A stretch of 54,603 bases of DNA from Candidatus Omnitrophota bacterium (GTDB lineage: Bacteria > Omnitrophota > Gorgyraeia > Zapsychrales > Zapsychraceae). The notes below the pieces were generated by a model that was given only the letters and a program-made list of their open reading frames with translations, did not search any database and had not been told where the DNA came from. Positions 1 to 54,603 of this stretch are shown here, in pieces. Both the position numbers and the translations under genes were made by a program. The stretch is taken from contig JAKLDK010000003.1 of NCBI GenBank assembly GCA_022703565.1, positions 1 through 54,603 on the forward strand. The letters are read 5' to 3'. The first letter of the stretch is position 1; each line of letters starts with the position of its first letter.

Positions 1-3000
1 TATGACAAAAAAGAAATGTTAGAGTCAATTTCTTTTCATGAATATCTGGAAGTATTACGGGGTGAAGATCATTTGCAAGCCAATCGCGATACTAAAGCAA
101 TTGATGAGTTTTGCGATTCCTTAACAAAAGTTCAACAATTTATCTTTGAACTTGCTATTGAGGCAGTTTTTGAAGATACTCCAGAAATAGTTGTTGTCCC
201 TGAAAGCAATTTAGATTCATTCTTCCTTAACCTCTCGGCAAGACGGTCTTATGAATATAGTAGATATTCAAACAAAACCGAGAAAAGATCCACTCACGAA
301 CTCTTTCCGGGAGTTGAAATCTTAAGCCTGCATCCTTCGTGGAATTCTGATGATTTAACGGGAGAGGCTTATTGGTCAGAAGGTAATCAAGAAAATATGC
401 CAACGATTTATCCTTCTTCGGGTCAAAAGACAGTTGTAGATATGGAGGTAGCAAGAGAAAATGTTTTTGTTGTTTTCGAGATTGAGGAAATGGAACACCG
501 CAATGTTATATTTTTAAGGATTAAAAAAGAAGGCAAGCAGTATCTCGTAATTACCGACGAAGGTCGCTATGAGATAACCAGAAGTTCTACCGGATTGTTA
601 AATTGGATAGAACAGAATGGTTATGAAATTATAGAAGGGCACAATTATATCCTAGGTGGAAAGCACAATACTTTTGGGTGGCAGGGTATTGGAGAAGAGG
701 AAGCAATCATTATAGATGAAAGAGGACAGCTCAAGACGGCAAGAAAACCAAAAGAAGATGAAGCTGATAGTACTGATAACATAGAAGATGATGTTGATAA
801 TGATGATAATTCTCTAGACGCCGATAAAGACAAAGGAAATGATAATGTTGATCAAGATAATTTGAGAATTAAGAATTTGGGGATTACATTGTCGTTCCTT
901 CCTAACAGGTCAAATGTTTTTATCGGCCCAAGAGGATATGGATTTCATAATAACGGAAGATTTACTGTCCATTTCTGGGGTGAAGATAAAACAAAGGTTC
1001 AAGTGCCGGAAGAATATGCGAAAGACAAGAAGGAAGCTTTTGTAGGAATTACGGTAAGAGTTATCGAGAATCTTATTTACGAATATGGCCTGCAAGCTTC
1101 AGGGCGGATGATAACCGAAGAAGATTTTAACAGAATTTTAAAAGCTGTTTCTTCCAGCGCTTTATACGGGTATTTAGCTAAACGGTTTATTTATTATGAT
1201 CAGGAAGATTTAATAAACGAAATATTTTATGAACATGATAGGCAAAGGCAGCAAATCGATTGGAATGCTTATTGTGAGTTGTGGAAGAAAGTTTTGGCGG
1301 TATTTATTTCACCTGAAGTTATAAAAAATATTGAGGGGACAAGTAAATCAGCCTGGAAACCTGTAAATGAGATAAGAGGTTTATATTATGGATTTAGTTT
1401 GGCGGTGCGGATGCTTAGAAATTATGACCATTATTTTGCGGATTTCTTTACGTATTGGTTTAAGAGAATTAATAAATCAGGTGAGCTAAATAAAGTAGCG
1501 GCTAATTTTATTAAAGAAGCCAATTTTGCTTTTAATCCCGGGTATGGTTTTTACGACGGAATTGGCGACCATGATACGCATGCTTGTATACATTGGTATT
1601 TCCCGCAGTTCAGCAGATTTCCATTTATTTATTTGCAAAATAAAATTAGCCTTTTAAGAGTTGTGGGCGGATATGGACATAACCGGCACGAATTATGCAG
1701 TTATATATGCAGGGAAGGTTGGGAGCATTTAGTGGTATCAGAATTCTTTGTTGGCAAGAATGATAGAGGATATGGGCGTGAAATGGTTTTTGCTAGCGTT
1801 CAAAAATTGGTCGAGAAATATGGAATGGCGATTTTTACCAAGGTTGCTTTGCAGGCGGAAGAAGATACAGAGGAAGTATTTAAGTTTATTGGAGATAACA
1901 GCTACTTGTTTGAGGATGAAAATGATTTTTCTACTGAAATTGATAATTCAAAGATAAATTATATTACGGCTATTTTAAAAGCAGTTCGGGCTGATGACAA
2001 CAAAAGCCTTGACGGCATAATCAAATTATTAAAAAGTGAATATCTAGATTTGCTAATTGCAATGCTGGGAAAACGCGGTACTGAAACATTTTTCGCTTAT
2101 CTAGTGGAAAAACCAGAAAACAAGAAATTGTTGACTGAAATTGTTGATTTCTTGTTCGGTGAAGTAATAACAAGAGATTCGGCTTTAGCTTTAGGTGTGA
2201 TAAGAAATAAGACAAAAGATCAAGATTTGCGCAAAAGAATCGAGGATGATGCCGTAGCCCTGCTAAAGACAAAAGGATTAAAGACAGAAGCTTATATTTT
2301 ATCGGCAGATATAATCCGATTTATAGGTTTTGAACATAGTATAAGTCTTTGGCGAGACAACGCTAAAGCAGAGTCGGCAAATGAAGAAGAAACAAAGAGG
2401 TCTCTTTCTACTCTTTATCAATTGATTAACCTTAATGGTCTTGATTCCAACGCTTATTTAGCTCTTGCCCGGGCAATCGGACGATTTGGCGCTGTAGATT
2501 GGGAAGAGGGTTATGTTAATGCCAATACATTAGCTTGTGTTGAACGAGTTATTAAAATGCGGGGCTTGAATCCAATTGCATATATTGCCGCAATCGAGGC
2601 TGCTAAGGCAATTATTTCTACTAATCCACAGCTTGTCGGGACAAAAGAGATAAGGCTTATTATTGAGTATTTAAAGAGAGAAGAACTAAATTCCGGAATA
2701 TTGGCGGCAATAGTAGCTTTAATTGCAGAAATTAGAAAGCATAATTCAGTTCATTTTAATCAGATGTTAATCGATTTATTGGCTCAAGCGCTTATTCAAA
2801 AGAAGATTGTGGCCTGCGGGCAAGATGATGAAATCTTAAAAAGAAATTTTTTAGGTGATTATATTAATGGAGTATATAGCTCGTTTGTTAATGAAGTGAT
2901 AGAGAGCGATGAAACAGTTATTAAGGGAAATTTAGTTGTTATTTTAAATGTTATTGCTATGGCTAGAAATGATCTTTATGAAGCGATCTATAACAAATTA

Positions 3001-6000
3001 GAATTATTTTTAAGAAGTATGATGCCGGCTAATATTGTTTTATTGATGAGAGAAGAACAAGAATCCGGGATGATGATTAAGCTGATGGCAGATTTTTCCT
3101 CCAATAAAAAACTCGATGAGTATAAAGCAATACTAAATAATAGCGAAGAAATACAAAGCATAATTAATTTAATAGAAAATCTTAAGAAAGCTTTCATTTC
3201 TTCTCTGTCAATTAATATGTATGGGAGAATAACCGGCGGATGGGACGGCATCGAGAATATCCTGGGAATGGTAACAACTTATCCGTATGTTGTGTCATTC
3301 CTGATAAATAAAATCGTAATTACGATGCGTTTTATCAGCCAAGGCTTAGGGGAAGATACAGGATTTAGGGCGATGGCTAATGTCGAAGAGAGATTGCCGG
3401 GATTACGGGCCAAATTATTAGAAGTCTTAGACATTTATAGTTTGCCGCTCTTGCATAAAAGAAGATTAATAAAAGCACTTCCTTTGGGGACAAGAGACCA
3501 ATTAAATGACTTGAGAGAACAGGCAGTACAGCTTGTAACAGCTATTGTTGGAGGTGATTCCCGGGCGGGATTAGTGGGTGAAATCAGAGATAGAATCCAT
3601 AATAGGCCGTCTCCGCAAGATCTTATAATTTTAAAGCATTACAGGGAATTTGTTGAATCAGACGGAAAAGAACGTACTGGCTTGGAACGTTTGGGATATT
3701 CGATAGCCGAATCTGATGTGATTACTGATCAGTTTATAAAGCAGCGAATTCTGAGGTCTTGTGACCAGTTAATAGTAACTCTCGAGGAAGTTTATGGTGA
3801 AGGCAGTATTAATTCTATAACGCAAATATTTGAGGCTTGGAGCGGAAGCGTTAATCCTCCGGAATTATTATCCGAGAAGATACGGGATACTATTGAGAAT
3901 TGTAAGTTTGGGTTAGAAGAGCTGGAAAGTTTTATCGGCGCAAGATTAGCTTTAAATGAATATTTGATGAGCGAAACAGGAGAAAAAAGATATCAAAGCA
4001 TAAAGTTAGATAACAGGCTTGAGCTACTTTTCTATCGGACATTTAATGAGATTTTCTCGGACGAAGTAAGCATCTCAGCATATTCTTACTCGGACAAGAT
4101 TCGATTCTTAAGATTGCTATTAATGAATACTGCTGCTAACGGATATCAGACGCAAATGTTAAAAAGCATAGAAGGAGAATTGCAAACTTTAGAAAACGAA
4201 GCCAATCCTTTAAGGCTGTATTCAATATTAACCAGAATCGAACGAGTAATAAAAGAAGCTTCATCTGAATCAATTGACGATTACCAGGCATTTGCGGAAG
4301 GAATTGCAAAAGATACAAGAATAGAAGGCGATAATTATTTCTGGGTTGAAACATTCTCATCTAACATCTTCAGGTCGGATACGATTTATCTTTTATCCTT
4401 ATTCTTAAAGGAAATCAAAGAATGGGTTATGGAAGAAGCGAATGTGTCCGGTTGGCAAATTGTTGCCCCCGGTAAAATGGAAGGAAAGTTGCGGTATATA
4501 AAGAATGTAAATCAATTGAGCCGGGTAAAAGAAGATGAAATTATTGTAATTGAATCAATGCCGGATGTGCCTGTCGTTACAAATGTCGCCGGAATTATAA
4601 CTTTAAAAGAAGACACCCTTCTTAGCCATCCAGCAATAAGGGCCAGAAAAAATAGCATTCCATTCTTTGTTTGTTCTAATCTGGAAGTTTTAGAAAAGTA
4701 TTTTGGAAAATGTGTTTCAATTAGTTTAACCGAAGGGCAAATGCCAAAGATTCGAGTTGCGAAAGAACAAGTTGTCCAGCTAGAAAAGAAAAATGGAAAT
4801 GGTAATTCTGTCAAACTTCCGGAAGTTAACCTTGATTCCGTCCGGATATTGTTACCGGATGAATATGAAAAAGATACGGTAGGAAATAAAGCTTTCTTAC
4901 TTGAAGCATTAAACAAGTTGTTGCCGGAAAACATTTCTACCACAAAAAGTATTACGCTAAGTTTCGCTTTCTTTGAATATATATTGAGTCTTCCGCAGAA
5001 TGCGCAAGTTAAGAAAGAAATAAACGGTTTATTGCGGCAGGCAAGAATAAAAGGAGAGAAAAATCAAAGGAAGAAATTATTTAAGCTTAGAAAATTATTC
5101 TTAATGCTGGTTATTCCGGATGAAACTATTAAGGATATCAGCGATTCAATTATTGCCAATGTCGGAACAGGGCTTGTTTTCGTAAGATCGACAAGTAACG
5201 CGGAAGACTTAAAAGATTATGCCGGTGCCGGATTGTATGATTCGTTCCCGGCAATCGATCCGCAAGATTTAATTTCTTTAAGTTTCCATATTAAGCGTGT
5301 CTGGGCGTCGATTTGGACAGATAGGGCATTTTATGACAGAGAAGAAAATCATGTTGACCATAAAAAGGTGCGAATGGCTGTTTTGATTCAAGAAATGATT
5401 CCGTCGAGTTTTAGCTTTGTAGTTCATACTGAGAATCCGGCAAATGGAAGCGCTGATGAAATGATTATTGAAATAGTCCAGGGATTAGGCGAAGCTTTGG
5501 TAAGTGGAGCTGGTATTTACCAAGGCCTGGCACACCGGTATAGCTATAACAAGAAGACAAAAGAAATAAAGCGTCTAAGTTATGCTAATAAAAATAAGAG
5601 GCTAATTCTTGCCGGAGGTGATGTTATTAGAAAAGGAATAAATTATGCGGAAGATATTTTTACAATAAATGCTGAATTATCTGTGGGGATTGTAAGGGTT
5701 ATAGCCGAAGTCGCCCAAACAATTGAACAAAAATCTAATCAGGCCAGAGACATTGAAGGTTGCATTGTTCTTAAGGATATAAATAATCCGAGTGTATATT
5801 TTGTTCAGGATCGAGCGCAGCAAAAAGAGAATGGTAATGGCAACGGACAAATAGCCAATAATGCTAATGAAATAAGAAATGATGAATCTGATTCATCGGC
5901 TGAATCATATCCGGCGACACTCCCGGTAGATAATAAAAAAGAACGCAACGCATTGCCGCAAGAGAAATCCTTGATAGAGCAATCATTTGGCTTAAGCCAA

Positions 6001-9000
6001 GATGCTTTGGCGGAATTCAAGGTTATTACTGTTATTAATCCTAATCAAAGGATTGCGGTTCGAGTTGTTCGTAGGGATGTCAAGGCCTATTTATATGTTA
6101 ACCCGAATTTGCTACGCGCACCGCCGGAAGTATTAAGGGTTATTTTTGAAGGCCATGAATTATTCCACATCTTATATCCTAACGAATCCGAAGAACAAAT
6201 CCAAAAACGTACAATTAAGTTTCTAATTGATAATAATTTATTAGAAGGACATATCAAATATTTAAAACAAAATGATATTGGGCTGGTAGCACAACCGAAG
6301 TGGTTGGCTCTGCTTGAAGGCGAATACCGTGGCGGTAACCCTTTAACAATGGGAGAGGAAGATATTTCCGCCAGCCCAAGAAATTATGAGGAAAACTTGC
6401 AGGAAAGAATTTTGTCTAATTATTATTTGTCTTGGTCTTCACTTCTAATGTTTTTGACCGGTTTTATTGTTTTATTCTTTGGGCATGCAAATGAGGAACT
6501 TTTTCAAAAGAAAATATATTATGCGCCTGAAATTATAGTTAGTCATGCGACTAGTTTTGCCAGCAGTTTTGCCATCGCGTGGTTATTTAATTTATGTTTT
6601 ACGATAATGCTTCAGAAAGTGCATAAGTTCAAGACCAGTAAGCTTGTTGTGGCAAGTATTATTTCTGGATTAATAGGAGTTATATATACAACCTTACCTG
6701 AAACTATTATTCATTGGGGAGTACAGGACAAACAGGATATTTATGCTGGGATTTGTGGTGTAATTTTGTGGCTAATATTGAATGCTTTAAACGTGGTATT
6801 TGGAGTAAAGACGATAAAAAATAAAAATACGGAATTTGATTTTGGGCTGGAAGCTGAGTGTGAATCAGCTGGGATTGAAGGCGAGTACCGTGGCGGTAAC
6901 CCTTCAACAATGGGAGAGGAAGATATTTCCGCCAGCCCAATTATAAATTCAGACGATAATTTATTAGCTGAAAAACCAAAGGCTACGGAGGTAAAGAGTC
7001 CGACGGAAGGATTTAAAGCGCCATTGGATAATAAGTCTCCGGAAGAAATTGTTGCCGAACAGCGTCCTGTAGAAGATGAAGATATTGCTCAAGTTGATTT
7101 TGAATATTACACGAAAGTCGGGCTTCTGGCGATTAGTTTGTACAATAAAGAAATTGCCCTATCTGATGTTTCCGCTGATTTAAGAAAAGATGTCAAAACC
7201 CTTTGGGATTTGATGGAGGCTAACCGCAACAAGCATCCGGAATATGAAATGGAATATGGCCGGAACCGCGAACAGTCAGCGTTAATTTTGGGATATTATT
7301 TGATGAGTATGATTAAAGCCTTAGAAGTAGCCAAAAAGAATAAAAAAGTGCGAGTAGCTTTATCGGCGAGCTTGGGCTCGGGAAAAACTATTTCTGCCGG
7401 AGCTTTAGCCCGTTATATGTATGAGAAGTACAAAAGTGAGAATATATTAATGATAATGCCGAATGATAAAGTCGCCGATGCTTTTGGCAAGGACAGGTTT
7501 ATTTTTGGCGATGCTCCTCTAATTGAAATCGATGGTAGAAATGCGGATAAGCAAATGAGTCTGCCAGGGATTAAAATTGTTTCCTTTAGGGCGTTTCTGG
7601 AATTGGCGCGCTATCATCCGGAAATTGTGAAGAGCTCGTTCGGCATTATCGGCGAAATTGATTCTTTCTTGCGCGAGAACCCGCTTATTACCGGCCCGGC
7701 CCGCGACGGTGAGAAGGTTTTAGAGATTGCCGGAGAAGTCGCAAATAAGATTAGAAAAGGCGCGAGGCTTAAGACGTTGCCGGTTATTGAGCAGATGGCT
7801 TATGAGGTTGGACGGCGCAATGAAAGAATGCTCGTCCAAAGGGAAGCAATATTTGATTTGATTGACGGAATCATCGGCGATAACCGCGAAAACATTGTTT
7901 ATGATAGAAATCGTGGAGCGCAATTTAGGAAAGTAAGGCTGGATAGTGAGGCTTTATCTCCATACGAGAAATTCGAAATCGGAATAAGAGAATTAATCGC
8001 GGCCAAAATATTAATGCTGGAAAACGAAAAAGAGAATGAACGTATTGCCAATATCGTCTTGGATATTATTTGGAAAAGGTGGTCGCCGGAATTTGTTATC
8101 CAAAATGGTAAAAAGATTGCGCTATTATGCCGCAAGCAAAGCTATGTTCAGCCGGATACGATCCCCGGAGATTATATAACCGCTCAAATGCTCGTAATTG
8201 AAGCGGCCCGACGCATGAATAAACCGGTTGACCGGGCAGAATTTTTAAATGCCAGCCAGTTTAAGAGCGAAAATCCGACTCATGCGACCGATGCCTTAAG
8301 ATTGTTGAAAGGTATTGTATCCGACGGCGGTTCGGCCAAGTCGGAAAAGTTACAGTTAGCTCAATTGAATTTCCAGGTTAAAGAAATAGTCCCGGAAGAT
8401 GATTTAACAAAATTAGGCAAATTAGTCTTAGTTGAAGGTAAAAATACCGTTGAGATTTTGCAGGATGAATTGGCTTCAGATGATTTTAGGGCCGGTGGAT
8501 TGACTTTGGTTTCAGTAAGGCGGGCGCAATATGAAGAAATAATTAAAGGAATCACACCGGACGGATATTTTGTAGATGCTAATGGCAAAAGAAGAAGAAT
8601 AATCTTTGTCGGCGAGAAGGAACCGGGCAAGGTTAATAAAGAGCAATTGAAAATAGCGGAAGAACATATCTGTGATATCCAAAAAGATGGTTCAGCGGAA
8701 GAATTGGTTATAGTTTATTTAGGTTTATCGGCTGGGTCGAATATTGTTGAGAGGTTAAAAGATGCCAAAACACTTCCTTTAATAAATATTTTAAGAATTG
8801 GATCGATGGAACGGGCTGAGGTTAGCCAATTATTCGGCCGCGGCGACATTGCACTAATAAATAACGGCCGATTGAAGGTAAATTGCGCTAAGTCGGTTAT
8901 TGATATTGCAACCGATTCAAAGATTGCTTCGGCAGAAATAGAACGCGGCCGTGAGGCCTTGAATTTACCTGATGAAGATTCCATTTATGCTCAAAGAATT

Positions 9001-12000
9001 GTTTTTGAGGCGATTATGGACGGAATTCAAGCCTCGGCACAAATCGGAAAAGTCCTGCAAGTTTCCCGGCATTTAGGAAAAGAAGCAGAAGAACGATTGG
9101 AACAGGATATCCGTGATTATTTAAGAGAATTGGATGATGTTAGGGCCGTAAATGCTTTCGAGCTTGAGTTAGAAAAAGATGAAATAGATATTCCTCTTTA
9201 TTCCGGCGACGGAGTTAAAACTTATAAAAGAGAGTATCCCGACGGAAGGCTACAACCGGTATTTTTAAGCCAACGTGTCGACCAAGCTTTAGATTATAAA
9301 ACCAATGAAAGAACAACTACCGCGATTACAGCAAGGCTTATATACAAGCCTGAGCCGGAAGATCCAAATCAATTGACTTTTGTTAACGGTTATATTTTGT
9401 CGAATGTACAAATAGAAGACTTAAATTTAACCCAAGGCGATAATATTCAAGAACAAGGAATATTAATGCCGGTTTATGATAGTAAACAAGTTGGCCAGAT
9501 AAAGGCGGTATATTTTGAGGGTGAAATACACGCCGTGTTGGATGAAAAAATGTTTGTTAAGAAATTTGTTGATGAGTCTTTTGATACGAGCTTGTTTATC
9601 AGGCATCAGTGGTATTCAATAGAAGTTGACCGGTATAAGCCGGAAAATTTAGAACCCCGGCCGGCTGGTTATTTATTAGAAGGCCCGATGGAAGTATTTG
9701 TCCAGTTGGGAATTAAATTTAATGAAGATGATTTGGCTAGAAATGAATATGGCAAGTTGGTTGTCCGTAAACTTGTTTCGCTTGCCGAATATAAGTCTTT
9801 AGTTGAGTTTCCGTCGCAACGAGCCGAAGAGGGCATATTTAACGACGGTATTCTGGCTAACTTCCAGAATTACTTAAATGCTTCTATTATCGAAAAAGAT
9901 CAATGTGAACCAATAACTGATGAAGATATTCAGGAATTTACCCAGGCGATAGAGGGTATTAAAAGAAATTTAAGAAAAGTAATTCTAGGCAATAAAGCGA
10001 AGTTGATGGCCAGTTTAATCCGATTATTTAGCCACGAATATTTTGTCTTTACTACATTGGCTAAGTACAGAAAACTATTGGATGTGTTGGCTCCGATAGC
10101 TAAACTAAAAAGTCCGACGGATAGAGATAAAATGGATAAAGTATTAATCCGGGCTGTCAGATTGGCAATAGACGAAGGAATGAAGAAAGAGGATGTTGCT
10201 AAATTTTATTCTGATATGCAAAGGATTATCGATTTAGAGCCGGTTTTGTTAAGTGATGCGATTGAATTGGCATTAAAAGAATACGAACTATTTATTGAAT
10301 TAAATAACCGCCCGCAAATGCTAAAAGAATTGTCGCCTATTATTGAGGAAGGAGTTTTGAAAGATAGCAGTAAGCTGGAATTATTAATTAAAAACGCGAT
10401 TGATATTGTTACAAAAGAAGAAACTATTCTTAGGCGAGAGAACCAAGCGGCCTTACAAGAAGCTTATGAGCATGTTCTTAGGATTGAAAAGGTATTATTA
10501 GCCAAGCGGCCGAAAAAAGAAGAAGAATTGGCAAAATGGGTTGATGACTTGGAATCCATTCGTCAAACAAGAATGATTATTTCTGATATGAAGAATAAAG
10601 ACAATAGCCGGGTTAATTATTATTTCAATTCGTTAAGCAGCCGGGATATAAACCGCAAATTAGCAGAATTTATGAGTTATGTTATTGGAGAAAAGAATTT
10701 GGCACGTGCCAAAGGATTGTCAAAAGCGCAAAAATTGCATATCCAAAAAGCAATTGATTATTTTGACCGTCATAAGATTGCCCGAAACAAAGCGCTTTTA
10801 ATCAGAGTAATGCACGAATTGCGCGGAAGGTTTACGGCAGCCCACGGCGGAAGGTTCAAGAACCTGAAGAATTTCTTTGGCGGCCGCGATGTAAATATCT
10901 TTGATTTCTTAAGGCAAATTCTACAAGAAGAATTGGCTAAACGATTGCAAAATCGCCAAAGGATGTTCTTAAAATATACGATAATCCATGAGTCGCAAGG
11001 CTTAATTAAAATTGCCGCGCATGAAACACACGTCGAAGATTTAAAGAACTGGGAAAGCAACTTCAAGAGAGTTGAGAATAATGATGAAGGATTAGAAGCC
11101 GCAGTATTGACCGCGAGAGAAGCCTTGGCACATATTGCAATAGAGCCCAAAGATGAGTTTGGAATAAGCGATGATGATTTTATTAATCTTAATAGCGGGC
11201 TTGTGTATGGCGCAGAAGGTAATTACAAAGCAATATTTAGAGACGGGGTTTGGTCAAAGGTCGAGAATAACAGATTCCATTATGAATTGCCGCAGAAACA
11301 TGACGATATTGAAGTTATTGCTGACGGGAAAATTGATTCTGAAGGGCTGGTAACTGAAAGATTAACCGTCACAGGCTCAAGGGCGATATTGCAAAACGAA
11401 GAATCGTCAAAAGGAATTTTAAGAACGGATAATCATGCGGCAGTTTTAAAGGATATCGAGGTGATTAACTCTGCAAAGGATATTATCCGTGTAAGAAATG
11501 TTTACCGGGGAGATTTGAACAATATTTTAAGGCATTTAAAAGGTAGTGCAGCGGCGGATGAGCCGGAAATGATTGAAAATCTCGCGGATGAGACTGCCCG
11601 TAATTCTTTAGATGAATCAATGTTTGCATCTAACGGCCGTATTAAACCGGATTTAAAGGAAATTATTATCAATCAAGCCGAACGCAATATTGTTTCAATC
11701 CCTGACAGGAATATATTTGGAGAAATTACTCATTCTGTCCGTGAGGTTGTTTTGGTACCGATATTATCAGCTTGGGGTGGAGTTTATTCGACGATAAACA
11801 TTAATATTGTTCCATTTAATATTTTAAGAAACGATAAATCTGGATTGTTTAATGAAGAAGCCGGTAAAACAAAACACATAATTTCAGCCGAATTGGATAA
11901 ATTGTTATCCGGCATCAGTGATTATTTAAAGTATCTTTTTGATTTGTTAGCTAAGTTTATGAAATTGCTTTCTAACGCGATAGAGATGATGATTGAGGTT

Positions 12001-13092
12001 GCAAAGATGTTTAAGCTCGATCCGCCAATAATGGTATTCGTTATTCAAGAAGTTATCGCTCAAGCAAATCGTAATAAAATAATTTATATCCGAGAAGAAT
12101 TGATGCCGGTTCTGGCCAAGGATTTGAATATGTTTGGACAAGAGGTAACTGAGGTTAACACAAAGCCAATTGGTTCGGTCGTTGCCATATCGACTTCAAC
12201 AAATGGAGCACCGACGGATGGAACTTGGCGGAACTATTATGAAGGTAAATTAAGAAATCCGGATAACGCTTTATATGGGCAAATATTCGAGCAGTTAGTA
12301 AATAACTTTGTTAATGCCAAAGCTGATTCTGATTGGGCGGTATTTGCTGCAAGCGAGAGAAAGAATCCTGATTCTGTTTGGAATGGAGTGTTTACTGAAG
12401 TTGATAGGAGATTAACAAAATCTAATGTTGGCAATAGCGGCGCAATTCCACCCAAGGACGATGCCCATATTAATGCCGGCGCAATACCTCCGTCAGCCAA
12501 ATTAACGATAACAAATGATTTAGTTTTTGTTCAAGTTTATCCGATATATCCCATAGCAATATTAAATAACTTTAATCCAAATGATGATGAAAGAAATAGG
12601 CGTTCGTCGGTTGTCGCGATAAAAACTGAAGTAAACGGCGCGCCTTTAGATGGAACGTGGAAAACCTATTATGAAGGGTATTTAAATAATCCGGATAAGG
12701 CTTTATATGGACAGATATTTGAAAGTTTGGTGAATAACTTTATTAACGCCGCACCGCAATCTGACTGGGCAGTATTTGCGGGAGAAGAAAGACAAAAGGC
12801 AAGTTCCGTTTGGCAAGTTGTATTTAGTGAGGTTGATAAGAGATTGATGGCCGACTCAATTAAAGGATATTTTAAATATCTAGATGAAGCTGCTCTCGCT
12901 AATCCATCTGCGGAAGTATTGCCTTTGTCTGATAGTTTTCAATTGATTGAATTAACCGCAATGGGAAAGTTTACCGTCGATGTATCTAATATCGGGATTT
13001 TTAACCTGCCGGCCATTGCTAATTCGGCACCTGTTCCAGCCTTAGTATTTTCACCTCTTAAATATCATCCGCTTGAGGAAGTAGCAAAATAG
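1..13092 (+). CDS. Giant multidomain protein, at least 4,358 aa; 5' end probably truncated by the window
   Basis: Uninterrupted frame-1 ORF ending at TAG 13090-13092. The frame is also open from nt 1 to the first ATG at nt 16, and no Shine-Dalgarno is visible before nt 16, so the true start may lie upstream of the window. It contains several recognisable modules, listed as separate features. Confidence 0.9.
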   Translation, partial: YDKKEMLESISFHEYLEVLRGEDHLQANRDTKAIDEFCDSLTKVQQFIFELAIEAVFEDTPEIVVVPESNLDSFFLNLSARRSYEYSRYSNKTEKRSTHELFPGVEILSLHPSWNSDDLTGEAYWSEGNQENMPTIYPSSGQKTVVDMEVARENVFVVFEIEEMEHRNVIFLRIKKEGKQYLVITDEGRYEITRSSTGLLNWIEQNGYEIIEGHNYILGGKHNTFGWQGIGEEEAIIIDERGQLKTARKPKEDEADSTDNIEDDVDNDDNSLDADKDKGNDNVDQDNLRIKNLGITLSFLPNRSNVFIGPRGYGFHNNGRFTVHFWGEDKTKVQVPEEYAKDKKEAFVGITVRVIENLIYEYGLQASGRMITEEDFNRILKAVSSSALYGYLAKRFIYYDQEDLINEIFYEHDRQRQQIDWNAYCELWKKVLAVFISPEVIKNIEGTSKSAWKPVNEIRGLYYGFSLAVRMLRNYDHYFADFFTYWFKRINKSGELNKVAANFIKEANFAFNPGYGFYDGIGDHDTHACIHWYFPQFSRFPFIYLQNKISLLRVVGGYGHNRHELCSYICREGWEHLVVSEFFVGKNDRGYGREMVFASVQKLVEKYGMAIFTKVALQAEEDTEEVFKFIGDNSYLFEDENDFSTEIDNSKINYITAILKAVRADDNKSLDGIIKLLKSEYLDLLIAMLGKRGTETFFAYLVEKPENKKLLTEIVDFLFGEVITRDSALALGVIRNKTKDQDLRKRIEDDAVALLKTKGLKTEAYILSADIIRFIGFEHSISLWRDNAKAESANEEETKRSLSTLYQLINLNGLDSNAYLALARAIGRFGAVDWEEGYVNANTLACVERVIKMRGLNPIAYIAAIEAAKAIISTNPQLVGTKEIRLIIEYLKREELNSGILAAIVALIAEIRKHNSVHFNQMLIDLLAQALIQKKIVACGQDDEILKRNFLGDYINGVYSSFVNEVIESDETVIKGNLVVILNVIAMARNDLYEAIYNKLELFLRSMMPANIVLLMREEQESGMMIKLMADFSSNKKLDEYKAILNNSEEIQSIINLIENLKKAFISSLSINMYGRITGGWDGIENILGMVTTYPYVVSFLINKIVITMRFISQGLGEDTGFRAMANVEERLPGLRAKLLEVLDIYSLPLLHKRRLIKALPLGTRDQLNDLREQAVQLVTAIVGGDSRAGLVGEIRDRIHNRPSPQDLIILKHYREFVESDGKERTGLERLGYSIAESDVITDQFIKQRILRSCDQLIVTLEEVYGEGSINSITQIFEAWSGSVNPPELLSEKIRDTIENCKFGLEELESFIGARLALNEYLMSETGEKRYQSIKLDNRLELLFYRTFNEIFSDEVSISAYSYSDKIRFLRLLLMNTAANGYQTQMLKSIEGELQTLENEANPLRLYSILTRIERVIKEASSESIDDYQAFAEGIAKDTRIEGDNYFWVETFSSNIFRSDTIYLLSLFLKEIKEWVMEEANVSGWQIVAPGKMEGKLRYIKNVNQLSRVKEDEIIVIESMPDVPVVTNVAGIITLKEDTLLSHPAIRARKNSIPFFVCSNLEVLEKYFGKCVSISLTEGQMPKIRVAKEQVVQLEKKNGNGNSVKLPEVNLDSVRILLPDEYEKDTVGNKAFLLEALNKLLPENISTTKSITLSFAFFEYILSLPQNAQVKKEINGLLRQARIKGEKNQRKKLFKLRKLFLMLVIPDETIKDISDSIIANVGTGLVFVRSTSNAEDLKDYAGAGLYDSFPAIDPQDLISLSFHIKRVWASIWTDRAFYDREENHVDHKKVRMAVLIQEMIPSSFSFVVHTENPANGSADEMIIEIVQGLGEALVSGAGIYQGLAHRYSYNKKTKEIKRLSYANKNKRLILAGGDVIRKGINYAEDIFTINAELSVGIVRVIAEVAQTIEQKSNQARDIEGCIVLKDINNPSVYFVQDRAQQKENGNGNGQIANNANEIRNDESDSSAESYPATLPVDNKKERNALPQEKSLIEQSFGLSQDALAEFKVITVINPNQRIAVRVVRRDVKAYLYVNPNLLRAPPEVLRVIFEGHELFHILYPNESEEQIQKRTIKFLIDNNLLEGHIKYLKQNDIGLVAQPKWLALLEGEYRGGNPLTMGEEDISASPRNYEENLQERILSNYYLSWSSLLMFLTGFIVLFFGHANEELFQKKIYYAPEIIVSHATSFASSFAIAWLFNLCFTIMLQKVHKFKTSKLVVASIISGLIGVIYTTLPETIIHWGVQDKQDIYAGICGVILWLILNALNVVFGVKTIKNKNTEFDFGLEAECESAGIEGEYRGGNPSTMGEEDISASPIINSDDNLLAEKPKATEVKSPTEGFKAPLDNKSPEEIVAEQRPVEDEDIAQVDFEYYTKVGLLAISLYNKEIALSDVSADLRKDVKTLWDLMEANRNKHPEYEMEYGRNREQSALILGYYLMSMIKALEVAKKNKKVRVALSASLGSGKTISAGALARYMYEKYKSENILMIMPNDKVADAFGKDRFIFGDAPLIEIDGRNADKQMSLPGIKIVSFRAFLELARYHPEIVKSSFGIIGEIDSFLRENPLITGPARDGEKVLEIAGEVANKIRKGARLKTLPVIEQMAYEVGRRNERMLVQREAIFDLIDGIIGDNRENIVYDRNRGAQFRKVRLDSEALSPYEKFEIGIRELIAAKILMLENEKENERIANIVLDIIWKRWSPEFVIQNGKKIALLCRKQSYVQPDTIPGDYITAQMLVIEAARRMNKPVDRAEFLNASQFKSENPTHATDALRLLKGIVSDGGSAKSEKLQLAQLNFQVKEIVPEDDLTKLGKLVLVEGKNTVEILQDELASDDFRAGGLTLVSVRRAQYEEIIKGITPDGYFVDANGKRRRIIFVGEKEPGKVNKEQLKIAEEHICDIQKDGSAEELVIVYLGLSAGSNIVERLKDAKTLPLINILRIGSMERAEVSQLFGRGDIALINNGRLKVNCAKSVIDIATDSKIASAEIERGREALNLPDEDSIYAQRIVFEAIMDGIQASAQIGKVLQVSRHLGKEAEERLEQDIRDYLRELDDVRAVNAFELELEKDEIDIPLYSGDGVKTYKREYPDGRLQPVFLSQRVDQALDYKTNERTTTAITARLIYKPEPEDPNQLTFVNGYILSNVQIEDLNLTQGDNIQEQGILMPVYDSKQVGQIKAVYFEGEIHAVLDEKMFVKKFVDESFDTSLFIRHQWYSIEVDRYKPENLEPRPAGYLLEGPMEVFVQLGIKFNEDDLARNEYGKLVVRKLVSLAEYKSLVEFPSQRAEEGIFNDGILANFQNYLNASIIEKDQCEPITDEDIQEFTQAIEGIKRNLRKVILGNKAKLMASLIRLFSHEYFVFTTLAKYRKLLDVLAPIAKLKSPTDRDKMDKVLIRAVRLAIDEGMKKEDVAKFYSDMQRIIDLEPVLLSDAIELALKEYELFIELNNRPQMLKELSPIIEEGVLKDSSKLELLIKNAIDIVTKEETILRRENQAALQEAYEHVLRIEKVLLAKRPKKEEELAKWVDDLESIRQTRMIISDMKNKDNSRVNYYFNSLSSRDINRKLAEFMSYVIGEKNLARAKGLSKAQKLHIQKAIDYFDRHKIARNKALLIRVMHELRGRFTAAHGGRFKNLKNFFGGRDVNIFDFLRQILQEELAKRLQNRQRMFLKYTIIHESQGLIKIAAHETHVEDLKNWESNFKRVENNDEGLEAAVLTAREALAHIAIEPKDEFGISDDDFINLNSGLVYGAEGNYKAIFRDGVWSKVENNRFHYELPQKHDDIEVIADGKIDSEGLVTERLTVTGSRAILQNEESSKGILRTDNHAAVLKDIEVINSAKDIIRVRNVYRGDLNNILRHLKGSAAADEPEMIENLADETARNSLDESMFASNGRIKPDLKEIIINQAERNIVSIPDRNIFGEITHSVREVVLVPILSAWGGVYSTININIVPFNILRNDKSGLFNEEAGKTKHIISAELDKLLSGISDYLKYLFDLLAKFMKLLSNAIEMMIEVAKMFKLDPPIMVFVIQEVIAQANRNKIIYIREELMPVLAKDLNMFGQEVTEVNTKPIGSVVAISTSTNGAPTDGTWRNYYEGKLRNPDNALYGQIFEQLVNNFVNAKADSDWAVFAASERKNPDSVWNGVFTEVDRRLTKSNVGNSGAIPPKDDAHINAGAIPPSAKLTITNDLVFVQVYPIYPIAILNNFNPNDDERNRRSSVVAIKTEVNGAPLDGTWKTYYEGYLNNPDKALYGQIFESLVNNFINAAPQSDWAVFAGEERQKASSVWQVVFSEVDKRLMADSIKGYFKYLDEAALANPSAEVLPLSDSFQLIELTAMGKFTVDVSNIGIFNLPAIANSAPVPALVFSPLKYHPLEEVAK
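4300..5820 (+). other. Alpha-glucan/phosphoglucan water dikinase-like (PEP-utilising family) phosphotransferase module inside the giant ORF
   Basis: A swivel phospho-His segment WQIVAPGKMEGKL...ESMPDVPVVTNVAGIITLKEDTLLSHPAIRARKNSIPFFVC (candidate catalytic His codon 4627-4629) is followed by a PPDK_N-type nucleotide-binding domain. That domain reads GNKAFLLEAL ... VRSTSNAEDLKDYAGAGLYDSFPAI ... VWASIWTDRAFYDR ... MAVLIQEMIPSSFSFVVHTENP ... VQGLGEALVSG ... DIEGCIV...YFVQDRAQ. His domain before nucleotide domain is the order I recall for plant GWD/PWD, not for PpsA or PPDK. Confidence 0.65.
6154..6168 (+). other. HExxH zincin-like motif (SprT/WLM/DUF45-style context) inside the giant ORF
   Basis: The translation reads YLYVNPNLLRAPPEVLRVIFEGHELFHILYPNESEEQ. 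HELFH is preceded by a hydrophobic strand-helix pattern typical of minimal zincins. This is motif-level evidence only. Confidence 0.3.
6314..6379 (+). repeat. 66-nt direct repeat, copy 1 (encodes EGEYRGGNPLTMGEEDISASP)
   Basis: 64 of 66 nt are identical to 6875-6940. The offset is 561 nt (187 codons), so the two copies are in frame. Confidence 0.95.
6408..6830 (+). other. Block of four predicted transmembrane helices in the middle of the giant ORF
   Basis: Four hydrophobic stretches of 18-25 aa are present: LSWSSLLMFLTGFIVLFFG, TSFASSFAIAWLFNLCFTIML, LVVASIISGLIGVIYTTL and IYAGICGVILWLILNALNVVFGV. I saw no comparable hydrophobic block elsewhere in the ORF (by-eye reading). Confidence 0.6.
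6875..6940 (+). repeat. 66-nt direct repeat, copy 2 (encodes EGEYRGGNPSTMGEEDISASP)
   Basis: Near-identical to 6314-6379. Together the two copies bracket the four-TM block. Confidence 0.95.
7267..8880 (+). other. Degenerate SecA-like DEAD-motor ATPase module (NBD1, PPXD-like insert, NBD2) inside the giant ORF
   Basis: Several segments align by eye to SecA:
- Walker A LGSGKT (7375-7389) followed by ILMIMPNDKVA, compare SecA VVTVNDYLA.
- IIGEIDSFLRENPLITGPA, compare SecA DEVDSILIDEARTPLIISG.
- EFVIQNGKKIALL...ITAQMLVIEAARR, compare dYiV.dg...GLHQAvEAKE.
- GIVSDGGSAKSEKLQLAQLNFQVKEIVP, compare GMTGTAkTEeeEF..IY.l.VvvIP.
- SMERAEVSQLFGRGDIAL, compare tERhEsrRIDnQLrGRsGRQGD. Confidence 0.5.
12172..12860 (+). 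repeat. Duplicated C-terminal domain of about 85 aa (two copies, roughly 60 percent aa identity)
   Basis: Copy 1 (about 12172-12425) reads GSVVAISTSTNGAPTDGTWRNYYEGKLRNPDNALYGQIFEQLVNNFVNAKADSDWAVFAASERKNPDSVWNGVFTEVDRRL. Copy 2 (about 12601-12856) reads SSVVAIKTEVNGAPLDGTWKTYYEGYLNNPDKALYGQIFESLVNNFINAAPQSDWAVFAGEERQKASSVWQVVFSEVDKRL. Confidence 0.9.
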
Positions 13093-13109
13093 GGACAGAC
13101 ACCAATTAT
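13086..13109. repeat. Left arm of a 24-nt inverted repeat (AAAATAGGGACAGACACCAATTAT)
   Basis: Its reverse complement occurs at 13680-13703 with one mismatch. This arm overlaps the TAG stop of the giant ORF. Confidence 0.9.
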
Positions 13110-13134
13110 TTTAATGTAGTCTCTTCATGTTTTT

Positions 13135-13143
13135 TGATATAAT
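13135..13143 (+). promoter_or_regulatory. Extended -10 promoter element TGATATAAT
   Basis: It matches TGnTATAAT and lies 10 nt upstream of ATG 13153, with no Shine-Dalgarno between. This would give a leaderless or near-leaderless transcript. The same 9-mer occurs at 22342-22350. Confidence 0.35.
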
Positions 13144-13152
13144 CAAAAAGCT

Positions 13153-13596
13153 ATGACTAAAAAAATATTATTCTTTGTTTTATTTTTTGCGATTCTTTTG
13201 CAAAATGTTTTTGCTCAAGGGATAAAAGTTGATATGTCCCGTTATAAAGAAGTTTGGGTTGAACGTGACCCGATAAAAGGAATTAATCCTTGGGAGGCAT
13301 TCTGGCTTAAGAAGAATAAAAAGAGGAGGATTACGCAATTTCCTCGCAACAATCCTTTATTCATTGAGTCGGCTGAGGCAGAAATAATAAAAAGTTATTA
13401 CCTTGAGCAAGGATTGCAGGTGATGAGAGTGGATTCCTGGTCATATAAACAGCGTTATGGCGAACAAAAAGAGACTTGCCCAAAAGATGATTGCCCTGCC
13501 GGATACACTTTATTTTTACTTATTCCTCGCACGCAACTTAATAAGGCCCAACAATTAGGATTTAAAGAATTCAATATTCTTGAGCGCAATTTCTAA
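13153..13596 (+). CDS. Small secreted protein of unknown function (147 aa)
   Basis: ORF with an N-terminal signal peptide MTKKILFFVLFFAILLQNVFA|QG. I recognise no family. The gene is flanked by the 24-nt inverted repeats. Confidence 0.6.
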   Translation: MTKKILFFVLFFAILLQNVFAQGIKVDMSRYKEVWVERDPIKGINPWEAFWLKKNKKRRITQFPRNNPLFIESAEAEIIKSYYLEQGLQVMRVDSWSYKQRYGEQKETCPKDDCPAGYTLFLLIPRTQLNKAQQLGFKEFNILERNF

Positions 13597-13679
13597 ATAT
13601 TGATATAAGCACTGCTTCGGGGGGCATTTTCCATAAAGATTCGCAAGTCTTCAAATTCTTATCCTTAAACCTTAAACTG

Positions 13680-13703
13680 ATAATCGGTGTCTGTCCCTAT
13701 TTT
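13680..13703. repeat. Right arm of the 24-nt inverted repeat (reverse complement AAAATAGGGACAGACACCGATTAT)
   Basis: 23 of 24 nt match 13086-13109. This arm abuts the mutL TAA stop (13703-13705), sharing its first base. Two CTTAAAC heptamers (13664-13677) lie immediately next to it. Confidence 0.9.
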
Positions 13704-15490
13704 TAGGTTCTTAAGAATTGTTTGTCTAAGAATTCTTCTTTAACTTCCACAATAATTGGACGGCCGTGCGGGCAGGTAAAGGGATCAACGCAATTTAAGA
13801 GTTGTTTTTTGTGATAATTGGCAGCATCCGCGTTTACAATATCACCGGCCTTTATCGACGCGCGGCAGGCCCGACGGGCTAAAGCGTCAATATTGTTTTT
13901 GTCAATAACCTCACCGCTAAAGATATTACGTACAGCACGCTCGACATCGCTAAAAATTCGTGGATGCGTGTGTATGGCGATTGTTTCCTGGTCCCATTGA
14001 TTGTTTTCAAACCCGAATTTATCTAAAATGTTTTGTAATTCCTCATAGGCAATTAATTCTTGCGCGGTTAATTTGATTAAGACTGGGCTCAGGAGCCTTT
14101 GGACCTCGACGCTATTTTTAGAAATCTGCCGAATGATTGTCTCGTAACCAATCCGTTCTGCCGCTGCATGCTGGTCAACGACAAGTAAAGAGCGTTCTGA
14201 TTCAAATAAAAGATATTTATTTGAGAATTGCCCGATATAATTTGCGGCTGCTAATTTCTTCTCTAATGTTGTTTCTTGGCCCGGGAACTTTATGTCGCTT
14301 GGTAGATAATATTTATTTTCTGTAACAGCTGTCTGTGCTTTTTGGGGCGAAGCGATATTCCCGCGGGTAAAAAATGTTTTCGCGTTATCAAAAATATGTT
14401 CTAGGCTTTCTTGAATTTCATTCGAGCCTCTGGCTGGCTTAATAGTGTTTTGAATGCTATTAGGCGGTAACGGGAAGATGCTTTCTTTGGTGCTGCCTTT
14501 TTGCATCAATGTTTGCTCACAAAATTGTTTTAAAATAAAACAAAGCTCCTGCTCGTCTTTCATTTTTATTTCTTTTTTCGTCGGATGGATATTAACGTCG
14601 ATATCTTCCGGCGGCATATCAATAAGCACGACAAAGAAACCGAAAGTGTTATCCGGCATAATTAAGCGGAAACATTGGTTTAGGTGAAAGGAGATGTTTT
14701 TGTTAAAAACCGGGCGGTTGTTCACAAAGAGGTATTGCAAATCGCGCCGGGCGCGGGAAATATTAATATCGCCGGCGAATAATTTGATGCGGATATTCCT
14801 CTGTGGTAAATCCTGCGACGATTCCAAAATATATTTGCTTTCTAAATGCAAGGCCTCCGCAATTCTTTCTTTATGGCTTAAGGTGGACTTAAGGTCAATT
14901 AAGTTTTTATCTTGATGCGACAGTAAAAAACGTTTGTCGGGATAAAGAAGAGTGTAGGGAATAAAAATGTTTAAGACTTGCTGAATTTCCGCCGAGTTTG
15001 ATTTTAAGAATTTACGTCGGGCCGGGGTATTAAAGAAAAGCTCATTGATTCTAATTTCGGTGCCGTGTTCTTTGAAAGCCGAGGGGCGGAAATTAATTTT
15101 ATCGCCGCCTCTTAAGTGTATTTCATAGGCGGAGTCTTCTGATTTTGTTTTGCTGGTTAAAACAACATCCGATATTGCGGCAATCGAATAAAGCGCCTCT
15201 CCGCGGAAGCCTAATGACTTAATCGCAAAAAGGTCTTCAATGGATGAGATTTTGCTGGTCGTATGCCTTAAAAATATCTTTTCTAAATCGTCCTGTTCAA
15301 TTCCGGTTCCGTTATCTTTAATAATAATCTCTTTTTTACCGGCATCTTTTAGGGAAACTTCGATTGATGAAGCCTCGGCATCCAAAGAGTTTTCCATAAG
15401 TTCTTTAACGACGGAGGCCGGCCTTTCGACCACCTCGCCAGCGGCAATCTTGCTGATAACTTCTGGCGCTAATATTCTTACGTTACCCAT
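13703..15490 (-). CDS. mutL: DNA mismatch repair protein MutL
   Basis: The N-terminal GHKL ATPase motifs are clear: ILAPEVISKIAAGEVVERPASVVKELMENSLDA, DNGTGI and GFRGEAL. A C-terminal dimerisation region is present. The gene lies 6 nt downstream of mutS. Confidence 0.95.
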   Translation of the reverse strand: MGNVRILAPEVISKIAAGEVVERPASVVKELMENSLDAEASSIEVSLKDAGKKEIIIKDNGTGIEQDDLEKIFLRHTTSKISSIEDLFAIKSLGFRGEALYSIAAISDVVLTSKTKSEDSAYEIHLRGGDKINFRPSAFKEHGTEIRINELFFNTPARRKFLKSNSAEIQQVLNIFIPYTLLYPDKRFLLSHQDKNLIDLKSTLSHKERIAEALHLESKYILESSQDLPQRNIRIKLFAGDINISRARRDLQYLFVNNRPVFNKNISFHLNQCFRLIMPDNTFGFFVVLIDMPPEDIDVNIHPTKKEIKMKDEQELCFILKQFCEQTLMQKGSTKESIFPLPPNSIQNTIKPARGSNEIQESLEHIFDNAKTFFTRGNIASPQKAQTAVTENKYYLPSDIKFPGQETTLEKKLAAANYIGQFSNKYLLFESERSLLVVDQHAAAERIGYETIIRQISKNSVEVQRLLSPVLIKLTAQELIAYEELQNILDKFGFENNQWDQETIAIHTHPRIFSDVERAVRNIFSGEVIDKNNIDALARRACRASIKAGDIVNADAANYHKKQLLNCVDPFTCPHGRPIIVEVKEEFLDKQFLRT

Positions 15491-15496
15491 ATTAGA

Positions 15497-18061
15497 TTAG
15501 TTCTCTTCTTTAATTATTTCTTTTAATTCTTGGATTTTATTTAGGGCATCAAGAGGCGTCAAATTATTTATATCCATTGCCTCAAGCGCTGATTTAATTT
15601 GTCCGCTTAAATTATCTTTGGCTTTGTTTTGCGCAAAGAAGGTTATTTGTTTTTCTTTGGACTCGCCTTGTAAATTATCTTTCAGGTCATTGTTAAGCTC
15701 GAGCTGAGTTAAAATATTTTTAGCCCGGGTAATTACATTTTTGGGTATGCCGGCCAATTTTGCGACATAAATACCGTAACTGTCATCTGACCCGCCGGGA
15801 ATGATTTTGTGTAAGAATATAATTTCATCTTTCCATTCTTTGACGGAAACATTGTAATTTTTAACTTGTTTAAATTGATTGGCAAGCGCGGTTAATTCGT
15901 GAAAGTGCGTTGCGAAAAGTGTCCGGGCTTTTGTGTGGCATAAGTGTTCAGCTAAGGCCCAGGCCAAACTTAGCCCGTCGAAGGTTGATGTCCCGCGCCC
16001 GATTTCATCTAATATAACAAGGCTGCGCCCGGTTAAATTATTTAAGATGTCCGCGGTTTCATTCATTTCGACCATAAAAGTGCTTTGGTCTTTTGTAATA
16101 TCATCGTGCGCGCCGATACGGGTAAATATTTTATCCACCAACCCGATTGTGGTGCTTTTCGCCGGAATAAAACTTCCACTCTGGGCGAGCATAACTAAAA
16201 TTGCCGTTTGGCGGATAAAAGTTGATTTACCCGACATATTCGGCCCGGTCAAAATGATTAACTGGTTTTCTTCGCTATCAAGCAAAGTGTCATTGCTGAT
16301 GAAATTATCAGTAATAGTTTTTTCCACAACCGGATGCCGGCCGTCTTTAATGTCAATTAGAGTGCTTTCGTTAACTTCCGGGCAGATATAGCCGTTTTCT
16401 TGGGCGGTAAGCGCCAGTGAAAATAAAACGTCAATTGTGGATAAGCTCTCGCAAAGCTCATGCAACTTTGATGAATTATTCAATATTTCAGATTGGATTT
16501 CTCTAATCAACTTATCTTCCAGCGCCAACGCTTTGTCTTGGGCGGTAAGTATTTTATCTTCATATTCTTTTAATTCTTGGGTAATAAACCGCTCGCCGTT
16601 GACGAGGGTTTGTTTGCGGATATAATCGCTCGGGACCATTTTCAAATTGGTATTAGTTATTTCAAGGTAATAACCAAAAACTTGGTTATATCCGACTTTT
16701 AAAGAATTGATTCCGCTTCGTTTTATTTCCCGCGCTTGGAAATCCTTTAGCCATTCCCGTCCATTTTCCTGGATTGTTTTAAGCCCGTCTAATTCCTTGT
16801 TAAAGCCGGTTTTAATGACTTTGCCTTCGTGATTGTTCAATGGCATTTCTTCGTTAATTGCATTATTAAGGAGGTTTCGTAATTCGGGAATATCATGAAT
16901 GGAAAGAAGAGGATTTTTAAGCATAAAATTCTTAAGCAAGTTAACAAATGCCGGAATAATTACCAGGGTATTTCGAATAGCCAACAAATCTTTGGCTTGA
17001 GTGTACCCGCAGCTGAGCCGGGCGATATTTTTTTCAATATCCGGAATTTGTTTTAAAAGCTTTCTCAATTCTCCGGTGACGAGGGAATCTGAAATTAATA
17101 ATTTAATTGCATCCTGCCTTTGCTTAATGGGCTCAATTGATTTTAATGGGTTATAAAAAATAGAGCGTAACTTTCTTTTTCCCAGTGCGCATAAACAATT
17201 ATCGAGCGTGTTAATTAAGGAATCAATCTCGAGGCCTTTATGCGCCGCCGGTGAAATATAAACATAGTTGTCGTCGGTAAAGAGCGAAACTTTATCCATA
17301 TGCTTTAACGGCTGCTTATTCATTTGTTTTAAATATTCTAATAGCGCGCCGGTTGAAGAAATGCTTTGCGGCAAAGCCTCGATTCCGAAAGAATTTAGAT
17401 TGTGAATCTTAAAATGTTCGCACAATGATTTCTTGGCTATATCGCTATTAAAACACCAGTCTTCAAACGGGCTAAGAGTTATGTTCTTAGGGCGCAAGAG
17501 AGGATGATTGAATATTTTTCTGATTACATCCTCATGTCCTATTGGAAAAATGCATTCGGATACTGATAGCCGGGTTATAACATCGACGATATCTTTTTGC
17601 CTTAGCGGGATTTGATTTGTTAGAATCCTTCCGGTATTGGCATCGGTAAAGGAAAATCCCAAGACAGAGCCGTTTGGGCTTAAGGAAAGAAGAATGCGGG
17701 AGTTAATGCTGTCCTCGTCGATAAATGTGCCGCTGGTAATAATCCTAAGGATATCGCGTTTGACAATTCCTTTGGCTAAGGCCGGGTCTTCCATCTGTTC
17801 GCAGATAGCAACTTTTTTCCCTTGGCTGATTAGCCGGGTAATGTAATTCTCCGCCGCATGAAAAGGAAAGCCGCACATCGGAATCTTGCCCGATGGGTCT
17901 TTACCCCGGGAGGTCAAAACCAAATCAAGAAGGGATGACGCGTCTTTGGCATCATCGAAAAACATTTCGTAGAAATCACCTAAGCGGAAAAGCAAGATAC
18001 AGTCTTTATGCTTATCTTTTATCGAGTGATACTGTTTTAGCATGGGTGTGGGGGCATCCAT
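15497..18061 (-). CDS. mutS: DNA mismatch repair protein MutS
   Basis: The N-terminus reads TPMLKQYHSIKDKHKDCILLFRLGDFYEMFFDDA. Walker A GPNMSGKST and the motifs DEIGRGTST and ATHFHEL are present. Confidence 0.97.
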   Translation of the reverse strand: MDAPTPMLKQYHSIKDKHKDCILLFRLGDFYEMFFDDAKDASSLLDLVLTSRGKDPSGKIPMCGFPFHAAENYITRLISQGKKVAICEQMEDPALAKGIVKRDILRIITSGTFIDEDSINSRILLSLSPNGSVLGFSFTDANTGRILTNQIPLRQKDIVDVITRLSVSECIFPIGHEDVIRKIFNHPLLRPKNITLSPFEDWCFNSDIAKKSLCEHFKIHNLNSFGIEALPQSISSTGALLEYLKQMNKQPLKHMDKVSLFTDDNYVYISPAAHKGLEIDSLINTLDNCLCALGKRKLRSIFYNPLKSIEPIKQRQDAIKLLISDSLVTGELRKLLKQIPDIEKNIARLSCGYTQAKDLLAIRNTLVIIPAFVNLLKNFMLKNPLLSIHDIPELRNLLNNAINEEMPLNNHEGKVIKTGFNKELDGLKTIQENGREWLKDFQAREIKRSGINSLKVGYNQVFGYYLEITNTNLKMVPSDYIRKQTLVNGERFITQELKEYEDKILTAQDKALALEDKLIREIQSEILNNSSKLHELCESLSTIDVLFSLALTAQENGYICPEVNESTLIDIKDGRHPVVEKTITDNFISNDTLLDSEENQLIILTGPNMSGKSTFIRQTAILVMLAQSGSFIPAKSTTIGLVDKIFTRIGAHDDITKDQSTFMVEMNETADILNNLTGRSLVILDEIGRGTSTFDGLSLAWALAEHLCHTKARTLFATHFHELTALANQFKQVKNYNVSVKEWKDEIIFLHKIIPGGSDDSYGIYVAKLAGIPKNVITRAKNILTQLELNNDLKDNLQGESKEKQITFFAQNKAKDNLSGQIKSALEAMDINNLTPLDALNKIQELKEIIKEEN

Positions 18062-18349
18062 AGGACGTAGTTATAGCATAAAAGGATAAAAGAGGCAAGG
18101 GAGCAGCAATAAAATAGGGGCAGACATCATTTGTTGAATAAATAAAAGAGAAAAAATAAGAAATCAAGGATACTCGGGACACGTCTTGATTGGCTTCATG
18201 GAACATGTCCCATTGCCTGCCAGAGATTCTATAAAGAAAACGTTTTCTCAAAAACGCCAGAGCCTATGTGTTATCTTTATATTGTATTTTATACTTTAAC
18301 TATAATAAGGCCACGGTACGAAGATCTTTTAATCCTAAGGGAGGTTATT

Positions 18350-20359
18350 ATGAATATCGTAATAGATAGAGGATATTGGGGAAAATTATTGATATTATTC
18401 TTTGTTTCTTCTTTATTTATATGTCCTGCCGATTCTGCTGCCAAGACATTTGAATTATCGAAAAAAAAGGTGCTTTCTAAAGAAGAAGCCGTAATTAGAG
18501 AAGAATGCGGAAAAGTTATAACCGGGGTTGATAAGTTTGGGCAAACTCGGCCGATGATAATGACGTCTGAACACGAAAAAGGGTATTGCAAAAACTATGT
18601 TTTTTTTGATCCGAATGAAGGCCTGCCTGACCAACAAGCGGTTGCTAGCCAAGGAGAAAAAGATGGCGCTTCGACCCAGGCAGATTATTTTGATATTGTC
18701 GCTCGGTTCTCACCGGTTTGGTATCATGATACGGATGATTCTGATTATTCTGCGGAACATTTAATAAACTTTGATTTTGACGGAGATTGGAATGGGCTTA
18801 ACAATTGGGAGAATGAGCCGAACTATCCCCATTACGCAACTATTTACTATTCTGTTGTTGAAACAGCAACGCATTATTTTATTATTTATGTTGATTTTCA
18901 TCCCCGCGATTGGGCGAATACCTGTACTTTTGGAGATTGCCATGAAAATGATTTAGAAGGAGTTCAAGTGGTTGTCCGAAAAAATGATGGCCCTTATTTG
19001 GGGGCAATTGAGTATATCTCAACACAATCGCACGGGGACTTGTTGTTTTATTCCACCAATTCTTTTCCTCGGGAAATAAACGATCAAAGTTTTACCATGC
19101 GGCCAAAAATTTATGTCGAGGCAAAAGGGCATGGCGTACGTGTTGATGAAAGTAAAACTGGGCACTCAATGCCTTATGAATACCAGGGAAATTTCCCCGG
19201 AGGAGATGGAATGGTTTATCGCTACAAAGGGTCCTCGGACTTTATTCCTCAGAATGAAGGAAACGATCGTGATGTCAGCTATGCATTACTTCCAATAGAA
19301 GACGCTTTTTGGTCAAGGCGTTCGGGTGTAAATGATACTTTTACCAGCCATTTCGCGTATAACGGAGCCAGAGGTTATAGTTTTGAGCAGCCGATTTCCG
19401 GTGCTTTTAAAGGAGATACCTATGGTAATGATAAGGCTAATCCGCCTTGGGCTTGGAACGATTCCGGATATGGCAATAAAGGCGATTGGGCGATAGATCC
19501 GGCTTATTCATTTTATCTGAAAGCAAATCCAGCCCAACCATTTGCTTTGGATTATATCAATAATTTTTATTTGGCAGAATTAAACGAAAAAGGCGAGCTA
19601 TTTTCAGTCGGCTATGGTAATTCCTCGACGTATTTCCCCTATATTCTATCAATGGGGGCAACCGGAAGTAATCCGCAATGTGAAGATAATAATTACAATA
19701 AGTGGTGTGTTGATGGCGGCAATCATTTTCCTGAAAACATGATCGGTTGTTATGAAATTGCTGACGATTATGGCAGCCAGGATTGCTTTTTTGGTTCGCC
19801 AGAGCATACCAATTATATTGATTATAAATGGAACAAAGAAGAATTTCCTTATAGCCGGGAGCAGATTTATGAAATTGTTATTAGGACAATGACAAATAAG
19901 AATATTTGTTCCGGGTACCCGGGATTTGAAGATGATGACGGTTGGGAATACGGAGAGAATAATATTTTAACGCTGGTGCTTGACGGGAATAATAATTTCC
20001 GACGATACCAGTGCGAAACAGGCGGAGATCACGGGCCTTTTGTCCTACAGGTTTTCTTTGATGCAAATGGCCTGCTGGATTTTATTAAAGTTCTGGCCGG
20101 AGACCATGAAGACGAAGGGGCATTTGAAATCGTCGGAGTTGATGTGCAATTGCGTGGGTTATGTTCGGATGGGACAGTTTTTGAAGAATGCAATGAAAAT
20201 GGTAAATATTGTAATAATATGCTGAATTTAATTGACGATTGCGAAAGATGCGGATGCCCGGCTGGAAAATATTGTTCAGTGGCAACAGGTGCGTGTTTAA
20301 AGCCAGTTGGGGGTCCAAAGTATGAATTTTACGAACAGGCTGGGGGTTCAGGTATTTAA
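18350..20359 (+). CDS. Secreted protein with a possible Vps62/NPP1-like core and a Cys-rich C-terminus
   Basis: I prefer the start at ATG 18350, which is preceded by AGGGAGG; the tracked ORF begins earlier at 18266. The signal or anchor reads MNIVIDRGYWGKLLILFFVSSLFICPADSAA. The core YATIYYSVVETATHYFIIYVDFHPRDW...GDCHENDLEGVQVVVRK...STQSHG resembles the H-x-x-D-x-E pattern of the Vps62/DUF946 and NPP1 families. The last 50 aa contain 10 Cys. Confidence 0.6.
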   Translation: MNIVIDRGYWGKLLILFFVSSLFICPADSAAKTFELSKKKVLSKEEAVIREECGKVITGVDKFGQTRPMIMTSEHEKGYCKNYVFFDPNEGLPDQQAVASQGEKDGASTQADYFDIVARFSPVWYHDTDDSDYSAEHLINFDFDGDWNGLNNWENEPNYPHYATIYYSVVETATHYFIIYVDFHPRDWANTCTFGDCHENDLEGVQVVVRKNDGPYLGAIEYISTQSHGDLLFYSTNSFPREINDQSFTMRPKIYVEAKGHGVRVDESKTGHSMPYEYQGNFPGGDGMVYRYKGSSDFIPQNEGNDRDVSYALLPIEDAFWSRRSGVNDTFTSHFAYNGARGYSFEQPISGAFKGDTYGNDKANPPWAWNDSGYGNKGDWAIDPAYSFYLKANPAQPFALDYINNFYLAELNEKGELFSVGYGNSSTYFPYILSMGATGSNPQCEDNNYNKWCVDGGNHFPENMIGCYEIADDYGSQDCFFGSPEHTNYIDYKWNKEEFPYSREQIYEIVIRTMTNKNICSGYPGFEDDDGWEYGENNILTLVLDGNNNFRRYQCETGGDHGPFVLQVFFDANGLLDFIKVLAGDHEDEGAFEIVGVDVQLRGLCSDGTVFEECNENGKYCNNMLNLIDDCERCGCPAGKYCSVATGACLKPVGGPKYEFYEQAGGSGI

Positions 20360-20532
20360 TTAAAGATAATAAAGAGATCTAAAGAGAAATTTGTCATGCG
20401 GATGTGAATTAATTGATAGCTTGTTTTTTGATGTTTAGCCTTGGACTGCTTGGCAATATGCTTTTACAAATGTTATACTTTCTCCTGGTGTGTTTTAAAT
20501 CCGGCACTCTTATAAAAAAAGGGGGTACGTAA

Positions 20533-21579
20533 ATGAGAAGTTTTAAAATAATTGTTTCTATCCTTTTGCTTGTTGTTTTTGCTACGACATTCCGTGTCCT
20601 AAGTTCCTATGCCAAAGAAAAAAGCTTGATGATTGAGGCCATAATTGAGCTGGCTTTAAGCGACCTTAAAAAAGGCAACAAGGCTGACGCTATTCATGAA
20701 TTCAGCAAAGCGCTTATGGTTGATCCGGAAAACAAAACTGCTAAAAAATATTTAAAACAATTAGGCTTGGACGAAGGGCTTTACTCGCCGGTGCAAACGG
20801 ATATTAATAAGGTTTTAGCTTTAAACGAAAAACAAAAATTAAATGAGCAGAAAATAAGCGAACTTATCAATGAAAATCAGGCGATAAAAGATGAAGCCGC
20901 GCAATTGAACGAAGAAAAAGAAAAACTGATGCAAGAGAATATGCTGCGTTCGCAATACATCAGTTCTCTCGAGGAGGAAGTGGCGGCATTAAAAGGGGTT
21001 GAGCCGCTAGATAAGAATTTAGCCTATCAAAAGTTTGTAAACAACGCGGCTGATTTTGAGCTTGATAATAGGGAAGCCCAAGATAAATATTACAAGGCAT
21101 TAAAAAGGTCAATGGAATATGAAGACAAGTTGTTTGTAATGCTTAAGAAATATAATGAGCTTAAAGATAATTATAAAAATAATTATGAACATCAGGACAA
21201 GTTGATTAAAGTTTTAGAAGATTATTTGAGCCTGCGTGAAAATTCAATGGCGGATATTAAAGACGCTTTAGTTGTTAAAGAAATTGATTTGGTCAAAAAT
21301 GTTAATGCCTTGATTATTCAGGTTGAGGAATTAGATGAAATGCTTGATTCCATTGTTAGCCTAGGTGATTCGGCAGAAAAACAGTTTATTGAGCAATATA
21401 AAAACGATGTTATTTTTCTGAAAAGTGAACTTTTAGTTTTGCAGTCCGAAGCAAAGCTTTTAAGCCAGAAAGATATTAGCCCGAATGATTTAGAAGCTTT
21501 TAATCATAAAATTAATGCGGCGGAAGAAAAGCTCTCAAATCTAATTGTTAAAAAAGATAAAGTGATTGCTACCAATTAG
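20533..21579 (+). CDS. Membrane-anchored or secreted coiled-coil protein with one TPR-like unit
   Basis: It has an N-terminal hydrophobic segment MRSFKIIVSILLLVVFATTF and a TPR-like stretch GNKADAIHEFSKALMVDPEN. A long heptad-rich region rich in K, E and L follows. Confidence 0.6.
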   Translation: MRSFKIIVSILLLVVFATTFRVLSSYAKEKSLMIEAIIELALSDLKKGNKADAIHEFSKALMVDPENKTAKKYLKQLGLDEGLYSPVQTDINKVLALNEKQKLNEQKISELINENQAIKDEAAQLNEEKEKLMQENMLRSQYISSLEEEVAALKGVEPLDKNLAYQKFVNNAADFELDNREAQDKYYKALKRSMEYEDKLFVMLKKYNELKDNYKNNYEHQDKLIKVLEDYLSLRENSMADIKDALVVKEIDLVKNVNALIIQVEELDEMLDSIVSLGDSAEKQFIEQYKNDVIFLKSELLVLQSEAKLLSQKDISPNDLEAFNHKINAAEEKLSNLIVKKDKVIATN

Positions 21580-21652
21580 TTAGGAAACTCCGACTAGACA
21601 AGGGACATAAACCGTAAAAAATATTAGTTCGTGCCCCAAATTCCGCGGAATA

Positions 21653-21725
21653 GTTTAAAGTTTAATGTAAAAAGTTTAAACTAAAAACTCTTTGATCTTT
21701 AAACGTTAAACTTTCAACTGTAAAC
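21653..21725 (+). repeat. Array of tandem heptamers related to GTTTAAN / NTTAAAC
   Basis: One run reads GTTTAAA GTTTAAT GTAAAAA GTTTAAA CTAAAAA. A second run reads TTTAAAC GTTAAAC TTTCAAC TGTAAAC (21698-21725). The array lies 50-120 nt upstream of the promoter at 21775. Confidence 0.8.
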
Positions 21726-21774
21726 TTCTTTTTAAGCCATTCCGCCTTTATTTTTATATCTTCAATATAAACTA

Positions 21775-21804
21775 TTGACAAAAAAAGAGTTAGAGAGTTA
21801 TAAT
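21775..21804 (+). promoter_or_regulatory. Sigma-70-type promoter (TTGACA, 18 nt, TATAAT)
   Basis: Both hexamers are consensus: -35 at 21775-21780 and -10 at 21799-21804. An AAGGAG Shine-Dalgarno and ATG 21830 lie downstream. Confidence 0.7.
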
Positions 21805-21829
21805 AGCACTTCAGAAAAAGGAGATTGCT

Positions 21830-22072
21830 ATGAACAAACTTTCTAAAGAAGAATTGTTAAAAAATCCTAAGGTTGTTGAAGAAATCAATCGCCACAAATG
21901 GTTTAAGAGTGAAAAAGCCGGACGTGACATTGGTTTTGAAGCAGCTTGCGAAGACTGGATCAAGAACTTTTCTCAGAATTGGTTAAACAAGAATTGTTCT
22001 GATAAAAAGCCAGCCGGAGCATGTTGCACCGGAACAACTGCTAAGAAAAGAAGCGCAAAAGCTTATCTATAA
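21830..22072 (+). CDS. Small protein (80 aa) with an HKW-x-SEKAG-D-G motif and a basic, Cys-containing tail
   Basis: It has a strong promoter, an SD and a terminator. The motif INRHKWFKSEKAGRDIGFEAACEDWI resembles what I associate with DUF4032-type domains, recalled from memory and not verified. Confidence 0.65.
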   Translation: MNKLSKEELLKNPKVVEEINRHKWFKSEKAGRDIGFEAACEDWIKNFSQNWLNKNCSDKKPAGACCTGTTAKKRSAKAYL

Positions 22073-22180
22073 TTTATAAGCTAAATATCTTAAAGCGTTT
22101 TGTTTCAATGGTTTAAGACAATTTACATAATAAGCATTAATGATTTAAAAGGGACGGTTATGTCCTTTCAAAGATATATA

Positions 22181-22219
22181 AAGGCTAAAGAGTAAAATAC
22201 TGCTCTTTAGCCTTTTTTT
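22181..22219 (+). terminator. Rho-independent terminator
   Basis: A perfect 12-bp stem pairs AAGGCTAAAGAG (22181-22192) with CTCTTTAGCCTT (22203-22214). The loop is 10 nt and the stem runs into a T7 tract. Confidence 0.8.
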
Positions 22220-22341
22220 GTAGGGGGACAGGATAGGGGGCACGATAGTATCGTGACCCAAAATGACAAATTGAAAGCGGTTGCTTAATATCTTTAAATA
22301 TATATTGATTAATAAGTTACGTGTTTTATACTTTACAGTAG

Positions 22342-22350
22342 TGATATAAT
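22342..22350 (+). promoter_or_regulatory. Extended -10 promoter element TGATATAAT upstream of the fibre/pilin locus A
   Basis: It matches TGnTATAAT and lies 24 nt upstream of ATG 22374, with SD GGAGGAG at 22363-22369. An alternative promoter is TTGATT (22305-22310), 16 nt, TATACT (22327-22332). Confidence 0.45.
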
Positions 22351-22373
22351 ATCGCCATAAACGGAGGAGAAAG

Positions 22374-23831
22374 ATGAAAAAAGTAATCTTAATTAGTTTC
22401 GCAGTCCTAACCTTTATTTGTATATTTTCTTCCTTAAGCTTTGCTCAAACTGATGTTCTGCAACTGCAAACCTATTATCCTTCGCCTTACGGCCAGTACA
22501 AACAAATCGAGTCTGATAAGTTAAAAATGAAATCGGTAGATACTTTGCCTTCTTCCTGTGAGAGCGGGGAAATTGTGTTGCAGGCAAGTGCGAGTTCTCC
22601 GGATATTTTACAATATTGTTATGGCTATGATGATTATAATGGCGGAGTTATTGGCTATGAAACATATTGGGCCCCAATAGGTCTTTGGGATCAAAAAATA
22701 AGGTGTGGCTATCAGACGTTCAATACGAACTACTTGTCTTTAAACGACAATCCTGCATGTGTTGACTACGATGGTCATAATGTTCCGCGAAAAGTTGGTA
22801 TCGGAACAGCGGACCCACAAGCAGCGCTTACTCTAGGATCGTTGTCAAATCATAATGACGGAAGTTTTCTAGCGATGGGAGAACTAGATGAAGGAATTCG
22901 TTGGGACGGAGATATTATGAGCGGGCCAGCAACGGCTATGTTATGGTATCCTTCGCAAAGCGCTTTAAGAATTGGGACTTTTGATAATTGGCGTGGTAGC
23001 ATGATCGAAAAATTTTCAACCTTGATTGGTGCCGGATTAGCCCGACCGGCTTTAGGAATGACAGCTGTTGGAACATGCAACGTTGAAACAGCCTATAATT
23101 GGGAAAACTGGGACAGGGCTGATCCTATCTTTGTTGTTGGAAATGGGAGCATAAATTCAATTGGAGCATGCGTAAACACTCCGAGTAACGCACTTACAAT
23201 CCTTAAAAACGGAAACATAGGAATTGGTGCGGAAATAGCTCCAGACAATATATTAGATATAAAATCAGCTGATAGCAATATTGATGTATATACGGTAAAC
23301 GCTACACCTACGATTGCATCGGATATTAATTTAATAAGGACAAGAAATGAGACTGCATCTCCAGGGACTGCAGAGAACGATAGATTGGGAGGAATAAGTT
23401 TTCAAGGGAAGGTTAGTACAAACTTTCGTTCCGCAGCTTTGATAAGTGCTGAAGTAGATGCTGCTATTGGTAGTGGCGTAGATGAGATGCCGGGAAGGTT
23501 GATTTTTAAGACTACGTTTGATGGCGAAGCCGCGCCTCGGGAAAGAATGAGAATTAATAATGCAGGGCTTGTTACAATAGGCGTATTAAATTCTGCCCAA
23601 GGGGATATTCTAGTTAATGGAACTGCCTCAGTAATCGGGACAAATACGGTGCCTGGTATTTTACATGTGGTTAACCAAGTACCAACAGGGAGCGTGAGCA
23701 TGGCTTTATCTCCCGGGAAAAATGTTTCAGCAAATTGTACTGCAGCTGAGTTGGGAACAATTACTTTCACAAACGGGCATTTTTATGGCTGTACTGAAGT
23801 CGGTACGCCTTGGAAGCCACTTGATAACTAA
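22374..23831 (+). CDS. Secreted fibre-like protein (tail-fibre-type motifs)
   Basis: The signal peptide is MKKVILISFAVLTFICIFSSLSFA|Q. Repeated motifs KVGIGTADPQAALTLGS and NGNIGIGAEIAPDNILDIKS are present. The C-terminal GTITFTNGHFYGCTEVGTPWKPL matches the GTIKYISNDFFGYDGTAWKSL motif of the fibre gene at 52451. Confidence 0.65.
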   Translation: MKKVILISFAVLTFICIFSSLSFAQTDVLQLQTYYPSPYGQYKQIESDKLKMKSVDTLPSSCESGEIVLQASASSPDILQYCYGYDDYNGGVIGYETYWAPIGLWDQKIRCGYQTFNTNYLSLNDNPACVDYDGHNVPRKVGIGTADPQAALTLGSLSNHNDGSFLAMGELDEGIRWDGDIMSGPATAMLWYPSQSALRIGTFDNWRGSMIEKFSTLIGAGLARPALGMTAVGTCNVETAYNWENWDRADPIFVVGNGSINSIGACVNTPSNALTILKNGNIGIGAEIAPDNILDIKSADSNIDVYTVNATPTIASDINLIRTRNETASPGTAENDRLGGISFQGKVSTNFRSAALISAEVDAAIGSGVDEMPGRLIFKTTFDGEAAPRERMRINNAGLVTIGVLNSAQGDILVNGTASVIGTNTVPGILHVVNQVPTGSVSMALSPGKNVSANCTAAELGTITFTNGHFYGCTEVGTPWKPLDN

Positions 23832-23906
23832 TGAGATAAATAGGGATGGGTGCTTGAGTGCATTTGGATTTGCTTTCGATTTAGGTGCCCGTAATTCTTA
23901 AATATT

Positions 23907-24428
23907 ATGAAAAAAACAGGCTTTACTTTAATGGAGATTTTGCTGGTTGTGATTGTTGTTTCTATTCTCGCCGGATTTATTCTTCCCAATTATACTAAAA
24001 CTATAAAGATTAACCGCGAAAGAGCGGCGGCAGACAGTTTATCGCTGGTTGTTGAGAGGATTATGGCGTATAAGTCACAGTATAATATGTATCCTAATGC
24101 TGCTGCAATATTTTCAGGGCGCAATGATTCAACATCTTTTCGTAGTTACGAAATTGAAGAAGCTCTTAATTTTTATCCTTTTTATGTTGAAGACTTAATG
24201 GTCTTTTGTTGTTCAGCTAATCCCAATAATATTCATCCAAACGGCTGTAGCCCTAGCCTGCCGGTTCCTACTCCGGCAGCGCCAAAATATACTTGCGTTG
24301 CTGATGATTATAAATATGGATATCAACTTTACGTCACCTTTGATGATGAAAACAATATTATGCGTAAACCATTTTGTAACGGAACCTGCCCTTCCTGCGA
24401 AGCTTCCGGCTGTCCTTGGGAGCCATAA
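23907..24428 (+). CDS. Type IV pilin / pseudopilin-like protein (prepilin-type N-terminus)
   Basis: It carries a class III signal MKKTG|FTLMEILLVVIVVSILAGFILPNY with Glu at +5. The C-terminal half is Cys-rich, with 9 Cys. Confidence 0.8.
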   Translation: MKKTGFTLMEILLVVIVVSILAGFILPNYTKTIKINRERAAADSLSLVVERIMAYKSQYNMYPNAAAIFSGRNDSTSFRSYEIEEALNFYPFYVEDLMVFCCSANPNNIHPNGCSPSLPVPTPAAPKYTCVADDYKYGYQLYVTFDDENNIMRKPFCNGTCPSCEASGCPWEP

Positions 24429-24436
24429 AGTTATTT

Positions 24437-25858
24437 ATGCTTAAAGGCAAATTCAAAAATAAATTAGCAGTTGAGTTATTCCTATTGTTTTTTGCTGTGG
24501 CGGCTAATGCTCAGGTAGAAAATGGAATTAACTATTCTGACGCCGAAACAATAAAGAAAGAAATTTTGCTTGAACAAAGCAAAGCTAGGATTGAAGAGTT
24601 TTACGGTGTCCCATATGATTTGTCTTTTATGCCGGAAGAATATGACCCGTCCGAGCTTATCATTGCTGTTAATGATATTTTGCTTAAACTAGATATTGAT
24701 ATTGCCGGAGTAGCGGTCTTAGGTGAAGGGCTGGCTTTTGATTTTGTTAGGATAGCCAAAACCTCAAAAGTCAATAAAGACGGTAAACTGGCCGAAGAGA
24801 AGTTTGTTTTACTTATCAGTTCCGATTTAGCCGAGAATCCAAACGGGATTATAAATATTATAAAAGAAGAAAAAGCTCCGACAGAAGCAGAAGTAAGGCA
24901 AAATGAAGTTAATCAGATACGGCGGGATACTGTCCGGTCGGTATTAGGCGACAAATATTTATCGGAAGAAGAGAAGAAAAAAATAACGGCGCAAATGGCG
25001 CAAAAATCAGCCGATTTTTTAGAAGGCTTTAAAGAAACCTTGGAAAAGGGAATTAATTTCGGCGATAAAAAGGTAAAAATAAAGATTTATGATTATTACA
25101 AGACTTACGGAGAGATGTTCGCGCGGGAAGATGTTTTGCTCGAGCGTGATTCAATAGAAGCAGTTAAAAAAGATGAGAAACAAAAAGAACAACAGCAAAA
25201 AGAATTCTTCTCCAATGGCAAAGTTAAAACAATAGTAAATTATAAAAATGGTAAAAAGAATGGCTTAAGTGTTGAGTATTATGATAATGGAAATAAGAAG
25301 AAAGAGGAAAAATATAAAGATAACGAACTTGACGGCAAGGTTTTTGAATATTATCCGACAGGAAAGGTAAAGAGTGTTTCGAACTATATAGCTGGCAAGT
25401 TAGAAGGTTTAATCCAGGAATATTATGAAGATGGCGCAGTTTCTAAAACGATGTTTTATTCAAACAATCAGCTTGGTGGGCAGTATAAGAGTTATTATAA
25501 AAACGGCGTTGTTTCCACGGAAGTCCAGTATAAAAATGGACAGCGGGACGGAGCTTATAAGGAATATTTTGAGGATGGAAAAACAAAGTATTTAGAAGAA
25601 TATAAAAATGGCGTTGTTGACGGTATTGCCCGGGAATATTATCCGAACGGACAATTGCAGTATGAAAATTCTTATGCTGGAGGAGCTTTGGACGGAGAAT
25701 CTAAATATTATTACGAGAATGGCGTTATTAAATACTTAACAACCTACCGGGGCGGAAAACTTAATGGAGTAGCCAAAGATTATTCTCAAATAGGTGAAGA
25801 ATGGGCAGAATATTATTACGAAAACGATGTTTTAATTTCAAATAAAAAAAATAATTAA
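24437..25858 (+). CDS. Secreted MORN-repeat (YwqK-like, MORN_2) protein
   Basis: I prefer ATG 24437, just after the pilin stop. The signal is MLKGKFKNKLAVELFLLFFAVAANA|Q. The C-terminal half has about 9 repeats of the form NGK(V)K....Y.NG...G...EYY.NG. Confidence 0.75.
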   Translation: MLKGKFKNKLAVELFLLFFAVAANAQVENGINYSDAETIKKEILLEQSKARIEEFYGVPYDLSFMPEEYDPSELIIAVNDILLKLDIDIAGVAVLGEGLAFDFVRIAKTSKVNKDGKLAEEKFVLLISSDLAENPNGIINIIKEEKAPTEAEVRQNEVNQIRRDTVRSVLGDKYLSEEEKKKITAQMAQKSADFLEGFKETLEKGINFGDKKVKIKIYDYYKTYGEMFAREDVLLERDSIEAVKKDEKQKEQQQKEFFSNGKVKTIVNYKNGKKNGLSVEYYDNGNKKKEEKYKDNELDGKVFEYYPTGKVKSVSNYIAGKLEGLIQEYYEDGAVSKTMFYSNNQLGGQYKSYYKNGVVSTEVQYKNGQRDGAYKEYFEDGKTKYLEEYKNGVVDGIAREYYPNGQLQYENSYAGGALDGESKYYYENGVIKYLTTYRGGKLNGVAKDYSQIGEEWAEYYYENDVLISNKKNN

Positions 25859-25887
25859 TTTATCAAATTTGCCTATATAATAACGTA

Positions 25888-26415
25888 ATGAGAAAAGATA
25901 AACAAGCAATGCCTAAAGAAATAAAAATTGGCCGCGGGGGTTTCACTTTCCTAGAGATTGTTATAGTAATGATTATTCTTGGAGTTTTAACCTCACTAGC
26001 TATTCCGCGTTATCAAGTAATGATTGAGAAATCGCGCACAGTCGAAGGGATAAAAGTTTTATCCGATATTCATCGTGCCCAGGAAAGGTATAGTTACCTG
26101 GCAAATGGGGTTTATTCGACTAATGTTGATGATTTAAATTTGTCATTCTCGCCTTTGGCTTATTTTGAAAATCCAGCAGTCAATAGCGCGGGCGGTACTG
26201 TCTTAAATCCACCCAATTTCCTGGGTTCTATAACCCGTAAAGGTGATTTGTATACTCTTTATATTACTGCAAAGAGTATTTTTTCATGCAAAAAAGGCGA
26301 GGGCGTTGAGGTCGAATATTGCACTATTTTGGGTTTTAGGAAATTTAAAGATTTTGTCGAAGATGAGGGCGAAATTCCGTACATTCCGCAAAATGAAGGG
26401 GGAGAAAACCCTTAG
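25888..26415 (+). CDS. Type IV pilin / pseudopilin-like protein (prepilin-type N-terminus)
   Basis: It reads GRGG|FTFLEIVIVMIILGVLTSLAIPRYQ with Glu at +5. The start could be Met1 or Met8. Confidence 0.8.
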   Translation: MRKDKQAMPKEIKIGRGGFTFLEIVIVMIILGVLTSLAIPRYQVMIEKSRTVEGIKVLSDIHRAQERYSYLANGVYSTNVDDLNLSFSPLAYFENPAVNSAGGTVLNPPNFLGSITRKGDLYTLYITAKSIFSCKKGEGVEVEYCTILGFRKFKDFVEDEGEIPYIPQNEGGENP

Positions 26416-26446
26416 GTATAAACTTTCCATTAAAAAGGAGAAGATT

Positions 26447-26860
26447 GTGAGAAGAGATTATAAAAGACGGTTACTTCTGCACACTAATAAGTTTCAGAAA
26501 TTGATTATTTGGCCGATTATTGCCGCCTGTTTTGTGGCTGGGGCAATGACTTTCTTTTGCTTGGAATATTATTTGGCGTCAATAACCAATACCGGGATAA
26601 TTATTTTTAATTATGATGTCACAGCTTTTGAATGGGCGATACCAACGCTTCTTTTAAGCGTAGCTTTTATATTAATTTTTATTATTTATTGGGTTTTTTA
26701 TATTTCGAGCAAGATTGTTGGCCCCTTTGACAGGATTACCCGCGAACTAGACGAGGTTTTAGCCGGCAAAAGAAAAGGCCCGCTAGGAGCTCGGCAGGGC
26801 GATACGATGTTTGAAGAATTGCTCAAAAGGGTCAATACTCTACTCGAGCGAATCAAATAG
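26447..26860 (+). CDS. Small two-TM membrane protein
   Basis: I prefer GTG 26447, which is preceded by AAGGAG. The tracked longer ORF from 26243 overlaps the pilin gene. Two hydrophobic helices are followed by an amphipathic C-terminal helix. Confidence 0.55.
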   Translation: MRRDYKRRLLLHTNKFQKLIIWPIIAACFVAGAMTFFCLEYYLASITNTGIIIFNYDVTAFEWAIPTLLLSVAFILIFIIYWVFYISSKIVGPFDRITRELDEVLAGKRKGPLGARQGDTMFEELLKRVNTLLERIK

Positions 26861-26938
26861 TTGTTTCGTCTACAAGGGAAAAATACGCCGAATAAAAATA
26901 TATCTTTTGAAGGCCAGCTGAGGAGCGAACTAATATAA

Positions 26939-28852
26939 ATGTTTGGGGTAATTGTCCAGGTTTTTCTCCTTTCAAACCTAATTTCCGCTTTTTTGTATTT
27001 TCTATTTTTCCGTTATTCGTCAATAATCTGGTCGTTTAATCCTGTTGTAAATCTTAAGGATTTTATGCCTGTTATTCAAGCCGCGATAATCCAGGGCCAA
27101 TCCGGAATTGAAACGCAGTTGTTGTACATTATGATGTTCTTAAACATGGGCTTTTCGGTATTTCTATATGCCTTTGTGCTAAAAGTAAAGAATGAAAATG
27201 TCAAAAAGATTTTATTCTTATCGGCTTTTGTCGTGGTGGCTTTATATTTCTTAAAGATAGGTTTTGTGCTTCCGCCGTCGAGAGTGGAGGAAATGTTTTC
27301 CAGGATAATGCTAACCTTTTTAATGTTAGTATTATCAATAATTTTATTTTTAAATAAAAGGCGTTGGATAACCGAGATCTTTTTTGCGGTGGTGTTATTT
27401 CTTGTGTGTTTTATTCCTTACCAAGGTTATTCTTTGCGGGACTTAACTTTTATTCTTACCCCCGCACTTAGAATTATAAACGGTTATAGCCTCAACGAAT
27501 CTTATTTTGAGTACAATTACTTTTTGTCTCTTTTAGGGGCATTATGGATAAAACTAAATTTATCGATTTATTTCTTTCCTATCCTAGGGCAAAGCGCTTA
27601 CTATGCTTTTTTGCTTGGGCTTTATTTTTTCGCGAAAAAGTATTTTTTGGATAAGCGCCTGGCGCCGCTTTTAGTTTTAGCTTTAATTGTTTTTAAGATG
27701 TATGGAATCCATCTTTCTAACACGGGAACTTTTCAATGTACTCCTTTGCGGCTTGATATGTGGTTTCTGTTGGTTTTATTCGCCTATTGGAAAGGATTAA
27801 AGCATTGGTCTCTGGGGATTATCTTAGGGTTGCTTATTATGTTTCATTTTACCTTCGGAATTATATATTCAGTTACGTATCTTATTCTCCTTGGCATCTT
27901 ATTCTTTATCGATATTTACGGCCGGCAAATCAGTTTGTGGCAGAGGGTAAAAAAGCATTGGTTACTTTATAATAAGAATATAATTATTATATTTTTTTCT
28001 TTCTTGATTTATAAAATATTTCTTTCTCCTAATGCGGCTGAGGCGGCTTTTTCATATCAAAAATACAATCTCGGGTTTTTACGAATTTCTATTAATTCCT
28101 TCTATTGGTATTTCCCGGGTATTTTCAGCTCAGTTATTATTCTTCTTTTAAGAAATAGGCCTGCCCGAGAAGAAAACATTACAACAGATGAGCAACCCAG
28201 ATTATCGACAAAATATTTTCATGTGGGTATTTTTCTTGTCCTTTTGGCAATCGGTAATTCAATTTATTTCTTTGGAAGAAGTTACGAGGGAAGTATTCAG
28301 GCGATTGCCGGTTCGCTATTTTTTGTTTTATATTTATTCCTTGACCTAGTGCAATTCGAATTGAACAAGAATCAAAAATCTATAGTGTATAAAGTTATTG
28401 TCCCCAGTTTAGCGGTATGTTTTATTTTAATCCTTAGCTACTTTTATGCGGGAAGAATAATAGATCGGCTAAAATATCAAAAAACATTTATTGCTAAAGG
28501 GCGCTCTTCTTTTGCCGAGTATTATCGAAATCCCATCGACCTTCATATCGAGGAGGTTAAAAGAATAACGCGCGGGAGCGAGAAAATAACGTTTATAAGT
28601 AAAAATGATTTCTTTTATTATTATGACGGCGGATATGTTCCCCAAGGATTCAATTGTTTTACTTATAGTTTTCTTCTTAAAAAAGATGCTATAGCTTTCT
28701 GGGAATCGCAAATAAATAATGGCTATTATTTGGTTATTCCGGTTAATGAATTCCAATTCTTTATTGAGGTGCTTTTGGGGATAAATCATGACAATGTTAC
28801 TACGCGCACGCCTAATTTTATCGTGATTTATAATCCGGAAAAAGTATTTTAA
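26939..28852 (+). CDS. Large polytopic integral membrane protein (12 or more TM helices) with a C-terminal soluble domain
   Basis: The 637-aa ORF is dominated by hydrophobic segments. I recognise no catalytic motif; a GT-C-like or polymerase-like role is only a guess. Confidence 0.6.
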   Translation: MFGVIVQVFLLSNLISAFLYFLFFRYSSIIWSFNPVVNLKDFMPVIQAAIIQGQSGIETQLLYIMMFLNMGFSVFLYAFVLKVKNENVKKILFLSAFVVVALYFLKIGFVLPPSRVEEMFSRIMLTFLMLVLSIILFLNKRRWITEIFFAVVLFLVCFIPYQGYSLRDLTFILTPALRIINGYSLNESYFEYNYFLSLLGALWIKLNLSIYFFPILGQSAYYAFLLGLYFFAKKYFLDKRLAPLLVLALIVFKMYGIHLSNTGTFQCTPLRLDMWFLLVLFAYWKGLKHWSLGIILGLLIMFHFTFGIIYSVTYLILLGILFFIDIYGRQISLWQRVKKHWLLYNKNIIIIFFSFLIYKIFLSPNAAEAAFSYQKYNLGFLRISINSFYWYFPGIFSSVIILLLRNRPAREENITTDEQPRLSTKYFHVGIFLVLLAIGNSIYFFGRSYEGSIQAIAGSLFFVLYLFLDLVQFELNKNQKSIVYKVIVPSLAVCFILILSYFYAGRIIDRLKYQKTFIAKGRSSFAEYYRNPIDLHIEEVKRITRGSEKITFISKNDFFYYYDGGYVPQGFNCFTYSFLLKKDAIAFWESQINNGYYLVIPVNEFQFFIEVLLGINHDNVTTRTPNFIVIYNPEKVF

Positions 28853-29240
28853 GACCGGTTGCTTTTAAAGGCCATAGCATGGTTATATTACCTATAGATG
28901 TCATGTTTGGTCTAGTTTCCACGATATGTTCCAGTGAAGCCTTTCACTTGCCGTGAAACCTGAGAAGTGTATAAAAGCTCATAATCTTGCCTAATGTTTA
29001 ACCCAGATTCTTCATTAGAAAGTATAATTTGGATTGAACCACCGCTTTTCTCAGGCAGGGCATTAATGGTAGCGGCCGATTTTGCCGGAACACTTTATTC
29101 CAGTAATTGTATTCGTACAAATGTCTCTAATGCAAAATCCGGTTTAAATATCGCAAATTAAAATCAAACAAAAAGATGAAAGTTTTTATCGATTAAAGTA
29201 TACTAATGGCAATATTAATTATTTTTGAAAGGGGTTATTA

Positions 29241-29942
29241 ATGAAGCCCGAGATAAAAAATTCCGGAATCCTTTCGCATACTTGTCTTTCTTTGAATCAG
29301 GAGGCGGTATTATCCGAAGAATCTCTAGGGGAGAAACTTAAAATAGTTATTGATAGTTTGCCCTCGCAAGGGGTAAGCCTTTCTGAGATTCGAGACCTTT
29401 TCGGGCAGGATGGGCTTATGCTACTTACGGTTTTTCTGACAATTCCTTTTATGATTCCTGTTTCGATTCCCGGGGTTAGTACAGTGTTTGGCGCTGCTAT
29501 TTTGCTTATTGGCATTAGCCGTCTTTTGGGACGCAATTTATGGCTGCCTAAGCGCTTTGAAGAGCGTATATTACCGGCGGATAAATTACGTGCAGGGCTT
29601 ACTCAGGGCCTAAAAATATTTCATCAATTAGAACGGTTAACTTGTCCTCGTCGTTTTAAGAATTTTACCTCCGATGGGTTAATTGGGGCAATAAATAATT
29701 GCGCTCTTATTATGGGCGCGGTTCTTCTTATGGCGCCGTTCGGATTCGTTCCTTTTAGTAATACCTTGCCCGGGCTGGCATTGCTGCTTTTGGCAATTGG
29801 ATTGTTGCAGCGTGACGGAGTATTTATACTGCTCGGGTATTGCGTTAATGTTGTAACAGTATTTTATTTTTTATTTCTCATCGCCGGCGGTACTGTAATA
29901 ATCCAGAAGATATTGCATTATTTTACGGGAGTAGCGACTTAG
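29241..29942 (+). CDS. exoD: ExoD-family (exopolysaccharide synthesis) membrane protein
   Basis: LSEIRDLFGQDGLMLLTVFLTIPFMIPVSIPGVSTVFGAAILLIGISRLLGRNLWLPKRF matches the ExoD family pattern. SD GAAAGGGG lies upstream. Confidence 0.75.
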   Translation: MKPEIKNSGILSHTCLSLNQEAVLSEESLGEKLKIVIDSLPSQGVSLSEIRDLFGQDGLMLLTVFLTIPFMIPVSIPGVSTVFGAAILLIGISRLLGRNLWLPKRFEERILPADKLRAGLTQGLKIFHQLERLTCPRRFKNFTSDGLIGAINNCALIMGAVLLMAPFGFVPFSNTLPGLALLLLAIGLLQRDGVFILLGYCVNVVTVFYFLFLIAGGTVIIQKILHYFTGVAT

Positions 29943-29984
29943 CCTTTTTCTGGCATTATCTTTTATTGTGTTGCGAGGGACAGC

Positions 29985-31517
29985 TTATCCCCACCAATTT
30001 CTATCTAAGCTGCGGTATTGAATCGCTTCCGCAATATGTTCCGGCAAAATATCCTCTGAGCCTAATAAATCAGCGATAGTGCGCGCAACTTTTATAATTT
30101 TATCATGTGCCCGGGCGGAAATTCCCAAATCATCAATGGCTTGTTTCAAAAGATTCTTGCTTTCTTCGGGAAGAGGGCAGAATTTTATGATTTGTTTATG
30201 GCTCATAAAGCTGTTGGCATGAATGCCTGTATCAGCGAATCTTTGATGTTGAATTGTGCGGGCTTTTATTGTCCTTTGTTTTATTTCCTGGGAAGATTCT
30301 GATTTTGAACTTAATAGCATTTCATTGGTATTAACTGAAGAAACTTCAATGTGCAAATCAATTCTATCCAAAAGAGGTCCGGAAATTCTTGAAATATATT
30401 TCTGAATTTGATTTTGCGAGCAGGAACATTTTCTTTTTCGGTCGCCAAACCACCCGCACGGGCAGGGGTTCATCGCGCAAACGAGCATAAAATTGGCCGG
30501 AAATCTTAACGTCCTAGCCGCCCGGGCGATTGTGACATAATGGTCTTCCAAAGGTTGCCTTAAGGCTTCGAGGACAGTGCGGTTAAATTCCGGGAATTCA
30601 TCTAAGAATAAAACTCCATTATGGCTTAGTGTAACTTCTCCCGGCCTAGGGTATGAACCGCCTCCGACAATTGCCGCGGCTGATGTGGTGTGATGCGGAG
30701 AACGAAAAGGCCTTTGTTTTATTATTCCGTTTGTTTGATCAATCAAACCCACAACCGAATGGATTTTTGTTGTTTCTAATATTTCTTCAAAATTCATATC
30801 CGGCAGAATCGCAGAAAGCCGTTTAGCGAGCATGCTTTTTCCGCTTCCGGGCGGCCCGATTAAAAGGATATTATGTGACCCGGCGCAAGCGATTTCCAAA
30901 GCCCTTTTAGCCAAAGCCTGGCCTTTAACGTCGGAAAAATCCAAATCGCTTGGCAGGGAGGAGGAAAGATGAGTTGCCTTTAAACATTCCTGCGGATTTA
31001 TCGAATCAATGTTTTGCAAAAGAAAAACTGCTTCATTTAAATCTTTTACGGAATATATTTTACTGTACTGGGTAATCAGCGCTTCTTTTAAATTCGGGAA
31101 TGGTACGGCAACTTTGTAATTAGCATTATCTTTAATCGTTGTGACGATCGGCAGAATTCCTTTTGTCGGTTGCAAGCTTCCGTCTAAAGAAAGCTCGCCG
31201 ATAAAAATAAAATCAGGCATATTCTTTTGTGGAATTTGTCCGCTGGCGGCTAAAATGCCTAGGGCTATAGCTAAGTCAAAAGAAGGGCCTTCTTTTTTGA
31301 CATCAGCCGGAGAGAGATTAATCGTAATCCTGCCCAACGGATATTTATATCCACTGTTTTTAATCGCGGAACGGACGCGTTCTTTACTTTCCTTGATCGC
31401 ATTATCCGGCAAACCCACGATAATTGTTGAGGGCAGGCCGTTTGATACATCAACTTCAATTGTAACCGGATAAGAATCCAAGCCGGTTATTCCGAAACTG
31501 TAGTTTTTGGATAGCAT
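29985..31517 (-). CDS. comM: YifB/ComM family Mg-chelatase-like AAA+ ATPase
   Basis: The N-terminal Lon-like domain reads GLDSYPVTIEVDVSNGLPSTIIVGLPDNAIKESKERV. Walker A GPPGSGKSM and the motifs LFLDEFPEF and CPCG are present. Confidence 0.9.
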   Translation of the reverse strand: MLSKNYSFGITGLDSYPVTIEVDVSNGLPSTIIVGLPDNAIKESKERVRSAIKNSGYKYPLGRITINLSPADVKKEGPSFDLAIALGILAASGQIPQKNMPDFIFIGELSLDGSLQPTKGILPIVTTIKDNANYKVAVPFPNLKEALITQYSKIYSVKDLNEAVFLLQNIDSINPQECLKATHLSSSLPSDLDFSDVKGQALAKRALEIACAGSHNILLIGPPGSGKSMLAKRLSAILPDMNFEEILETTKIHSVVGLIDQTNGIIKQRPFRSPHHTTSAAAIVGGGSYPRPGEVTLSHNGVLFLDEFPEFNRTVLEALRQPLEDHYVTIARAARTLRFPANFMLVCAMNPCPCGWFGDRKRKCSCSQNQIQKYISRISGPLLDRIDLHIEVSSVNTNEMLLSSKSESSQEIKQRTIKARTIQHQRFADTGIHANSFMSHKQIIKFCPLPEESKNLLKQAIDDLGISARAHDKIIKVARTIADLLGSEDILPEHIAEAIQYRSLDRNWWG

Positions 31518-31680
31518 ATAAATATTAATATTAATATTTTGTAAGAGGATAACTATGAGTAGAATTGTCTTAGGGGAAATCGAGTGATTTGAGCATCTTA
31601 AAAGACCTTGCTTTTTTAATGCTCAATATTATAATGTAAAATAACATATTTTTATAAACAAGTCAATATAAGCGGATTTT

Positions 31681-32145
31681 ATGGAGCAAACAATATTTTT
31701 TAATTTCGGTGATATTTTTAAGAACAAAATATTTTTAATTACCATTTCTGTGTGGGCGATAACTCAGGGAATTAAGGTTTTTATAGGTATTATCGAAGAA
31801 AAAAGATTTAATTTCCGTTGGTTTATTGGAACAGGCGGAATGCCTTCTTCTCACGCGGCCGGTGTTACAGCGTTAGCTGTATCTTGTGGTATGCAAACAG
31901 GTTTTAAGTCTCCAATATTCGCGGTTGCCGCTATTTTTGCTTTGATTACTATGTTTGATGCGCAGGGAGTAAGGCGGGCAACCGGACAACAAGCGGCAAC
32001 TTTAAATAAAATTATTGACGATATGTATCATCACCGTTTTGGGGCGGAAAGGTTAATTGAGCTAATTGGACATACTCCTTTAGAGGTTATTATGGGTTTT
32101 CTTCTGGGAGTATTTCTATCTATTTGTTTATATTTAAAATGGTAG
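31681..32145 (+). CDS. Divergent PAP2 / DUF212 (YuiD-like) membrane protein
   Basis: GGMPSSHAAGVTALA and MFDAQGVRRATGQQA are hallmark motifs of this family. Confidence 0.8.
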   Translation: MEQTIFFNFGDIFKNKIFLITISVWAITQGIKVFIGIIEEKRFNFRWFIGTGGMPSSHAAGVTALAVSCGMQTGFKSPIFAVAAIFALITMFDAQGVRRATGQQAATLNKIIDDMYHHRFGAERLIELIGHTPLEVIMGFLLGVFLSICLYLKW

Positions 32146-32175
32146 GGCATTAAATTCCTTAAGGAGGGAAGTGAC

Positions 32176-33021
32176 GTGAGAAAGAAATATATAGTTTTTA
32201 TCTCTGTTTTGGCGGCTTTATTAGCGGGTTGGTTTTTGATGTCAAAAGAAAACAGAGAAGAAGTAGCTACGATTGCCGGCGATCAAATCATAAAACGGGA
32301 AGTTTCAGCCAAAGAAATTCCGGTTGAGAAAATGTATGAGAATGCCGAAGAATTATTGCAGGAAAGAAAACTGCAGGAAGCTAAAGATGAGTATCAGAAA
32401 ATAATTACCAAGCATCCGGATTATGACAAAATAGAAGAAGTTCAGAAGAAATTAGAAGGCATAAATATGGAAATAATTCTTTCTAACGCTCCTTCAAAAT
32501 ATAATGTAATTCATCAGGTGCAAGGCGGGGATACCTTAGGCAAGATTGCCCTAAAATATGGCACGACGGTAAGGTTGATTAAAAGAAAAAATAATTTGAA
32601 AAGTGATATTATCCGGGTAGGGCAAAAGTTAACGGTGTGGACAGGAAAGTTTAATATCTTTGTTGACAAATCGCAGAATATCTTGCTTCTTAAAATAGGC
32701 GACGAAATAGTTAAGGTATATAATGTTTCAACCGGCGAGAATAATAGCACTCCGGTCGGGGAGTTTAAAATTGATTCGAGGCTAGAGAATCCCGTTTGGT
32801 TTAACAAAGGCGCAGTTGTTCCTCCCGAGAGCCCAGAAAATGTCTTAGGCAGCCGTTGGTTGGGATTTGATACTATGCCAGGCTATGGAATTCATGGTAC
32901 GACCGACCCCGATTCTATCGGTACACAAGCGACCGCGGGATGTGTTCGCTTACGTAACAGCGAAGTCGAGGAGCTATTTGACTTGATTCCCGTCGGTACA
33001 AAAGTGGCTGTGGTGGACTAA
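32176..33021 (+). CDS. LysM-domain L,D-transpeptidase (YkuD family)
   Basis: The GTG start follows AAGGAGGG. The LysM region reads HQVQGGDTLGKIALKYGTTVRLIKRKNNL. The YkuD catalytic region reads GIHGTTDPDSIGTQATAGCVRLRN. Confidence 0.9.
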   Translation: MRKKYIVFISVLAALLAGWFLMSKENREEVATIAGDQIIKREVSAKEIPVEKMYENAEELLQERKLQEAKDEYQKIITKHPDYDKIEEVQKKLEGINMEIILSNAPSKYNVIHQVQGGDTLGKIALKYGTTVRLIKRKNNLKSDIIRVGQKLTVWTGKFNIFVDKSQNILLLKIGDEIVKVYNVSTGENNSTPVGEFKIDSRLENPVWFNKGAVVPPESPENVLGSRWLGFDTMPGYGIHGTTDPDSIGTQATAGCVRLRNSEVEELFDLIPVGTKVAVVD

Positions 33022-33025
33022 AAAT

Positions 33026-33982
33026 ATGGCATTCTTAGATTTTGAAAAACCGATTTATGAATTGGAAGCAAAGATCAACGAGCTAAAGGAATACGGCTCG
33101 GAAGAAGGGGTTAGTATCGCTCCTGAGGTAAAAAAGTTAGAGCAAAAATTGGAGAAAATAAAGGAAGATGTTTATTCTAACCTTAATACCTGGCAAAGAG
33201 TTCAATTGGCCCGGCATCCGGACCGGCCTTATACTTTAGATTATATCCGAATGATGATGACTGATTTTATTGAATTGCACGGCGATAGGCAATTTGCGGA
33301 TGATTGGGCGATTGTCGGCGGCTTGGCAATGTTGGATAAACAAAAAGTTATGGTTATAGGCCATCAAAAAGGACGGGATGTTAAAGAAAATATCCGTCGG
33401 AATTTTGGTTGCGCGCATCCGGAAGGTTATAAGAAAGCGATGCGCTTGATGCGTTTAGCGGAGAAGTTTAAAGTGCCGGTTGTAATATTTATTGATACCC
33501 CTGGGGCTTATCCGGGGCTTGGTGCGGAAGAACGTGGCCAGGCCCAGGCCATTGCCGAGAATTTACGTGATATGGCGCGAATAGCAACGCCGATCGTTTG
33601 TACGGTTATTGGCGAAGGAGGAAGCGGTGGAGCACTAGGTGTTGGAGTAGGGGATGTGGTTATGATATTAGAACATGCGTATTATTCGGTAATTTCTCCG
33701 GAAGGATGTGCTTCAATATTATGGCGCAGTAGTGCTAAGGCTTCTGAGGCCGCAGAAGTATTAAAAATTCACGGCGAGAAATTGATTAAGTTCGGAATTG
33801 TTGATGAGATTGTTAAAGAGCCTCTGGGTGGAGCGCACAATGACCCCGTTGTAGTAACCAATAATTTAAAGATTGCAATTATGCGGCATCTCCAAGAACT
33901 ATCTGCGATGAAAACAGAAGATTTAATTGAAAAGCGTTACGAAAGATTCCGCAAAATCGGCGAGTGGAGCACAACCGATTAA
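33026..33982 (+). CDS. accA: Acetyl-CoA carboxylase carboxyltransferase alpha subunit
   Basis: LDFEKPIYELEAKINEL, ARHPDRPYTLDYI, FIDTPGAYPG and GEGGSGGAL are all present. Confidence 0.95.
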   Translation: MAFLDFEKPIYELEAKINELKEYGSEEGVSIAPEVKKLEQKLEKIKEDVYSNLNTWQRVQLARHPDRPYTLDYIRMMMTDFIELHGDRQFADDWAIVGGLAMLDKQKVMVIGHQKGRDVKENIRRNFGCAHPEGYKKAMRLMRLAEKFKVPVVIFIDTPGAYPGLGAEERGQAQAIAENLRDMARIATPIVCTVIGEGGSGGALGVGVGDVVMILEHAYYSVISPEGCASILWRSSAKASEAAEVLKIHGEKLIKFGIVDEIVKEPLGGAHNDPVVVTNNLKIAIMRHLQELSAMKTEDLIEKRYERFRKIGEWSTTD

Positions 33983-33990
33983 GCGCTTTT

Positions 33991-35013
33991 ATGAATAAAA
34001 ACATTTTAGAATATTCTCTTAAAGAGCTTACGCATATTATCGAACAAAGCAGTTTCCCTTCCTTCCGTGCCAAACAAATATTTGATTGGATTTATAAAAA
34101 AGGCGTTTCTTCTTTTGCCCAAATGAGAAATATTCCGGAAGAATTAAAAAGCTTTCTGGATAAAGAATACGCAATTTATTTTCCTAACGTCGATTCAAAT
34201 CAAGTTTCAGCGGATGGCACAACTAAATATCTTTTTAGCCTGTCGGATAAGGAGAAAATAGAAACGGTTGTAATTCCGACGAAAAAGAGGGCGACGGTTT
34301 GTGTTTCGACACAGGTTGGCTGCAAATATTCCTGTAGGTTTTGTGCCAGCGGGCTTAAAGGTTTTAAAAGAAATTTATCAACTGCTGAAATTGTCGGGCA
34401 AGTGCTTTATTTGAAGAAAATATTAAAAGAAGAAATTACCCATATTGTTTTTATGGGAGTAGGCGAGCCTTTTGATAATTATGATAATTTAATTAAAGCG
34501 ATTAGGATAATTAATAGCAAAGAAGGTCTTAACATTGCGGCACGCCGGATAACCATATCAACCTGCGGTTTGTCGGATAAAATAATGAAGTTTTCGCAAG
34601 AAAAAATACAAGTTGAGCTGGCGGTATCATTGCATAGCGCTAATAATGAAATCCGAAGCAAATTAATGCCGGTAAACAATATCTTTCCTTTAAAAGATTT
34701 GATTAAAACTTGTTTTGATTATGTCGAGGAAACAAACCGGCAGATAACATTTGAATACTTATTGATAAAAGATTTAACCTGCACAGAAAAAGGCGCGATT
34801 GAATTAGCGCAATTGCTAAAAGGCCTTTTAGCAAAAGTTAATTTGATTGTTTATAATGAGGTCAAAGAGCTTAATTATAAATCTCCCTCTTTGCCGGAGG
34901 TGCAATCATTTCAGGATAAATTAACAATTCTAGGAGTTCATCATGTATTGCGTACTCCTCGCGGACGGGATATCTCAGCTGCGTGCGGACAACTTAGGAT
35001 TAGGAACAATTAA
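33991..35013 (+). CDS. rlmN: 23S rRNA / tRNA (adenine-C2)-methyltransferase RlmN (radical SAM)
   Basis: FRAKQIFDWIYKKGV is present, as are the CxxxCxxC cluster VSTQVGCKYSCRFCASG, GVGEP and the C-terminal DISAACGQL. I prefer ATG 33991, after the accA stop; the tracked ORF starts at 33964. Confidence 0.93.
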   Translation: MNKNILEYSLKELTHIIEQSSFPSFRAKQIFDWIYKKGVSSFAQMRNIPEELKSFLDKEYAIYFPNVDSNQVSADGTTKYLFSLSDKEKIETVVIPTKKRATVCVSTQVGCKYSCRFCASGLKGFKRNLSTAEIVGQVLYLKKILKEEITHIVFMGVGEPFDNYDNLIKAIRIINSKEGLNIAARRITISTCGLSDKIMKFSQEKIQVELAVSLHSANNEIRSKLMPVNNIFPLKDLIKTCFDYVEETNRQITFEYLLIKDLTCTEKGAIELAQLLKGLLAKVNLIVYNEVKELNYKSPSLPEVQSFQDKLTILGVHHVLRTPRGRDISAACGQLRIRNN

Positions 35014-35091
35014 TCTGTAAAGCACAAGTATTGGTTTTTTGGCGCACTTATCCGATAAAATTTAACAAAAGTGAATTATCCACCAGTTAAT

Positions 35092-35100
35092 TGGTATAAT
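35092..35100 (+). promoter_or_regulatory. Extended -10 promoter element TGGTATAAT upstream of the radical-SAM/glycosyltransferase operon
   Basis: It matches TGnTATAAT and lies 33 nt upstream of ATG 35133. Confidence 0.4.
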
Positions 35101-35132
35101 ATTTTTATTAATATCCATATTAAAAGGTGAAC

Positions 35133-36776
35133 ATGCGAATTGGTTTGGTTGGGCTAGGCTCGGAACAATTAGGAATTAGCCTTTTATCGGCAATAGCGAA
35201 AAGTTATGGCCACGAAGTATTTTTAAGTTTTTCTGCCGGGTTATTTAATGACCGATATAATTTAAGAATAACTCCCTTAGGACGCATATTTGATGATTCA
35301 GATTCGGTAGTTCAAGATGTTTTAAACAATAATCCGGACATTGTTTGTTTTTCCCCTTTGACTAGTACTTATCAGTGGATGATTTCTGTCGCGCAAAGGC
35401 TTAAAAGTGTTAACCCGGATATTAAAATTGTATTTGGCGGAGTTCACTCCTCGGCCGTGCCCATAAAGGTTATTGCAAAAGATTGTGTCGATTATGTTTG
35501 CGTCGGGGAAGGCGACAGTGTTTTCCCGTTGATACTGGATGAGCTTTCTAACAAAGAAAATAATATAGCAATCCCAAATACTTACCATAAAAGTATTGAC
35601 GGAAAAATAATTAACCCAGGCGGAAACATTTTTACTGAAGATTTAAATTCGCTTCCAATGTTCGACAAGCCTTTATGGGAAGAGTTTATTAATTTTAACG
35701 AAATGTATTTTACGATGGCGTCCCGCGGATGCCCTTTTAAGTGCAGTTATTGTTTTAACAGTTATTTTGCGAAACTTTATGGGGATTCTCCGGAGAAACA
35801 TATACGTTATCGTAGCAGCGACCATGTTTTATATGAGTTAAGTTTAGCAAAAAGAAGGTATAACCCTAAATTTGTCGAGTTTGAAGATGATGTTTTTACT
35901 GTTAACAAAAGCTGGCTAATAAAGTTATTATCGCGCTATAAGACTGAAATTAATATTCCCTTCCAATGCCTAGTCCATCCCACTTTTATCGACGATGAAA
36001 TCGGGAAGATATTATCTGATGCCGGATGTGTTTATGTCCAGATGGGGATACAAAGCTTGGATGAAGAGTATAAAAGAACTGTTCTTAAAAGGAATGAGAG
36101 TAATAAAAAAGTTGAGAATGCGCTTAAAATATTCAACAAATATAAAATAAAGGTAAAGGTTGATCATATGCTGGCTTTGCCGGGAGAACAAATTATAGCA
36201 CAGGAAAAGGCTTTAAATTTATACAAAGAGCACAAGCCGTACCGGGTACAAACATTTTGGACAAATTATTTTCCCGGGACGGAATTGGTTCACCAGGCTT
36301 TGGAAAAAGGGGATTTAACTTTAGAAGAAGTAGGCGCCATTAATGATGGACTCTCGGGTGAGTTTTATCGTGCTCTAGGCAAGCCGATGAGGAGTAAAAT
36401 GCTAAAGACTTACTTGTCTTATGAGTTGGCTTTTAAGTTAACCTCGATTTTACCGGAGTTTCTAATGCGGAAATTGTCAGCCAAAGCGTTTACTTTTCTA
36501 CCCGCGGGGATCATTTCTTTTACTATTTTTGTTATTGATGCCTTAAGCGGAATTATGAGTAGAAATCCAGATCATATTATGTATGCTAAACATATTGCCG
36601 TACATTTACTTAGGTTTGTTTTTAAAAAAGCGGGGCTTAAGCCGGTAAAATTATCTAAAATCAAAGAAGATATTGAATTTAAAATCGATTTAGTGGGGAA
36701 GGGGCGCCTGAAGCGAGAAAAAACTGATGAAAACGAAACTTTAGCCCAACAAGGAGAGTATGCTAAACAAAATTAA
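35133..36776 (+). CDS. B12-binding-domain radical SAM protein
   Basis: The N-terminal B12-binding-like domain reads DIVCFSPLTSTY...VFGGVHSSAVP. The radical-SAM cluster is ASRGCPFKCSYCFN. The start is ATG 35133 or GTG 35127. Confidence 0.8.
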   Translation: MRIGLVGLGSEQLGISLLSAIAKSYGHEVFLSFSAGLFNDRYNLRITPLGRIFDDSDSVVQDVLNNNPDIVCFSPLTSTYQWMISVAQRLKSVNPDIKIVFGGVHSSAVPIKVIAKDCVDYVCVGEGDSVFPLILDELSNKENNIAIPNTYHKSIDGKIINPGGNIFTEDLNSLPMFDKPLWEEFINFNEMYFTMASRGCPFKCSYCFNSYFAKLYGDSPEKHIRYRSSDHVLYELSLAKRRYNPKFVEFEDDVFTVNKSWLIKLLSRYKTEINIPFQCLVHPTFIDDEIGKILSDAGCVYVQMGIQSLDEEYKRTVLKRNESNKKVENALKIFNKYKIKVKVDHMLALPGEQIIAQEKALNLYKEHKPYRVQTFWTNYFPGTELVHQALEKGDLTLEEVGAINDGLSGEFYRALGKPMRSKMLKTYLSYELAFKLTSILPEFLMRKLSAKAFTFLPAGIISFTIFVIDALSGIMSRNPDHIMYAKHIAVHLLRFVFKKAGLKPVKLSKIKEDIEFKIDLVGKGRLKREKTDENETLAQQGEYAKQN

Positions 36777-38433
36777 GAATATTTTTGATTATATTGTAAA
36801 AGATGAAGCCTTAAGCTTGATAATCGTATTTATTTTGATGGTATTTTCGCGGGTAAATATTTTTGTGAATAATTTTGTGATGGATGATATGGATTTTATC
36901 GTCAGTTGGCCTTTAATCCAGGATCTTGCGAATTGGCCGAGCTTTTTTATAAATTATATTCCTCCGGCGGGGCAAGAAGGCATATATTCGCCGTTAAAAA
37001 CTCTTGTTCATGCTATATTTTATAATTTATTTGGTTTAAATCCTTTGGGTTATCATATTGTTTCTCTTTTGATTCATGGTTCTGGAATTTACTTTGTTTA
37101 CAAAATAATTGATAGGCTTACCGGCAATAAAACAATAGGATTTGTTAGCACAGTAATCTTTGCTGTACATCCGGTTCAGGTTGAGGCGATAACATATATG
37201 ACGGCGAGTGTAGATATGGTTGGAATAGTGTTTTTGTTTGGTGCTTTTTATTTCTTAATGTTATCAGTGGATGAAGCTGGGCGAAAAAACGTTGTTTACT
37301 ATATGGTTTCAATGTTTTTGGGGGTTTTAGCAGTGTTTACTCATGAGCTGGCGATATCAATTCCATTGTTATTTTTGTGGTATCTGTTTTGTTATTCTAA
37401 AGATTCTTATAAAAAGATTTTCTTAAGAACATTGCCATTCTTAGCGATTGTCCTCATTTATGTTTTGTGCAAAATCTTGGCCTTGGGCGGTATTACTCGC
37501 GGGGAATATGTCGGCGGAAGTTTTTATTTGACGATGTTAATCGCTATAAAGGCATTATTTAAATATATTGTGATTTGTTTTTTCCCGTTCGTATTAACGC
37601 ACAATCACATAATTTCTTCCGGGATTTCATCTTTTGGCCAGGATGATTTTGATAAATATAAGGTTATGGCACAATCAATATTTGATTTGAATACTTTTAT
37701 CCCGTTTTTAATGTTGCTATCGCTTGTTGCCCTTGCCGTTATTTATTACCGCAAGAATCGCCTGATTAGCTTTGCGATAGGATGGTATTTTTTGGCTCTT
37801 TTGCCGGTATCAAATATTATTCCCAGCGGAGTTTTATTTGGCGAAAGGTATTTGTATCCGGGATTATTGGGTTTTGCTTTGATGGTAGGAGTTCTGTTTG
37901 ATTATGCTTATAACAAAAATAAAATTTATGCGATAAGCTTGATTGTCTTGCTGATTACAACAGGATTTTATGTTGTGCGGACATTAATCAGGAATGCTGA
38001 TTGGAAAAACGAAATAGCTTTAATGGAATCGGCAGTTAAGGCTAATCCCCAGAGCGCGTTAATGCGAAATGACTTAGGGCTTATTTATACAAAGAATAGT
38101 CGCAACGAAGACGCCTTAAAAAGCTTTAAAGAGGCTTTGTTTCGTCGGAGCGATGACCCTGTGACTTATTTCTCAATGGCGGAAAGCTATATTCAGCTCA
38201 AACAATATAAGAATGCGATTGATTCTCTTGAGGCTGCAATTAAATACAATCCGGAATATGCCGAAGCTTATTATAATTTAGCCAGTATTTATGCTGTATG
38301 GAAAATGAATGACAAAGCGCTTGAAAACTTAAATAAAGCGCTGATTTTTTATGAAAAGAGCGGCAAAAAAAACGAGGGTGAAAAACTCAAAAAAGCATTT
38401 TTTAGCTATTATAAGGATTTAAATGGCGATTGA
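36760..38433 (+). CDS. TMTC/PMT-like GT-C membrane glycosyltransferase with C-terminal TPR repeats (paralogue 1)
   Basis: The N-terminal loop is NNFVMDDMDFIVSWPLIQD...GIYSPLKTLVH, with the DD motif of GT-C enzymes. About 10 TM segments follow, then TPR units (NPEYAEAYYNLASIY). It overlaps the upstream gene by 17 nt. Confidence 0.65.
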   Translation: MLNKIKNIFDYIVKDEALSLIIVFILMVFSRVNIFVNNFVMDDMDFIVSWPLIQDLANWPSFFINYIPPAGQEGIYSPLKTLVHAIFYNLFGLNPLGYHIVSLLIHGSGIYFVYKIIDRLTGNKTIGFVSTVIFAVHPVQVEAITYMTASVDMVGIVFLFGAFYFLMLSVDEAGRKNVVYYMVSMFLGVLAVFTHELAISIPLLFLWYLFCYSKDSYKKIFLRTLPFLAIVLIYVLCKILALGGITRGEYVGGSFYLTMLIAIKALFKYIVICFFPFVLTHNHIISSGISSFGQDDFDKYKVMAQSIFDLNTFIPFLMLLSLVALAVIYYRKNRLISFAIGWYFLALLPVSNIIPSGVLFGERYLYPGLLGFALMVGVLFDYAYNKNKIYAISLIVLLITTGFYVVRTLIRNADWKNEIALMESAVKANPQSALMRNDLGLIYTKNSRNEDALKSFKEALFRRSDDPVTYFSMAESYIQLKQYKNAIDSLEAAIKYNPEYAEAYYNLASIYAVWKMNDKALENLNKALIFYEKSGKKNEGEKLKKAFFSYYKDLNGD

Positions 38434-39112
38434 TTTATCGGTTGTAATTCCAGTTTATAATGCAAGAAAGATACTGAGGCAGAATGCCGGGCGGATTATT
38501 TCTGCCCTAGAAAAAGAAAGAATTGATTACGAAATTATTTTTTGTGATGACAAAAGCCGGGATGATTCAAAAGAAATACTCGAAGGCTTAGCGCAGAAAA
38601 CCCCTTGTATTAAATATCTTCTAAACGAGGAGAATCAAGGGCTGGGCGGGTGTTTAACCCGTTTGTTTGCGGAAGCCCAGGGCGAGAATATTATTTATTG
38701 TGATTGCGATTTGCCTTTTGGCGAAGGGGTTTTTAAGCAGTTGTTAGACGCGTCTTGTAATTACGATATTGTTGTTGCTTCGCGGTATAAGGGAGAAAGA
38801 AATAAGACGAGGCTTTACCGTAAAATATTCAGCCGTTTGTATTTTTTCTTTTGCTGGATATTGTTTTCTTTGGATGTGCGGGATATCGGCTCAGGGAGCG
38901 TTTTAATTAAAAGGAATATTATCCCTAAGTTGAATTTACATGCAAAGGGCTTTGATATTCATGCCGAGATGTATGTTAAGGCAATATCTTTAGGTTTTAA
39001 GATTAATGAAATTCCGGTTAAGTCTTATGAAGTCGGAGAAGGCAGTTTTTCTGTCCTTAAACATGGCTTAAACATTGTCATCGGAACAATGAGATTCTGG
39101 CTTAAGAAATAA
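38423..39112 (+). CDS. GT2-family glycosyltransferase (polyprenol-phosphate hexose synthase-like)
   Basis: LSVVIPVYNARKIL, IIFCDDKSRDDS and a DxD-type CDCD motif are present. Its small size (229 aa) is typical of Dpm1/ArnC-like enzymes. Confidence 0.75.
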   Translation: MAIDLSVVIPVYNARKILRQNAGRIISALEKERIDYEIIFCDDKSRDDSKEILEGLAQKTPCIKYLLNEENQGLGGCLTRLFAEAQGENIIYCDCDLPFGEGVFKQLLDASCNYDIVVASRYKGERNKTRLYRKIFSRLYFFFCWILFSLDVRDIGSGSVLIKRNIIPKLNLHAKGFDIHAEMYVKAISLGFKINEIPVKSYEVGEGSFSVLKHGLNIVIGTMRFWLKK

Positions 39113-39126
39113 GGGAAGAATAAAAA

Positions 39127-40782
39127 ATGGGTGATAATTTGTTCTTGAAAATTGTTGATAATAGGAAATTAGCGCTAATTGTCATATTGTTTTTTACCGC
39201 CCTTGTTTATATTAATACCTTTGTAAATGAATTTGTAATGGATGATATTTCGTTTATTCAAGACTGGCCTTTGATCCAAGATGCCAATAATTTTCCGCAG
39301 TTTTTCGGCCCCGACAATCAACCGCCGACGGAGAAGGGTGTTTATTCTCCCTTAAAGACATTAGTTCACTTCCTTAATTATCAATTATTTAGACAAAATC
39401 CTTTTGGTTATCATCTGATTGCTCTGCTAATTCATGCCTTAGGAGTAAGCGTTGTTTATTTTTTAAGTCTTTTACTATCACGGAATAAATTAGCAGCATT
39501 TTTGGCTGGTATTTTATTCGCTGTCCATCCGGTTAATACTGAGGCGATTACATTTTTAACTGCCAGTGTTGATTCTTTGGGGGTTGTGCTTTTGTTTGTT
39601 TCCTATCTGTTTTATATTAATAGCCGAGAAGAAATCATAAATTATTTGTTGGCGATTTTATTCGCAGCCGCAGCAGTTTTTACGCATGAACTTGTGATTA
39701 TATTGCCGGCCCTATTCTTGCTTCATGAGATTTGTTTCGGAGGGAAAAAGGTGTGGAAACTGGTTTTGGCTCGAGTCAGCCCATTTTTCGTAATATCAGT
39801 TGTGTATATTGTTTTAAAAAGAATAATTTTGGGGACTGTAACGCGCGGCGATTATCTCTTTGGTAGTTTTTATTTGACGATGCTGGTTATAATCAAGGCT
39901 TTTGCAAAGTATATAATTACTCTGTTCTTTCCATTTAAATTAGCGGTTAACCAAGAAATATCGCCGGGAATTTATTCCGTCGATTGGCAATATTTTGATA
40001 AGTATAAAGTGTTAGGGCAGTCAATTATTGATTGGCAGACAGCGGTTTCTCTCGTATTGATTTTGCTGATAATTATTATCGCGGTAAAAAACTTTAAAGC
40101 TGACCGAATAAAGTTTTTTTGTATAATGTGGTTTTTTATTAGCCTTATTCCTGTTTCCAATATTGTGCCCAGTGAATGTTATTTTGCTTTGCGGTATTTA
40201 TATTTGGCTGGTTTTGGGGCATTTTTGCTTGTTGCTATTTATATCACAAGGTATTTTGAGGATGATAAGGTTAAGTACAGCAATAAGAAAAGGCTTGTTT
40301 ATGTTTTAGTTGCAATATTAGGATTTTTAATAATTCGGTCTGTATTAAGAAATAGCGACTGGAGTAATGAGTTAGCTTTTGCCGAAAATGAAGCAAGGGA
40401 ATTTCCCGGCAGTGCCCAGGCGAATAAGAATTTAGGCGCAATCCTTTTGTCCTATGGCCGGATCGATGATGCGTTAAATTATCTTAAGAGGTCTATTGCG
40501 ATAGCTCCTTATGCGGATACTTATTTTGTTCTGGCACAGGCTTATGCTGAGGGTAGAAATAAGGAAATGGAACGTGTGTATCTTCACAAGGCAATTGAAT
40601 TGGATAGTACTTTCGCGGAAGCTTATTACAATTTGGGAGTGCTTTATTTCAAAGAAGGCGACAACTTGAAAGCCAAGGAATATTTAGCGATTGCCAGCAG
40701 TCTACTCGAGAATCAAAATAACAAACAATTTCTAGAAGCGACGAAGGGCTTGTTAAACAAAGTATTGAGTGACGGGAAATGA
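39127..40782 (+). CDS. TMTC/PMT-like GT-C membrane glycosyltransferase with C-terminal TPR repeats (paralogue 2)
   Basis: NEFVMDDISFIQDWPLIQDANNFPQFFGPDNQPPTEKGVYSPLKTLVH is collinear with paralogues 1 and 3. The TPR tail contains DSTFAEAYYNLGVLYF. Confidence 0.65.
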   Translation: MGDNLFLKIVDNRKLALIVILFFTALVYINTFVNEFVMDDISFIQDWPLIQDANNFPQFFGPDNQPPTEKGVYSPLKTLVHFLNYQLFRQNPFGYHLIALLIHALGVSVVYFLSLLLSRNKLAAFLAGILFAVHPVNTEAITFLTASVDSLGVVLLFVSYLFYINSREEIINYLLAILFAAAAVFTHELVIILPALFLLHEICFGGKKVWKLVLARVSPFFVISVVYIVLKRIILGTVTRGDYLFGSFYLTMLVIIKAFAKYIITLFFPFKLAVNQEISPGIYSVDWQYFDKYKVLGQSIIDWQTAVSLVLILLIIIIAVKNFKADRIKFFCIMWFFISLIPVSNIVPSECYFALRYLYLAGFGAFLLVAIYITRYFEDDKVKYSNKKRLVYVLVAILGFLIIRSVLRNSDWSNELAFAENEAREFPGSAQANKNLGAILLSYGRIDDALNYLKRSIAIAPYADTYFVLAQAYAEGRNKEMERVYLHKAIELDSTFAEAYYNLGVLYFKEGDNLKAKEYLAIASSLLENQNNKQFLEATKGLLNKVLSDGK

Positions 40783-42440
40783 TTAAATCAATTAGGTTAA
40801 ATAAGAAAGTCCTGCTGTTAATCGTCCTTTTAATTACCGCGCTTTCTTACGTAAATATAATTGAAAATGATTTTATTCACGACGATTATAATTTTGTGGT
40901 TGATTGGCCGCTAATTAGAAATGTTGCCAATTTTCCCCAGTTTTTTGGTCCGCAGAACCAACCGCCCGGAGAAGAAGGGGTTTACTCGCCCTTAAAAACA
41001 TTAATTCACTCGATTAATTATAATCTTTTTGGCTTAAATCCTTTAGGGCACCATTTGTTTTCAATAATAGTACACCTCTTGGGGACATTCTTTGCTTATA
41101 AAATTGCTAAAAAGATATCTGGTAGCTTTAATATCGCGATATTATGCGCGTTATTTTTCGGATTGCATCCGGTTCACGTTGAAGCTATTGCCTCAATTAC
41201 CGGAAGTGTTGATACTTTGGGAGCCGTATTCGCGCTTATTTCATTTTACTATTATTTGAAAACGAAAGCACAGAAGAGAGCCAGATTAAATTATACGGTT
41301 TCATTTATATGTGCAGTTATTGCAATCTTTACGCACGAGCTTTTAATAATTCTTCCTTTGTTCATCCTTCTTTATGAAATATGTTTTTGTCCAACGGAGA
41401 TTAAGAAGAATAGAACATTTGTATTGCTGTTATTTTTAATAAGCTTGTTTTATGCTTTTCTTAAGCAGGTTATTCTCGGGGCAGTCGCCCGCGGAGGTTA
41501 TGTTTACGATAGTATTTATCTAACGGCATTAATTGTTGTTAAAGCTTTAGCGAAATATGTCCTGATCCTTCTATTTCCGTTTAAACTTTCTTTAAATCAT
41601 GAAATTTCCAAGGGTATTTATTCTGTTGATTGGCAAGATTTTGATAAAACGTCGGTCCTTTCACAATCAATGTTTGATGTCCAGGTTATTCTTTCGATTG
41701 TATTAATTGCCTTTATGGGATATTGGCTTATTAAGAATTACAAGAAAGAGCCGCTTATTAGTTTTTGTATCGGATGGTTCTTTGTTAGCCTGCTTCCGGT
41801 TATGAACATAATACCCTCGGGGAGTTTTTTCGCCGAACGCTATTTATACCCCGGGTCTTTTGCATTTTGTTTGGCTTTGGCGTATTTATTCGAGAAACTA
41901 AAAAAGCAATTTGCGGATAAAGTTATTTATTCGAAGGGATTAAATGTCTTGCTCATTGTTGTAATTTGTTTTTATTTTGCTAAAACGGTTATTAGAAATA
42001 CTAATTGGCGAGATATGCATAGCTTTTTACTTGCCGAGGTCCGAGCGAATCCGAATAATGCTCTTATGCGAAGGGACCTGGCTCTCGCATATAAAGAGGC
42101 GGGAAGATTTGATGAGGCCATAAGCCATTTTAATGATGCTATTTTAATCAGGCCTTATGATGAAGAATTATTGTTTTTAATCGCCGATACTTATGCCCAG
42201 CAAAAGAACTTTAATAAAGCTATTCACTCTTATTTAAAATCGATTGAGATTAATCAGAAGTTTGCTGATAGTTATTTAAATTTAGCGGGTATTTATTTTT
42301 ATTTGGGGAAATATACTGATGGCAGGATTTATTTTGATAAGGGAATTGAATTATTGCAAAAAAAAGGCCGCTTTAAGGAGGCAGAAGAAATAAAAAAAGG
42401 TTTTGAGAAATATTTATCTGAGAACCAGGGCGGCTATTAA
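40779..42440 (+). CDS. TMTC/PMT-like GT-C membrane glycosyltransferase with C-terminal TPR repeats (paralogue 3)
   Basis: NDFIHDDYNFVVDWPLIRNVANFPQFFGPQNQPPGEEGVYSPLKTLIH is present. Its start overlaps the stop of paralogue 2 as ATGA. It has a TPR tail. Confidence 0.65.
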   Translation: MIKSIRLNKKVLLLIVLLITALSYVNIIENDFIHDDYNFVVDWPLIRNVANFPQFFGPQNQPPGEEGVYSPLKTLIHSINYNLFGLNPLGHHLFSIIVHLLGTFFAYKIAKKISGSFNIAILCALFFGLHPVHVEAIASITGSVDTLGAVFALISFYYYLKTKAQKRARLNYTVSFICAVIAIFTHELLIILPLFILLYEICFCPTEIKKNRTFVLLLFLISLFYAFLKQVILGAVARGGYVYDSIYLTALIVVKALAKYVLILLFPFKLSLNHEISKGIYSVDWQDFDKTSVLSQSMFDVQVILSIVLIAFMGYWLIKNYKKEPLISFCIGWFFVSLLPVMNIIPSGSFFAERYLYPGSFAFCLALAYLFEKLKKQFADKVIYSKGLNVLLIVVICFYFAKTVIRNTNWRDMHSFLLAEVRANPNNALMRRDLALAYKEAGRFDEAISHFNDAILIRPYDEELLFLIADTYAQQKNFNKAIHSYLKSIEINQKFADSYLNLAGIYFYLGKYTDGRIYFDKGIELLQKKGRFKEAEEIKKGFEKYLSENQGGY

Positions 42441-42497
42441 GATGCTCTTACGATTCAAAAAATAGGTTTTTGTAGAGGCAAATGATGATTCTAGATA

Positions 42498-42580
42498 TGC
42501 CGAAGGAGGGAGTCGAACCCTCATGTCCGTTAAGACAACGGTTTTTGAGACCGCCGCGTCTGCCATTCCGCCACTTCGGC
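42498..42580 (-). tRNA. tRNA-Leu (anticodon CAA), type II with a long variable arm
   Basis: The reverse complement folds as a cloverleaf. The acceptor pairs GCCGAAG with CTTCGGC. The anticodon stem pairs GCGGT with ACCGT around loop CTCAAAA. A 15-nt variable arm is present, the T arm is GAGGG-TTCGACT-CCCTC, and the discriminator is A. No CCA is encoded. Confidence 0.9.
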
Positions 42581-42599
42581 AAATCAATAAAGAAATAAG

Positions 42600-42672
42600 T
42601 GGAGCTGACGAGGATCGAACTCGTGGCCTCCTGAATGCCATTCAGGCGCTCTCCCAGCTGAGCTACAGCCCC
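42600..42672 (-). tRNA. tRNA-Ala (anticodon GGC)
   Basis: The reverse complement is GGGGCTGTAGCTCAGCTGGGAGAGCGCCTGAATGGCATTCAGGAGGCCACGAGTTCGATCCTCGTCAGCTCCA. It has the G3:U70 identity pair and anticodon loop ATGGCAT. Confidence 0.92.
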
Positions 42673-42743
42673 TTTTTACCTTAGTGTAAATATTTAGAAC
42701 AAAAAGGGTGCTTGTACTTGTTTCGATGAAATAGAAGAGAAAC

Positions 42744-42823
42744 AAGTGCAGCCCCTAAACAAAATGTAAAAGGGATAGTTGTTTATCATTCTAAAAAAAA
42801 AGAGGAAATAAACACGACCCCTT
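42744..42823. repeat. Conserved 80-nt core, copy A, of a 151-nt tandem repeat in the tRNA upstream leader
   Basis: AAGTGCAGCCCCTAAACAAAATGTAAAAGGGATAGTTGTTTATCATTCTAAAAAAAAAGAGGAAATAAACACGACCCCTT is about 93 percent identical to 42895-42975. It is preceded by the hairpin ACTTGTTTC(14 nt)GAAACAAGT. Confidence 0.9.
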
Positions 42824-42894
42824 TATCCCATAATGTAAAGAACTTGATGAAAAGGGAGCAAGTACTTACTACATCTAAGCATGTTGAGGTAAGT

Positions 42895-42975
42895 AAGTGC
42901 AGCCCCTAAACAGCAATGTAAAAGGGATAGTTGTTTATCATTCTAAAAAGAAAGAGGAAATAAATACGACCCCTT
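42895..42975. repeat. Conserved 81-nt core, copy B, of the 151-nt tandem repeat
   Basis: It is near-identical to copy A. The preceding hairpin has a different stem sequence (ACTTAC...GTAAGT) but pairing is preserved. Confidence 0.9.
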
Positions 42976-43017
42976 ATATGTTTAATAAAAAGAACAATGT
43001 GTTTCCAAATGAATGAC

Positions 43018-43046
43018 AATATAGCATTCGCTTCTTTCCTTGTCAA
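43018..43046 (-). promoter_or_regulatory. Sigma-70-type promoter on the minus strand (TTGACA, 17 nt, TATATT), reading toward the repeats and the tRNA genes
   Basis: The -35 is the reverse complement of 43041-43046, TTGACA. The -10 is the reverse complement of 43018-43023, TATATT. The spacer is 17 nt. Confidence 0.6.
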
Positions 43047-43074
43047 TAAATCCTATTCCCGCAAGAAACTTTCA

Positions 43075-43106
43075 TTGTAAACTTTGGAGTATCCAGAGGT
43101 TGACAA
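43075..43106. promoter_or_regulatory. Candidate BirA operator (bioO-like inverted repeat)
   Basis: The site is TTGTAAAC, 16 nt, GTTGACAA; the two half-sites differ at one position as an inverted repeat. It resembles the E. coli bioO architecture TTGTAAACC...GGTTTACAA. It overlaps the -35 of the birA-bio promoter. Confidence 0.55.
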
Positions 43107-43128
43107 TGAATGCCGGATAAATTATTAT
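43100..43128 (+). promoter_or_regulatory. Sigma-70-type promoter of the birA-bio operon (TTGACA, 17 nt, TATTAT)
   Basis: The -35 is at 43100-43105 and the -10 at 43123-43128. SD AAAGGAG and ATG 43153 lie downstream. Confidence 0.6.
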
Positions 43129-43152
43129 ATTTATTAATAAAAAAGGAGCTTT

Positions 43153-44109
43153 ATGCGGGATGAAATCGTCTCTTTATTAAAATCGAGCCAAGGGTATTTA
43201 TCTGGGGAAGAAATCAGCACCAAGTTTAACATCAGCCGTGCAGCTATCTGGAAGCATATTGAAGAGTTGAGAAAAGAAGGTTATTCTATTGAAGGTTCGA
43301 GCCACTTGGGGTATAGAATTAAAAACTCACCGGATAAATTGTTCCCTTGGGAAGTCAAAAAGGGATTGAAAACAAAAATCTTTGGGCAGAAGATTCAGCA
43401 TTTTGAAACAGTTGAGTCTACGATGAATATTGCTTTTTCAAGCGGGCTTAAAGGTGAAAGCGAAGGCTTCATTGTTTGTGCTGAGACCCAGACAGCGGGT
43501 AAAGGCCGGATGGGGCGTAAATGGGTTTCGCCAAAAGGCAAGGGCGTTTATTTCTCGATTCTTTTAAAGCCGTGTTTGCCTATTAATGAGTTGCCCAAAT
43601 TGACTCTACTTGCGGCAGTTAGTGTTTGCGAAGCCATCAATAGTATTATCGCGCCTCTTAAAAGTAATATCAAATGGCCGAATGATATCCTTGTCGGGAA
43701 AAGAAAGCTTGCCGGGATTTTAACTGAGCTAAATGCGGAAATGGACCGGGCAAACTTTATTGTTATTGGAATTGGAATTAATGTGAACTCTTCACTCAAT
43801 ATGTTACCTGCGGGGAGTACGTCTATGAAGATTGAGGTGAAGAAAGAATTCTCTAGAATTTTAGTTTTGCAGGAGGTTCTGTATCGCTTGGAGGATTGGT
43901 ATATTAAAGTAAATAAAGAGGGATTTGACGGTTTGATTAAAGAATGGAAAACTTTGAATTCAACTATTGGAAAAACAATAGCATTCTCGGACAATAATAA
44001 GGTTTTTAAGGCCAAGGCGATTGATATTGATGAATTCGGAAGGCTGGTTCTGAAAACCAACAACGGAAGAATTATAAAAAAAATATCCGGTGATGTAATA
44101 CAAAATTAG
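43153..44109 (+). CDS. birA: Bifunctional biotin-[acetyl-CoA-carboxylase] ligase / biotin operon repressor BirA (class II, with N-terminal HTH)
   Basis: The N-terminal winged HTH reads YLSGEEISTKFNISRAAIWKHIEELRKEGYSIE. The ligase motif is QTAGKGRMGRKW and the KWPNDI motif is present. Confidence 0.93.
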   Translation: MRDEIVSLLKSSQGYLSGEEISTKFNISRAAIWKHIEELRKEGYSIEGSSHLGYRIKNSPDKLFPWEVKKGLKTKIFGQKIQHFETVESTMNIAFSSGLKGESEGFIVCAETQTAGKGRMGRKWVSPKGKGVYFSILLKPCLPINELPKLTLLAAVSVCEAINSIIAPLKSNIKWPNDILVGKRKLAGILTELNAEMDRANFIVIGIGINVNSSLNMLPAGSTSMKIEVKKEFSRILVLQEVLYRLEDWYIKVNKEGFDGLIKEWKTLNSTIGKTIAFSDNNKVFKAKAIDIDEFGRLVLKTNNGRIIKKISGDVIQN

Positions 44110-44112
44110 AAT

Positions 44113-45294
44113 ATGCTAGAGTGTAATTATAATTTTATAAAAAAAGAATTGATTGAATTGGAAGGCAAGAATTTGCTGCGTTATTTACGCTTAGGCGAAG
44201 GGCCGCAAGGCGCGCATATTGTTCTCGACGGCAAAAAGGTGGTTAACTTTTGCTCAAATAATTATTTAGGCTTGGCGAATGACAAAAGAATCGTTAGCGC
44301 GGCAATAAAATCTTTGCGAAAAGAAGGCTTAGGAAGCGGGGCCTCGCGTTTGGTTTGCGGGAATATGCAGGCGCATGAGAAGCTTGAGAAAAGGATTGCT
44401 AAGTTTAAGAAGGCCGAGAAGGCCTTGGTTTTTAATTCCGGCTATGCGGCTAATGTGGGAATTATTTCTGCGCTTTTTGGAAAAGGCGATATTATTTTTA
44501 GCGACAGGCTTAACCATGCCTCAATTGTCGACGGTATTATCTTAAGCCGCTCTGAGTTTAAGCGATATCCGCATAATGACATGAAAGCGCTAGAAGGTTT
44601 GTTGCAGTCTTTTGAAGGATACAAGAAGAAAGTTATTATTACTGATAGTGTTTTTAGTATGGATGGCGATATTGCGCCTTTAAAAGAAATCGTTACTTTG
44701 GCTAATCAATATAAGTGTATGGTTATGATTGATGAGGCGCATGCTTTTGGTGTCATGGGTGAAAGTGGCCGAGGGTTGGCTGAATATCTTGGCGTTGAGG
44801 ATGAAATTGATATACAAATGGGTACGTTTTCAAAAGCCGCCGGATGTTTCGGCGCCTATGTTTGCGGATCTAAGGAATTGATTAATTATTTACTTAATAA
44901 GTCGCGGAGTTTTATTTATTCCACGTCTCTTCCGCCCATGATCGCAGCTGCTTCTTTAGCAGCCGTTGATATTATTGAGAGAAATAAGAGTTTAAGGCGT
45001 GAATTATGGGAGAAAACCAAATATGCGTTAAGGGAGATAAATAATCTTGGGTTTAATACTTTATCCAGCCAGACGCCTATAATCCCAATCGTCGTAGAGC
45101 GGGAAGACTTAGCGATAAAGTTTTCTAAAAAGCTTCTGGAGGGGGGAATATTTGTTGCGGCAATACGCCCGCCGACGGTGCCTAAGAATAGTGCTCGTTT
45201 AAGAGTGTCGATAATAGCTTCGCATACTAAAAAAGACATAAATTATTTACTAGACAATTTAGAACGAATCGGAAAGGACTTATGCCTAATCTAA
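44113..45294 (+). CDS. bioF: 8-amino-7-oxononanoate synthase
   Basis: NYLGLANDKRI, GSGASRLVCGN, the DEAH motif (IDEAHAFG) and the PLP-lysine context TFSKAAG are present. Confidence 0.92.
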   Translation: MLECNYNFIKKELIELEGKNLLRYLRLGEGPQGAHIVLDGKKVVNFCSNNYLGLANDKRIVSAAIKSLRKEGLGSGASRLVCGNMQAHEKLEKRIAKFKKAEKALVFNSGYAANVGIISALFGKGDIIFSDRLNHASIVDGIILSRSEFKRYPHNDMKALEGLLQSFEGYKKKVIITDSVFSMDGDIAPLKEIVTLANQYKCMVMIDEAHAFGVMGESGRGLAEYLGVEDEIDIQMGTFSKAAGCFGAYVCGSKELINYLLNKSRSFIYSTSLPPMIAAASLAAVDIIERNKSLRRELWEKTKYALREINNLGFNTLSSQTPIIPIVVEREDLAIKFSKKLLEGGIFVAAIRPPTVPKNSARLRVSIIASHTKKDINYLLDNLERIGKDLCLI

Positions 45295-46094
45295 TATCAA
45301 AGTCAGGAATTGTTTGGAATTATGAAGTTGAGGGAAAGGGTAAGCCTATTGTGTTTATTCATGGCTGGGGCGTGGATCATCGAATATGGCGCCAACAAAT
45401 TAAACATTTTGTGCAAGAGTTTCAGGTGATAGCCTTTGATTTGCCCGGCCATGGGAACACCACTTGGCAGCCGGTAAATCTTTCGATTGTGGTTGAAGAT
45501 ATTGATTTTTTATTAAAGACTTTGAATGTGCAGAAAGCCATTATTGTTGGCAGCTCGCTGGGTGGTTTGGTGGGGCTAAAATATTATTCATTGTTTCCCG
45601 GAAAAGTTGAAAAAATGATTTTTGTCGGTTCAATGCCCAAATTTTCACAATCGAAAGATTACCCCTTTGGACTAGATGTTGATAAAATCAGGAAGCTTGA
45701 CACACAGCTTGATTCAAGCTATCCGTCGATAATTAACATATTCTTCCGGTCGCTCTTTACAAATGAAGAGCGTGCTTCCCGGCGCTTTAAATGGTTGCAG
45801 CGTTTTAGAAGGACGGAAGGATTTGCCGATAAGAAAGCCTTGTCGCATTATTTGTCAATTTTAGAGAATGAAGATTTAAGGAATAATTTGAAAGTTGTTT
45901 CTGCCCCGGTGCAGTTTATAAATGGGCGGGAAGACACAATCTGTTGCTGTAATACGGTTGAATATTTAAAAACATTACTGCCGCAAGCCCGGTATGATTT
46001 CTTTGAGAAGTGCGGGCATTTTCCTTTTTTGAGTAAACCGTATGAATTTAATGCGTTATTGGAAAGCTTTATTAAGGAAGAAAGTAAGAAATGA
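45282..46094 (+). CDS. bioH: Alpha/beta hydrolase, probable pimeloyl-ACP methyl ester esterase (BioH-like)
   Basis: IVFIHGWGVDHRIWRQQ, DLPGHGNT and the nucleophile elbow GSSLGG are present. It sits between bioF and bioC with overlapping reading frames. Confidence 0.7.
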   Translation: MPNLISKSGIVWNYEVEGKGKPIVFIHGWGVDHRIWRQQIKHFVQEFQVIAFDLPGHGNTTWQPVNLSIVVEDIDFLLKTLNVQKAIIVGSSLGGLVGLKYYSLFPGKVEKMIFVGSMPKFSQSKDYPFGLDVDKIRKLDTQLDSSYPSIINIFFRSLFTNEERASRRFKWLQRFRRTEGFADKKALSHYLSILENEDLRNNLKVVSAPVQFINGREDTICCCNTVEYLKTLLPQARYDFFEKCGHFPFLSKPYEFNALLESFIKEESKK

Positions 46095-46867
46095 TTTTGA
46101 GCCTGAGCGATAATATTATTCAAAAAAGATTTAATCGAGCCTCCGGCAGTTACGATAAATGCTGTGCTTTCCATTCTGTTGCTGCCGACGGAATCATTAA
46201 GAAAATCGACAGAAGAAATAATTACGGGCGTATTTTGGAGGTTGGGCACGGTACGGGATTGCTTACAGAGAAACTATCTAAAATTATTAGGTCTCAGAAT
46301 ATTTACGCAATTGATTTCTCGGATGGAATGGCGAAAATCCTGAGGGATAAGAAAATCAATTGTAACATTATTCAGGCTGATTGCCAGAAGCTTCCTTTCG
46401 AGGACTCGTATTTTGATTTAATTGTTTCAAATTTTACTTATCAATGGGTTCCAAATTTAAGCGTGGCTTTTAAAGAAGCAAATCGTGTTCTTAAGAAAAA
46501 CGGACAGGTAATTATTAATATGTTTGGGCGTAATACATTTAAAGAATTGTTTTATGCCCTTACGCAAGTTGGCATGGCTAATGAATTTATATTAAGGTTA
46601 AGGACGTACGAAGAGATAAAAACGATAATTAACAAAGAAGATTTTGGCAAGGTAAACATTTGCGTAGAAGAGAAGAAGGTTTATTATCCATCAGCGCAAG
46701 AGATGCTGCGTTGGATAAAGAATATCGGCGCAAACGGGTTAAAGCGTGATTTCTATTTTGGGAGGCAATTATGGCAAAAGTTTTGTGAAAGGTATGAGGC
46801 CTTATATCACGAAGAAGCAGGTATTTATGCGACTTTTGAAGTGATTTCAATTGAGGCGAAGAAATGA
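46091..46867 (+). CDS. bioC: Malonyl-ACP O-methyltransferase BioC (class I SAM methyltransferase)
   Basis: The SAM motif is ILEVGHGTGLLT and LPFEDSYFDLIVSNFTYQWV is present. It shows ATGA start/stop coupling to both neighbours. Confidence 0.8.
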   Translation: MILSLSDNIIQKRFNRASGSYDKCCAFHSVAADGIIKKIDRRNNYGRILEVGHGTGLLTEKLSKIIRSQNIYAIDFSDGMAKILRDKKINCNIIQADCQKLPFEDSYFDLIVSNFTYQWVPNLSVAFKEANRVLKKNGQVIINMFGRNTFKELFYALTQVGMANEFILRLRTYEEIKTIINKEDFGKVNICVEEKKVYYPSAQEMLRWIKNIGANGLKRDFYFGRQLWQKFCERYEALYHEEAGIYATFEVISIEAKK

Positions 46868-48888
46868 AAAAAGGGATATTTATAACAGCGACGGACACGG
46901 GAGCCGGAAAGACATTAGTTAGCGCAGTCTTAGGGCTTATCTTGCAAAGAAAAGGATTGAAGGTTGGATACCTTAAGCCGGTACAATGTGCCGGCAATGA
47001 CGCAACTTTTGTTAAGAATTTATTAAAGCTCGATGATGATATAACTGTTATCAACCCGTATTATCTTAAAGAGCCATTATCACCACACTTGGCACTGCGC
47101 CGGGCGAGAAAAAAATTTGATTTTAGAAGAGTTAAGGAGTCATTCTGCAAATTATCGGAGAAATATGATTTGGTGATTGTTGAAGGTGCCGGCGGATTAA
47201 TGGCGCCAATTAGAGAAGGTTATTTTGTTGCTGATTTAATAAAAGATTTAGGGCTAGAGGTTGTAATTGTTGCCCGTAAGGGGCTGGGGACAATAAATCA
47301 CACAACCTTGACGCTAAAGCAAGCCGAAGAATATGGATTGAAAATAAGCGGCCTAATTTTTAATAGCACACATTGTAGCTCAACCGGCATTGCCCAGAAG
47401 ACTAACCCAAAAGAAATACAGAGGATAAATAAAACAAAGGTTTTAGGAATATTGCCTTATTTCCGAGTAAGAAAATATGATGAAATTGTTAAAAAAGTTG
47501 AGGATTCATTAGATTTAAAAGCAATGTTGAGTGACTCTGAATGCGAAAACACAAAGGCGCTTGAAAGTTTAGATAAAAAACATCTTTGGCATCCATTTAC
47601 GCAGATGAAAGATTGGGCCAAAGAAGAGCCCTTGATAATTGAAAAAGGCGAAGGAAATTATTTGATTGATACCGAAGGCAAGCGGTATCTCGACGGGGTA
47701 TCTAGTTTATGGGTCAATGTTCACGGACATTGCAAGAAAGAAATTAACGACGCAATCAAGAAACAATTAAATAAACTCGAGCATTCAACGCTTTTGGGCC
47801 TTTCCAATGTTCCGGCAATAAAATTGTCTAAAAAGCTTGTTGAGGTTGCGCCAAAAGGCTTAAATAAAGTTTTTTATTCCGATAGTGGTTCAACTGCTGT
47901 CGAAGTTGCGTTGAAAATAGCCTACCAGTATTGGCAGAACATTGGGGAAAATAAAAAGACACAAATTGTGCACCTGGCCAATTCATATCACGGGGATACT
48001 TTGGGCTCAGTAAGCGTCGGAGGAATTGATTTGTTTCACAAGGTTTATCGGGGACTGATATTTAAAACAATAAAGGTTGATTTTCCTGACTGCTATCGTG
48101 CGCCTAAAGGCAAGAAATACCCTGCTTATGCATTTGAATGTGTTAGAAATATTGAGAGATTATTTTCGAAAGATTCGAAGAAAATAGCGGCATTTATCGT
48201 CGAGCCGATTGTGCAGGGCGCAGCCGGAATGATTGTTTGGCCGAAAGGAATATTAAAAGAAATAGAAAGGATTTGCCGGAAAAATAATGTTCTGTTAATC
48301 GCCGATGAGGTGGCAACCGGTTTTGGCCGTACCGGAAAGATGTTTACTTGCGAACATGAGAATGTTCGTCCGGATATTATGTGTTTAGCTAAAGGACTTA
48401 CCGGCGGGTATTTGCCTCTGGCGGCGACATTAACAACAGATGAAATATACAATGGATTCTTATTTGATTATAAAGAACAAAAAACATTCTTCCACGGGCA
48501 TACTTACACCGGAAATCCTTTAGCTTGTACTGCGGCATTGGCGAATATTGAAGTATTTGAAAAAGAAAAAACTTTAAATCATATGCAGCCAAAGATTAAA
48601 TATTTAGAAAAAAGATTAAAAGAGTTTCTCCCGTTAAAACACGTCGGGGATGTTAGAAATAAAGGATTTATGGTTGGAATAGAATTGGTTAAAGATAAGA
48701 AAACAAAAGAACCATTTCCTTGGGAAGCAAAAGTTGGAGTTAAGGTTTGTCGGGAAGCTAGGCTTTATGGCGTAATTTTACGACCCCTGGGGAATGTTAT
48801 CGTGTTGATGCCACCTTTGAATATTAGTATCAAAGAAATAAATTGTTTGATAAGCGCGGTGTTGAGAGTTGTCAGGGAGCTTTATTAA
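46864..48888 (+). CDS. bioDA: Fused dethiobiotin synthetase (BioD, N-terminal) and adenosylmethionine-8-amino-7-oxononanoate aminotransferase (BioA, C-terminal)
   Basis: Residues 1 to about 215 read FITATDTGAGKTLVSAVLG...VEGAGGLMAP, which is BioD. Residues from about 235 to 674 read LWHPFTQM...YLDGVSSLWVNVHGH...DEVATGFGRTG...LAKGLTGGY, which is BioA. Both lie in a single ORF with no stop. Confidence 0.88.
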   Translation: MKKGIFITATDTGAGKTLVSAVLGLILQRKGLKVGYLKPVQCAGNDATFVKNLLKLDDDITVINPYYLKEPLSPHLALRRARKKFDFRRVKESFCKLSEKYDLVIVEGAGGLMAPIREGYFVADLIKDLGLEVVIVARKGLGTINHTTLTLKQAEEYGLKISGLIFNSTHCSSTGIAQKTNPKEIQRINKTKVLGILPYFRVRKYDEIVKKVEDSLDLKAMLSDSECENTKALESLDKKHLWHPFTQMKDWAKEEPLIIEKGEGNYLIDTEGKRYLDGVSSLWVNVHGHCKKEINDAIKKQLNKLEHSTLLGLSNVPAIKLSKKLVEVAPKGLNKVFYSDSGSTAVEVALKIAYQYWQNIGENKKTQIVHLANSYHGDTLGSVSVGGIDLFHKVYRGLIFKTIKVDFPDCYRAPKGKKYPAYAFECVRNIERLFSKDSKKIAAFIVEPIVQGAAGMIVWPKGILKEIERICRKNNVLLIADEVATGFGRTGKMFTCEHENVRPDIMCLAKGLTGGYLPLAATLTTDEIYNGFLFDYKEQKTFFHGHTYTGNPLACTAALANIEVFEKEKTLNHMQPKIKYLEKRLKEFLPLKHVGDVRNKGFMVGIELVKDKKTKEPFPWEAKVGVKVCREARLYGVILRPLGNVIVLMPPLNISIKEINCLISAVLRVVRELY

Positions 48889-49337
48889 TATCCGCAGTCA
48901 GGAATTCCACCCGGGCCTGCACACAAAGGAGGGCTTATTACATCTACGCCGCAAGAACAACCTAGTCCATTGCTAATTGAGGCGCAGTCAACGGGCCTGC
49001 AGGGATAAGCTATATAGCTCCAGGGAACATCTGATCCCGAAGCATTCTGCCACTTAGTAAGCGGCGTTAATTTTATTTTTAATGCCGTATTAATAGTCTC
49101 TAAGTCGTCAAAGTCAATATCCTCATCACTACAGGTATTATTTATCTTGTATATTCTACTTGCGGCTTGAATAGAAATAAGGTCGGACTTGATTTTCATT
49201 ATATCCTGTTTTTTCTGTAAATTACTGAAGCTGGGAATGACAAAAGCAGTAATAATTCCGATAATAAGAAGGGTAATCATTAATTCGAGCAAAGTAAAAC
49301 CGTAATTATTTTCACCAGTCTTAATTTTAAATTGCAT
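48885..49337 (-). CDS. Type IV pilin / pseudopilin-like protein (prepilin-type N-terminus)
   Basis: MQFKIKTGENNYG|FTLLELMITLLIIGIITAFVIPSF has Glu at +5. The C-terminus is Cys-rich. It overlaps the upstream beta-helix gene by 11 nt. Confidence 0.8.
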   Translation of the reverse strand: MQFKIKTGENNYGFTLLELMITLLIIGIITAFVIPSFSNLQKKQDIMKIKSDLISIQAASRIYKINNTCSDEDIDFDDLETINTALKIKLTPLTKWQNASGSDVPWSYIAYPCRPVDCASISNGLGCSCGVDVISPPLCAGPGGIPDCGY

Positions 49338-50990
49338 CTATTGGAATATCTCCGGTTTTATAAGTCGACGAATTGTCCTGTTTTTCATAAGCGCCCATGT
49401 CAACATAGGGTGGTGTCCCAATTCCAGTATTCGTTGTGTTTAAATCATCATACCGCGGGAGATTTTCAATATCAAGAGTAGGTTCATAATTTCCATCCGC
49501 GCAATCAATTGCTCCGGAATAGTTTCCTAAATGGTAATCGTTATTTGCCGCATTGATAAAATTAGGATTTGCATTCTTATTTCCAGTGCCGTTGTAACCA
49601 CCTTCAATGTCGCTATAAGTGGCTGTCAATGTGCCGGAGCCGCTGGCAACATTTATTTCATCGCTTGTATTACCCCAGACGATGGAATTTCTTAAATAAA
49701 CAGTATTTACTGGAGTAGAAGTAAGCGCGATTCCATAGTTGGTATTGTTCGCGATAGTTGAGTTTGCAATGTTTACTGTTGATCCGCCAATAACTACAAT
49801 TCCTTTGTTGGAATTATGATCAACAACTAAGTTATTTATTGTGGCATTAAATCTGGCTAGCCAAATACCGCTGCCGCCATTGGGTGCGGTATTGTTTCGA
49901 ATTGTGGTATTAGTTAATGTGAAGCTGTTAATTGTGCTAATATTATCAAGTGTCCAAATTCCTCCGCCGGTACTATAAGCTGTATTTGAGGCGATATTGC
50001 AGTTTGAAATAGTTGGGTTGCTATTATCAGCGATTGCAATTCCACCGCCCATTCCGGCTGATGAGTTCCCGGTAACTGTGCATCCGTTAATTGTTGGTGA
50101 AGAGCTCCAAATAAAAATTCCACCGCCCAAAGTACGGTTCCATTTGTAGTTTGATTGCCAGTAACAGTAATATTTTGAATAGAAGGAGTTCCTCCCGTCA
50201 TATAAATTCCGCCGCCGAGTCCGCCATTTGCAGTATTGTTTTGACTTTGTACATTAGAAATTACAGCATTAGAATATGCAAGCTGTATTCCGCCTCCGCC
50301 ATTTGCGTTATAGGAAGTATTGTTTCTGACAAGGCAGTTTCTTATCGTTGGAGATGCGTTACGAGCAGTTATTCCTCCTCCGCCAGGTCCGCCATGAGCA
50401 ACTCCGTCCCAGTATCCGTTTTGAATAGTAAAACCATCGAGAATTGTATTTGTTGTCACTCCTTCAGCGAAAATTACGACACTGCTGGTATGCGTTCCGT
50501 TAATTATTGTTGTTGCTGAGCCTTGAGTGCTTCTAACTGTAATAGTTAAATTAGGAATAGAAATATCTTCATTATATGTGCCCGGGTCAGCGACCACCTT
50601 ATAGTTATTTTGGGTACTGTTAATACCGGCTTGGATTGTATTATAACATCCGACGAGGTTATCCCCTTCGTCATATACTTTTACCGGGCCGGAACAAGTA
50701 TAGAATTTCTTCCAGGCTTTTATAACTCCGGAACCGGAAGGAATCAACATTCTAATCCTTGTTGCTTGAGGGTGGCTAGGGTCAACCAAAACTACTCCAT
50801 AGGTTGTATTGCCTTTGCTTATGCGCAAAGGAGAAGTCGGCGTTACTTCTTCGCAGGCAATAGGAGTTATTTGCCCGTTATCATAAGCTCGTAGCCCAAT
50901 ATCAATATCGGCAGCTTGCGAATATGCGCATGGTATTAACAGAAACATTAATATTGTTAATGCAATATAAAAAGATTTAGTTTTTATCAT
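49327..50990 (-). pseudogene. Secreted right-handed parallel beta-helix repeat protein, interrupted by a -1 frameshift near 50128-50135
   Basis: Tracked ORFs 49914..51008 and 49327..50130 overlap in different frames. The upstream frame carries signal MIKTKSFYIALTILMFLLIPCAYSQA and the repeats N..A..GGGI...SP.I.NC up to ...VTGNQTTNGTV. That repeat pattern continues only in the other frame (LGGGIFIWSSSPTINGCTVTGNSSAGMGGGI...). The remaining 70 aa of the first frame look like out-of-frame translation. Confidence 0.7.
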
Positions 50991-51037
50991 AAGTCTGTCC
51001 TTAGCCATAATTGACCGGCAACCGGAGAAGCTGGGTC
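50989..51037. repeat. 49-bp exact direct repeat, copy 1
   Basis: ATAAGTCTGTCCTTAGCCATAATTGACCGGCAACCGGAGAAGCTGGGTC is identical to 52454-52502. This copy overlaps the start codon region of the beta-helix gene. Confidence 0.97.
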
Positions 51038-51084
51038 CAATATATTAAGTTTGTTTCTATGTTTTTGCAAGAGTTAACGAATAA

Positions 51085-52386
51085 CTAGTACGGTGATATT
51101 TTTAAAGCTTTGATCTCAGAGGCCGTACGTACGCGTATTTTAGAAGCACTTATATCATTTACGTCGACTAAAACAATTCCTCGAACAGCATTGTTTTTGT
51201 CTGCAATACGCAAAGGAGATAATAATGTTCCCAATGGCTCGGCGCAAATAGTTTTAGTTGTTGAATTCTCATAAATACGCAATCCGATATCGACGCAAGA
51301 TGATTGTGTTTTATATGCATATTTAAGCCTCTGGCAACTACTCCCGCAAGATACCATATAACCAATGTGGACACCATTTGTGCTATCGAGATCAATAGAG
51401 GTGTTATAAGTAGAAGTAGACTCGATAGTTTCTGTTGGCCAATTTGGATAAAGATTAGTTGTGTATTTTAATCCATTCTTGGCATAGCTAATATGGACTT
51501 TCCCGCTTGAGTCAAGAGCTATTGAGCTAGATGCTGTTCCGGCATTAGTTGCAAGAGTTACGGGAGTATTCCATGCGCCAGAAGGAGCATTTGTTATGTA
51601 TTTGATTGTAGAGATATAAGCAGTTTGCAGTACATTGTAAACAATATGTACATAACCGTTTTGGTCAATTTTGATGTCTGGTTTGTATGCTAATGCTACA
51701 GAATTATCTATTGTAATTGGAGCGTTCCATCCGGAACCATTATTTTTGATATATTTTAATCCGTTAACTCCATCATAAGCTATATGCGGAAAATTGTTTG
51801 AATCAACTGCTATGGCAGCATATTTGCCAATTGGATTAGGGTCTATTGTTGCAGGAGTACTCCAGGTGCTTCCGATTGCACTCATATATTTAAGCCAGTT
51901 TTCGTTATAATTTATATCGTTATATGAATAGCAAAAGTGTTTCTTTGAAGTTGAATCTATTACCAAAGAAGATCCCCGGACAAAATTTCTTACGTCAGAC
52001 ATAATATTCGTGTTAGCCCAACCGTCAATTTCTGTCTTATGAAAAGCAGGAATCGTATTATGATTTGCAATAATGTGGGAGAAATTATTTTGGTCCAAAG
52101 AATAAGACCAAAATGAGAAATCGCTTACTGGTTCTTGCAGTGGCCATTGATTGCCTGCTTTTTTCATAATGTAAAGCTTATCCGAACAACCGCTAGTATG
52201 CCATCCTGCTGCTAAACGCGGGATGTTTGAATTATCAATGGCAATGTCGACCTCGTTAATACCATAAGCGGTACAGTTATCATCCCAGGAGAGAGGAGTT
52301 ATTATTTCCCAGCTGAAGGCTATACTACTGAATGATATTAAAAAGAAACAGATAAATGATAGTATAACTAATTTAATTTTATTCAT
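51085..52386 (-). CDS. Secreted beta-propeller-like repeat protein with a C-terminal domain shared with the beta-helix protein
   Basis: The signal is MNKIKLVILSFICFFLISFSSIAFS. It has at least 4 repeats of the form (A/S)I(A/D)(V/L)DS.....HI.Y.....LKY....G.W. The C-terminal DIGLRIYEN...SPLRIADKNNAVRGIVLVDVND..ASKIRVRT..EIKALK is homologous to residues of about 27-95 of the beta-helix protein. Confidence 0.7.
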   Translation of the reverse strand: MNKIKLVILSFICFFLISFSSIAFSWEIITPLSWDDNCTAYGINEVDIAIDNSNIPRLAAGWHTSGCSDKLYIMKKAGNQWPLQEPVSDFSFWSYSLDQNNFSHIIANHNTIPAFHKTEIDGWANTNIMSDVRNFVRGSSLVIDSTSKKHFCYSYNDINYNENWLKYMSAIGSTWSTPATIDPNPIGKYAAIAVDSNNFPHIAYDGVNGLKYIKNNGSGWNAPITIDNSVALAYKPDIKIDQNGYVHIVYNVLQTAYISTIKYITNAPSGAWNTPVTLATNAGTASSSIALDSSGKVHISYAKNGLKYTTNLYPNWPTETIESTSTYNTSIDLDSTNGVHIGYMVSCGSSCQRLKYAYKTQSSCVDIGLRIYENSTTKTICAEPLGTLLSPLRIADKNNAVRGIVLVDVNDISASKIRVRTASEIKALKISPY

Positions 52387-52450
52387 AATGGGTCTTTTTA
52401 TTTATAACTTAATAAGTCAAAGTATAATTTCTTAGTTATCTCATAAGCTT

Positions 52451-54603
52451 TTATAAGTCTGTCCTTAGCCATAATTGACCGGCAACCGGAGAAGCTGGGT
52501 CGCTGGTTCTTGTTTCAATAACTATGCCACCGCTGAATGTTTGTTTTGCACTCCAAGTATTTGCGTTTCCTACATTTAATCCTAAAGTGTAAGGGCTAAC
52601 AGCAGTTCCTGCTCCGCTTCTGGTTAAAGTTGTATTAGTTGCGTTTGTTATTTCGTTGCCGATTATTCCATCAACTTCAGTAAAGGTTGAAGCTGTTAAA
52701 GATTTCCAGGCCGTTCCGTCGTATCCGAAGAAATCATTGCTTATGTATTTTATTGTACCGGCATTATTTGAAGTAGTATTGCCGATTTTTACTGCGCCAG
52801 TAACTTCAAGTTTTTCTACTGGAGTTGATAACCCAATTCCAACTCGCCCACCATTTGTTATGACAACATCGTCATTATTTGAATAGTTTAGTTTTATTTT
52901 CCCGCCGTTACCTTTGGAATCTATTTTCAAATATGTGTCAGTCGTGGTGATTGTGGAATTTGAACCATTAGAATTCAAAAGCAGAGTGGGAACACTATCT
53001 GTTGGTGCAGCGATGGTAAATTGAGCATTTGTGGCAGTGGTTGTTCCAATGCCAAAATGTCCGTTTTCTGTAATAACCATCCTGTAGGCTTCGGCGCCGG
53101 CCACACCTCCCCAGATTGAAAATGCATTATTAATTTCCAAAGGATATTGATGTGAGCGCATTTCCCAAATTGCATGGTTACTATTAACATCTTCCAGCCG
53201 TAATGAAGTAAAATCATCATTCAGGGCATTAACAATATGCATATTTGCGGCAGGAGAAGATGTGCCAATACCGATTTTGCCGATAGTGTCTACGAAAAGG
53301 CCTTCATTGTTGCCATTATTAGAAAGGAAGAATCCACTTAATTTTATATTTTCTGTGGCGGTATGGTTTCCTAGATTATCTCCGACACCTTGAGGAGCAT
53401 CAGAAGTACAGTTAACTACATTACCGTCGGAAGTACACCATTTATCCGCATTTAAAGTATTAACTTGCGGGTCAACTTCTGCCAAAGCTGGGGCATCGGA
53501 AGTACAATTAACCGCACTACCGTCGGTAGTACACCATTTACCGGCAGTTGTTATATTGCCAACTTGCGGGTCAACTTCAGTTAAGCTAGGTGCAGGGGAC
53601 ATACAATTAATGACTTCTCCGTCAGAAGTACACCACATGTCTGCACTTAAAGTATTAACTTGTGGGTCAATTTCGGCAAAAGAAGGTGCGCTCCAGCTTA
53701 AAATGCCACTGCCGTTAGTTGATAAGAATTGGCCATTTGCGCCATCAGATGAAGGCAATGTCCAAAGGCTGTTTGCCGAGAGTGCATTGGGAGCTTTAAA
53801 CCCGATATAATTGTCGTTTGCTTCATCAAAAAATTGAAATGGTTTAGAGCCAAAAAGCTTTAGTTCGCTTGTTGGAACCAAGCTGATATTACTATTAGAG
53901 AACAAGATGCTATTTGTTGAGCTTCCGATTAAAAGGAATCCACCGGTAGCATCTCCAACTCTCAGCGCGCTATTAACGTCGAGTTTAGCTGCCGGAGAAG
54001 TTGTTCCGATACCAACGTTTCCAAAAGGGCTGACAATAATGTTCCCTGAAGAAGTTGTTTTAAGGGTTAAATCACCATTAGTTTTATTAATAACTGAAAC
54101 ATAATCTAATTGCGGCTCAATATCAAATGTGTTTCCATTTAAATCTAAATCTAGTCCGGCTAAGTAGCTAGCGCCGCTTGGGGCTTCGGATGTACAGTTA
54201 ACAGCACTTCCGTCGGTAGTACACCATTTACCGGCAGTTGTTATATCTCCTACTTGGGGGTCGATTTCACTTAAAATAGGTGCGTTTTGGTTACAATCTA
54301 TTGCATTTCCGTTTTCGTCGCTTGTACACCATTTGTTAGCAACTAAACTGTCAACTTGAGGATCTGATTCAACCATTGTTGGCGCGTCAGTTGTACAATT
54401 GACAACATTACCGTCGGAAGTACACCATTTATTAGCATTTAAAGTGTTAACTTGCGGGTCAATTTCGGATAAGACGGGAGCGTTGGTCGTACAATTGACA
54501 ACATTACCGTCTGAGGTACACCATCTATTCGCTGTCAGGCTGTTAACTTGCGGGTCGGTTTCGCTTGTTATTCCTTGCTGGTCTGCACGGCAAGTATAGC
54601 TTC
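52451..54603 (-). CDS. Fibre-like surface protein with Cys-pair repeats; 5' end truncated by the window
   Basis: The tracked ORF starts at 54376, but the same frame stays open to nt 54603 (…SYTCRADQQGITSETDPQVNSLTANRWCTSDGNVVNCTTNAPVLSEIDPQVNTLNANKWCTSDGNVVNCTTDAPTMVESDPQV…). It contains repeats of about 26 aa, DPQV..L...KWCTSDG..VNCT..AP. Tail-fibre-type motifs are present: GNVGIGTTSPAAKLDV, KIGIGTSSPAANMHI, RVGIGLSTPVEKLEV and GTIKYISNDFFGYDGTAWKSL. Confidence 0.8.
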   Translation of the reverse strand, partial: SYTCRADQQGITSETDPQVNSLTANRWCTSDGNVVNCTTNAPVLSEIDPQVNTLNANKWCTSDGNVVNCTTDAPTMVESDPQVDSLVANKWCTSDENGNAIDCNQNAPILSEIDPQVGDITTAGKWCTTDGSAVNCTSEAPSGASYLAGLDLDLNGNTFDIEPQLDYVSVINKTNGDLTLKTTSSGNIIVSPFGNVGIGTTSPAAKLDVNSALRVGDATGGFLLIGSSTNSILFSNSNISLVPTSELKLFGSKPFQFFDEANDNYIGFKAPNALSANSLWTLPSSDGANGQFLSTNGSGILSWSAPSFAEIDPQVNTLSADMWCTSDGEVINCMSPAPSLTEVDPQVGNITTAGKWCTTDGSAVNCTSDAPALAEVDPQVNTLNADKWCTSDGNVVNCTSDAPQGVGDNLGNHTATENIKLSGFFLSNNGNNEGLFVDTIGKIGIGTSSPAANMHIVNALNDDFTSLRLEDVNSNHAIWEMRSHQYPLEINNAFSIWGGVAGAEAYRMVITENGHFGIGTTTATNAQFTIAAPTDSVPTLLLNSNGSNSTITTTDTYLKIDSKGNGGKIKLNYSNNDDVVITNGGRVGIGLSTPVEKLEVTGAVKIGNTTSNNAGTIKYISNDFFGYDGTAWKSLTASTFTEVDGIIGNEITNATNTTLTRSGAGTAVSPYTLGLNVGNANTWSAKQTFSGGIVIETRTSDPASPVAGQLWLRTDL
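52454..52502. repeat. 49-bp exact direct repeat, copy 2
   Basis: Identical to 50989-51037. Here it encodes the last 16 codons (DPASPVAGQLWLRTDL) and part of the stop codon of the fibre gene. Confidence 0.97.

Follow-up and report, generated by a model that had tools for sequence, protein, structure and literature searches.

A giant gene of an Omnitrophota bacterium that probably encodes a membrane-tethered dikinase joined to a SecA-like motor

The Omnitrophota encode giant proteins that rank with the largest predicted proteins so far. The "Archaeovorins" and related giants, which exceed 30,000 aa, were described by West-Roberts et al. 2023 (bioRxiv 10.1101/2023.11.21.568195), and the giant-protein catalogue of Nielsen & Lui 2026 (bioRxiv 10.64898/2026.06.07.730766) comprises proteins of mostly 10,000 aa or more. 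According to both preprints, the Omnitrophota giants contain transmembrane (TM) regions and divergent SecA DEAD domains, their TM anchors are located ahead of the C-terminal SecA-related domains, and PPDK_N is within their 20 commonest domains. Upstream T2SS or type IV pilus-like genes, downstream PilZ genes and an N-terminal C39 domain are likewise reported as features of the class, and giants with TM regions only are read as "membrane-anchored cytoplasmic". The 2023 preprint (10.1101/2023.11.21.568195) further describes the giants as devoid of the SecA scaffold and wing domains, and hypothesises a role at the surface or in predation, with pilus or T2SS genes near the giants. An earlier note on the gene analysed here, made from the sequence alone, had found no characterised protein with its combination of modules, and this still holds. 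The same note had also named the gene as a candidate for a novel system. Both preprints report giants with TM regions, SecA-like domains and PPDK_N, so that the kind is already known although its members are uncharacterised.

The window, which is the whole stretch of 54,603 nucleotides that was analysed, begins within or at the start of such a gene (Table 1). It shares with the Omnitrophota giants an Omnitrophota-like host, a long mosaic ORF of mostly unannotated sequence, PPDK_N, and, towards the C-terminus, a divergent SecA-like domain that is preceded by a TM anchor. One relative with the same core (locus L085) has the C39 domain and the upstream T2SS-like genes that are reported for the class. 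However, there are also differences. The visible part of the protein, whose gene is open at the 5' end, comprises at least 4,363 aa, in contrast to the proteins of the 2023 preprint, which are longer than 30,000 aa, and to those of the 2026 preprint, most of which have 10,000 aa or more. It contains one TM block, whereas the giants described there have many. HEAT, TPR and glycosyltransferase domains, which are Archaeovorin features, gave no Pfam matches in ten tiles at E-values up to 5. A PilZ domain was not detected downstream, and the sequence upstream of the ORF is outside the window. The motor is too divergent to be matched by Pfam SecA_DEAD, and the large extension behind it and the duplicated terminal domain do not appear in the accessible parts of the published accounts.

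Table 1. Features of the giant gene and of the adjacent small ORF (P0001, ortholog; L082, locus of the ortholog).
Feature	Position (nt)	Strand	Evidence and remarks
Giant ORF	1..13092	+	frame 1 open at nt 1; first ATG nt 16; stop 13090-13092
N-terminal region, ~1,480 aa	1..4449	+	helix-favouring composition from aa 600 on; no relatives
Acidic low-complexity patch, aa 249-290	745..870	+	translation
Phosphohistidine swivel domain, GWD type	4450..4743	+	PF22973 GWD1_pHisD, aa 1484-1581, E 2e-10
ATP-grasp nucleotide-binding domain PPDK_N	4876..5853	+	PF01326, aa 1626-1951, E 1e-35
Small conserved domain with HExxH	5875..6375	+	38% identity to P0001 aa 2014-2220
Direct repeat copy 1, encodes EGEYRGGNPLTMGEEDISASP	6307..6379	+	directly 5' of TM block
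Four-TM-helix block, aa 2143-2269	6427..6807	+	hydropathy scan; absent in ortholog P0001 (alignment)
Direct repeat copy 2	6868..6940	+	93% identical to copy 1
SecA-like two-lobed ATPase motor (predicted), aa 2400-3060	7198..9180	+	AF2 fold matches and motifs
Motor motifs			Walker A GSGKT aa 2459; motif II GEIDSFLRENPLITG aa 2551
Motor motifs			DGGSAKSE aa 2775; IVYLGLSAGSNI aa 2904; QLFGRGD aa 2943
Conserved extension of motor, aa 3061-3900, ~850 aa	9181..11700	+	colinear in relatives
Terminal domain copy 1, aa 4042-4143	12124..12429	+	self-comparison; domain also in ortholog
Terminal domain copy 2, aa 4188-4287	12562..12861	+	self-comparison
Small ORF, 147 aa, between giant gene and mutL	13153..13596	+	46% to L082 10684-11154

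The giant ORF is very probably a genuine chromosomal gene whose product comprises 4,363 aa or more. Frame 1 is stop-free over nt 1-13089 (4,363 codons), in agreement with the single ORF of at least 13 kb, open at its first nucleotide, that the earlier note had described. At the base composition of 37% G+C the chance of such a run is about 1e-136. When tiles of 900 nt are scored with a codon model built from 14 housekeeping genes of the window, frame 1 is positive in all 14 tiles. Frames 2 and 3 score negative and contain 15-40 stops per tile. The codon usage is host-like in comparison to the housekeeping genes over the entire length, and this uniform signal gives no indication of hidden frameshifts or of a compositional join. 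In addition, aa 1959-2125 and aa 2318-4231 have colinear counterparts in independent assemblies. It could be argued that the ORF is an artefact, either a chimeric in-frame assembly or a decaying pseudogene without a single product, given that none of the collections searched contains a relative of aa 1-1958 and support by a second assembly starts at aa 1959, that the core is split across two ORFs at L085, and that in the ortholog a stop precedes further terminal-domain copies. However, the length of the stop-free run, the host-like coding signal in every tile, and the colinear assemblies make this explanation very improbable. Concerning the first ATG as start codon, a Shine-Dalgarno check was uninformative because many genes here do not have a Shine-Dalgarno sequence.

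Most of the modules that had been named from the letters are present, namely the acidic patch, the dikinase, the HExxH motif, the membrane block, the SecA-like ATPase, and the terminal duplication. The exception are the helical repeats to which the first 1,400 aa had been assigned. Self-BLAST found no internal repeats in the N-terminal region, and the region has no match in Pfam, NCBIfam and the PDB (the PDB sequence search covering the N-terminal 1,450 aa), so that what speaks for this assignment is a helix-favouring composition of aa 600-1400. For the first 495 aa, no relatives were found in the genome and metagenome contig collections. The acidic low-complexity patch is found exactly where it had been read.

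For the dikinase, Pfam searches on ten overlapping tiles, the kind of domain-profile check that the earlier note had called for, found GWD1_pHisD (40.7 bits versus a cutoff of 27) followed by PPDK_N, whose match spans profile positions 3-320 of 328, and the order is that of glucan-water-dikinases (GWD), the enzyme type that had been read from motifs. The wider family of the module are the PEP-utilising dikinases such as PEP synthase and rifampin phosphotransferase. The PEP synthase 8a8e matches the region of the ATP-grasp domain at 1.4e-24, and H1543 in LLSHPAIRAR aligns with the catalytic histidine of PEP synthase (TSH in the enzyme versus LSH here). However, the NCBIfam models of PEP synthase match with their N-terminal third only and reach scores of about 130 versus cutoffs of about 600-740, the histidine domain is located on the opposite side of the ATP-grasp domain compared to PEP synthase, and the PEP/pyruvate TIM-barrel (PEP-utilizers_C) gave no Pfam match in the giant ORF. 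The likeness to GWD thus consists of the histidine domain N-terminal to the ATP-grasp domain, the conserved histidine (LSH...RAR), and the missing PEP/pyruvate domain. In contrast to GWD and PWD, the giant ORF has no Pfam match to CBM45, CBM20 or another glucan-binding domain, and the module is part of a bacterial giant that is predicted to be membrane-tethered. Neither was a glycosyltransferase domain found by Pfam in the giant ORF. The module would be expected to transfer the β-phosphate of ATP to His1543 and from there to a substrate other than pyruvate, which may be glycan-like. Domain order, conserved histidine, and absence of the PEP/pyruvate domain are the observed basis of this step.

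Next to the dikinase, a small domain without sequence match in Pfam or the PDB carries the sole HExxH motif of the giant ORF, HELFH at aa 2052-2056 (nt 6154-6168), and a single copy is also what had been noticed before. The motif is conserved as HEYFH in the ortholog P0001, and paralogous proteins have HELGS or HEAIG at this position. The subsequent four-helix membrane block was confirmed by the hydropathy scan, which found no hydrophobic segment elsewhere in the giant ORF. The block is flanked by two copies of a 73-nt direct repeat, which are in frame and 561 nt apart corresponding to 187 codons. By chance, no such copies are expected. The repeat was also considered as a dispersed element, and this was rejected because there are two copies in the window only and zero in the fetched loci. 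The ortholog has the single-repeat, TM-less layout that a deletion between the repeats would leave.

The C-terminal side of the membrane block is occupied by the putative motor. The AF2 model has medium confidence (pLDDT 67) and consists of two RecA-like lobes with long helices after the second lobe. In a Foldseek search against the PDB, ranks 1-10 are all SecA or SecA2 (1.5e-9 to 1.1e-6, TM-scores of 0.30-0.36), and DinG, XPD, and RIG-I rank below them (1e-6 to 1e-4). The degenerate SecA-like ATPase of the earlier note thus persists in the sense that the best fold matches are to SecA and that the first Walker-B aspartate is lost, whereas the sequence searches are silent. SecA_DEAD (PF07517) gave no Pfam match in six family members at E-values up to 10, SecA chains in the PDB were found neither by phmmer nor by a 7-sequence profile, and an hhalign comparison with a SecA sequence, with eIF4A as control, was not significant. 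In Pfam, the motor matches ResIII alone, weakly and at the P-loop (22.8 bits versus a cutoff of 22.5). Walker A and motif II are separated by 92 aa without insertion, and an insertion of about 210 aa separates motif II from the GMTGTA-like motif. In SecA, this is the place of the preprotein-binding domain (PPXD). Similarly, the motif strings of the motor resemble SecA motifs (DEVDSILIDEARTPLIISG, GMTGTA). The model and the motif reading together suggest SecA as the best match for the motor. Compared to SecA itself, the motor has about 12% identity, its model does not contain a clear counterpart of the wing or of the C-terminal domain, and it forms part of a giant protein, being covalently joined to the TM anchor and to an unrelated large extension.

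Alternatively, the motor could be a nucleic-acid helicase or translocase of superfamily SF2 (ResIII, DinG or XPD) with DNA or RNA as its substrate, for instance in defence or in repair beside mutSL. The ResIII match, the appearance of DinG, XPD, and RIG-I behind SecA in the fold search, and the location of the gene beside mutL and mutS in two genomes fit to this explanation. In DinG and XPD, Walker A and motif II are separated by an FeS domain. The motor does not have an insertion there but has one between motifs II and III, as in SecA. Together with the ten leading SecA ranks, the SecA-like motif strings, and the missing PADLOC match, this renders a helicase rather improbable. The Walker B sequence of the SecA-like motor is GEID in the giant ORF, P0001, and P0006, DEID in P0004, and DETD in P0005. 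The Walker-B glutamate and the last aspartate are thus invariant, but the first aspartate is exchanged for glycine in the giant ORF, so that the motor may turn over ATP slowly or in a regulatory manner.

The motor and its extension together form the core of a small family. An exhaustive search of 1.84 billion (1.84e9) representatives revealed seven clusters with this core. When the whole ORF, the motor or a 7-sequence alignment served as query in word-indexed searches, no relatives were found. Since the exhaustive search recovered them, saturation of the candidate lists is the probable cause. The core is colinear over aa 2318-3890 in P0002, P0004, L085, and L086, and the extension in addition in P0003 and P0005. 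P0004 is a called gene of 1,666 aa that contains the core and little else. Judged by the sequence, one new aspect here is a rare C-terminal core that also exists as a near-standalone gene. The extension has two groups of invariant residues, H3605, R3608, G3609, R3610, A3613, A3614, H3615, and G3617 in the first, and T3660, H3663, E3664, Q3666, G3667, and H3674 in the second, which can be summarised as the signature H-x2-RGR-x2-AAH-x-G ... HE-x-QG ... H. Its fold has no match in the PDB or BFVD, and recurrent matches to kinase C-lobes were non-significant. The protein ends with a tandem duplication that had been described as an 85-aa domain. The duplication is correct, with copies that are about 62% identical, but the domain comprises about 100 aa. 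It does not have a sequence match in the PDB, and a match to DMFA2_C is weak and sub-threshold.

The giant gene is surrounded by housekeeping genes (mutL, mutS, accA, rlmN, and the biotin operon). MutS is 60% identical to that of Candidatus Omnitrophota MAG246 and at most 46% identical to those of all other phyla, so that the genome is Omnitrophota-like as judged by this one marker. The ortholog is syntenic, sharing the chromosomal position next to the small ORF and mutL. Its small ORF at L082 is likewise followed by mutL and adjoins the ortholog. The 147-aa ORF has no family match, and since there is no Pfam match to it, a PilZ domain is not detected. Assuming that P0001 starts at Met-2, the fragments of the ortholog sum up to about 4,300 aa. 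The ortholog encodes AceK in place of the dikinase and does not contain the TM block. At the sequence level, this swap to AceK and the absence of the TM block in the ortholog, as well as the repeats flanking the block, are new. No relative of the giant gene occurs in the mutSL neighbourhoods of 80 further genomes, among them the Omnitrophota MAG that is closest. A defence system was also considered for the locus and rejected, given that PADLOC reported no match.

How is the protein arranged with respect to the membrane? The TM helices are even in number (four) and have an ATP-dependent module both before and after them, and both flanks are therefore expected to be cytoplasmic, which favours a tethered protein over a surface adhesin. 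This topology is that of the visible part, and a signal peptide or TM helices further upstream could change it. The earlier note had connected the gene with surface, attachment or predatory lifestyles. Such an effector would be mostly exported, perhaps via its own SecA-like motor, and would target the envelopes of prey. This role has been proposed for the Omnitrophota giants with pilus or T2SS genes nearby. At L085, the Peptidase_C39 domain at the N-terminus and the upstream T2SSF genes would fit, as would the pseudopilin genes about 11 kb downstream of the giant gene within the window, and the N-terminus of the protein may lie beyond the window. However, neither a signal peptide nor adhesin, dockerin, lectin, β-helix or glycoside-hydrolase domains were found in the 4,363 visible aa, a dikinase and a motor that both need ATP flank the even number of TM helices, and a PilZ domain was not detected downstream. 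A surface effector thus seems unlikely, and the visible part does not bear out the lifestyle suggested before.

Therefore, it is rather likely that the giant ORF represents all or the C-terminal part of an Omnitrophota mosaic giant in which a membrane-tethered dikinase is combined with a SecA-like motor, both in cytoplasmic flanks. Two helical hairpins built from the four TM helices would anchor the protein to the inner membrane. The N-terminal flank would comprise the GWD-type dikinase and then the small HExxH domain, and the C-terminal flank the family-defining core, consisting of a SecA-derived motor with its insertion and the extension of about 850 aa. The core might bind or thread polypeptide at the membrane, and in the giant ORF it would do so with an ATP turnover that may be slow or regulatory owing to the Walker-B glycine. 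The upstream enzyme modules seem to be swapped between lineages, with a dikinase in one and AceK in the other, and the core seems to be kept. A more speculative and doubtful proposal is that the core (aa ~2318-3900) is an autonomous undescribed machine and not a device for self-export, to which lineages add different ATP-dependent regulatory enzymes, here a dikinase and in the ortholog AceK, and that the repeats could switch between tethered and soluble forms.

In general, these results refine a known class and do not define a new one. With its comparatively small size, the giant ORF singles out a core that is also found in much larger relatives and, nearly alone, in the called gene of 1,666 aa, and this core would be a tractable construct for biochemical and structural work. 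The presence of ATP-dependent modules before and after the four-helix anchor argues for a cytoplasmic tethered protein and against the prevailing idea of surface effectors. In addition, the PPDK_N domains on such giants may represent GWD-type phosphotransferases instead of enzymes interconverting pyruvate and PEP.

The giant gene runs without a stop codon from nt 1 to nt 13089 in frame 1 of the forward strand and terminates at nt 13090-13092. The first ATG comes only at nt 16, behind five other codons (YDKKE), and the frame is thus still open at the window edge. At this base composition the probability that a random codon is a stop is 0.069, which puts the chance of 4,363 stop-free codons at about 1e-136. 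A codon model was fitted to 14 housekeeping genes from the window and scored over consecutive 900-nt tiles (n=14); the log-likelihood ratio of frame 1 is positive in 14 of 14 tiles, while frames 2 and 3 have negative scores and 15-40 stops per tile. Thus, the ORF is coding along its full length, in the codon dialect of the host, and shows neither a frameshift nor a compositional seam. The earlier note had described a single uninterrupted frame of at least 13 kb, open at nt 1, and had raised the concern of hidden frameshifts or stops, none of which is seen in frame 1. Its observation is confirmed and its interpretation partly supported. An assembly artefact is unlikely given the colinear relatives and the coding statistics, which speak indirectly against a mis-assembly, and the ORF encodes a real protein.

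Features of the giant gene and its protein
Feature	Position	Strand	Basis
Acidic patch	aa 249-290 (nt 745-870)	+	translation of the giant ORF
GWD1_pHisD	aa 1484-1581	+	Pfam, 40.7 bits (cutoff 27)
PPDK_N	aa 1626-1951	+	Pfam, E 1e-35, nearly full length
Dikinase module	aa 1484-1951	+	GWD1_pHisD and PPDK_N
Small HExxH domain	aa 1959-2125	+	conserved in ortholog
73-nt direct repeats	nt 6307-6379 and 6868-6940	+	bracket the TM block
TM block, four hydrophobic helices	aa 2143-2269	+	hydropathy; no others in the giant ORF
Motor	aa 2400-3060	+	fold match to SecA
Conserved extension	aa 3061-3900	+	colinear relatives
Terminal domain, tandem duplication	aa 4042-4143 and aa 4188-4287	+	about 62% identical, 71% at the DNA level

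The first 1,480 residues match no sequence in Pfam, NCBIfam or PDB and contain no internal repeats, and the first 495 residues have no relatives in genome or metagenome contig collections. From aa 600 onward the composition favours helices, and the helical repeat-like N-terminus proposed earlier is a putative reading; the acidic low-complexity patch had been read correctly. The glucan-water-dikinase-like module of the earlier note is borne out by its two Pfam domains, by their order, and by the absence of a PEP/pyruvate-binding domain from the module. The closest solved structure is the PEP synthase 8a8e, in which the ATP-grasp domain comes first and the swivelling His domain second; the giant protein has the reverse order, which it shares with glucan water dikinases. 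NCBIfam PEP synthase models match by their N-terminal third only and far below their cutoffs, and a glucan-binding module was not found in the giant protein. The catalytic histidine is conserved as H1543 in the alignment to solved structures. The dikinase would autophosphorylate this residue and hand the phosphate to a substrate other than pyruvate. A glycan would be plausible, given that sugar-metabolism modules are common on such giants according to Nielsen & Lui (2026, bioRxiv 10.64898/2026.06.07.730766). The small domain that follows matches nothing known and carries the sole HExxH of the protein (HELFH, aa 2052), also recognised before.

The motor ATPase appears SecA-like by predicted fold but not by sequence. 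Pfam yields a borderline ResIII match over the P-loop and nothing else, SecA_DEAD matches none of six core-family members even at E = 10, and SecA in the PDB was found with neither phmmer nor a 7-sequence profile. For the AF2 model of the motor, built on an alignment of five relatives (pLDDT 67, pTM 0.44), the ten best PDB matches are all SecA or SecA2 (1.5e-9 to 1.1e-6), followed by DinG, XPD, RIG-I, and UvrB (1e-6 to 1e-3). The TM-scores are low (0.30-0.36), as expected because the model is multi-domain and of medium confidence. Walker A is GSGKT at aa 2459, and motif II (GEIDSFLRENPLITG, aa 2551) lies 92 residues past it; the SecA motif II is DEVDSILIDEARTPLIISG. An insertion of about 210 residues follows at the position matching that of the SecA preprotein-binding domain, which is also located after motif II. 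Behind it the giant protein has DGGSAKSE and its relative P0005 GMTATAES, to be compared with GMTGTADTE in SecA, and the second lobe contains IVYLGLSAGSNI and QLFGRGD. Judged from these strings, the motif positions agree with those of SecA. A nucleic-acid helicase is a reading kept alive by the weak ResIII match and the DinG and XPD fold matches, but SecA ranks first in the fold search and the insertion sits where SecA has one, both of which speak against a helicase. The earlier description as a degenerate SecA-like ATPase stands for the fold and not for the sequence, and "degenerate" is fair: the first Asp of Walker B is Gly in the giant protein and two relatives, two other relatives keep DE, and no variation is seen at the Glu and the last Asp. 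The SecA-like core would probably grip or thread a polypeptide at the membrane, and the Walker-B Gly may make the motor a slow or regulatory ATPase.

In the extension, H3605, R3608, G3609, R3610, A3613, A3614, H3615, G3617, T3660, H3663, E3664, Q3666, G3667, and H3674 are invariant in five sequences, and its AF2 model (pLDDT 64) has no match in PDB or BFVD. Motor and extension are shared across the relatives and thus aa ~2318-3900 is the conserved unit, the core. The terminal domain is duplicated in tandem as noted earlier, but the copies are longer than the 85 residues assigned to them.

An exhaustive HMMER search with aa 2364-3560 against 1.84 billion cluster representatives found seven proteins only. 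Two of them, P0001 (2,864 aa, 64% identical over aa 2318-2836) and P0003 (1,297 aa, 42% over aa 2964-4231), are contig-limited fragments of one gene in GCA_015232535.1. P0003 is followed by a homolog (L082 10684-11154, 46% identical) of the 147-aa ORF without family match that lies between giant gene and mutL in the window (13153-13596, +), and then by mutL (53% identical); therefore, this ortholog occupies the same chromosomal position. It retains the HExxH domain (38% identical, HEYFH), and upstream the regulatory and kinase domains of AceK (E about 1e-60) take the place of the dikinase. After its stop, L082 3995-10204 (contig 53) contains a 307-aa ORF with more terminal-domain copies and a 1,696-aa NosD/beta-helix protein, neither of which is at the equivalent window position. 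The same genome encodes a paralog, P0002 (L083 69-21900, contig 21), which is cut by the end of its contig and is longer than 7,277 aa. Its core at aa 1654-3208 is followed by 4,047 residues without a Pfam match at E <= 1e-3; about 1,600 Lys/Glu/Arg-rich residues, probably a coiled coil, precede the core. P0004, a called 1,666-aa gene internal to a 5.2-kb metagenome contig, comprises the core and little else. L085 (P0006 and the next ORF) combines an N-terminal Peptidase_C39, two upstream T2SSF genes, and the same core at its end. Its 5,871-aa Peptidase_C39 protein (L085 9273-30703, JGI 3300010429) stops inside the motor and the core resumes in the next ORF at nt 26921, which reflects a genuine split or an error in sequencing. 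L086 1-13569, the last 13.6 kb of the 418-kb JGI metagenome contig Ga0209417_1000025, is a single frame open throughout (4,522 aa, cut at both ends) with tandem SecA-like motors (aa 990-1564 and 2261-3040) and the extension; its N-terminal part is Gly/Ala-rich and hydrophobic.

The four-helix membrane block was correctly predicted, while the repeats that bracket it had been overlooked. They are 93% identical and spaced by 561 nt, which is 187 codons, and are thus in frame; both encode EGEYRGGNP(L/S)TMGEEDISASP, and there are two copies only (none expected by chance). The ortholog has one copy of this linker motif and no TM block between linker/HExxH domain and motor, which is what would be left after recombination between the repeats; the derived state may be in either lineage. 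Such recombination would yield an in-frame giant protein without anchor. A mechanism can build on four observations: the domain identities, an even count of TM helices, a core that is conserved, and modules upstream of it that are swapped. Since dikinase and motor both need ATP and four TM helices lie between them, both flanks should lie in the cytoplasm and the TM block would serve as a tether. It is possible that the protein instead acts at the surface or in predation, as an effector that its own motor exports, because its N-terminus may lie beyond the window, but nothing in the visible part supports this role or the surface, attachment or predatory link suggested earlier.

Beyond the giant gene the window is annotated as ordinary bacterial chromosome, with mutL and mutS convergent with the giant gene, accA, rlmN, a biotin operon, two tRNAs, genes for glycosyltransferases and TPR proteins, and a group of unknown ORFs including two pseudopilins. 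For MutS, the identity is 60% to 'Candidatus Omnitrophota bacterium MAG246' and at most 46% to all other phyla, and therefore the window was treated as Omnitrophota-like. A PADLOC search of the window gave no match, and the surroundings of the giant gene contain nothing phage- or plasmid-like. The little-annotated ORFs at 18266-28852 (+) may form an accessory cluster of pilus or T2SS-like type: 697-, 485-, and 637-aa ORFs without Pfam match, a 348-aa ORF with a weak TPR match only, the two pseudopilins (23907-24428 and 25888-26415, both +), which carry methylation motifs at their N-termini, and a MORN-repeat protein (24416-25858, +). At 36760-42440 (+) there is a tandem of three proteins of 551-557 aa whose C-terminal parts contain TPR repeats; one of them additionally has a PMT_2 glycosyltransferase domain, and a GT2 gene (38423-39112) sits after the first. 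The biotin cluster (43153-48888) ends with what looks like a BioD-BioA fusion, a single 674-aa ORF (46864-48888, +) with a dethiobiotin-synthase-like AAA_26 domain and a class-III aminotransferase. ORFs of 364, 433, and 641 aa without Pfam match follow one another at 49914-54376 (-).

West-Roberts et al. [quoted passage not shown] In their data PPDK_N ranks in the 20 commonest domains, and the giant genes have T2SS or pilus genes on their upstream side and PilZ genes on their downstream side. Nielsen & Lui (2026, 10.64898/2026.06.07.730766) catalogue 916 long proteins, note a SecA_DEAD architecture cluster, and report TM helices without signal peptide in 46%, for which they favour membrane-anchored proteins with a cytoplasmic bulk. 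The giant protein fits this kind and has its core in common with the C39/T2SS-associated L085. However, the part in view is of modest size, with one TM block and no HEAT, TPR or GT domains; a PilZ domain was not detected downstream, and the motor is too divergent for Pfam. We therefore place it in the known Omnitrophota giant class, not as a strict 'Archaeovorin', the giant-protein subtype of West-Roberts et al., and its candidacy as a novel system falls because the class has already been reported. To this class it contributes a conserved core that is rare, the reading of PPDK_N as GWD-type, an argument on topology, and a TM cassette flanked by repeats.

What the first reader, a model, noticed from the sequence alone, without database searches (positions are those of the whole stretch)
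4300..5820. Glucan/phosphoglucan water dikinase-like phospho-His module embedded in the giant protein
The segment has a swivel-domain histidine context (TLLSHPAIRARKNSIPFFVC, preceded by WQIVAPG...ESMPDVP) followed by the nucleotide-binding domain. The nucleotide-binding motifs are VRSTSNAEDL..AGAGLYDSFPAI, VWASIWTDRAF, MAVLIQEMIP.SFSFVVHTENP and GLGEALVSG.

Both the domain order and the specific residues look closer to plant GWD/PWD, as I recall them, than to bacterial PpsA, PPDK or rifampicin phosphotransferase. A dikinase that phosphorylates a polymer via a phospho-His would be unexpected inside a giant membrane-associated bacterial protein. KNGNGN-type linkers (nt about 4790 and 5826) bracket the nucleotide-binding domain, which suggests it is a discrete inserted module.
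Basis: partly seen in the sequence, partly recalled or inferred. Interest (0 to 1): 0.65.

Follow-up and report, generated by a model that had tools for sequence, protein, structure and literature searches.

The report
GWD-like dikinase cassette in giant protein
A 4358-residue membrane-anchored bacterial protein carries an intact ATP-driven phospho-histidine enzyme cassette. The cassette belongs to a previously undescribed sister branch of the plant starch-phosphorylating enzyme GWD, and what it phosphorylates is still unknown, with a glycogen-like glucan the leading guess.

Summary
Every quoted motif lies in ORF 16-13092 (+). Pfam finds PPDK_N (aa 1621-1946, E 1e-35) and the GWD-type phospho-His domain PF22973 (aa 1479-1576, 37.9 bits), while the generic PEP-utilizers model fails its cut-off.

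The conserved unit is larger than reported: aa ~1051-1946 (nt 3166-5853). It has a helical domain, a swivelling pHis domain with His1538, a disordered KNGNGN linker, and an ATP-grasp domain.

About 20 database clusters carry the whole unit at 29-44% identity, in 1.1-3.5 kaa proteins. Many have HEAT repeats, one has two tandem units, and one is fused to a GT5 glycogen/starch synthase.

The nucleotide-binding domain groups with bacterial GWD-like enzymes (97% NJ bootstrap; 207 bits versus ~127 for PpsA/RPH). The helical domain matches the GWD pre-His region (hhalign E 2e-15). However, the VRSxSNAEDL..AGAGLYDS segment sits in the PpsA/RPH position, whereas GWD-like proteins have it about 105 residues downstream. 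No PEP-binding barrel, rifampin-binding domain or carbohydrate-binding module was found.

PPDK_N domains in Omnitrophota giant proteins were already reported, but read as pyruvate dikinase. My verdict is an active GWD-superfamily dikinase of a new subfamily, with the acceptor unproven and an alpha-glucan most likely.

The parts
16..13092 (+). Giant ORF, 4358 aa from the first ATG. The frame is open to the left edge of the window, so the protein may be longer.
   Evidence: The DNA is present at >=99% identity in contigs of three anaerobic-digester metagenome runs.
16..3165 (+). N-terminal region, aa 1-1050, with no recognisable family. Its last ~150-250 residues align with the HEAT-repeat-containing upstream parts of two relatives.
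   Evidence: No Pfam hits. P0253 aligns back to aa 915 and P0261 back to aa 815. HEAT repeats precede the unit in L006p, L007p, P0248 and P0251.
3166..4440 (+). All-helical domain of the cassette, aa 1051-1475. Its C-terminal ~285 residues (from about aa 1190, motif EIRDRIHNRPSPQDL) are homologous to the helical region before the pHis domain of GWD-like proteins. This is the putative acceptor-binding domain.
   Evidence: blastp to P0004, P0011 and P0015 from aa 1189. Alignment A1. hhalign 98.5%, E 2.3e-15 over 273 columns. AlphaFold2: 20 helices, pLDDT 82. No PDB neighbour. Invariant residues include H1195, R1410 and R1453.
4450..4758 (+). Phospho-histidine (swivel) domain, aa 1479-1581. The catalytic His1538 lies in LLSHPAIRAR (nt 4627-4629).
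   Evidence: PF22973 GWD1_pHisD, E 1.5e-9 and 37.9 bits; PF00391 scores only 15.1 bits. Small beta domain in the model. H1538 is invariant in every alignment.
4759..4845 (+). Flexible linker between the pHis and nucleotide-binding domains, with KNGNGN (NGNGN at nt 4792-4806).
   Evidence: pLDDT < 50 at model residues 540-545, which are aa 1590-1595. The sequence is not conserved in P0001 or P0002. Lowest conservation block of the unit.
4846..5853 (+). ATP-grasp nucleotide-binding domain, aa 1611-1946 (Pfam match aa 1621-1946). Conserved residues: K1625, R1724, E1730/D1731, D1912/E1914, Q1931/R1933/Q1935.
   Evidence: PF01326, E 1.1e-35. Foldseek RPH 5hv6 at E 9e-14 and TM 0.84-0.87, plus HpeI 9goj and PpsA 2ols. 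Residues invariant in 21 relatives.
5179..5250 (+). Segment FVRSTSNAEDLKDYAGAGLYDSFP, aa 1722-1745. It lies before the WAS motif, as in PpsA/RPH. In GWD-like proteins the equivalent segment (IFRSDSNGEDLxGYAGAGLYDS) lies about 105 residues after WAS.
   Evidence: Alignment A1. Motif positions in about 80 proteins. Non-collinear match to the GWD-like HMM: window NBD 109-145 aligns to HMM 225-260. The segment is 70-77% identical to the relocated segment of P0005 and P0012.
5830..5844 (+). Second NGNGN run, at the C-terminal edge of the cassette.
   Evidence: Homology to relatives ends at aa 1935-1956. The model is disordered from residue 889.
6421..6816 (+). Block of four hydrophobic helices, aa 2136-2267, taken as the membrane anchor. 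An even number puts both flanks on the same side of the membrane.
   Evidence: Kyte-Doolittle scan only. No dedicated topology predictor was available.
6307..6940 (+). A 73-nt direct repeat (6307-6379 and 6868-6940, 93% identical, 561 nt apart and in frame) that brackets the transmembrane block. It encodes EGEYRGGNP[L/S]TMGEEDISASP.
7297..7479 (+). P-loop, SF2-helicase-like N-terminal ATPase motif region, aa 2428-2488. Walker A is SLGSGKT at aa 2454 and a Walker-B-like GEIDS follows.
   Evidence: PF04851 ResIII at 23.2 bits against a cut-off of 22.5 when the segment is scanned alone.. No PDB sequence match.

Best explanation
Residues ~1051-1946 of the giant protein (nt 3166-5853) form a self-contained and probably active dikinase cassette of the GWD branch of the PEP-utilising enzyme superfamily.

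Proposed mechanism:
1. The C-terminal ATP-grasp domain binds ATP.
2. The beta-phosphate goes to His1538 of the small swivelling domain, and the gamma-phosphate goes to water, giving AMP + Pi.
3. The phospho-His domain swings on its disordered linkers, one of which is the KNGNGN stretch.
4. It delivers the phosphate to an acceptor held by the upstream helical domain. That domain is the only other part shared with GWD.

The cassette sits on the cytoplasmic face of a membrane-anchored multi-domain protein of the kind described for Omnitrophota.

The most likely acceptor is a hydroxyl of an alpha-glucan (glycogen-like polymer).

What is shown computationally: domain identities, fold, residue conservation, linker disorder, and the relationship to GWD-like proteins.
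What is inferred from family knowledge (GWD, RPH, PpsA): the chemistry.
What is inferred from homology and from one domain fusion: the acceptor.

The cassette represents a separate subfamily. It has the GWD domain order, helical core and pHis type, but it keeps the PpsA/RPH order of segments inside the ATP-grasp domain.
For: - Pfam PPDK_N at 1e-35 and GWD1_pHisD at 37.9 bits.
- AlphaFold2 model with pLDDT 84.3 and pTM 0.83, showing a helical domain, a beta pHis domain, a disordered linker and an ATP-grasp domain.
- Foldseek matches to the RPH, HpeI and PpsA ATP-grasp domains.
- H1538, K1625, R1724, E1730/D1731, D1912/E1914 and Q1931/R1933/Q1935 are invariant in 21 relatives at 29-44% identity.
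- NBD profile scores: 207 bits against GWD-like, 126 against PpsA, 129 against RPH.
- NJ bootstrap of 97% for the window clade plus GWD-like proteins.
- Helical domain against the GWD pre-His region: hhalign E 2.3e-15.
- The whole 900-aa unit recurs as a cassette in about 20 clusters of large proteins, twice in tandem in P0247.
- Link to alpha-glucan:
  - P0263 carries the same unpermuted unit fused to a GT5 starch/glycogen synthase plus a GT1 domain.
  - Bacterial GWD-like genes sit in glycogen gene clusters.
  - Omnitrophota long proteins are rich in starch-synthase and phosphoglucomutase domains and are mostly membrane-anchored with cytoplasmic domains.
- Four predicted TM helices place both ATP-using halves on one side of the membrane.
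Against: - No carbohydrate-binding module of any kind was detected in the giant protein.
- No glycogen genes lie in the 54-kb window or next to the relative in L008.
- The helical domain has no solved structural neighbour, so its role as acceptor site is a guess.
- HEAT repeats in relatives would fit a protein partner equally well.
- Only one of about 33 relatives scanned has the GT5 fusion. Others carry HATPase_c, methyltransferase or PRK domains.
- No expression data were found.
- Topology rests on a hydropathy scan, and the N-terminus is unresolved.
- No verified plant GWD or PWD sequence was in the tree.
Confidence: 0.55

Rival explanations
1. The chemistry is the same (ATP to His1538-phosphate to acceptor), but the acceptor is not a glucan. 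It could be a small molecule, as for rifampin phosphotransferase, HpeHI or PigC/RedH. It could also be a protein recruited by the HEAT-like region, or another part of the giant protein itself.
For: - The closest solved structures are the ATP-grasp domains of small-molecule kinases: RPH 5hv6 and HpeI 9goj.
- No CBM was found.
- HEAT repeats, typical protein-binding scaffolds, precede the unit in many relatives.
- Fusion partners are diverse: HATPase_c, methyltransferase and PRK.
- Other bacterial lineages with the pHis-then-NBD order exist and have unrelated N-terminal domains, for example P0041 and P0048.
Against: - The helical domain is homologous to that of GWD-like proteins.
- It shows no similarity to the RPH rifampin-binding domain (hhalign probability 0.9%).
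- PF27448 is absent.
- The GT5 fusion in P0263.
Confidence: 0.3
2. It is a pyruvate, phosphate (or water) dikinase domain that interconverts pyruvate and PEP. This is how PPDK_N domains in Omnitrophota giant proteins were described.
For: PF01326 is named after PPDK. NCBIfam PpsA models match the N-terminal 320 residues of their roughly 800. The preprint's own statement.
Against: - There is no PEP/pyruvate-binding TIM-barrel domain (PF02896) anywhere in the protein.
- NCBIfam scores of 85-133 bits fall far below the cut-offs of 598-976.
- The domain order is reversed.
- The NBD groups away from PpsA.
Confidence: 0.03
3. The cassette is a catalytically dead structural or regulatory remnant inside a scaffold protein.
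For: Most of the giant protein has no recognisable enzymatic domain. The giant proteins of this group are reported to evolve fast.
Against: Every residue class needed for ATP binding, Mg2+ binding and phospho-transfer is invariant across 21 relatives that share only 29-44% identity overall. The fold is predicted with confidence.
Confidence: 0.05

Closest known systems
[quoted passage not shown]
   Same: - The pHis domain lies before the nucleotide-binding domain.
- The pHis domain is of the GWD type (LSHxAIRAR).
- The helical region before the pHis domain is homologous.
- The NBD is the nearest by profile score and by tree.
- The derived (G)YAGAGLYDS form of the nucleotide-loop motif is shared.
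   Different: - The RSxSNxEDL..AGAGLYDS segment is in the PpsA/RPH position and has not been relocated about 105 residues downstream.
- There is no CBM45, CBM20 or Ig_N_CWD1 domain.
- Only one Cys follows the catalytic His, where plant GWD1 has the redox pair. The CFATC motif is from my own knowledge; the disulfide near the His is stated in PMC12892837.
- It is embedded in a giant membrane protein, and overall identity is only 23-28%.
Rifampin phosphotransferase (RPH; PDB 5hv1, 5hv6, 5fbs) and the two-component kinase HpeHI (PDB 9goj)
   Same: They are the best structural matches for the ATP-grasp domain (TM 0.84-0.87). The order of segments within that domain is the same. The His-swivel dikinase chemistry is the same.
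   Different: In RPH the ATP-grasp domain is N-terminal and the swivel domain C-terminal. The RPH rifampin-binding domain (PF27448) is absent and is not homologous to the helical domain here.
PEP synthase (PpsA) and pyruvate, phosphate dikinase (PPDK)
   Same: ATP-grasp nucleotide-binding domain (PF01326), a catalytic His on a mobile domain, and collinear NBD segments.
   Different: There is no PEP/pyruvate-binding TIM barrel (PF02896), the domain order is reversed, and the NBD is more distant by profile score and by tree.
Giant and long multi-domain proteins of Omnitrophota ('Archaeovorins'; bioRxiv 10.1101/2023.11.21.568195 and 10.64898/2026.06.07.730766)
   Same: - HEAT-type scaffolding in relatives.
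- A PPDK_N domain.
- A TM block followed by a P-loop helicase-like region.
- Pseudopilin-like genes nearby.
- A relative annotated as Candidatus Omnitrophota.
- A membrane-anchored architecture with cytoplasmic domains.
   Different: At 4358 aa it is far below their 30,000-aa class. SecA-DEAD identity of the P-loop region could not be shown. The taxon of the window was not verified. Those papers did not recognise the GWD-type architecture.

Membership tests
GWD/PWD (glucan, water dikinases) | Phospho-His domain N-terminal to the nucleotide-binding domain | tested here: met
   PF22973 at aa 1479-1576 precedes PF01326 at aa 1621-1946. The model shows the same order.
GWD/PWD (glucan, water dikinases) | GWD-type pHis domain with the catalytic His | tested here: met
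   PF22973 scores 37.9 bits against a cut-off of 27. H1538 is invariant.
GWD/PWD (glucan, water dikinases) | Helical region before the pHis domain homologous to that of GWD | tested here: met
   hhalign 98.5%, E 2.3e-15 over 273 columns against bacterial GWD-like proteins. blastp alignments run from aa 1189.
GWD/PWD (glucan, water dikinases) | Order of segments in the nucleotide-binding domain as in GWD-like proteins (WAS, then GLGE, then RSDSNGEDL..YAGAGLYDS) | tested here: not met
   The window has RS (1724), then WAS (1763), then GLGE (1823), as in PpsA/RPH. Its match to the GWD-like HMM is non-collinear. That plant GWD shares the relocated order is from my own memory and was not tested.
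GWD/PWD (glucan, water dikinases) | Glucan-binding module (CBM45, CBM20 or Ig_N_CWD1) | tested here: not met
   No such Pfam hit in the whole protein or in its segments, even at E <= 1.
GWD/PWD (glucan, water dikinases) | Phosphorylates glucosyl C6 or C3 of alpha-glucans with release of AMP + Pi | not testable with these tools
   This needs biochemistry. The indirect support is the GT5 fusion in P0263.
GWD/PWD (glucan, water dikinases) | Groups with GWD in a phylogeny that includes PpsA and RPH | tested here: met
   NJ tree on 318 NBD columns: the window clade plus GWD-like proteins form a group in 292 of 300 bootstraps, and the window clade lies outside the GWD-like clade, which itself is recovered in 299 of 300. 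The method is distance-based only, and no verified plant sequence was included.
PpsA/PPDK | C-terminal PEP/pyruvate-binding TIM barrel (PF02896) | tested here: not met
   Absent. NCBIfam PpsA models match only their N-terminal ~320 positions, at scores far below the cut-offs.
PpsA/PPDK | Nucleotide-binding domain N-terminal to the pHis domain | tested here: not met
   The order is reversed.
Rifampin phosphotransferase (RPH) | ATP-grasp, then rifampin-binding domain (PF27448), then C-terminal swivel domain | tested here: not met
   No PF27448 hit. The helical domain against the RPH middle domain gives an hhalign probability of 0.9%. Only the ATP-grasp fold is shared.
Omnitrophota giant or long membrane-anchored proteins | TM block followed by a divergent SecA-DEAD helicase, with HEAT and PPDK_N content, in an Omnitrophota genome | tested here: inconclusive
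   Four TM helices and a ResIII-like P-loop just after them. SecA identity was not shown. The taxon is inferred only from relative P0123, which NCBI annotates as Candidatus Omnitrophota.

The most novel reading that the evidence does not exclude
The cassette belongs to a bacterial lineage that preserves an intermediate step in the origin of glucan, water dikinases. In this lineage the domain order had already switched (helical, pHis, ATP-grasp) and the GYAGAGLYDS motif had already been acquired, but the nucleotide-loop segment had not yet moved to its GWD position.

There is also a very large bacterial GWD-like family sitting in glycogen gene clusters. Taken together, this would mean that GWD arose in bacteria rather than with the primary plastid. 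It would also mean that Omnitrophota build and phosphorylate a glycogen-like polymer on membrane-anchored mega-enzymes.
Probability: 0.3. Interest if true: 0.7.

Novelty: new variant of a known kind. Interest (0 to 1): 0.55.

Why it matters
GWD and PWD still have no solved structure. The literature treats them as enzymes of starch-accumulating eukaryotes, with a few bacterial copies explained by lateral transfer (PMC6260743).

A confidently foldable bacterial sister subfamily offers three things:
- A tractable model for the unknown second half-reaction, because it shares the helical core and the pHis domain while keeping the ancestral ATP-grasp connectivity.
- A polarity marker for how the family evolved.
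- A correction to the annotation of 'PPDK' domains in Omnitrophota giant proteins. These cannot make PEP because they lack the PEP-binding domain.

If the acceptor is a glucan, it would also be a first lead that bacterial glycogen is enzymatically phosphorylated. One paper raises that point only as speculation (PMC13011383).

Tried and rejected
- **Origin of the window.** An exact look-up of the window's MutL found nothing on record. The genome-contig scan with the unit returned only an unrelated Leptotrichia PpsA-like locus. The taxon therefore rests on annotated relatives only.
- **Getting plant GWD/PWD for the tree.** The profile search with alignment A1 returned only 7 proteins. The search with P0010 was filled by bacterial GWD-like proteins. 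The cluster look-up gave no taxon names for the possibly algal P0018, P0019, P0022 and P0026. No verified plant sequence was compared.
- **Bootstraps.** The first run timed out. The second had invalid distances for very divergent pairs and is discarded. Only one search is used.
- **Helical domain.**
  - Foldseek against PDB found nothing (best E 0.63).
  - A single-sequence phmmer gave only 14-16-bit hits, so the homology claim rests on the profile comparison.
  - The idea that the helical domain equals the RPH rifampin-binding domain, which would make the architecture a circular permutation of RPH, was tested and rejected (hhalign probability 0.9%).
- **SecA-like identity of the P-loop region.** There were no PDB sequence hits and only a borderline ResIII hit.
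- **Gene neighbourhood.** Neither the window nor L008 holds glycogen genes.
- **RNA evidence.** No RNA runs could be listed.
- **Other checks.** The antisense ORFs 4512-4943 and 10770-11150 have no family hits and are taken as chance ORFs. Mikkelsen 2004 (PMC1223868) is not held.
Full report
**1. The observation**

The window carries one very long ORF, 16..13092 on the + strand, of 4358 codons. The two NGNGN runs start at nt 4792 and 5830.

Pfam finds PPDK_N at aa 1621-1946 (E 1.1e-35). It also finds the GWD-specific phospho-histidine model PF22973 at aa 1479-1576 (E 1.5e-9, 37.9 bits against a cut-off of 27). The generic PEP-utilizers model reaches only 15.1 bits, below its cut-off of 23.1.

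NCBIfam PpsA, RPH and PigC models match only through their N-terminal ATP-binding third, far below their cut-offs. By sequence, the PDB holds PpsA (8a8e, 1e-24) and RPH (5fbs, 1.5e-20) as relatives, and no GWD. A 2026 review confirms that GWD and PWD have no solved structure.

One caveat applies: no in-frame stop lies between nt 1 and the ATG at nt 16, so the protein may continue upstream of the window.

**2. The true extent of the unit**

The closest database proteins, P0001 and P0002 (39-45% identity), and metagenome loci L006 and L007 (38-40% over the unit) align from giant aa ~1051 to ~1936.

An exhaustive search of 1.84 billion representatives found 9856 relatives at E <= 1e-3 and 194 at E <= 1e-30. 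About 20 clusters carry the whole 900-residue unit at 29-44% identity, inside proteins of 1.1-3.5 kaa.

- P0247 has two units in tandem.
- None of these proteins shares the giant's first ~800 residues or its C-terminal 2400 residues.
- In relatives the unit is commonly preceded by HEAT repeats.

The thing is therefore a reusable cassette of about 890 residues, not the 340-residue nucleotide-binding domain bracketed by the two NGNGN runs.

**3. Anatomy**

An AlphaFold2 model of aa 1051-1950 (26-sequence alignment) has mean pLDDT 84.3 and pTM 0.83. It shows four parts:
- an all-helical domain (model residues 1-425);
- a small beta domain that carries His1538 (430-531);
- a disordered stretch (540-545 with pLDDT < 50, which is KNGNGN at aa 1590-1595);
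- an alpha/beta domain (560-885).

Foldseek matches the last domain to the ATP-grasp domain of rifampin phosphotransferase (5hv6: E 9e-14, TM 0.84-0.87, rmsd ~3 A). HpeI (9goj) and PpsA (2ols) follow, and PPDK matches only weakly. The helical domain modelled alone (pLDDT 82) has no PDB neighbour; the best E is 0.63.

In 21 members of the close clade these residues are invariant: H1538, K1625, R1724, E1730/D1731, D1912/E1914 and Q1931/R1933/Q1935. In the helical domain H1195, R1410 and R1453 are also invariant. Assigning them to ATP and Mg2+ binding rests on alignment with the PpsA/RPH/PPDK family and on my knowledge of that family. It was not tested here.

**4. Relationship to GWD**

Three independent parts point to GWD rather than to PpsA, PPDK or RPH.
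- **pHis domain.** It fits the GWD model and fails the generic model.
- **Helical domain.** From about aa 1190 (EIRDRIHNRPSPQDLIILKHY against WHQKLHNNTTPDDIVICEAY) it is homologous to the region before the pHis domain of GWD-like proteins. The profile-profile comparison of these regions alone gives 98.5% probability and E 2.3e-15 over 273 columns. The same comparison with the middle domain of RPH gives nothing.
- **Nucleotide-binding domain.** It scores 207 bits against a profile of GWD-like domains, against 126 (PpsA), 129 (RPH) and 126 (other bacterial pHis-first proteins).

In an NJ tree the window clade, with L008p and L009p, is recovered in 78% of bootstraps. Its union with the GWD-like clade is recovered in 97%, the GWD-like clade alone in 99.7%, and PpsA plus RPH in 98%.

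'GWD-like' here means proteins that carry PF22973 and PF01326 (the full-length ones also PF23166) and that JGI annotates as alpha-glucan, water dikinase. I could not retrieve a verified plant sequence.

**5. The difference from GWD: a relocated segment**

In PpsA, RPH and the window clade the order of motifs is:
1. (V/F)RSxxxxED..AG.. 
2. WAS 
3. GLGE

In all GWD-like proteins examined the first motif is missing from that place. It reappears about 105 residues after WAS, as IFRSDSNGEDLxGYAGAGLYDS (alignment A1; motif positions).

The profile test shows this directly. The window domain matches the GWD-like profile in four pieces, and window residues 109-145 align to profile positions 225-260, out of order. 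The matches to PpsA and RPH are collinear.

The segment itself is 70-77% identical between the window and P0005 or P0012. The two groups therefore share the derived GYAGAGLYDS form but differ in where it sits.

The window clade is thus a sister subfamily with the ancestral connectivity. My recollection is that plant GWD1 also has the relocated order, but that is memory and not a test. I found no paper in the held library that links GWD to such a permutation.

**6. Context in the giant protein**

- Downstream of the cassette lie about 190 residues with an HELFH motif (aa 2047).
- Four hydrophobic helices follow (aa 2136-2267). They are bracketed by a 73-nt direct repeat that is 93% identical and in frame.
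- Next comes a P-loop region with a borderline ResIII hit (23.2 bits against 22.5; Walker A at aa 2454).
- About 1900 residues without family hits follow. They include an 80-residue duplication near the C-terminus.

An even number of helices puts both ATP-using halves on the same side, presumably the cytoplasm. This is a hydropathy argument only.

The layout matches what two preprints describe for Omnitrophota long and giant proteins:
- TM regions followed by divergent SecA-DEAD helicase domains, with HEAT repeats, GT5 glycogen-synthase domains and PPDK_N among the frequent domains. [quoted passage not shown]
- A predominant membrane-anchored, cytoplasmic-domain architecture with a sugar-metabolism module centred on starch synthase.

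NCBI annotates relative P0123 as Candidatus Omnitrophota. The window DNA occurs at >= 99% identity in three anaerobic-digester metagenomes. The rest of the window is ordinary bacterial chromosome: MutL, MutS, ComM, pseudopilins, a biotin pathway and tRNAs.

**7. How it most likely works**

By analogy with GWD, RPH and PpsA (family knowledge; RPH mechanism in PMC4844700, listed):
1. ATP binds in the ATP-grasp cleft.
2. The beta-phosphate is passed to His1538.
3. The gamma-phosphate is released as Pi.
4. The pHis domain swings on its linkers.
5. It hands the phosphate to an acceptor.

PEP synthesis is excluded, because no PEP/pyruvate-binding barrel exists anywhere in the protein.

Apart from the pHis and ATP-grasp domains, the only conserved part is the helical domain shared with GWD. 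I take it to be the acceptor site.

Evidence that the acceptor is an alpha-glucan:
- the homology with GWD;
- bacterial GWD-like genes sitting among GH57 branching enzyme, glycosyltransferase and amylase genes;
- P0263, in which the same unpermuted unit follows a complete GT5 plus GT1 glycogen/starch synthase and a HEAT repeat;
- one further relative, of undetermined class, with CBM48 plus alpha-amylase domains.

Evidence against:
- no CBM in the giant protein;
- no glycogen genes nearby;
- varied fusion partners.

My confidence is about 0.9 that this is an active GWD-superfamily dikinase cassette, and about 0.4-0.45 that its acceptor is an alpha-glucan.

**8. Novelty and verdict**

Already known:
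- the PEP-utilising dikinase chemistry;
- PPDK_N domains in Omnitrophota giant proteins.

New here:
- These domains are GWD-type cassettes (helical, pHis, ATP-grasp) that cannot make PEP.
- They form a distinct subfamily, sister to GWD-like enzymes.
- GWD-like enzymes differ from them, and from PpsA and RPH, by a relocated nucleotide-loop segment.

I rate it a new variant of a known kind, with interest 0.55.

The module boundaries, the claim of closeness to GWD 'in specific residues' of the nucleotide-binding domain, the meaning of the KNGNGN linkers, and the degree of surprise all need correction.

Noticed in passing
window 6307-6379 and 6868-6940: A 73-nt direct repeat, 93% identical and 561 nt apart (187 codons, in frame), brackets the four-helix membrane block exactly. 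Recombination between the copies would remove the anchor in frame. It looks like a recently inserted or duplicated cassette boundary.
   Followed up: partly
L003 8001-9785; L004 8001-13485; proteins P0128-P0246: There is a very large bacterial family of full GWD-like proteins, about 1020 aa with PF23166 + PF22973 + PF01326. At least 1644 hits score <= 1e-20 to P0010, from Nitrospirota, Thermodesulfobacteriota and Dissulfurispiraceae MAGs. They sit next to GH57 branching enzyme, glycosyltransferase and amylase genes. The literature treats GWD as a eukaryotic starch enzyme with a few bacterial lateral transfers (PMC6260743).
   Followed up: partly
Alignment A1, columns ~790-830 against ~950-990; window aa 1722-1745: In GWD-like proteins the RSxSNGEDL..YAGAGLYDS segment of the ATP-grasp domain lies about 105 residues downstream of its position in PpsA, RPH and the window clade. 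I found no description of this in the searchable literature.
   Followed up: yes
window nt 5872: Contigs of runs X1 and X3 match the window from nt 5872 onwards, but carry 255 nt of unrelated sequence upstream. The last 30 nt of that sequence read in frame as LLLSSSVLPV. The junction is about 20 nt after the end of the cassette. It may be a population variant or a paralogue with a different upstream module. Coverage is only 2-4x.
   Followed up: partly
window 1-16: There is no in-frame stop between nt 1 and the ATG at nt 16 (TAT GAC AAA AAA GAA ATG). The giant ORF may be cut by the edge of the window and be longer than 4358 aa.
   Followed up: partly
window 12175-12414 and 12607-12846: An 80-residue segment is duplicated near the C-terminus (aa 4054-4133 and 4198-4277; SVVAIxTxxNGAPxDGTWxxYYEGxLxNPDxALYGQIFExLVNNF...). 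It has only a weak DMFA2_C-like Pfam hit (E 6e-4).
   Followed up: no
window ~6154-6168 (aa 2047-2051): An HELFH (HExxH) motif lies between the cassette and the membrane block. No family hit was found. About 0.1 such motifs are expected by chance in a protein of this size (my rough estimate).
   Followed up: no
L002 1-1914 and 1911-5624; P0247; L001 756-2306 and 2311-4212: The cassette occurs in tandem. P0247 has two units in one protein, and L002 has two adjacent genes that each carry one. In L001 the unit is split between two ORFs 4 nt apart, at the boundary between the helical and pHis domains. That could be a frameshift or a genuine two-gene form.
   Followed up: partly
window 23907-24428, 25888-26415 and 48885-49337 (-): Three small proteins carry the prepilin N-terminal methylation motif. 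A MORN-repeat protein (24416-25858) lies between the first two. Secretion and pilus genes near giant genes are reported for Omnitrophota.
   Followed up: no
window 43153-48888: A biotin cluster. It comprises a BirA-like ligase/repressor, a class I/II aminotransferase (BioF-like), an alpha/beta hydrolase (BioH-like), a methyltransferase (BioC-like), and a fused AAA_26 + class-III aminotransferase protein (BioD-BioA-like).
   Followed up: no
P0124 (NCBI MDD5099227.1): A close relative of the cassette (37-39% identity) is deposited under Candidatus Colwellbacteria (CPR), on a 3.2-kb contig. This may reflect mis-binning or transfer.
   Followed up: no

Follow-up and report, generated by a model that had tools for sequence, protein, structure and literature searches.

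A putative surface-fibre locus related to phage tail fibres in a Candidatus Omnitrophota bacterium and a short module that may dock cargo on its fibre

At one end of a contig from a Candidatus Omnitrophota bacterium lie a fibre gene, a propeller gene, a beta-helix gene and a prepilin gene, all on the minus strand (locus B; Table 1), and they raise the question of whether their products form one apparatus and, if so, of what kind. The window analysed here is the entire contig of 54,603 nt, and the 5′ part of the fibre gene lies beyond its end. A first-pass annotation read the four genes, together with a second fibre gene elsewhere in the window (locus A), as a modular system of surface fibres that could be mapped to no described apparatus. 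All four co-directional genes are indeed present, with the correction that the beta-helix gene is frameshifted.

Table 1. Positions of the locus B features and of the locus A fibre gene in the window.
Feature	Position (nt)	Strand	Basis or remark
Locus A fibre, signal peptide, TYYPSPYG head motif, GIGT loop	22374–23831	+	motif scan, PHROG matches
Prepilin-type protein, Cys-rich C-terminal domain	48885–49337	-	PF07963 E 5e-7, TIGR02532 E 6.2e-7
Cargo 2, signal peptide, N-terminal module, right-handed beta-helix	49327–51008	-	frameshift near 50125–50135
Module copy 2, N-terminal, right after signal peptide	50700–50912	-	BLASTP, family profile
Cargo 1, secreted lectin-like beta-propeller (predicted), module C-terminal	51085–52386	-	433 aa; hydrophobic N-terminus
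Module copy 1, C-terminal, CVDIGLRIYEN..SPLRIADKN..GIVLVDVND.SASKIRVRT..IKALKISPY	51088–51297	-	BLASTP, family profile
Fibre gene, 5′-truncated	52451–54603	-	ORF open to window end, 716 codons, no stop
Fibre C-terminal tail, ~27 aa, proposed module socket	52454–52534	-	profile match
Seven Cys repeats, ~32 aa each (DPQV..L....WC.SDG..V.C)	53435–54556	-	two blocks, 54221–54556 and 53435–53668

The fibre gene is, as first described, a long open frame that runs off the window. Its product is a mosaic in which a motif scan finds three GIGT..P capping loops and seven DPxV..WC..C repeats, along with a G.I.Y....F.GYDG..W motif. It matches tail-fibre families among the PHROGs (phrog_9942, E 1.1e-9; phrog_18345, E 5.3e-9), and its sole sequence match in the PDB is Bd2133 of Bdellovibrio (8OND, E 7.7e-4), confined to GIGT..P..KL.V loops; a Pfam search finds no Peptidase_S74 domain in the window fibre. 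The C-terminal tail, FSGGIVIETRTSDPASPVAGQLWLRTDL, aligns to positions 20–46 of a profile built from the tails of 33 other fibres, with a whole-protein E of 2.3e-17 that also counts two matches to the GIGT-loop half of the profile (fibre residues 198–221 and 589–605). Related fibres share the tail consensus GGxxIETRTSDPxxPxxGQxWLRTDL and bear signal peptides, but begin with several different N-terminal types; in some of them (L032 and L038) the tail is immediately preceded by collagen GXY repeats, and these imply trimer formation.

The second shared element is a short module that the propeller and beta-helix proteins were claimed to have in common, and pairwise BLASTP bears this out (40% identity over 70 aa, E 1e-9). 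The consensus of about 67 aa reads DIGLRxYDG..IACEP..SPLRI.KNG.YGI.LVD..AS.IRI.TSSGIKAL, and a structural model of copy 1, computed with 76 family sequences, is all-beta with a pLDDT of 94.8. The module defines a large unnamed family, of which a profile search recovers 1056 cluster representatives with E<=1e-3, 590 of them with E<=1e-10, and comparison of the module with Pfam, NCBIfam, PHROG and PDB folds yields no match. Among the best 150 representatives, 134 matches are C-terminal and about 9 are N-terminal after a signal peptide; in ~84% of matches among the best representatives it forms the very C-terminus. Nearly all representatives have it in a terminal position, though it can also be internal. 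The proteins that carry it, here called cargo, include Peptidase_S8, M10, fn3, F5_F8_type_C, Laminin_G_3, Kelch, RCC1 and Beta_helix domains, among others. An N-terminal hydrophobic segment is present in 93 of 115 complete representatives and in both cargos of the window, and is absent from the phage versions; signal peptides were called throughout solely by eye and with a crude hydropathy rule.

The two cargos of the window differ in their working domains. The first is the propeller protein of the first-pass annotation, and its AlphaFold model, all-beta with roughly seven blades (pLDDT 82.9), agrees with that description. The closest folds in the PDB are the seven-bladed Photorhabdus lectins PHL and PLL (E ~1e-11), which have the fold in common with cargo 1 (TM 0.66–0.72) at a sequence identity of only 10–14%, and homologues of cargo 1 carry BNR_4 (PF15892); cargo 1 is a candidate lectin-like propeller. 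The second has the claimed signal peptide and beta-helix (PF13229, E 3.3e-19), but is split into two ORFs (49914–51008 and 49327–50130) that overlap in different frames. A single alignment crosses the junction in 105 of 119 homologues, so that cargo 2 is one gene with a frameshift, and an independent Logan contig from a digester run has the same sequence. Because the N-terminus of the fibre is missing and the second cargo gene is frameshifted, the window copy of the locus may be partly decayed.

Tail and module genes are strongly linked in their order, counted here over genome and metagenome loci. Of 65 related loci that could be evaluated, no fewer than 62 place a fibre gene with the tail just upstream of a module gene, a total in which three of six scripted negatives were rescored positive on inspection. 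The fibre gene lies within 300 nt upstream on the same strand for 40 module genes and within 3 kb for 19 more; gaps are typically about 20 nt, and the order is near-universal. Seen from the other side, a module gene comes directly after 38 of 49 tail genes. The remaining 11 lack a module gene as immediate neighbour; in 10 of them the ORF that comes next encodes a small protein with a hydrophobic N-terminus (in L097 a protein lacking it), and in most of these loci (L053, L075, L076, L081, L082, L088, L093, L097 and L103) the module gene stands just past the small ORF. For four module genes no tail gene was seen nearby, namely those of L013, L029 and L109 and one of the two in L052, which has a gene other than a fibre gene immediately upstream. 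Locus B itself fits the pattern, with the first module gene 64 nt downstream of the fibre tail and the second after a further 76 nt, and the closest full-length relatives of its propeller are also flanked by a fibre/module pair. Two or three different cargo genes can follow one fibre (the window and L018), and natural fusions of tail, cargo and module occur (L008, 11573–13345, and P0250). No other neighbouring family is conserved across the related loci. The hosts are Planctomycetota, CPR bacteria, DPANN archaea, Elusimicrobia and metagenome-assembled genomes (MAGs) labelled Omnitrophica, and this two-gene cassette is widespread and apparently undescribed.

Tail and module also have homologues in the phages L110, L111 and Stills. 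In uncultured phage L110 the tail stands at the end of a tail spike (phrog_12123, score 1037), and the gene after it opens with a divergent module followed by a tip domain; in Bacillus phage Stills shaft and tip are fused into one tailspike with the joint WYRTD-SSKA-PVRVMTSEGVK, and the last strands of the module lie permanently within the fibre chain. Shaft and tip of Stills are 45% and 43% identical to those of L110 (E 2e-43 each). These spikes (Stills/Staley and L110) are genuinely homologous to the tail and to the last strands of the module, and they define a joint between shaft and tip; unlike the cassette, they are virion proteins without signal peptide, encoded in phage genomes and serving a single dedicated tip domain, whereas the module of cells shows higher conservation and is used with cargo of many kinds. 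Pfam, NCBIfam, PHROGs, the PDB and the literature that was searched offer no named apparatus corresponding to locus B, which agrees with the earlier description, but the phage tail-fibre relatives are clear and indicate that the system is a cellular derivative of a phage device, and as such not without precedent.

We lean, though with no great margin of confidence, towards reading locus B as a cellular cassette in which the C-terminal tail of a trimeric, phage-derived surface fibre docks cargo by way of the module. The fibre would be a Sec-exported, phage-tail-fibre-like and probably trimeric stalk, variable in length and composition and always ending in the nearly invariant tail (..KLEV.GG.IKATGGLIIETRTSDP..P..GQxWLRTDL). 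Each downstream cargo would be exported separately as a variable working domain – in the window a lectin-like seven-bladed propeller and a beta-helix – joined to the conserved module, and docking of the module on the tail would place interchangeable binding or degrading tips at the distal end of the fibre, much as in a phage fibre whose tip adhesin has its own gene. The system probably serves to bind polysaccharide on a particle or another cell, and perhaps to degrade it locally; attack on another cell is possible. The original idea of a modular surface-fibre system, with the shared module as its key, is supported. Against docking stand the four module genes with no tail gene seen nearby and the cellular fusions, which keep the module at the far C-terminus, so that the module does not simply replace a covalent link.

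There are several other ways in which the module could be understood. First, it might be a sorting or surface-anchoring tag, like the C-terminal domain (CTD) of the T9SS or an SLH domain, that brings diverse secreted proteins to the cell envelope without need of the fibre, the latter being just another surface protein of the same regulon. A small all-beta domain, mostly at the extreme C-terminus of very diverse passengers, has the look of such a tag, and homologous beta-helix passengers in other lineages bear a T9SS CTD or a dockerin. This nonetheless seems unlikely, as the module matches neither PF18962 nor TIGR04183 nor any NCBIfam sorting-domain model, is sometimes N-terminal or internal, is present in virion proteins of phages, and occurs in CPR bacteria and DPANN archaea with completely different envelopes, not being restricted to T9SS lineages; nor would near-obligate linkage to a tail-bearing fibre gene be expected of it. 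Second, the module might be a chaperone-like domain that assists C-terminal trimerisation of the fibre, the attached domains being secondary. The succession of fibre and partner at such short distances recalls phage fibre genes with their assembly or adhesin genes, and a split version exists in phage; against this, the module shows no similarity to known assembly-protein families (Pfam, PHROGs), its last strands belong permanently to the fibre in Stills, and both the enzyme and lectin cargo and the arrays of two or three different cargo genes suit display better, and we consider this explanation improbable too. Assembly and display are not mutually exclusive roles. Third, the idea that locus B belongs to a prophage as its tail-fibre module, the other phage genes being past the contig end, as the tail-fibre PHROG matches, the occurrence of tail and module in true phages and the position of the fibre gene at the contig edge might suggest, is very improbable, since the downstream side adjoins a biotin operon with overlapping stop codons, the visible 48.8 kb holds no phage gene by Pfam scan (biotin operon, mutS/mutL and accA form the flank, the far side of the fibre gene being beyond the contig), both cargos have signal peptides unlike the phage versions, the module scan gave no match in IMG/VR against 96 metagenome and 21 genome matches, and related cassettes adjoin housekeeping genes with no recurrent phage neighbours.

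The docking cassette can be set beside several known arrangements. In T2-type gp37/gp38 and in the fibre and Tfa pairs of Mu and lambda, the partner gene is immediately downstream of the fibre gene and its product acts at the C-terminal tip. The cassette has the same order and a similarly modular, exchange-prone character; it differs in showing no sequence or profile similarity to those families, and its partners are large lectins or enzymes that bear signal peptides and are encoded by cells, in several phyla and in archaea. Cohesin–dockerin pairs of the cellulosome and the T9SS CTD follow the same logic, in that many different enzymes and binding proteins are secreted with one short conserved tag at a terminus, but the module has no homology to either, and it is proposed to bind the end of a trimeric fibre rather than a scaffoldin or a secretion pore. 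Fibres of cells that resemble phage tail fibres have been recognised only recently as devices of prey or host recognition, in the MAT (mosaic adhesive trimer) proteins of Bdellovibrio bacteriovorus (Caulton et al. 2024, PMC10769870). MAT fibres begin with a Sec signal peptide and, after it, a conserved N-terminal domain of ~130 aa that is rich in beta structure; their stalk is a trimeric beta-helix or prism with capping-loop motifs, and the tip, which can be an S74 chaperone or an adhesin domain, is built into the same polypeptide (PMC10769870). The cassette is like them in encoding a mosaic, phage-tail-fibre-like fibre of the cell, with signal peptides on the related fibres, GIGT-type capping loops and variable, putatively adhesive ends, a comparison that for the window covers the fibre short of its N-terminus, which is off the contig. 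It is unlike them in that the fibre ends in the short 27-aa tail with no S74, and the tips are separate signal-peptide genes with a common module.

Locus B points to a much broader version of such fibres, built from two separately encoded parts, in which hundreds of different domains for binding or degradation, all secreted, seem to be joined to fibres through the conserved fibre end-piece and the ~67-aa module. A more sweeping proposal, which we advance tentatively and hold to be rather less probable than not, is that tail and module are a universal plug and socket across phages, bacteria (Planctomycetota, Omnitrophica-labelled MAGs, Elusimicrobia, CPR) and DPANN archaea, arming trimeric surface fibres with interchangeable lectin, protease or glycan-degrading tips that can be exchanged horizontally. 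Fibre-based display of this kind, parallel in its logic to cohesin–dockerin pairs, could be the means by which ultra-small episymbionts and predators attach to their hosts; the attachment machinery of the lineages concerned, CPR bacteria, DPANN archaea and Omnitrophica-labelled MAGs included, is largely unknown. If docking is correct, two short signatures would find adhesins and surface enzymes of uncultured symbionts, host-range swapping between cells and phages would have a testable model, and the pair would be a small natural protein–protein coupling, possibly useful for display.

Two members of the system as originally drawn have no clear place in this cassette. The fibre of locus A ends in a complete G.I.F....F.G....W..L motif, and the motifs it was said to share with the locus B fibre are recognisable, both fibres matching the same tail-fibre PHROGs, but BLASTP between them gives only E 0.046 (GTI..F.G..WK.L) and 0.085 (GIGT). 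Profile searches find neither tail nor module at locus A, and no module gene follows its fibre gene; the proposal that the two loci form one system is not supported, and the locus A fibre is only a distant fibre relative. The prepilin is as described, with an N-terminus that reads NYG/FTLLELMITLLIIGIITAFVIP (G/FTLLE, the slash marking the cleavage site), the cleavage/methylation motif of Gly-1, Phe+1 and Glu+5 before a hydrophobic helix, and an 11-nt overlap with the cargo 2 ORF (49327–49337); a further overlap, of 4 nt, is with the stop of the convergent bioD-bioA gene. All scores against specific pilin or pseudopilin equivalogs in NCBIfam are far under cut-off (GspG 40.3 vs 88.85), and PilB, PilC and secretin genes are absent from the window. 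A single pilin-like ORF, on the opposite strand, occurs in the ~577 kb of 100 related loci, so the pilin is not a conserved part of the system and its membership is doubtful. The two blocks of Cys repeats in the locus B fibre are a duplication at the DNA level, 690 nt apart with 86.7% identity, and this duplication gives an assembly joint in one sequencing run.

Five ORFs, representing four genes, occupy locus B on the minus strand between positions 48885 and 54603 (see table). The first-pass annotation had described four co-directional genes here and their number stands, but the beta-helix gene is split by a frameshift, which accounts for the fifth ORF. It had also recognized a module shared by the propeller and beta-helix proteins, and this is borne out: the C-terminal 70 aa of the former align at 40% identity with the N-terminal 70 residues of the mature latter (E 1e-9), and on sequence comparison the module is real and marks a large family.

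Positions, strands and principal characters of the features of loci A and B
Feature	Coordinates	Strand	Remarks
Fibre gene (locus B)	52451 to last window base	minus	Open ORF, 716 codons
Propeller gene	51085-52386	minus	Begins 64 nt downstream of fibre; 433 aa, N-terminus hydrophobic
Beta-helix gene	49327-51008	minus	Signal peptide and right-handed beta-helix (PF13229, E 3e-19)
Frameshift in beta-helix gene	near 50125-50135	minus	Splits gene into ORFs 49914-51008 and 49327-50130
Prepilin gene	48885-49337	minus	Overlaps beta-helix ORF by 11 nt
Locus A fibre	within 22374-28852	plus	TYYPSPYG head motif
Locus A first pilin	23907-24428	plus	Cys-rich C-terminus
Locus A MORN-repeat protein	24416-25858	plus	Weak similarity to Leptospira adhesin family
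Locus A second pilin	25888-26415	plus	
Locus A large polytopic membrane protein	26939-28852	plus	

A profile built from six copies of the module finds 1056 representatives (50%-identity clusters) at E<=1e-3 and 590 at E<=1e-10. Among the best 150 of these 1056 representatives, the module forms the extreme C-terminus in 134 of 159 matches, follows a signal peptide at the N-terminus in about nine full-length matches, like the window's beta-helix protein, and is internal in a few; searches with the propeller protein likewise find it C-terminal in related propellers and in a subtilisin. The passengers are very diverse, including subtilases, matrixin-like and M26-like peptidases, fn3, discoidin and laminin-G domains, Kelch/RCC1 propellers, beta-helices and FGE-sulfatase, and no single Pfam family is common to all module proteins. 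An N-terminal hydrophobic segment is present in 93 of the 115 complete family members, as judged by a crude hydropathy rule. Modelled from 76 family sequences, the module comes out with high confidence as a seven-strand all-beta domain (pLDDT 94.8, pTM 0.80). Among PDB entries, the Foldseek comparison suggested in the first-pass annotation revealed none of similar fold (best E 2.1, TM below 0.3). Pfam, NCBIfam and PHROGs contain no model of it, no paper with the motif strings was found in the searchable literature, and a survey of the Omnitrophota does not mention such fibres.

The module is tightly linked to a second conserved element, the C-terminal end of the fibre, which we refer to as the tail (GGIVIETRTSDPASPVAGQLWLRTDL in the window). 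Immediately upstream of the two closest full-length relatives of the propeller gene, one of them in an Omnitrophica-labelled MAG, lies an abutting gene for a mini-fibre of 106 or 165 aa. The mini-fibre combines a signal peptide with a TITTYYPAPYGVY motif and a GIGT loop, and its C-terminus (GGLIIETRTSDP..P..GQIWLRTDL) is the same as the end of the window's fibre. The gene-order comparison advised at first pass was made with 21 genome and 79 metagenome loci retrieved by the module alone, which gave 65 non-redundant module genes whose upstream sequence was long enough to be assessed. A tail-bearing gene on the same strand lies within 300 nt upstream of 40 of these and within 3 kb of a further 19; of the six that a script scored as negative, three (L010, L012 and L019) proved positive on inspection, so that at least 62 of 65 have an upstream tail gene. 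Conversely, 38 of 49 tail genes are directly followed by a module gene, typically after a gap of about 20 nt; in 10 of the remaining 11 the next ORF is small and N-terminally hydrophobic, and the module gene lies just beyond in most of these loci. Small proteins with one N-terminal TM helix between fibre and cargo (the module-bearing protein) were seen in metagenome contigs L053, L075, L076, L081, L082, L088, L093 and L103, and fall into two unrelated groups, whose full-length copies have 148 and 251 aa.

There are several further features of these cassettes. First, fibre length varies from 117 to 1147 aa and the N-termini are of several unrelated kinds, with the last roughly 45 residues nearly invariant. 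Second, in two fibres (L032, 370-1860, and L038, 2-682), which have RCC1-like N-terminal parts, collagen-like GXY repeats lead directly into the tail, an arrangement that points to a trimer. Third, no other conserved gene family neighbours the cassettes. Fourth, by record title the loci derive from Pirellulales, Phycisphaerae, Sedimentisphaerales, Patescibacteria, Saccharibacteria, Parcubacteria, Elusimicrobia, a Clostridia-labelled MAG and Nanoarchaeota/Woesearchaeota. Fifth, the window contains exactly one tail and two modules and therefore fits a one-fibre, two-cargo pattern; one-fibre, three-cargo arrays also occur (L018). Finally, the 59-kb contig L008 carries an array of fibre-cargo pairs and encodes a 590-aa protein in which head, tail, repeat domain and module are naturally fused; the family representative P0250 is a second fusion. 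The L008 array (7106-13345) comprises three or more fibre-cargo units, among them one full fusion and some copies that are truncated or carry frameshifts. Immediately upstream of it is a type IV pilus pilM/pilO/secretin cluster, and the units look like a diversifying set of paralogues.

Phages provide relatives of both elements. Scans with the module gave no match in IMG/VR and none in GenBank phages, and a tail query found two viral contigs together with the tailspikes of Bacillus phages Stills and Staley. L110, from an uncultured phage, encodes a tail spike of 828 aa that scores 1037 against phrog_12123 and has the C-terminus ..GGLTIETRTSDPASPNIGQIWLRSDL; the next gene is for a 213-aa protein without a signal peptide, which begins with a divergent module (..TTPLRIRTKDGIKGI) and continues into a tip domain. 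Phage Stills has the same shaft and tip in one polypeptide: the shaft alignment with L110 runs to ..GQVWYRTD (45% identity, E 2e-43), and four residues past WYRTD follows PVRVMTSEGVK with the tip, aligned to L110 tip residues 53-212 (43% identity, E 2e-43). L111, a high-GC, terminase-bearing IMG/VR contig, has a 63-aa ORF that terminates with the tail, and encodes a 1267-aa protein made up of short Ser/Thr/Gly/Val-rich repeats with the module at its C-terminal end (E 1.4e-10); this pair (5890-10767) is an odd, minimal version, the 63-aa protein having little beyond the tail. Judged from L110, Stills and L111, the tail-module boundary is the shaft-to-tip joint of a phage fibre, in both fused and split forms.

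On balance, we think it probable that the cassette encodes a surface stalk derived from a tail fibre, whose conserved C-terminal tail would take up separately exported tip proteins through their module. This reading draws on the homologies, the near-obligate gene linkage, the cellular and phage fusions, the export signals on the cellular proteins and the window's lectin-like and beta-helix cargo; from these we infer physical docking, its stoichiometry, distal display and a ligand. A motif common in such fibres is G.IY.D....F.YDG..W; the tail is similar to its first half and the module start to its second, a split-hairpin likeness that is compatible with docking but is not proof; we speculate that the tail and the module start (IGLRVYDGT) would pair by strand addition. 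Homologous beta-helix passengers bear a T9SS domain or dockerin in other lineages, which would likewise fit docking without proving it. It is unlikely that the module is a sorting or anchoring tag independent of the fibre, and we give equally little weight to its being a chaperone-like assembly domain, a role not exclusive with docking. That locus B is a prophage fibre module is very improbable: its fibre matches tail-fibre PHROGs (E 1e-9 and 5e-9), but the check for flanking phage genes advised at first pass found none in the window, where the remaining sequence is ordinary chromosome (mutS, mutL, accA, rlmN and birA-bioF-bioH-bioC-bioDA). The functionally nearest described systems to the proposed stalk are the mosaic adhesive trimer (MAT) fibres of Bdellovibrio, alongside phage fibres with separately encoded tip adhesins. 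MAT fibres have a built-in tip or S74 domain; locus B has neither, nor has it similarity to known fibre-assembly or adhesin families. We regard locus B as a split, plug-in form of the surface fibres that resemble tail fibres; its conserved adaptor pair is widely distributed and apparently undescribed.

The window's copy of the cassette is incomplete, since its fibre is truncated and its second cargo frameshifted, and its value is as a pointer to the family. The 5′ part of the fibre gene is missing because the window is the complete 54603-nt contig; the sole further record of the sequence is a shorter JGI contig, 100% identical, and a propeller-protein query against the genome collection gave no match. 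The visible fibre protein is a mosaic of seven Cys repeats (DPQV..L....WC.SDG..V.C), three GIGT..P..(K)L.V loops and one G.IKY....FFGYDG..WK.L motif, and its single match among solved structures is Bdellovibrio fibre Bd2133 (E 7.7e-4). An internal duplication (53435-54556) has 105-nt segments 86.7% identical at 690-nt spacing; one run's assembly joins both copies (joint 54209 to 53520), so the repeat number may vary or be mis-assembled. The runs containing locus B are of DNA from anaerobic digesters, and metatranscriptome contigs were found on the pilin, propeller and fibre genes. The propeller protein is predicted to be all-beta, a roughly seven-bladed propeller (pLDDT 82.9), and its best PDB matches are Photorhabdus seven-bladed lectins (E about 1e-11, TM 0.66-0.72), such that this cargo appears lectin-like.

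The beta-helix frameshift could represent a pseudogene or a sequencing error. A read-through version gives one alignment across the junction in 105 of 119 homologues. An independent contig from a digester run, of low depth, has the identical frameshifted sequence; the sequenced DNA therefore does contain the frameshift, at low depth. We favour a simple 1-nt loss over a programmed event: the sole T-rich run (GAATTTTTATTT) follows the conserved GGG motif, and there is no proper in-frame X XXY YYZ heptamer or other convincing slippery site. A search for close beta-helix orthologues for gene-order comparison found none, the best match being 30-39% identical and none having the module.

The pilin, which the first-pass annotation took as part of the system, does not hold up as a conserved cassette component: in about 577 kb of related loci there is one pilin-like ORF, on the opposite strand, and L008 is the one closer relative in which type IV pilus genes occur within several kb. 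Within the window, a pilin directly follows a fibre locus twice, in loci A (22374-28852, plus strand) and B, and hence there may be a lineage-specific pilin-fibre link. The fibre motifs said to be shared between these loci do exist, but as short motifs alone (E 0.046 and 0.085), and with neither tail nor module, locus A was rejected as part of the locus B system. The TYYPSPYG motif also begins cassette mini-fibres in L002, L005 and L008. The prepilin stop overlaps by 4 nt (48885-48888) that of the convergent bioD-bioA fusion gene (46864-48888, plus strand; dethiobiotin synthetase and class III aminotransferase, 674 aa, last in the biotin operon), which leaves no intergenic space for terminators. 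At the opposite end of the window, a giant 4358-aa ORF (16-13092, plus strand) has an unusual combination of a pyruvate-phosphate-dikinase-like ATP-binding domain, a glucan-water-dikinase phosphohistidine-like domain and a weak ResIII helicase match.
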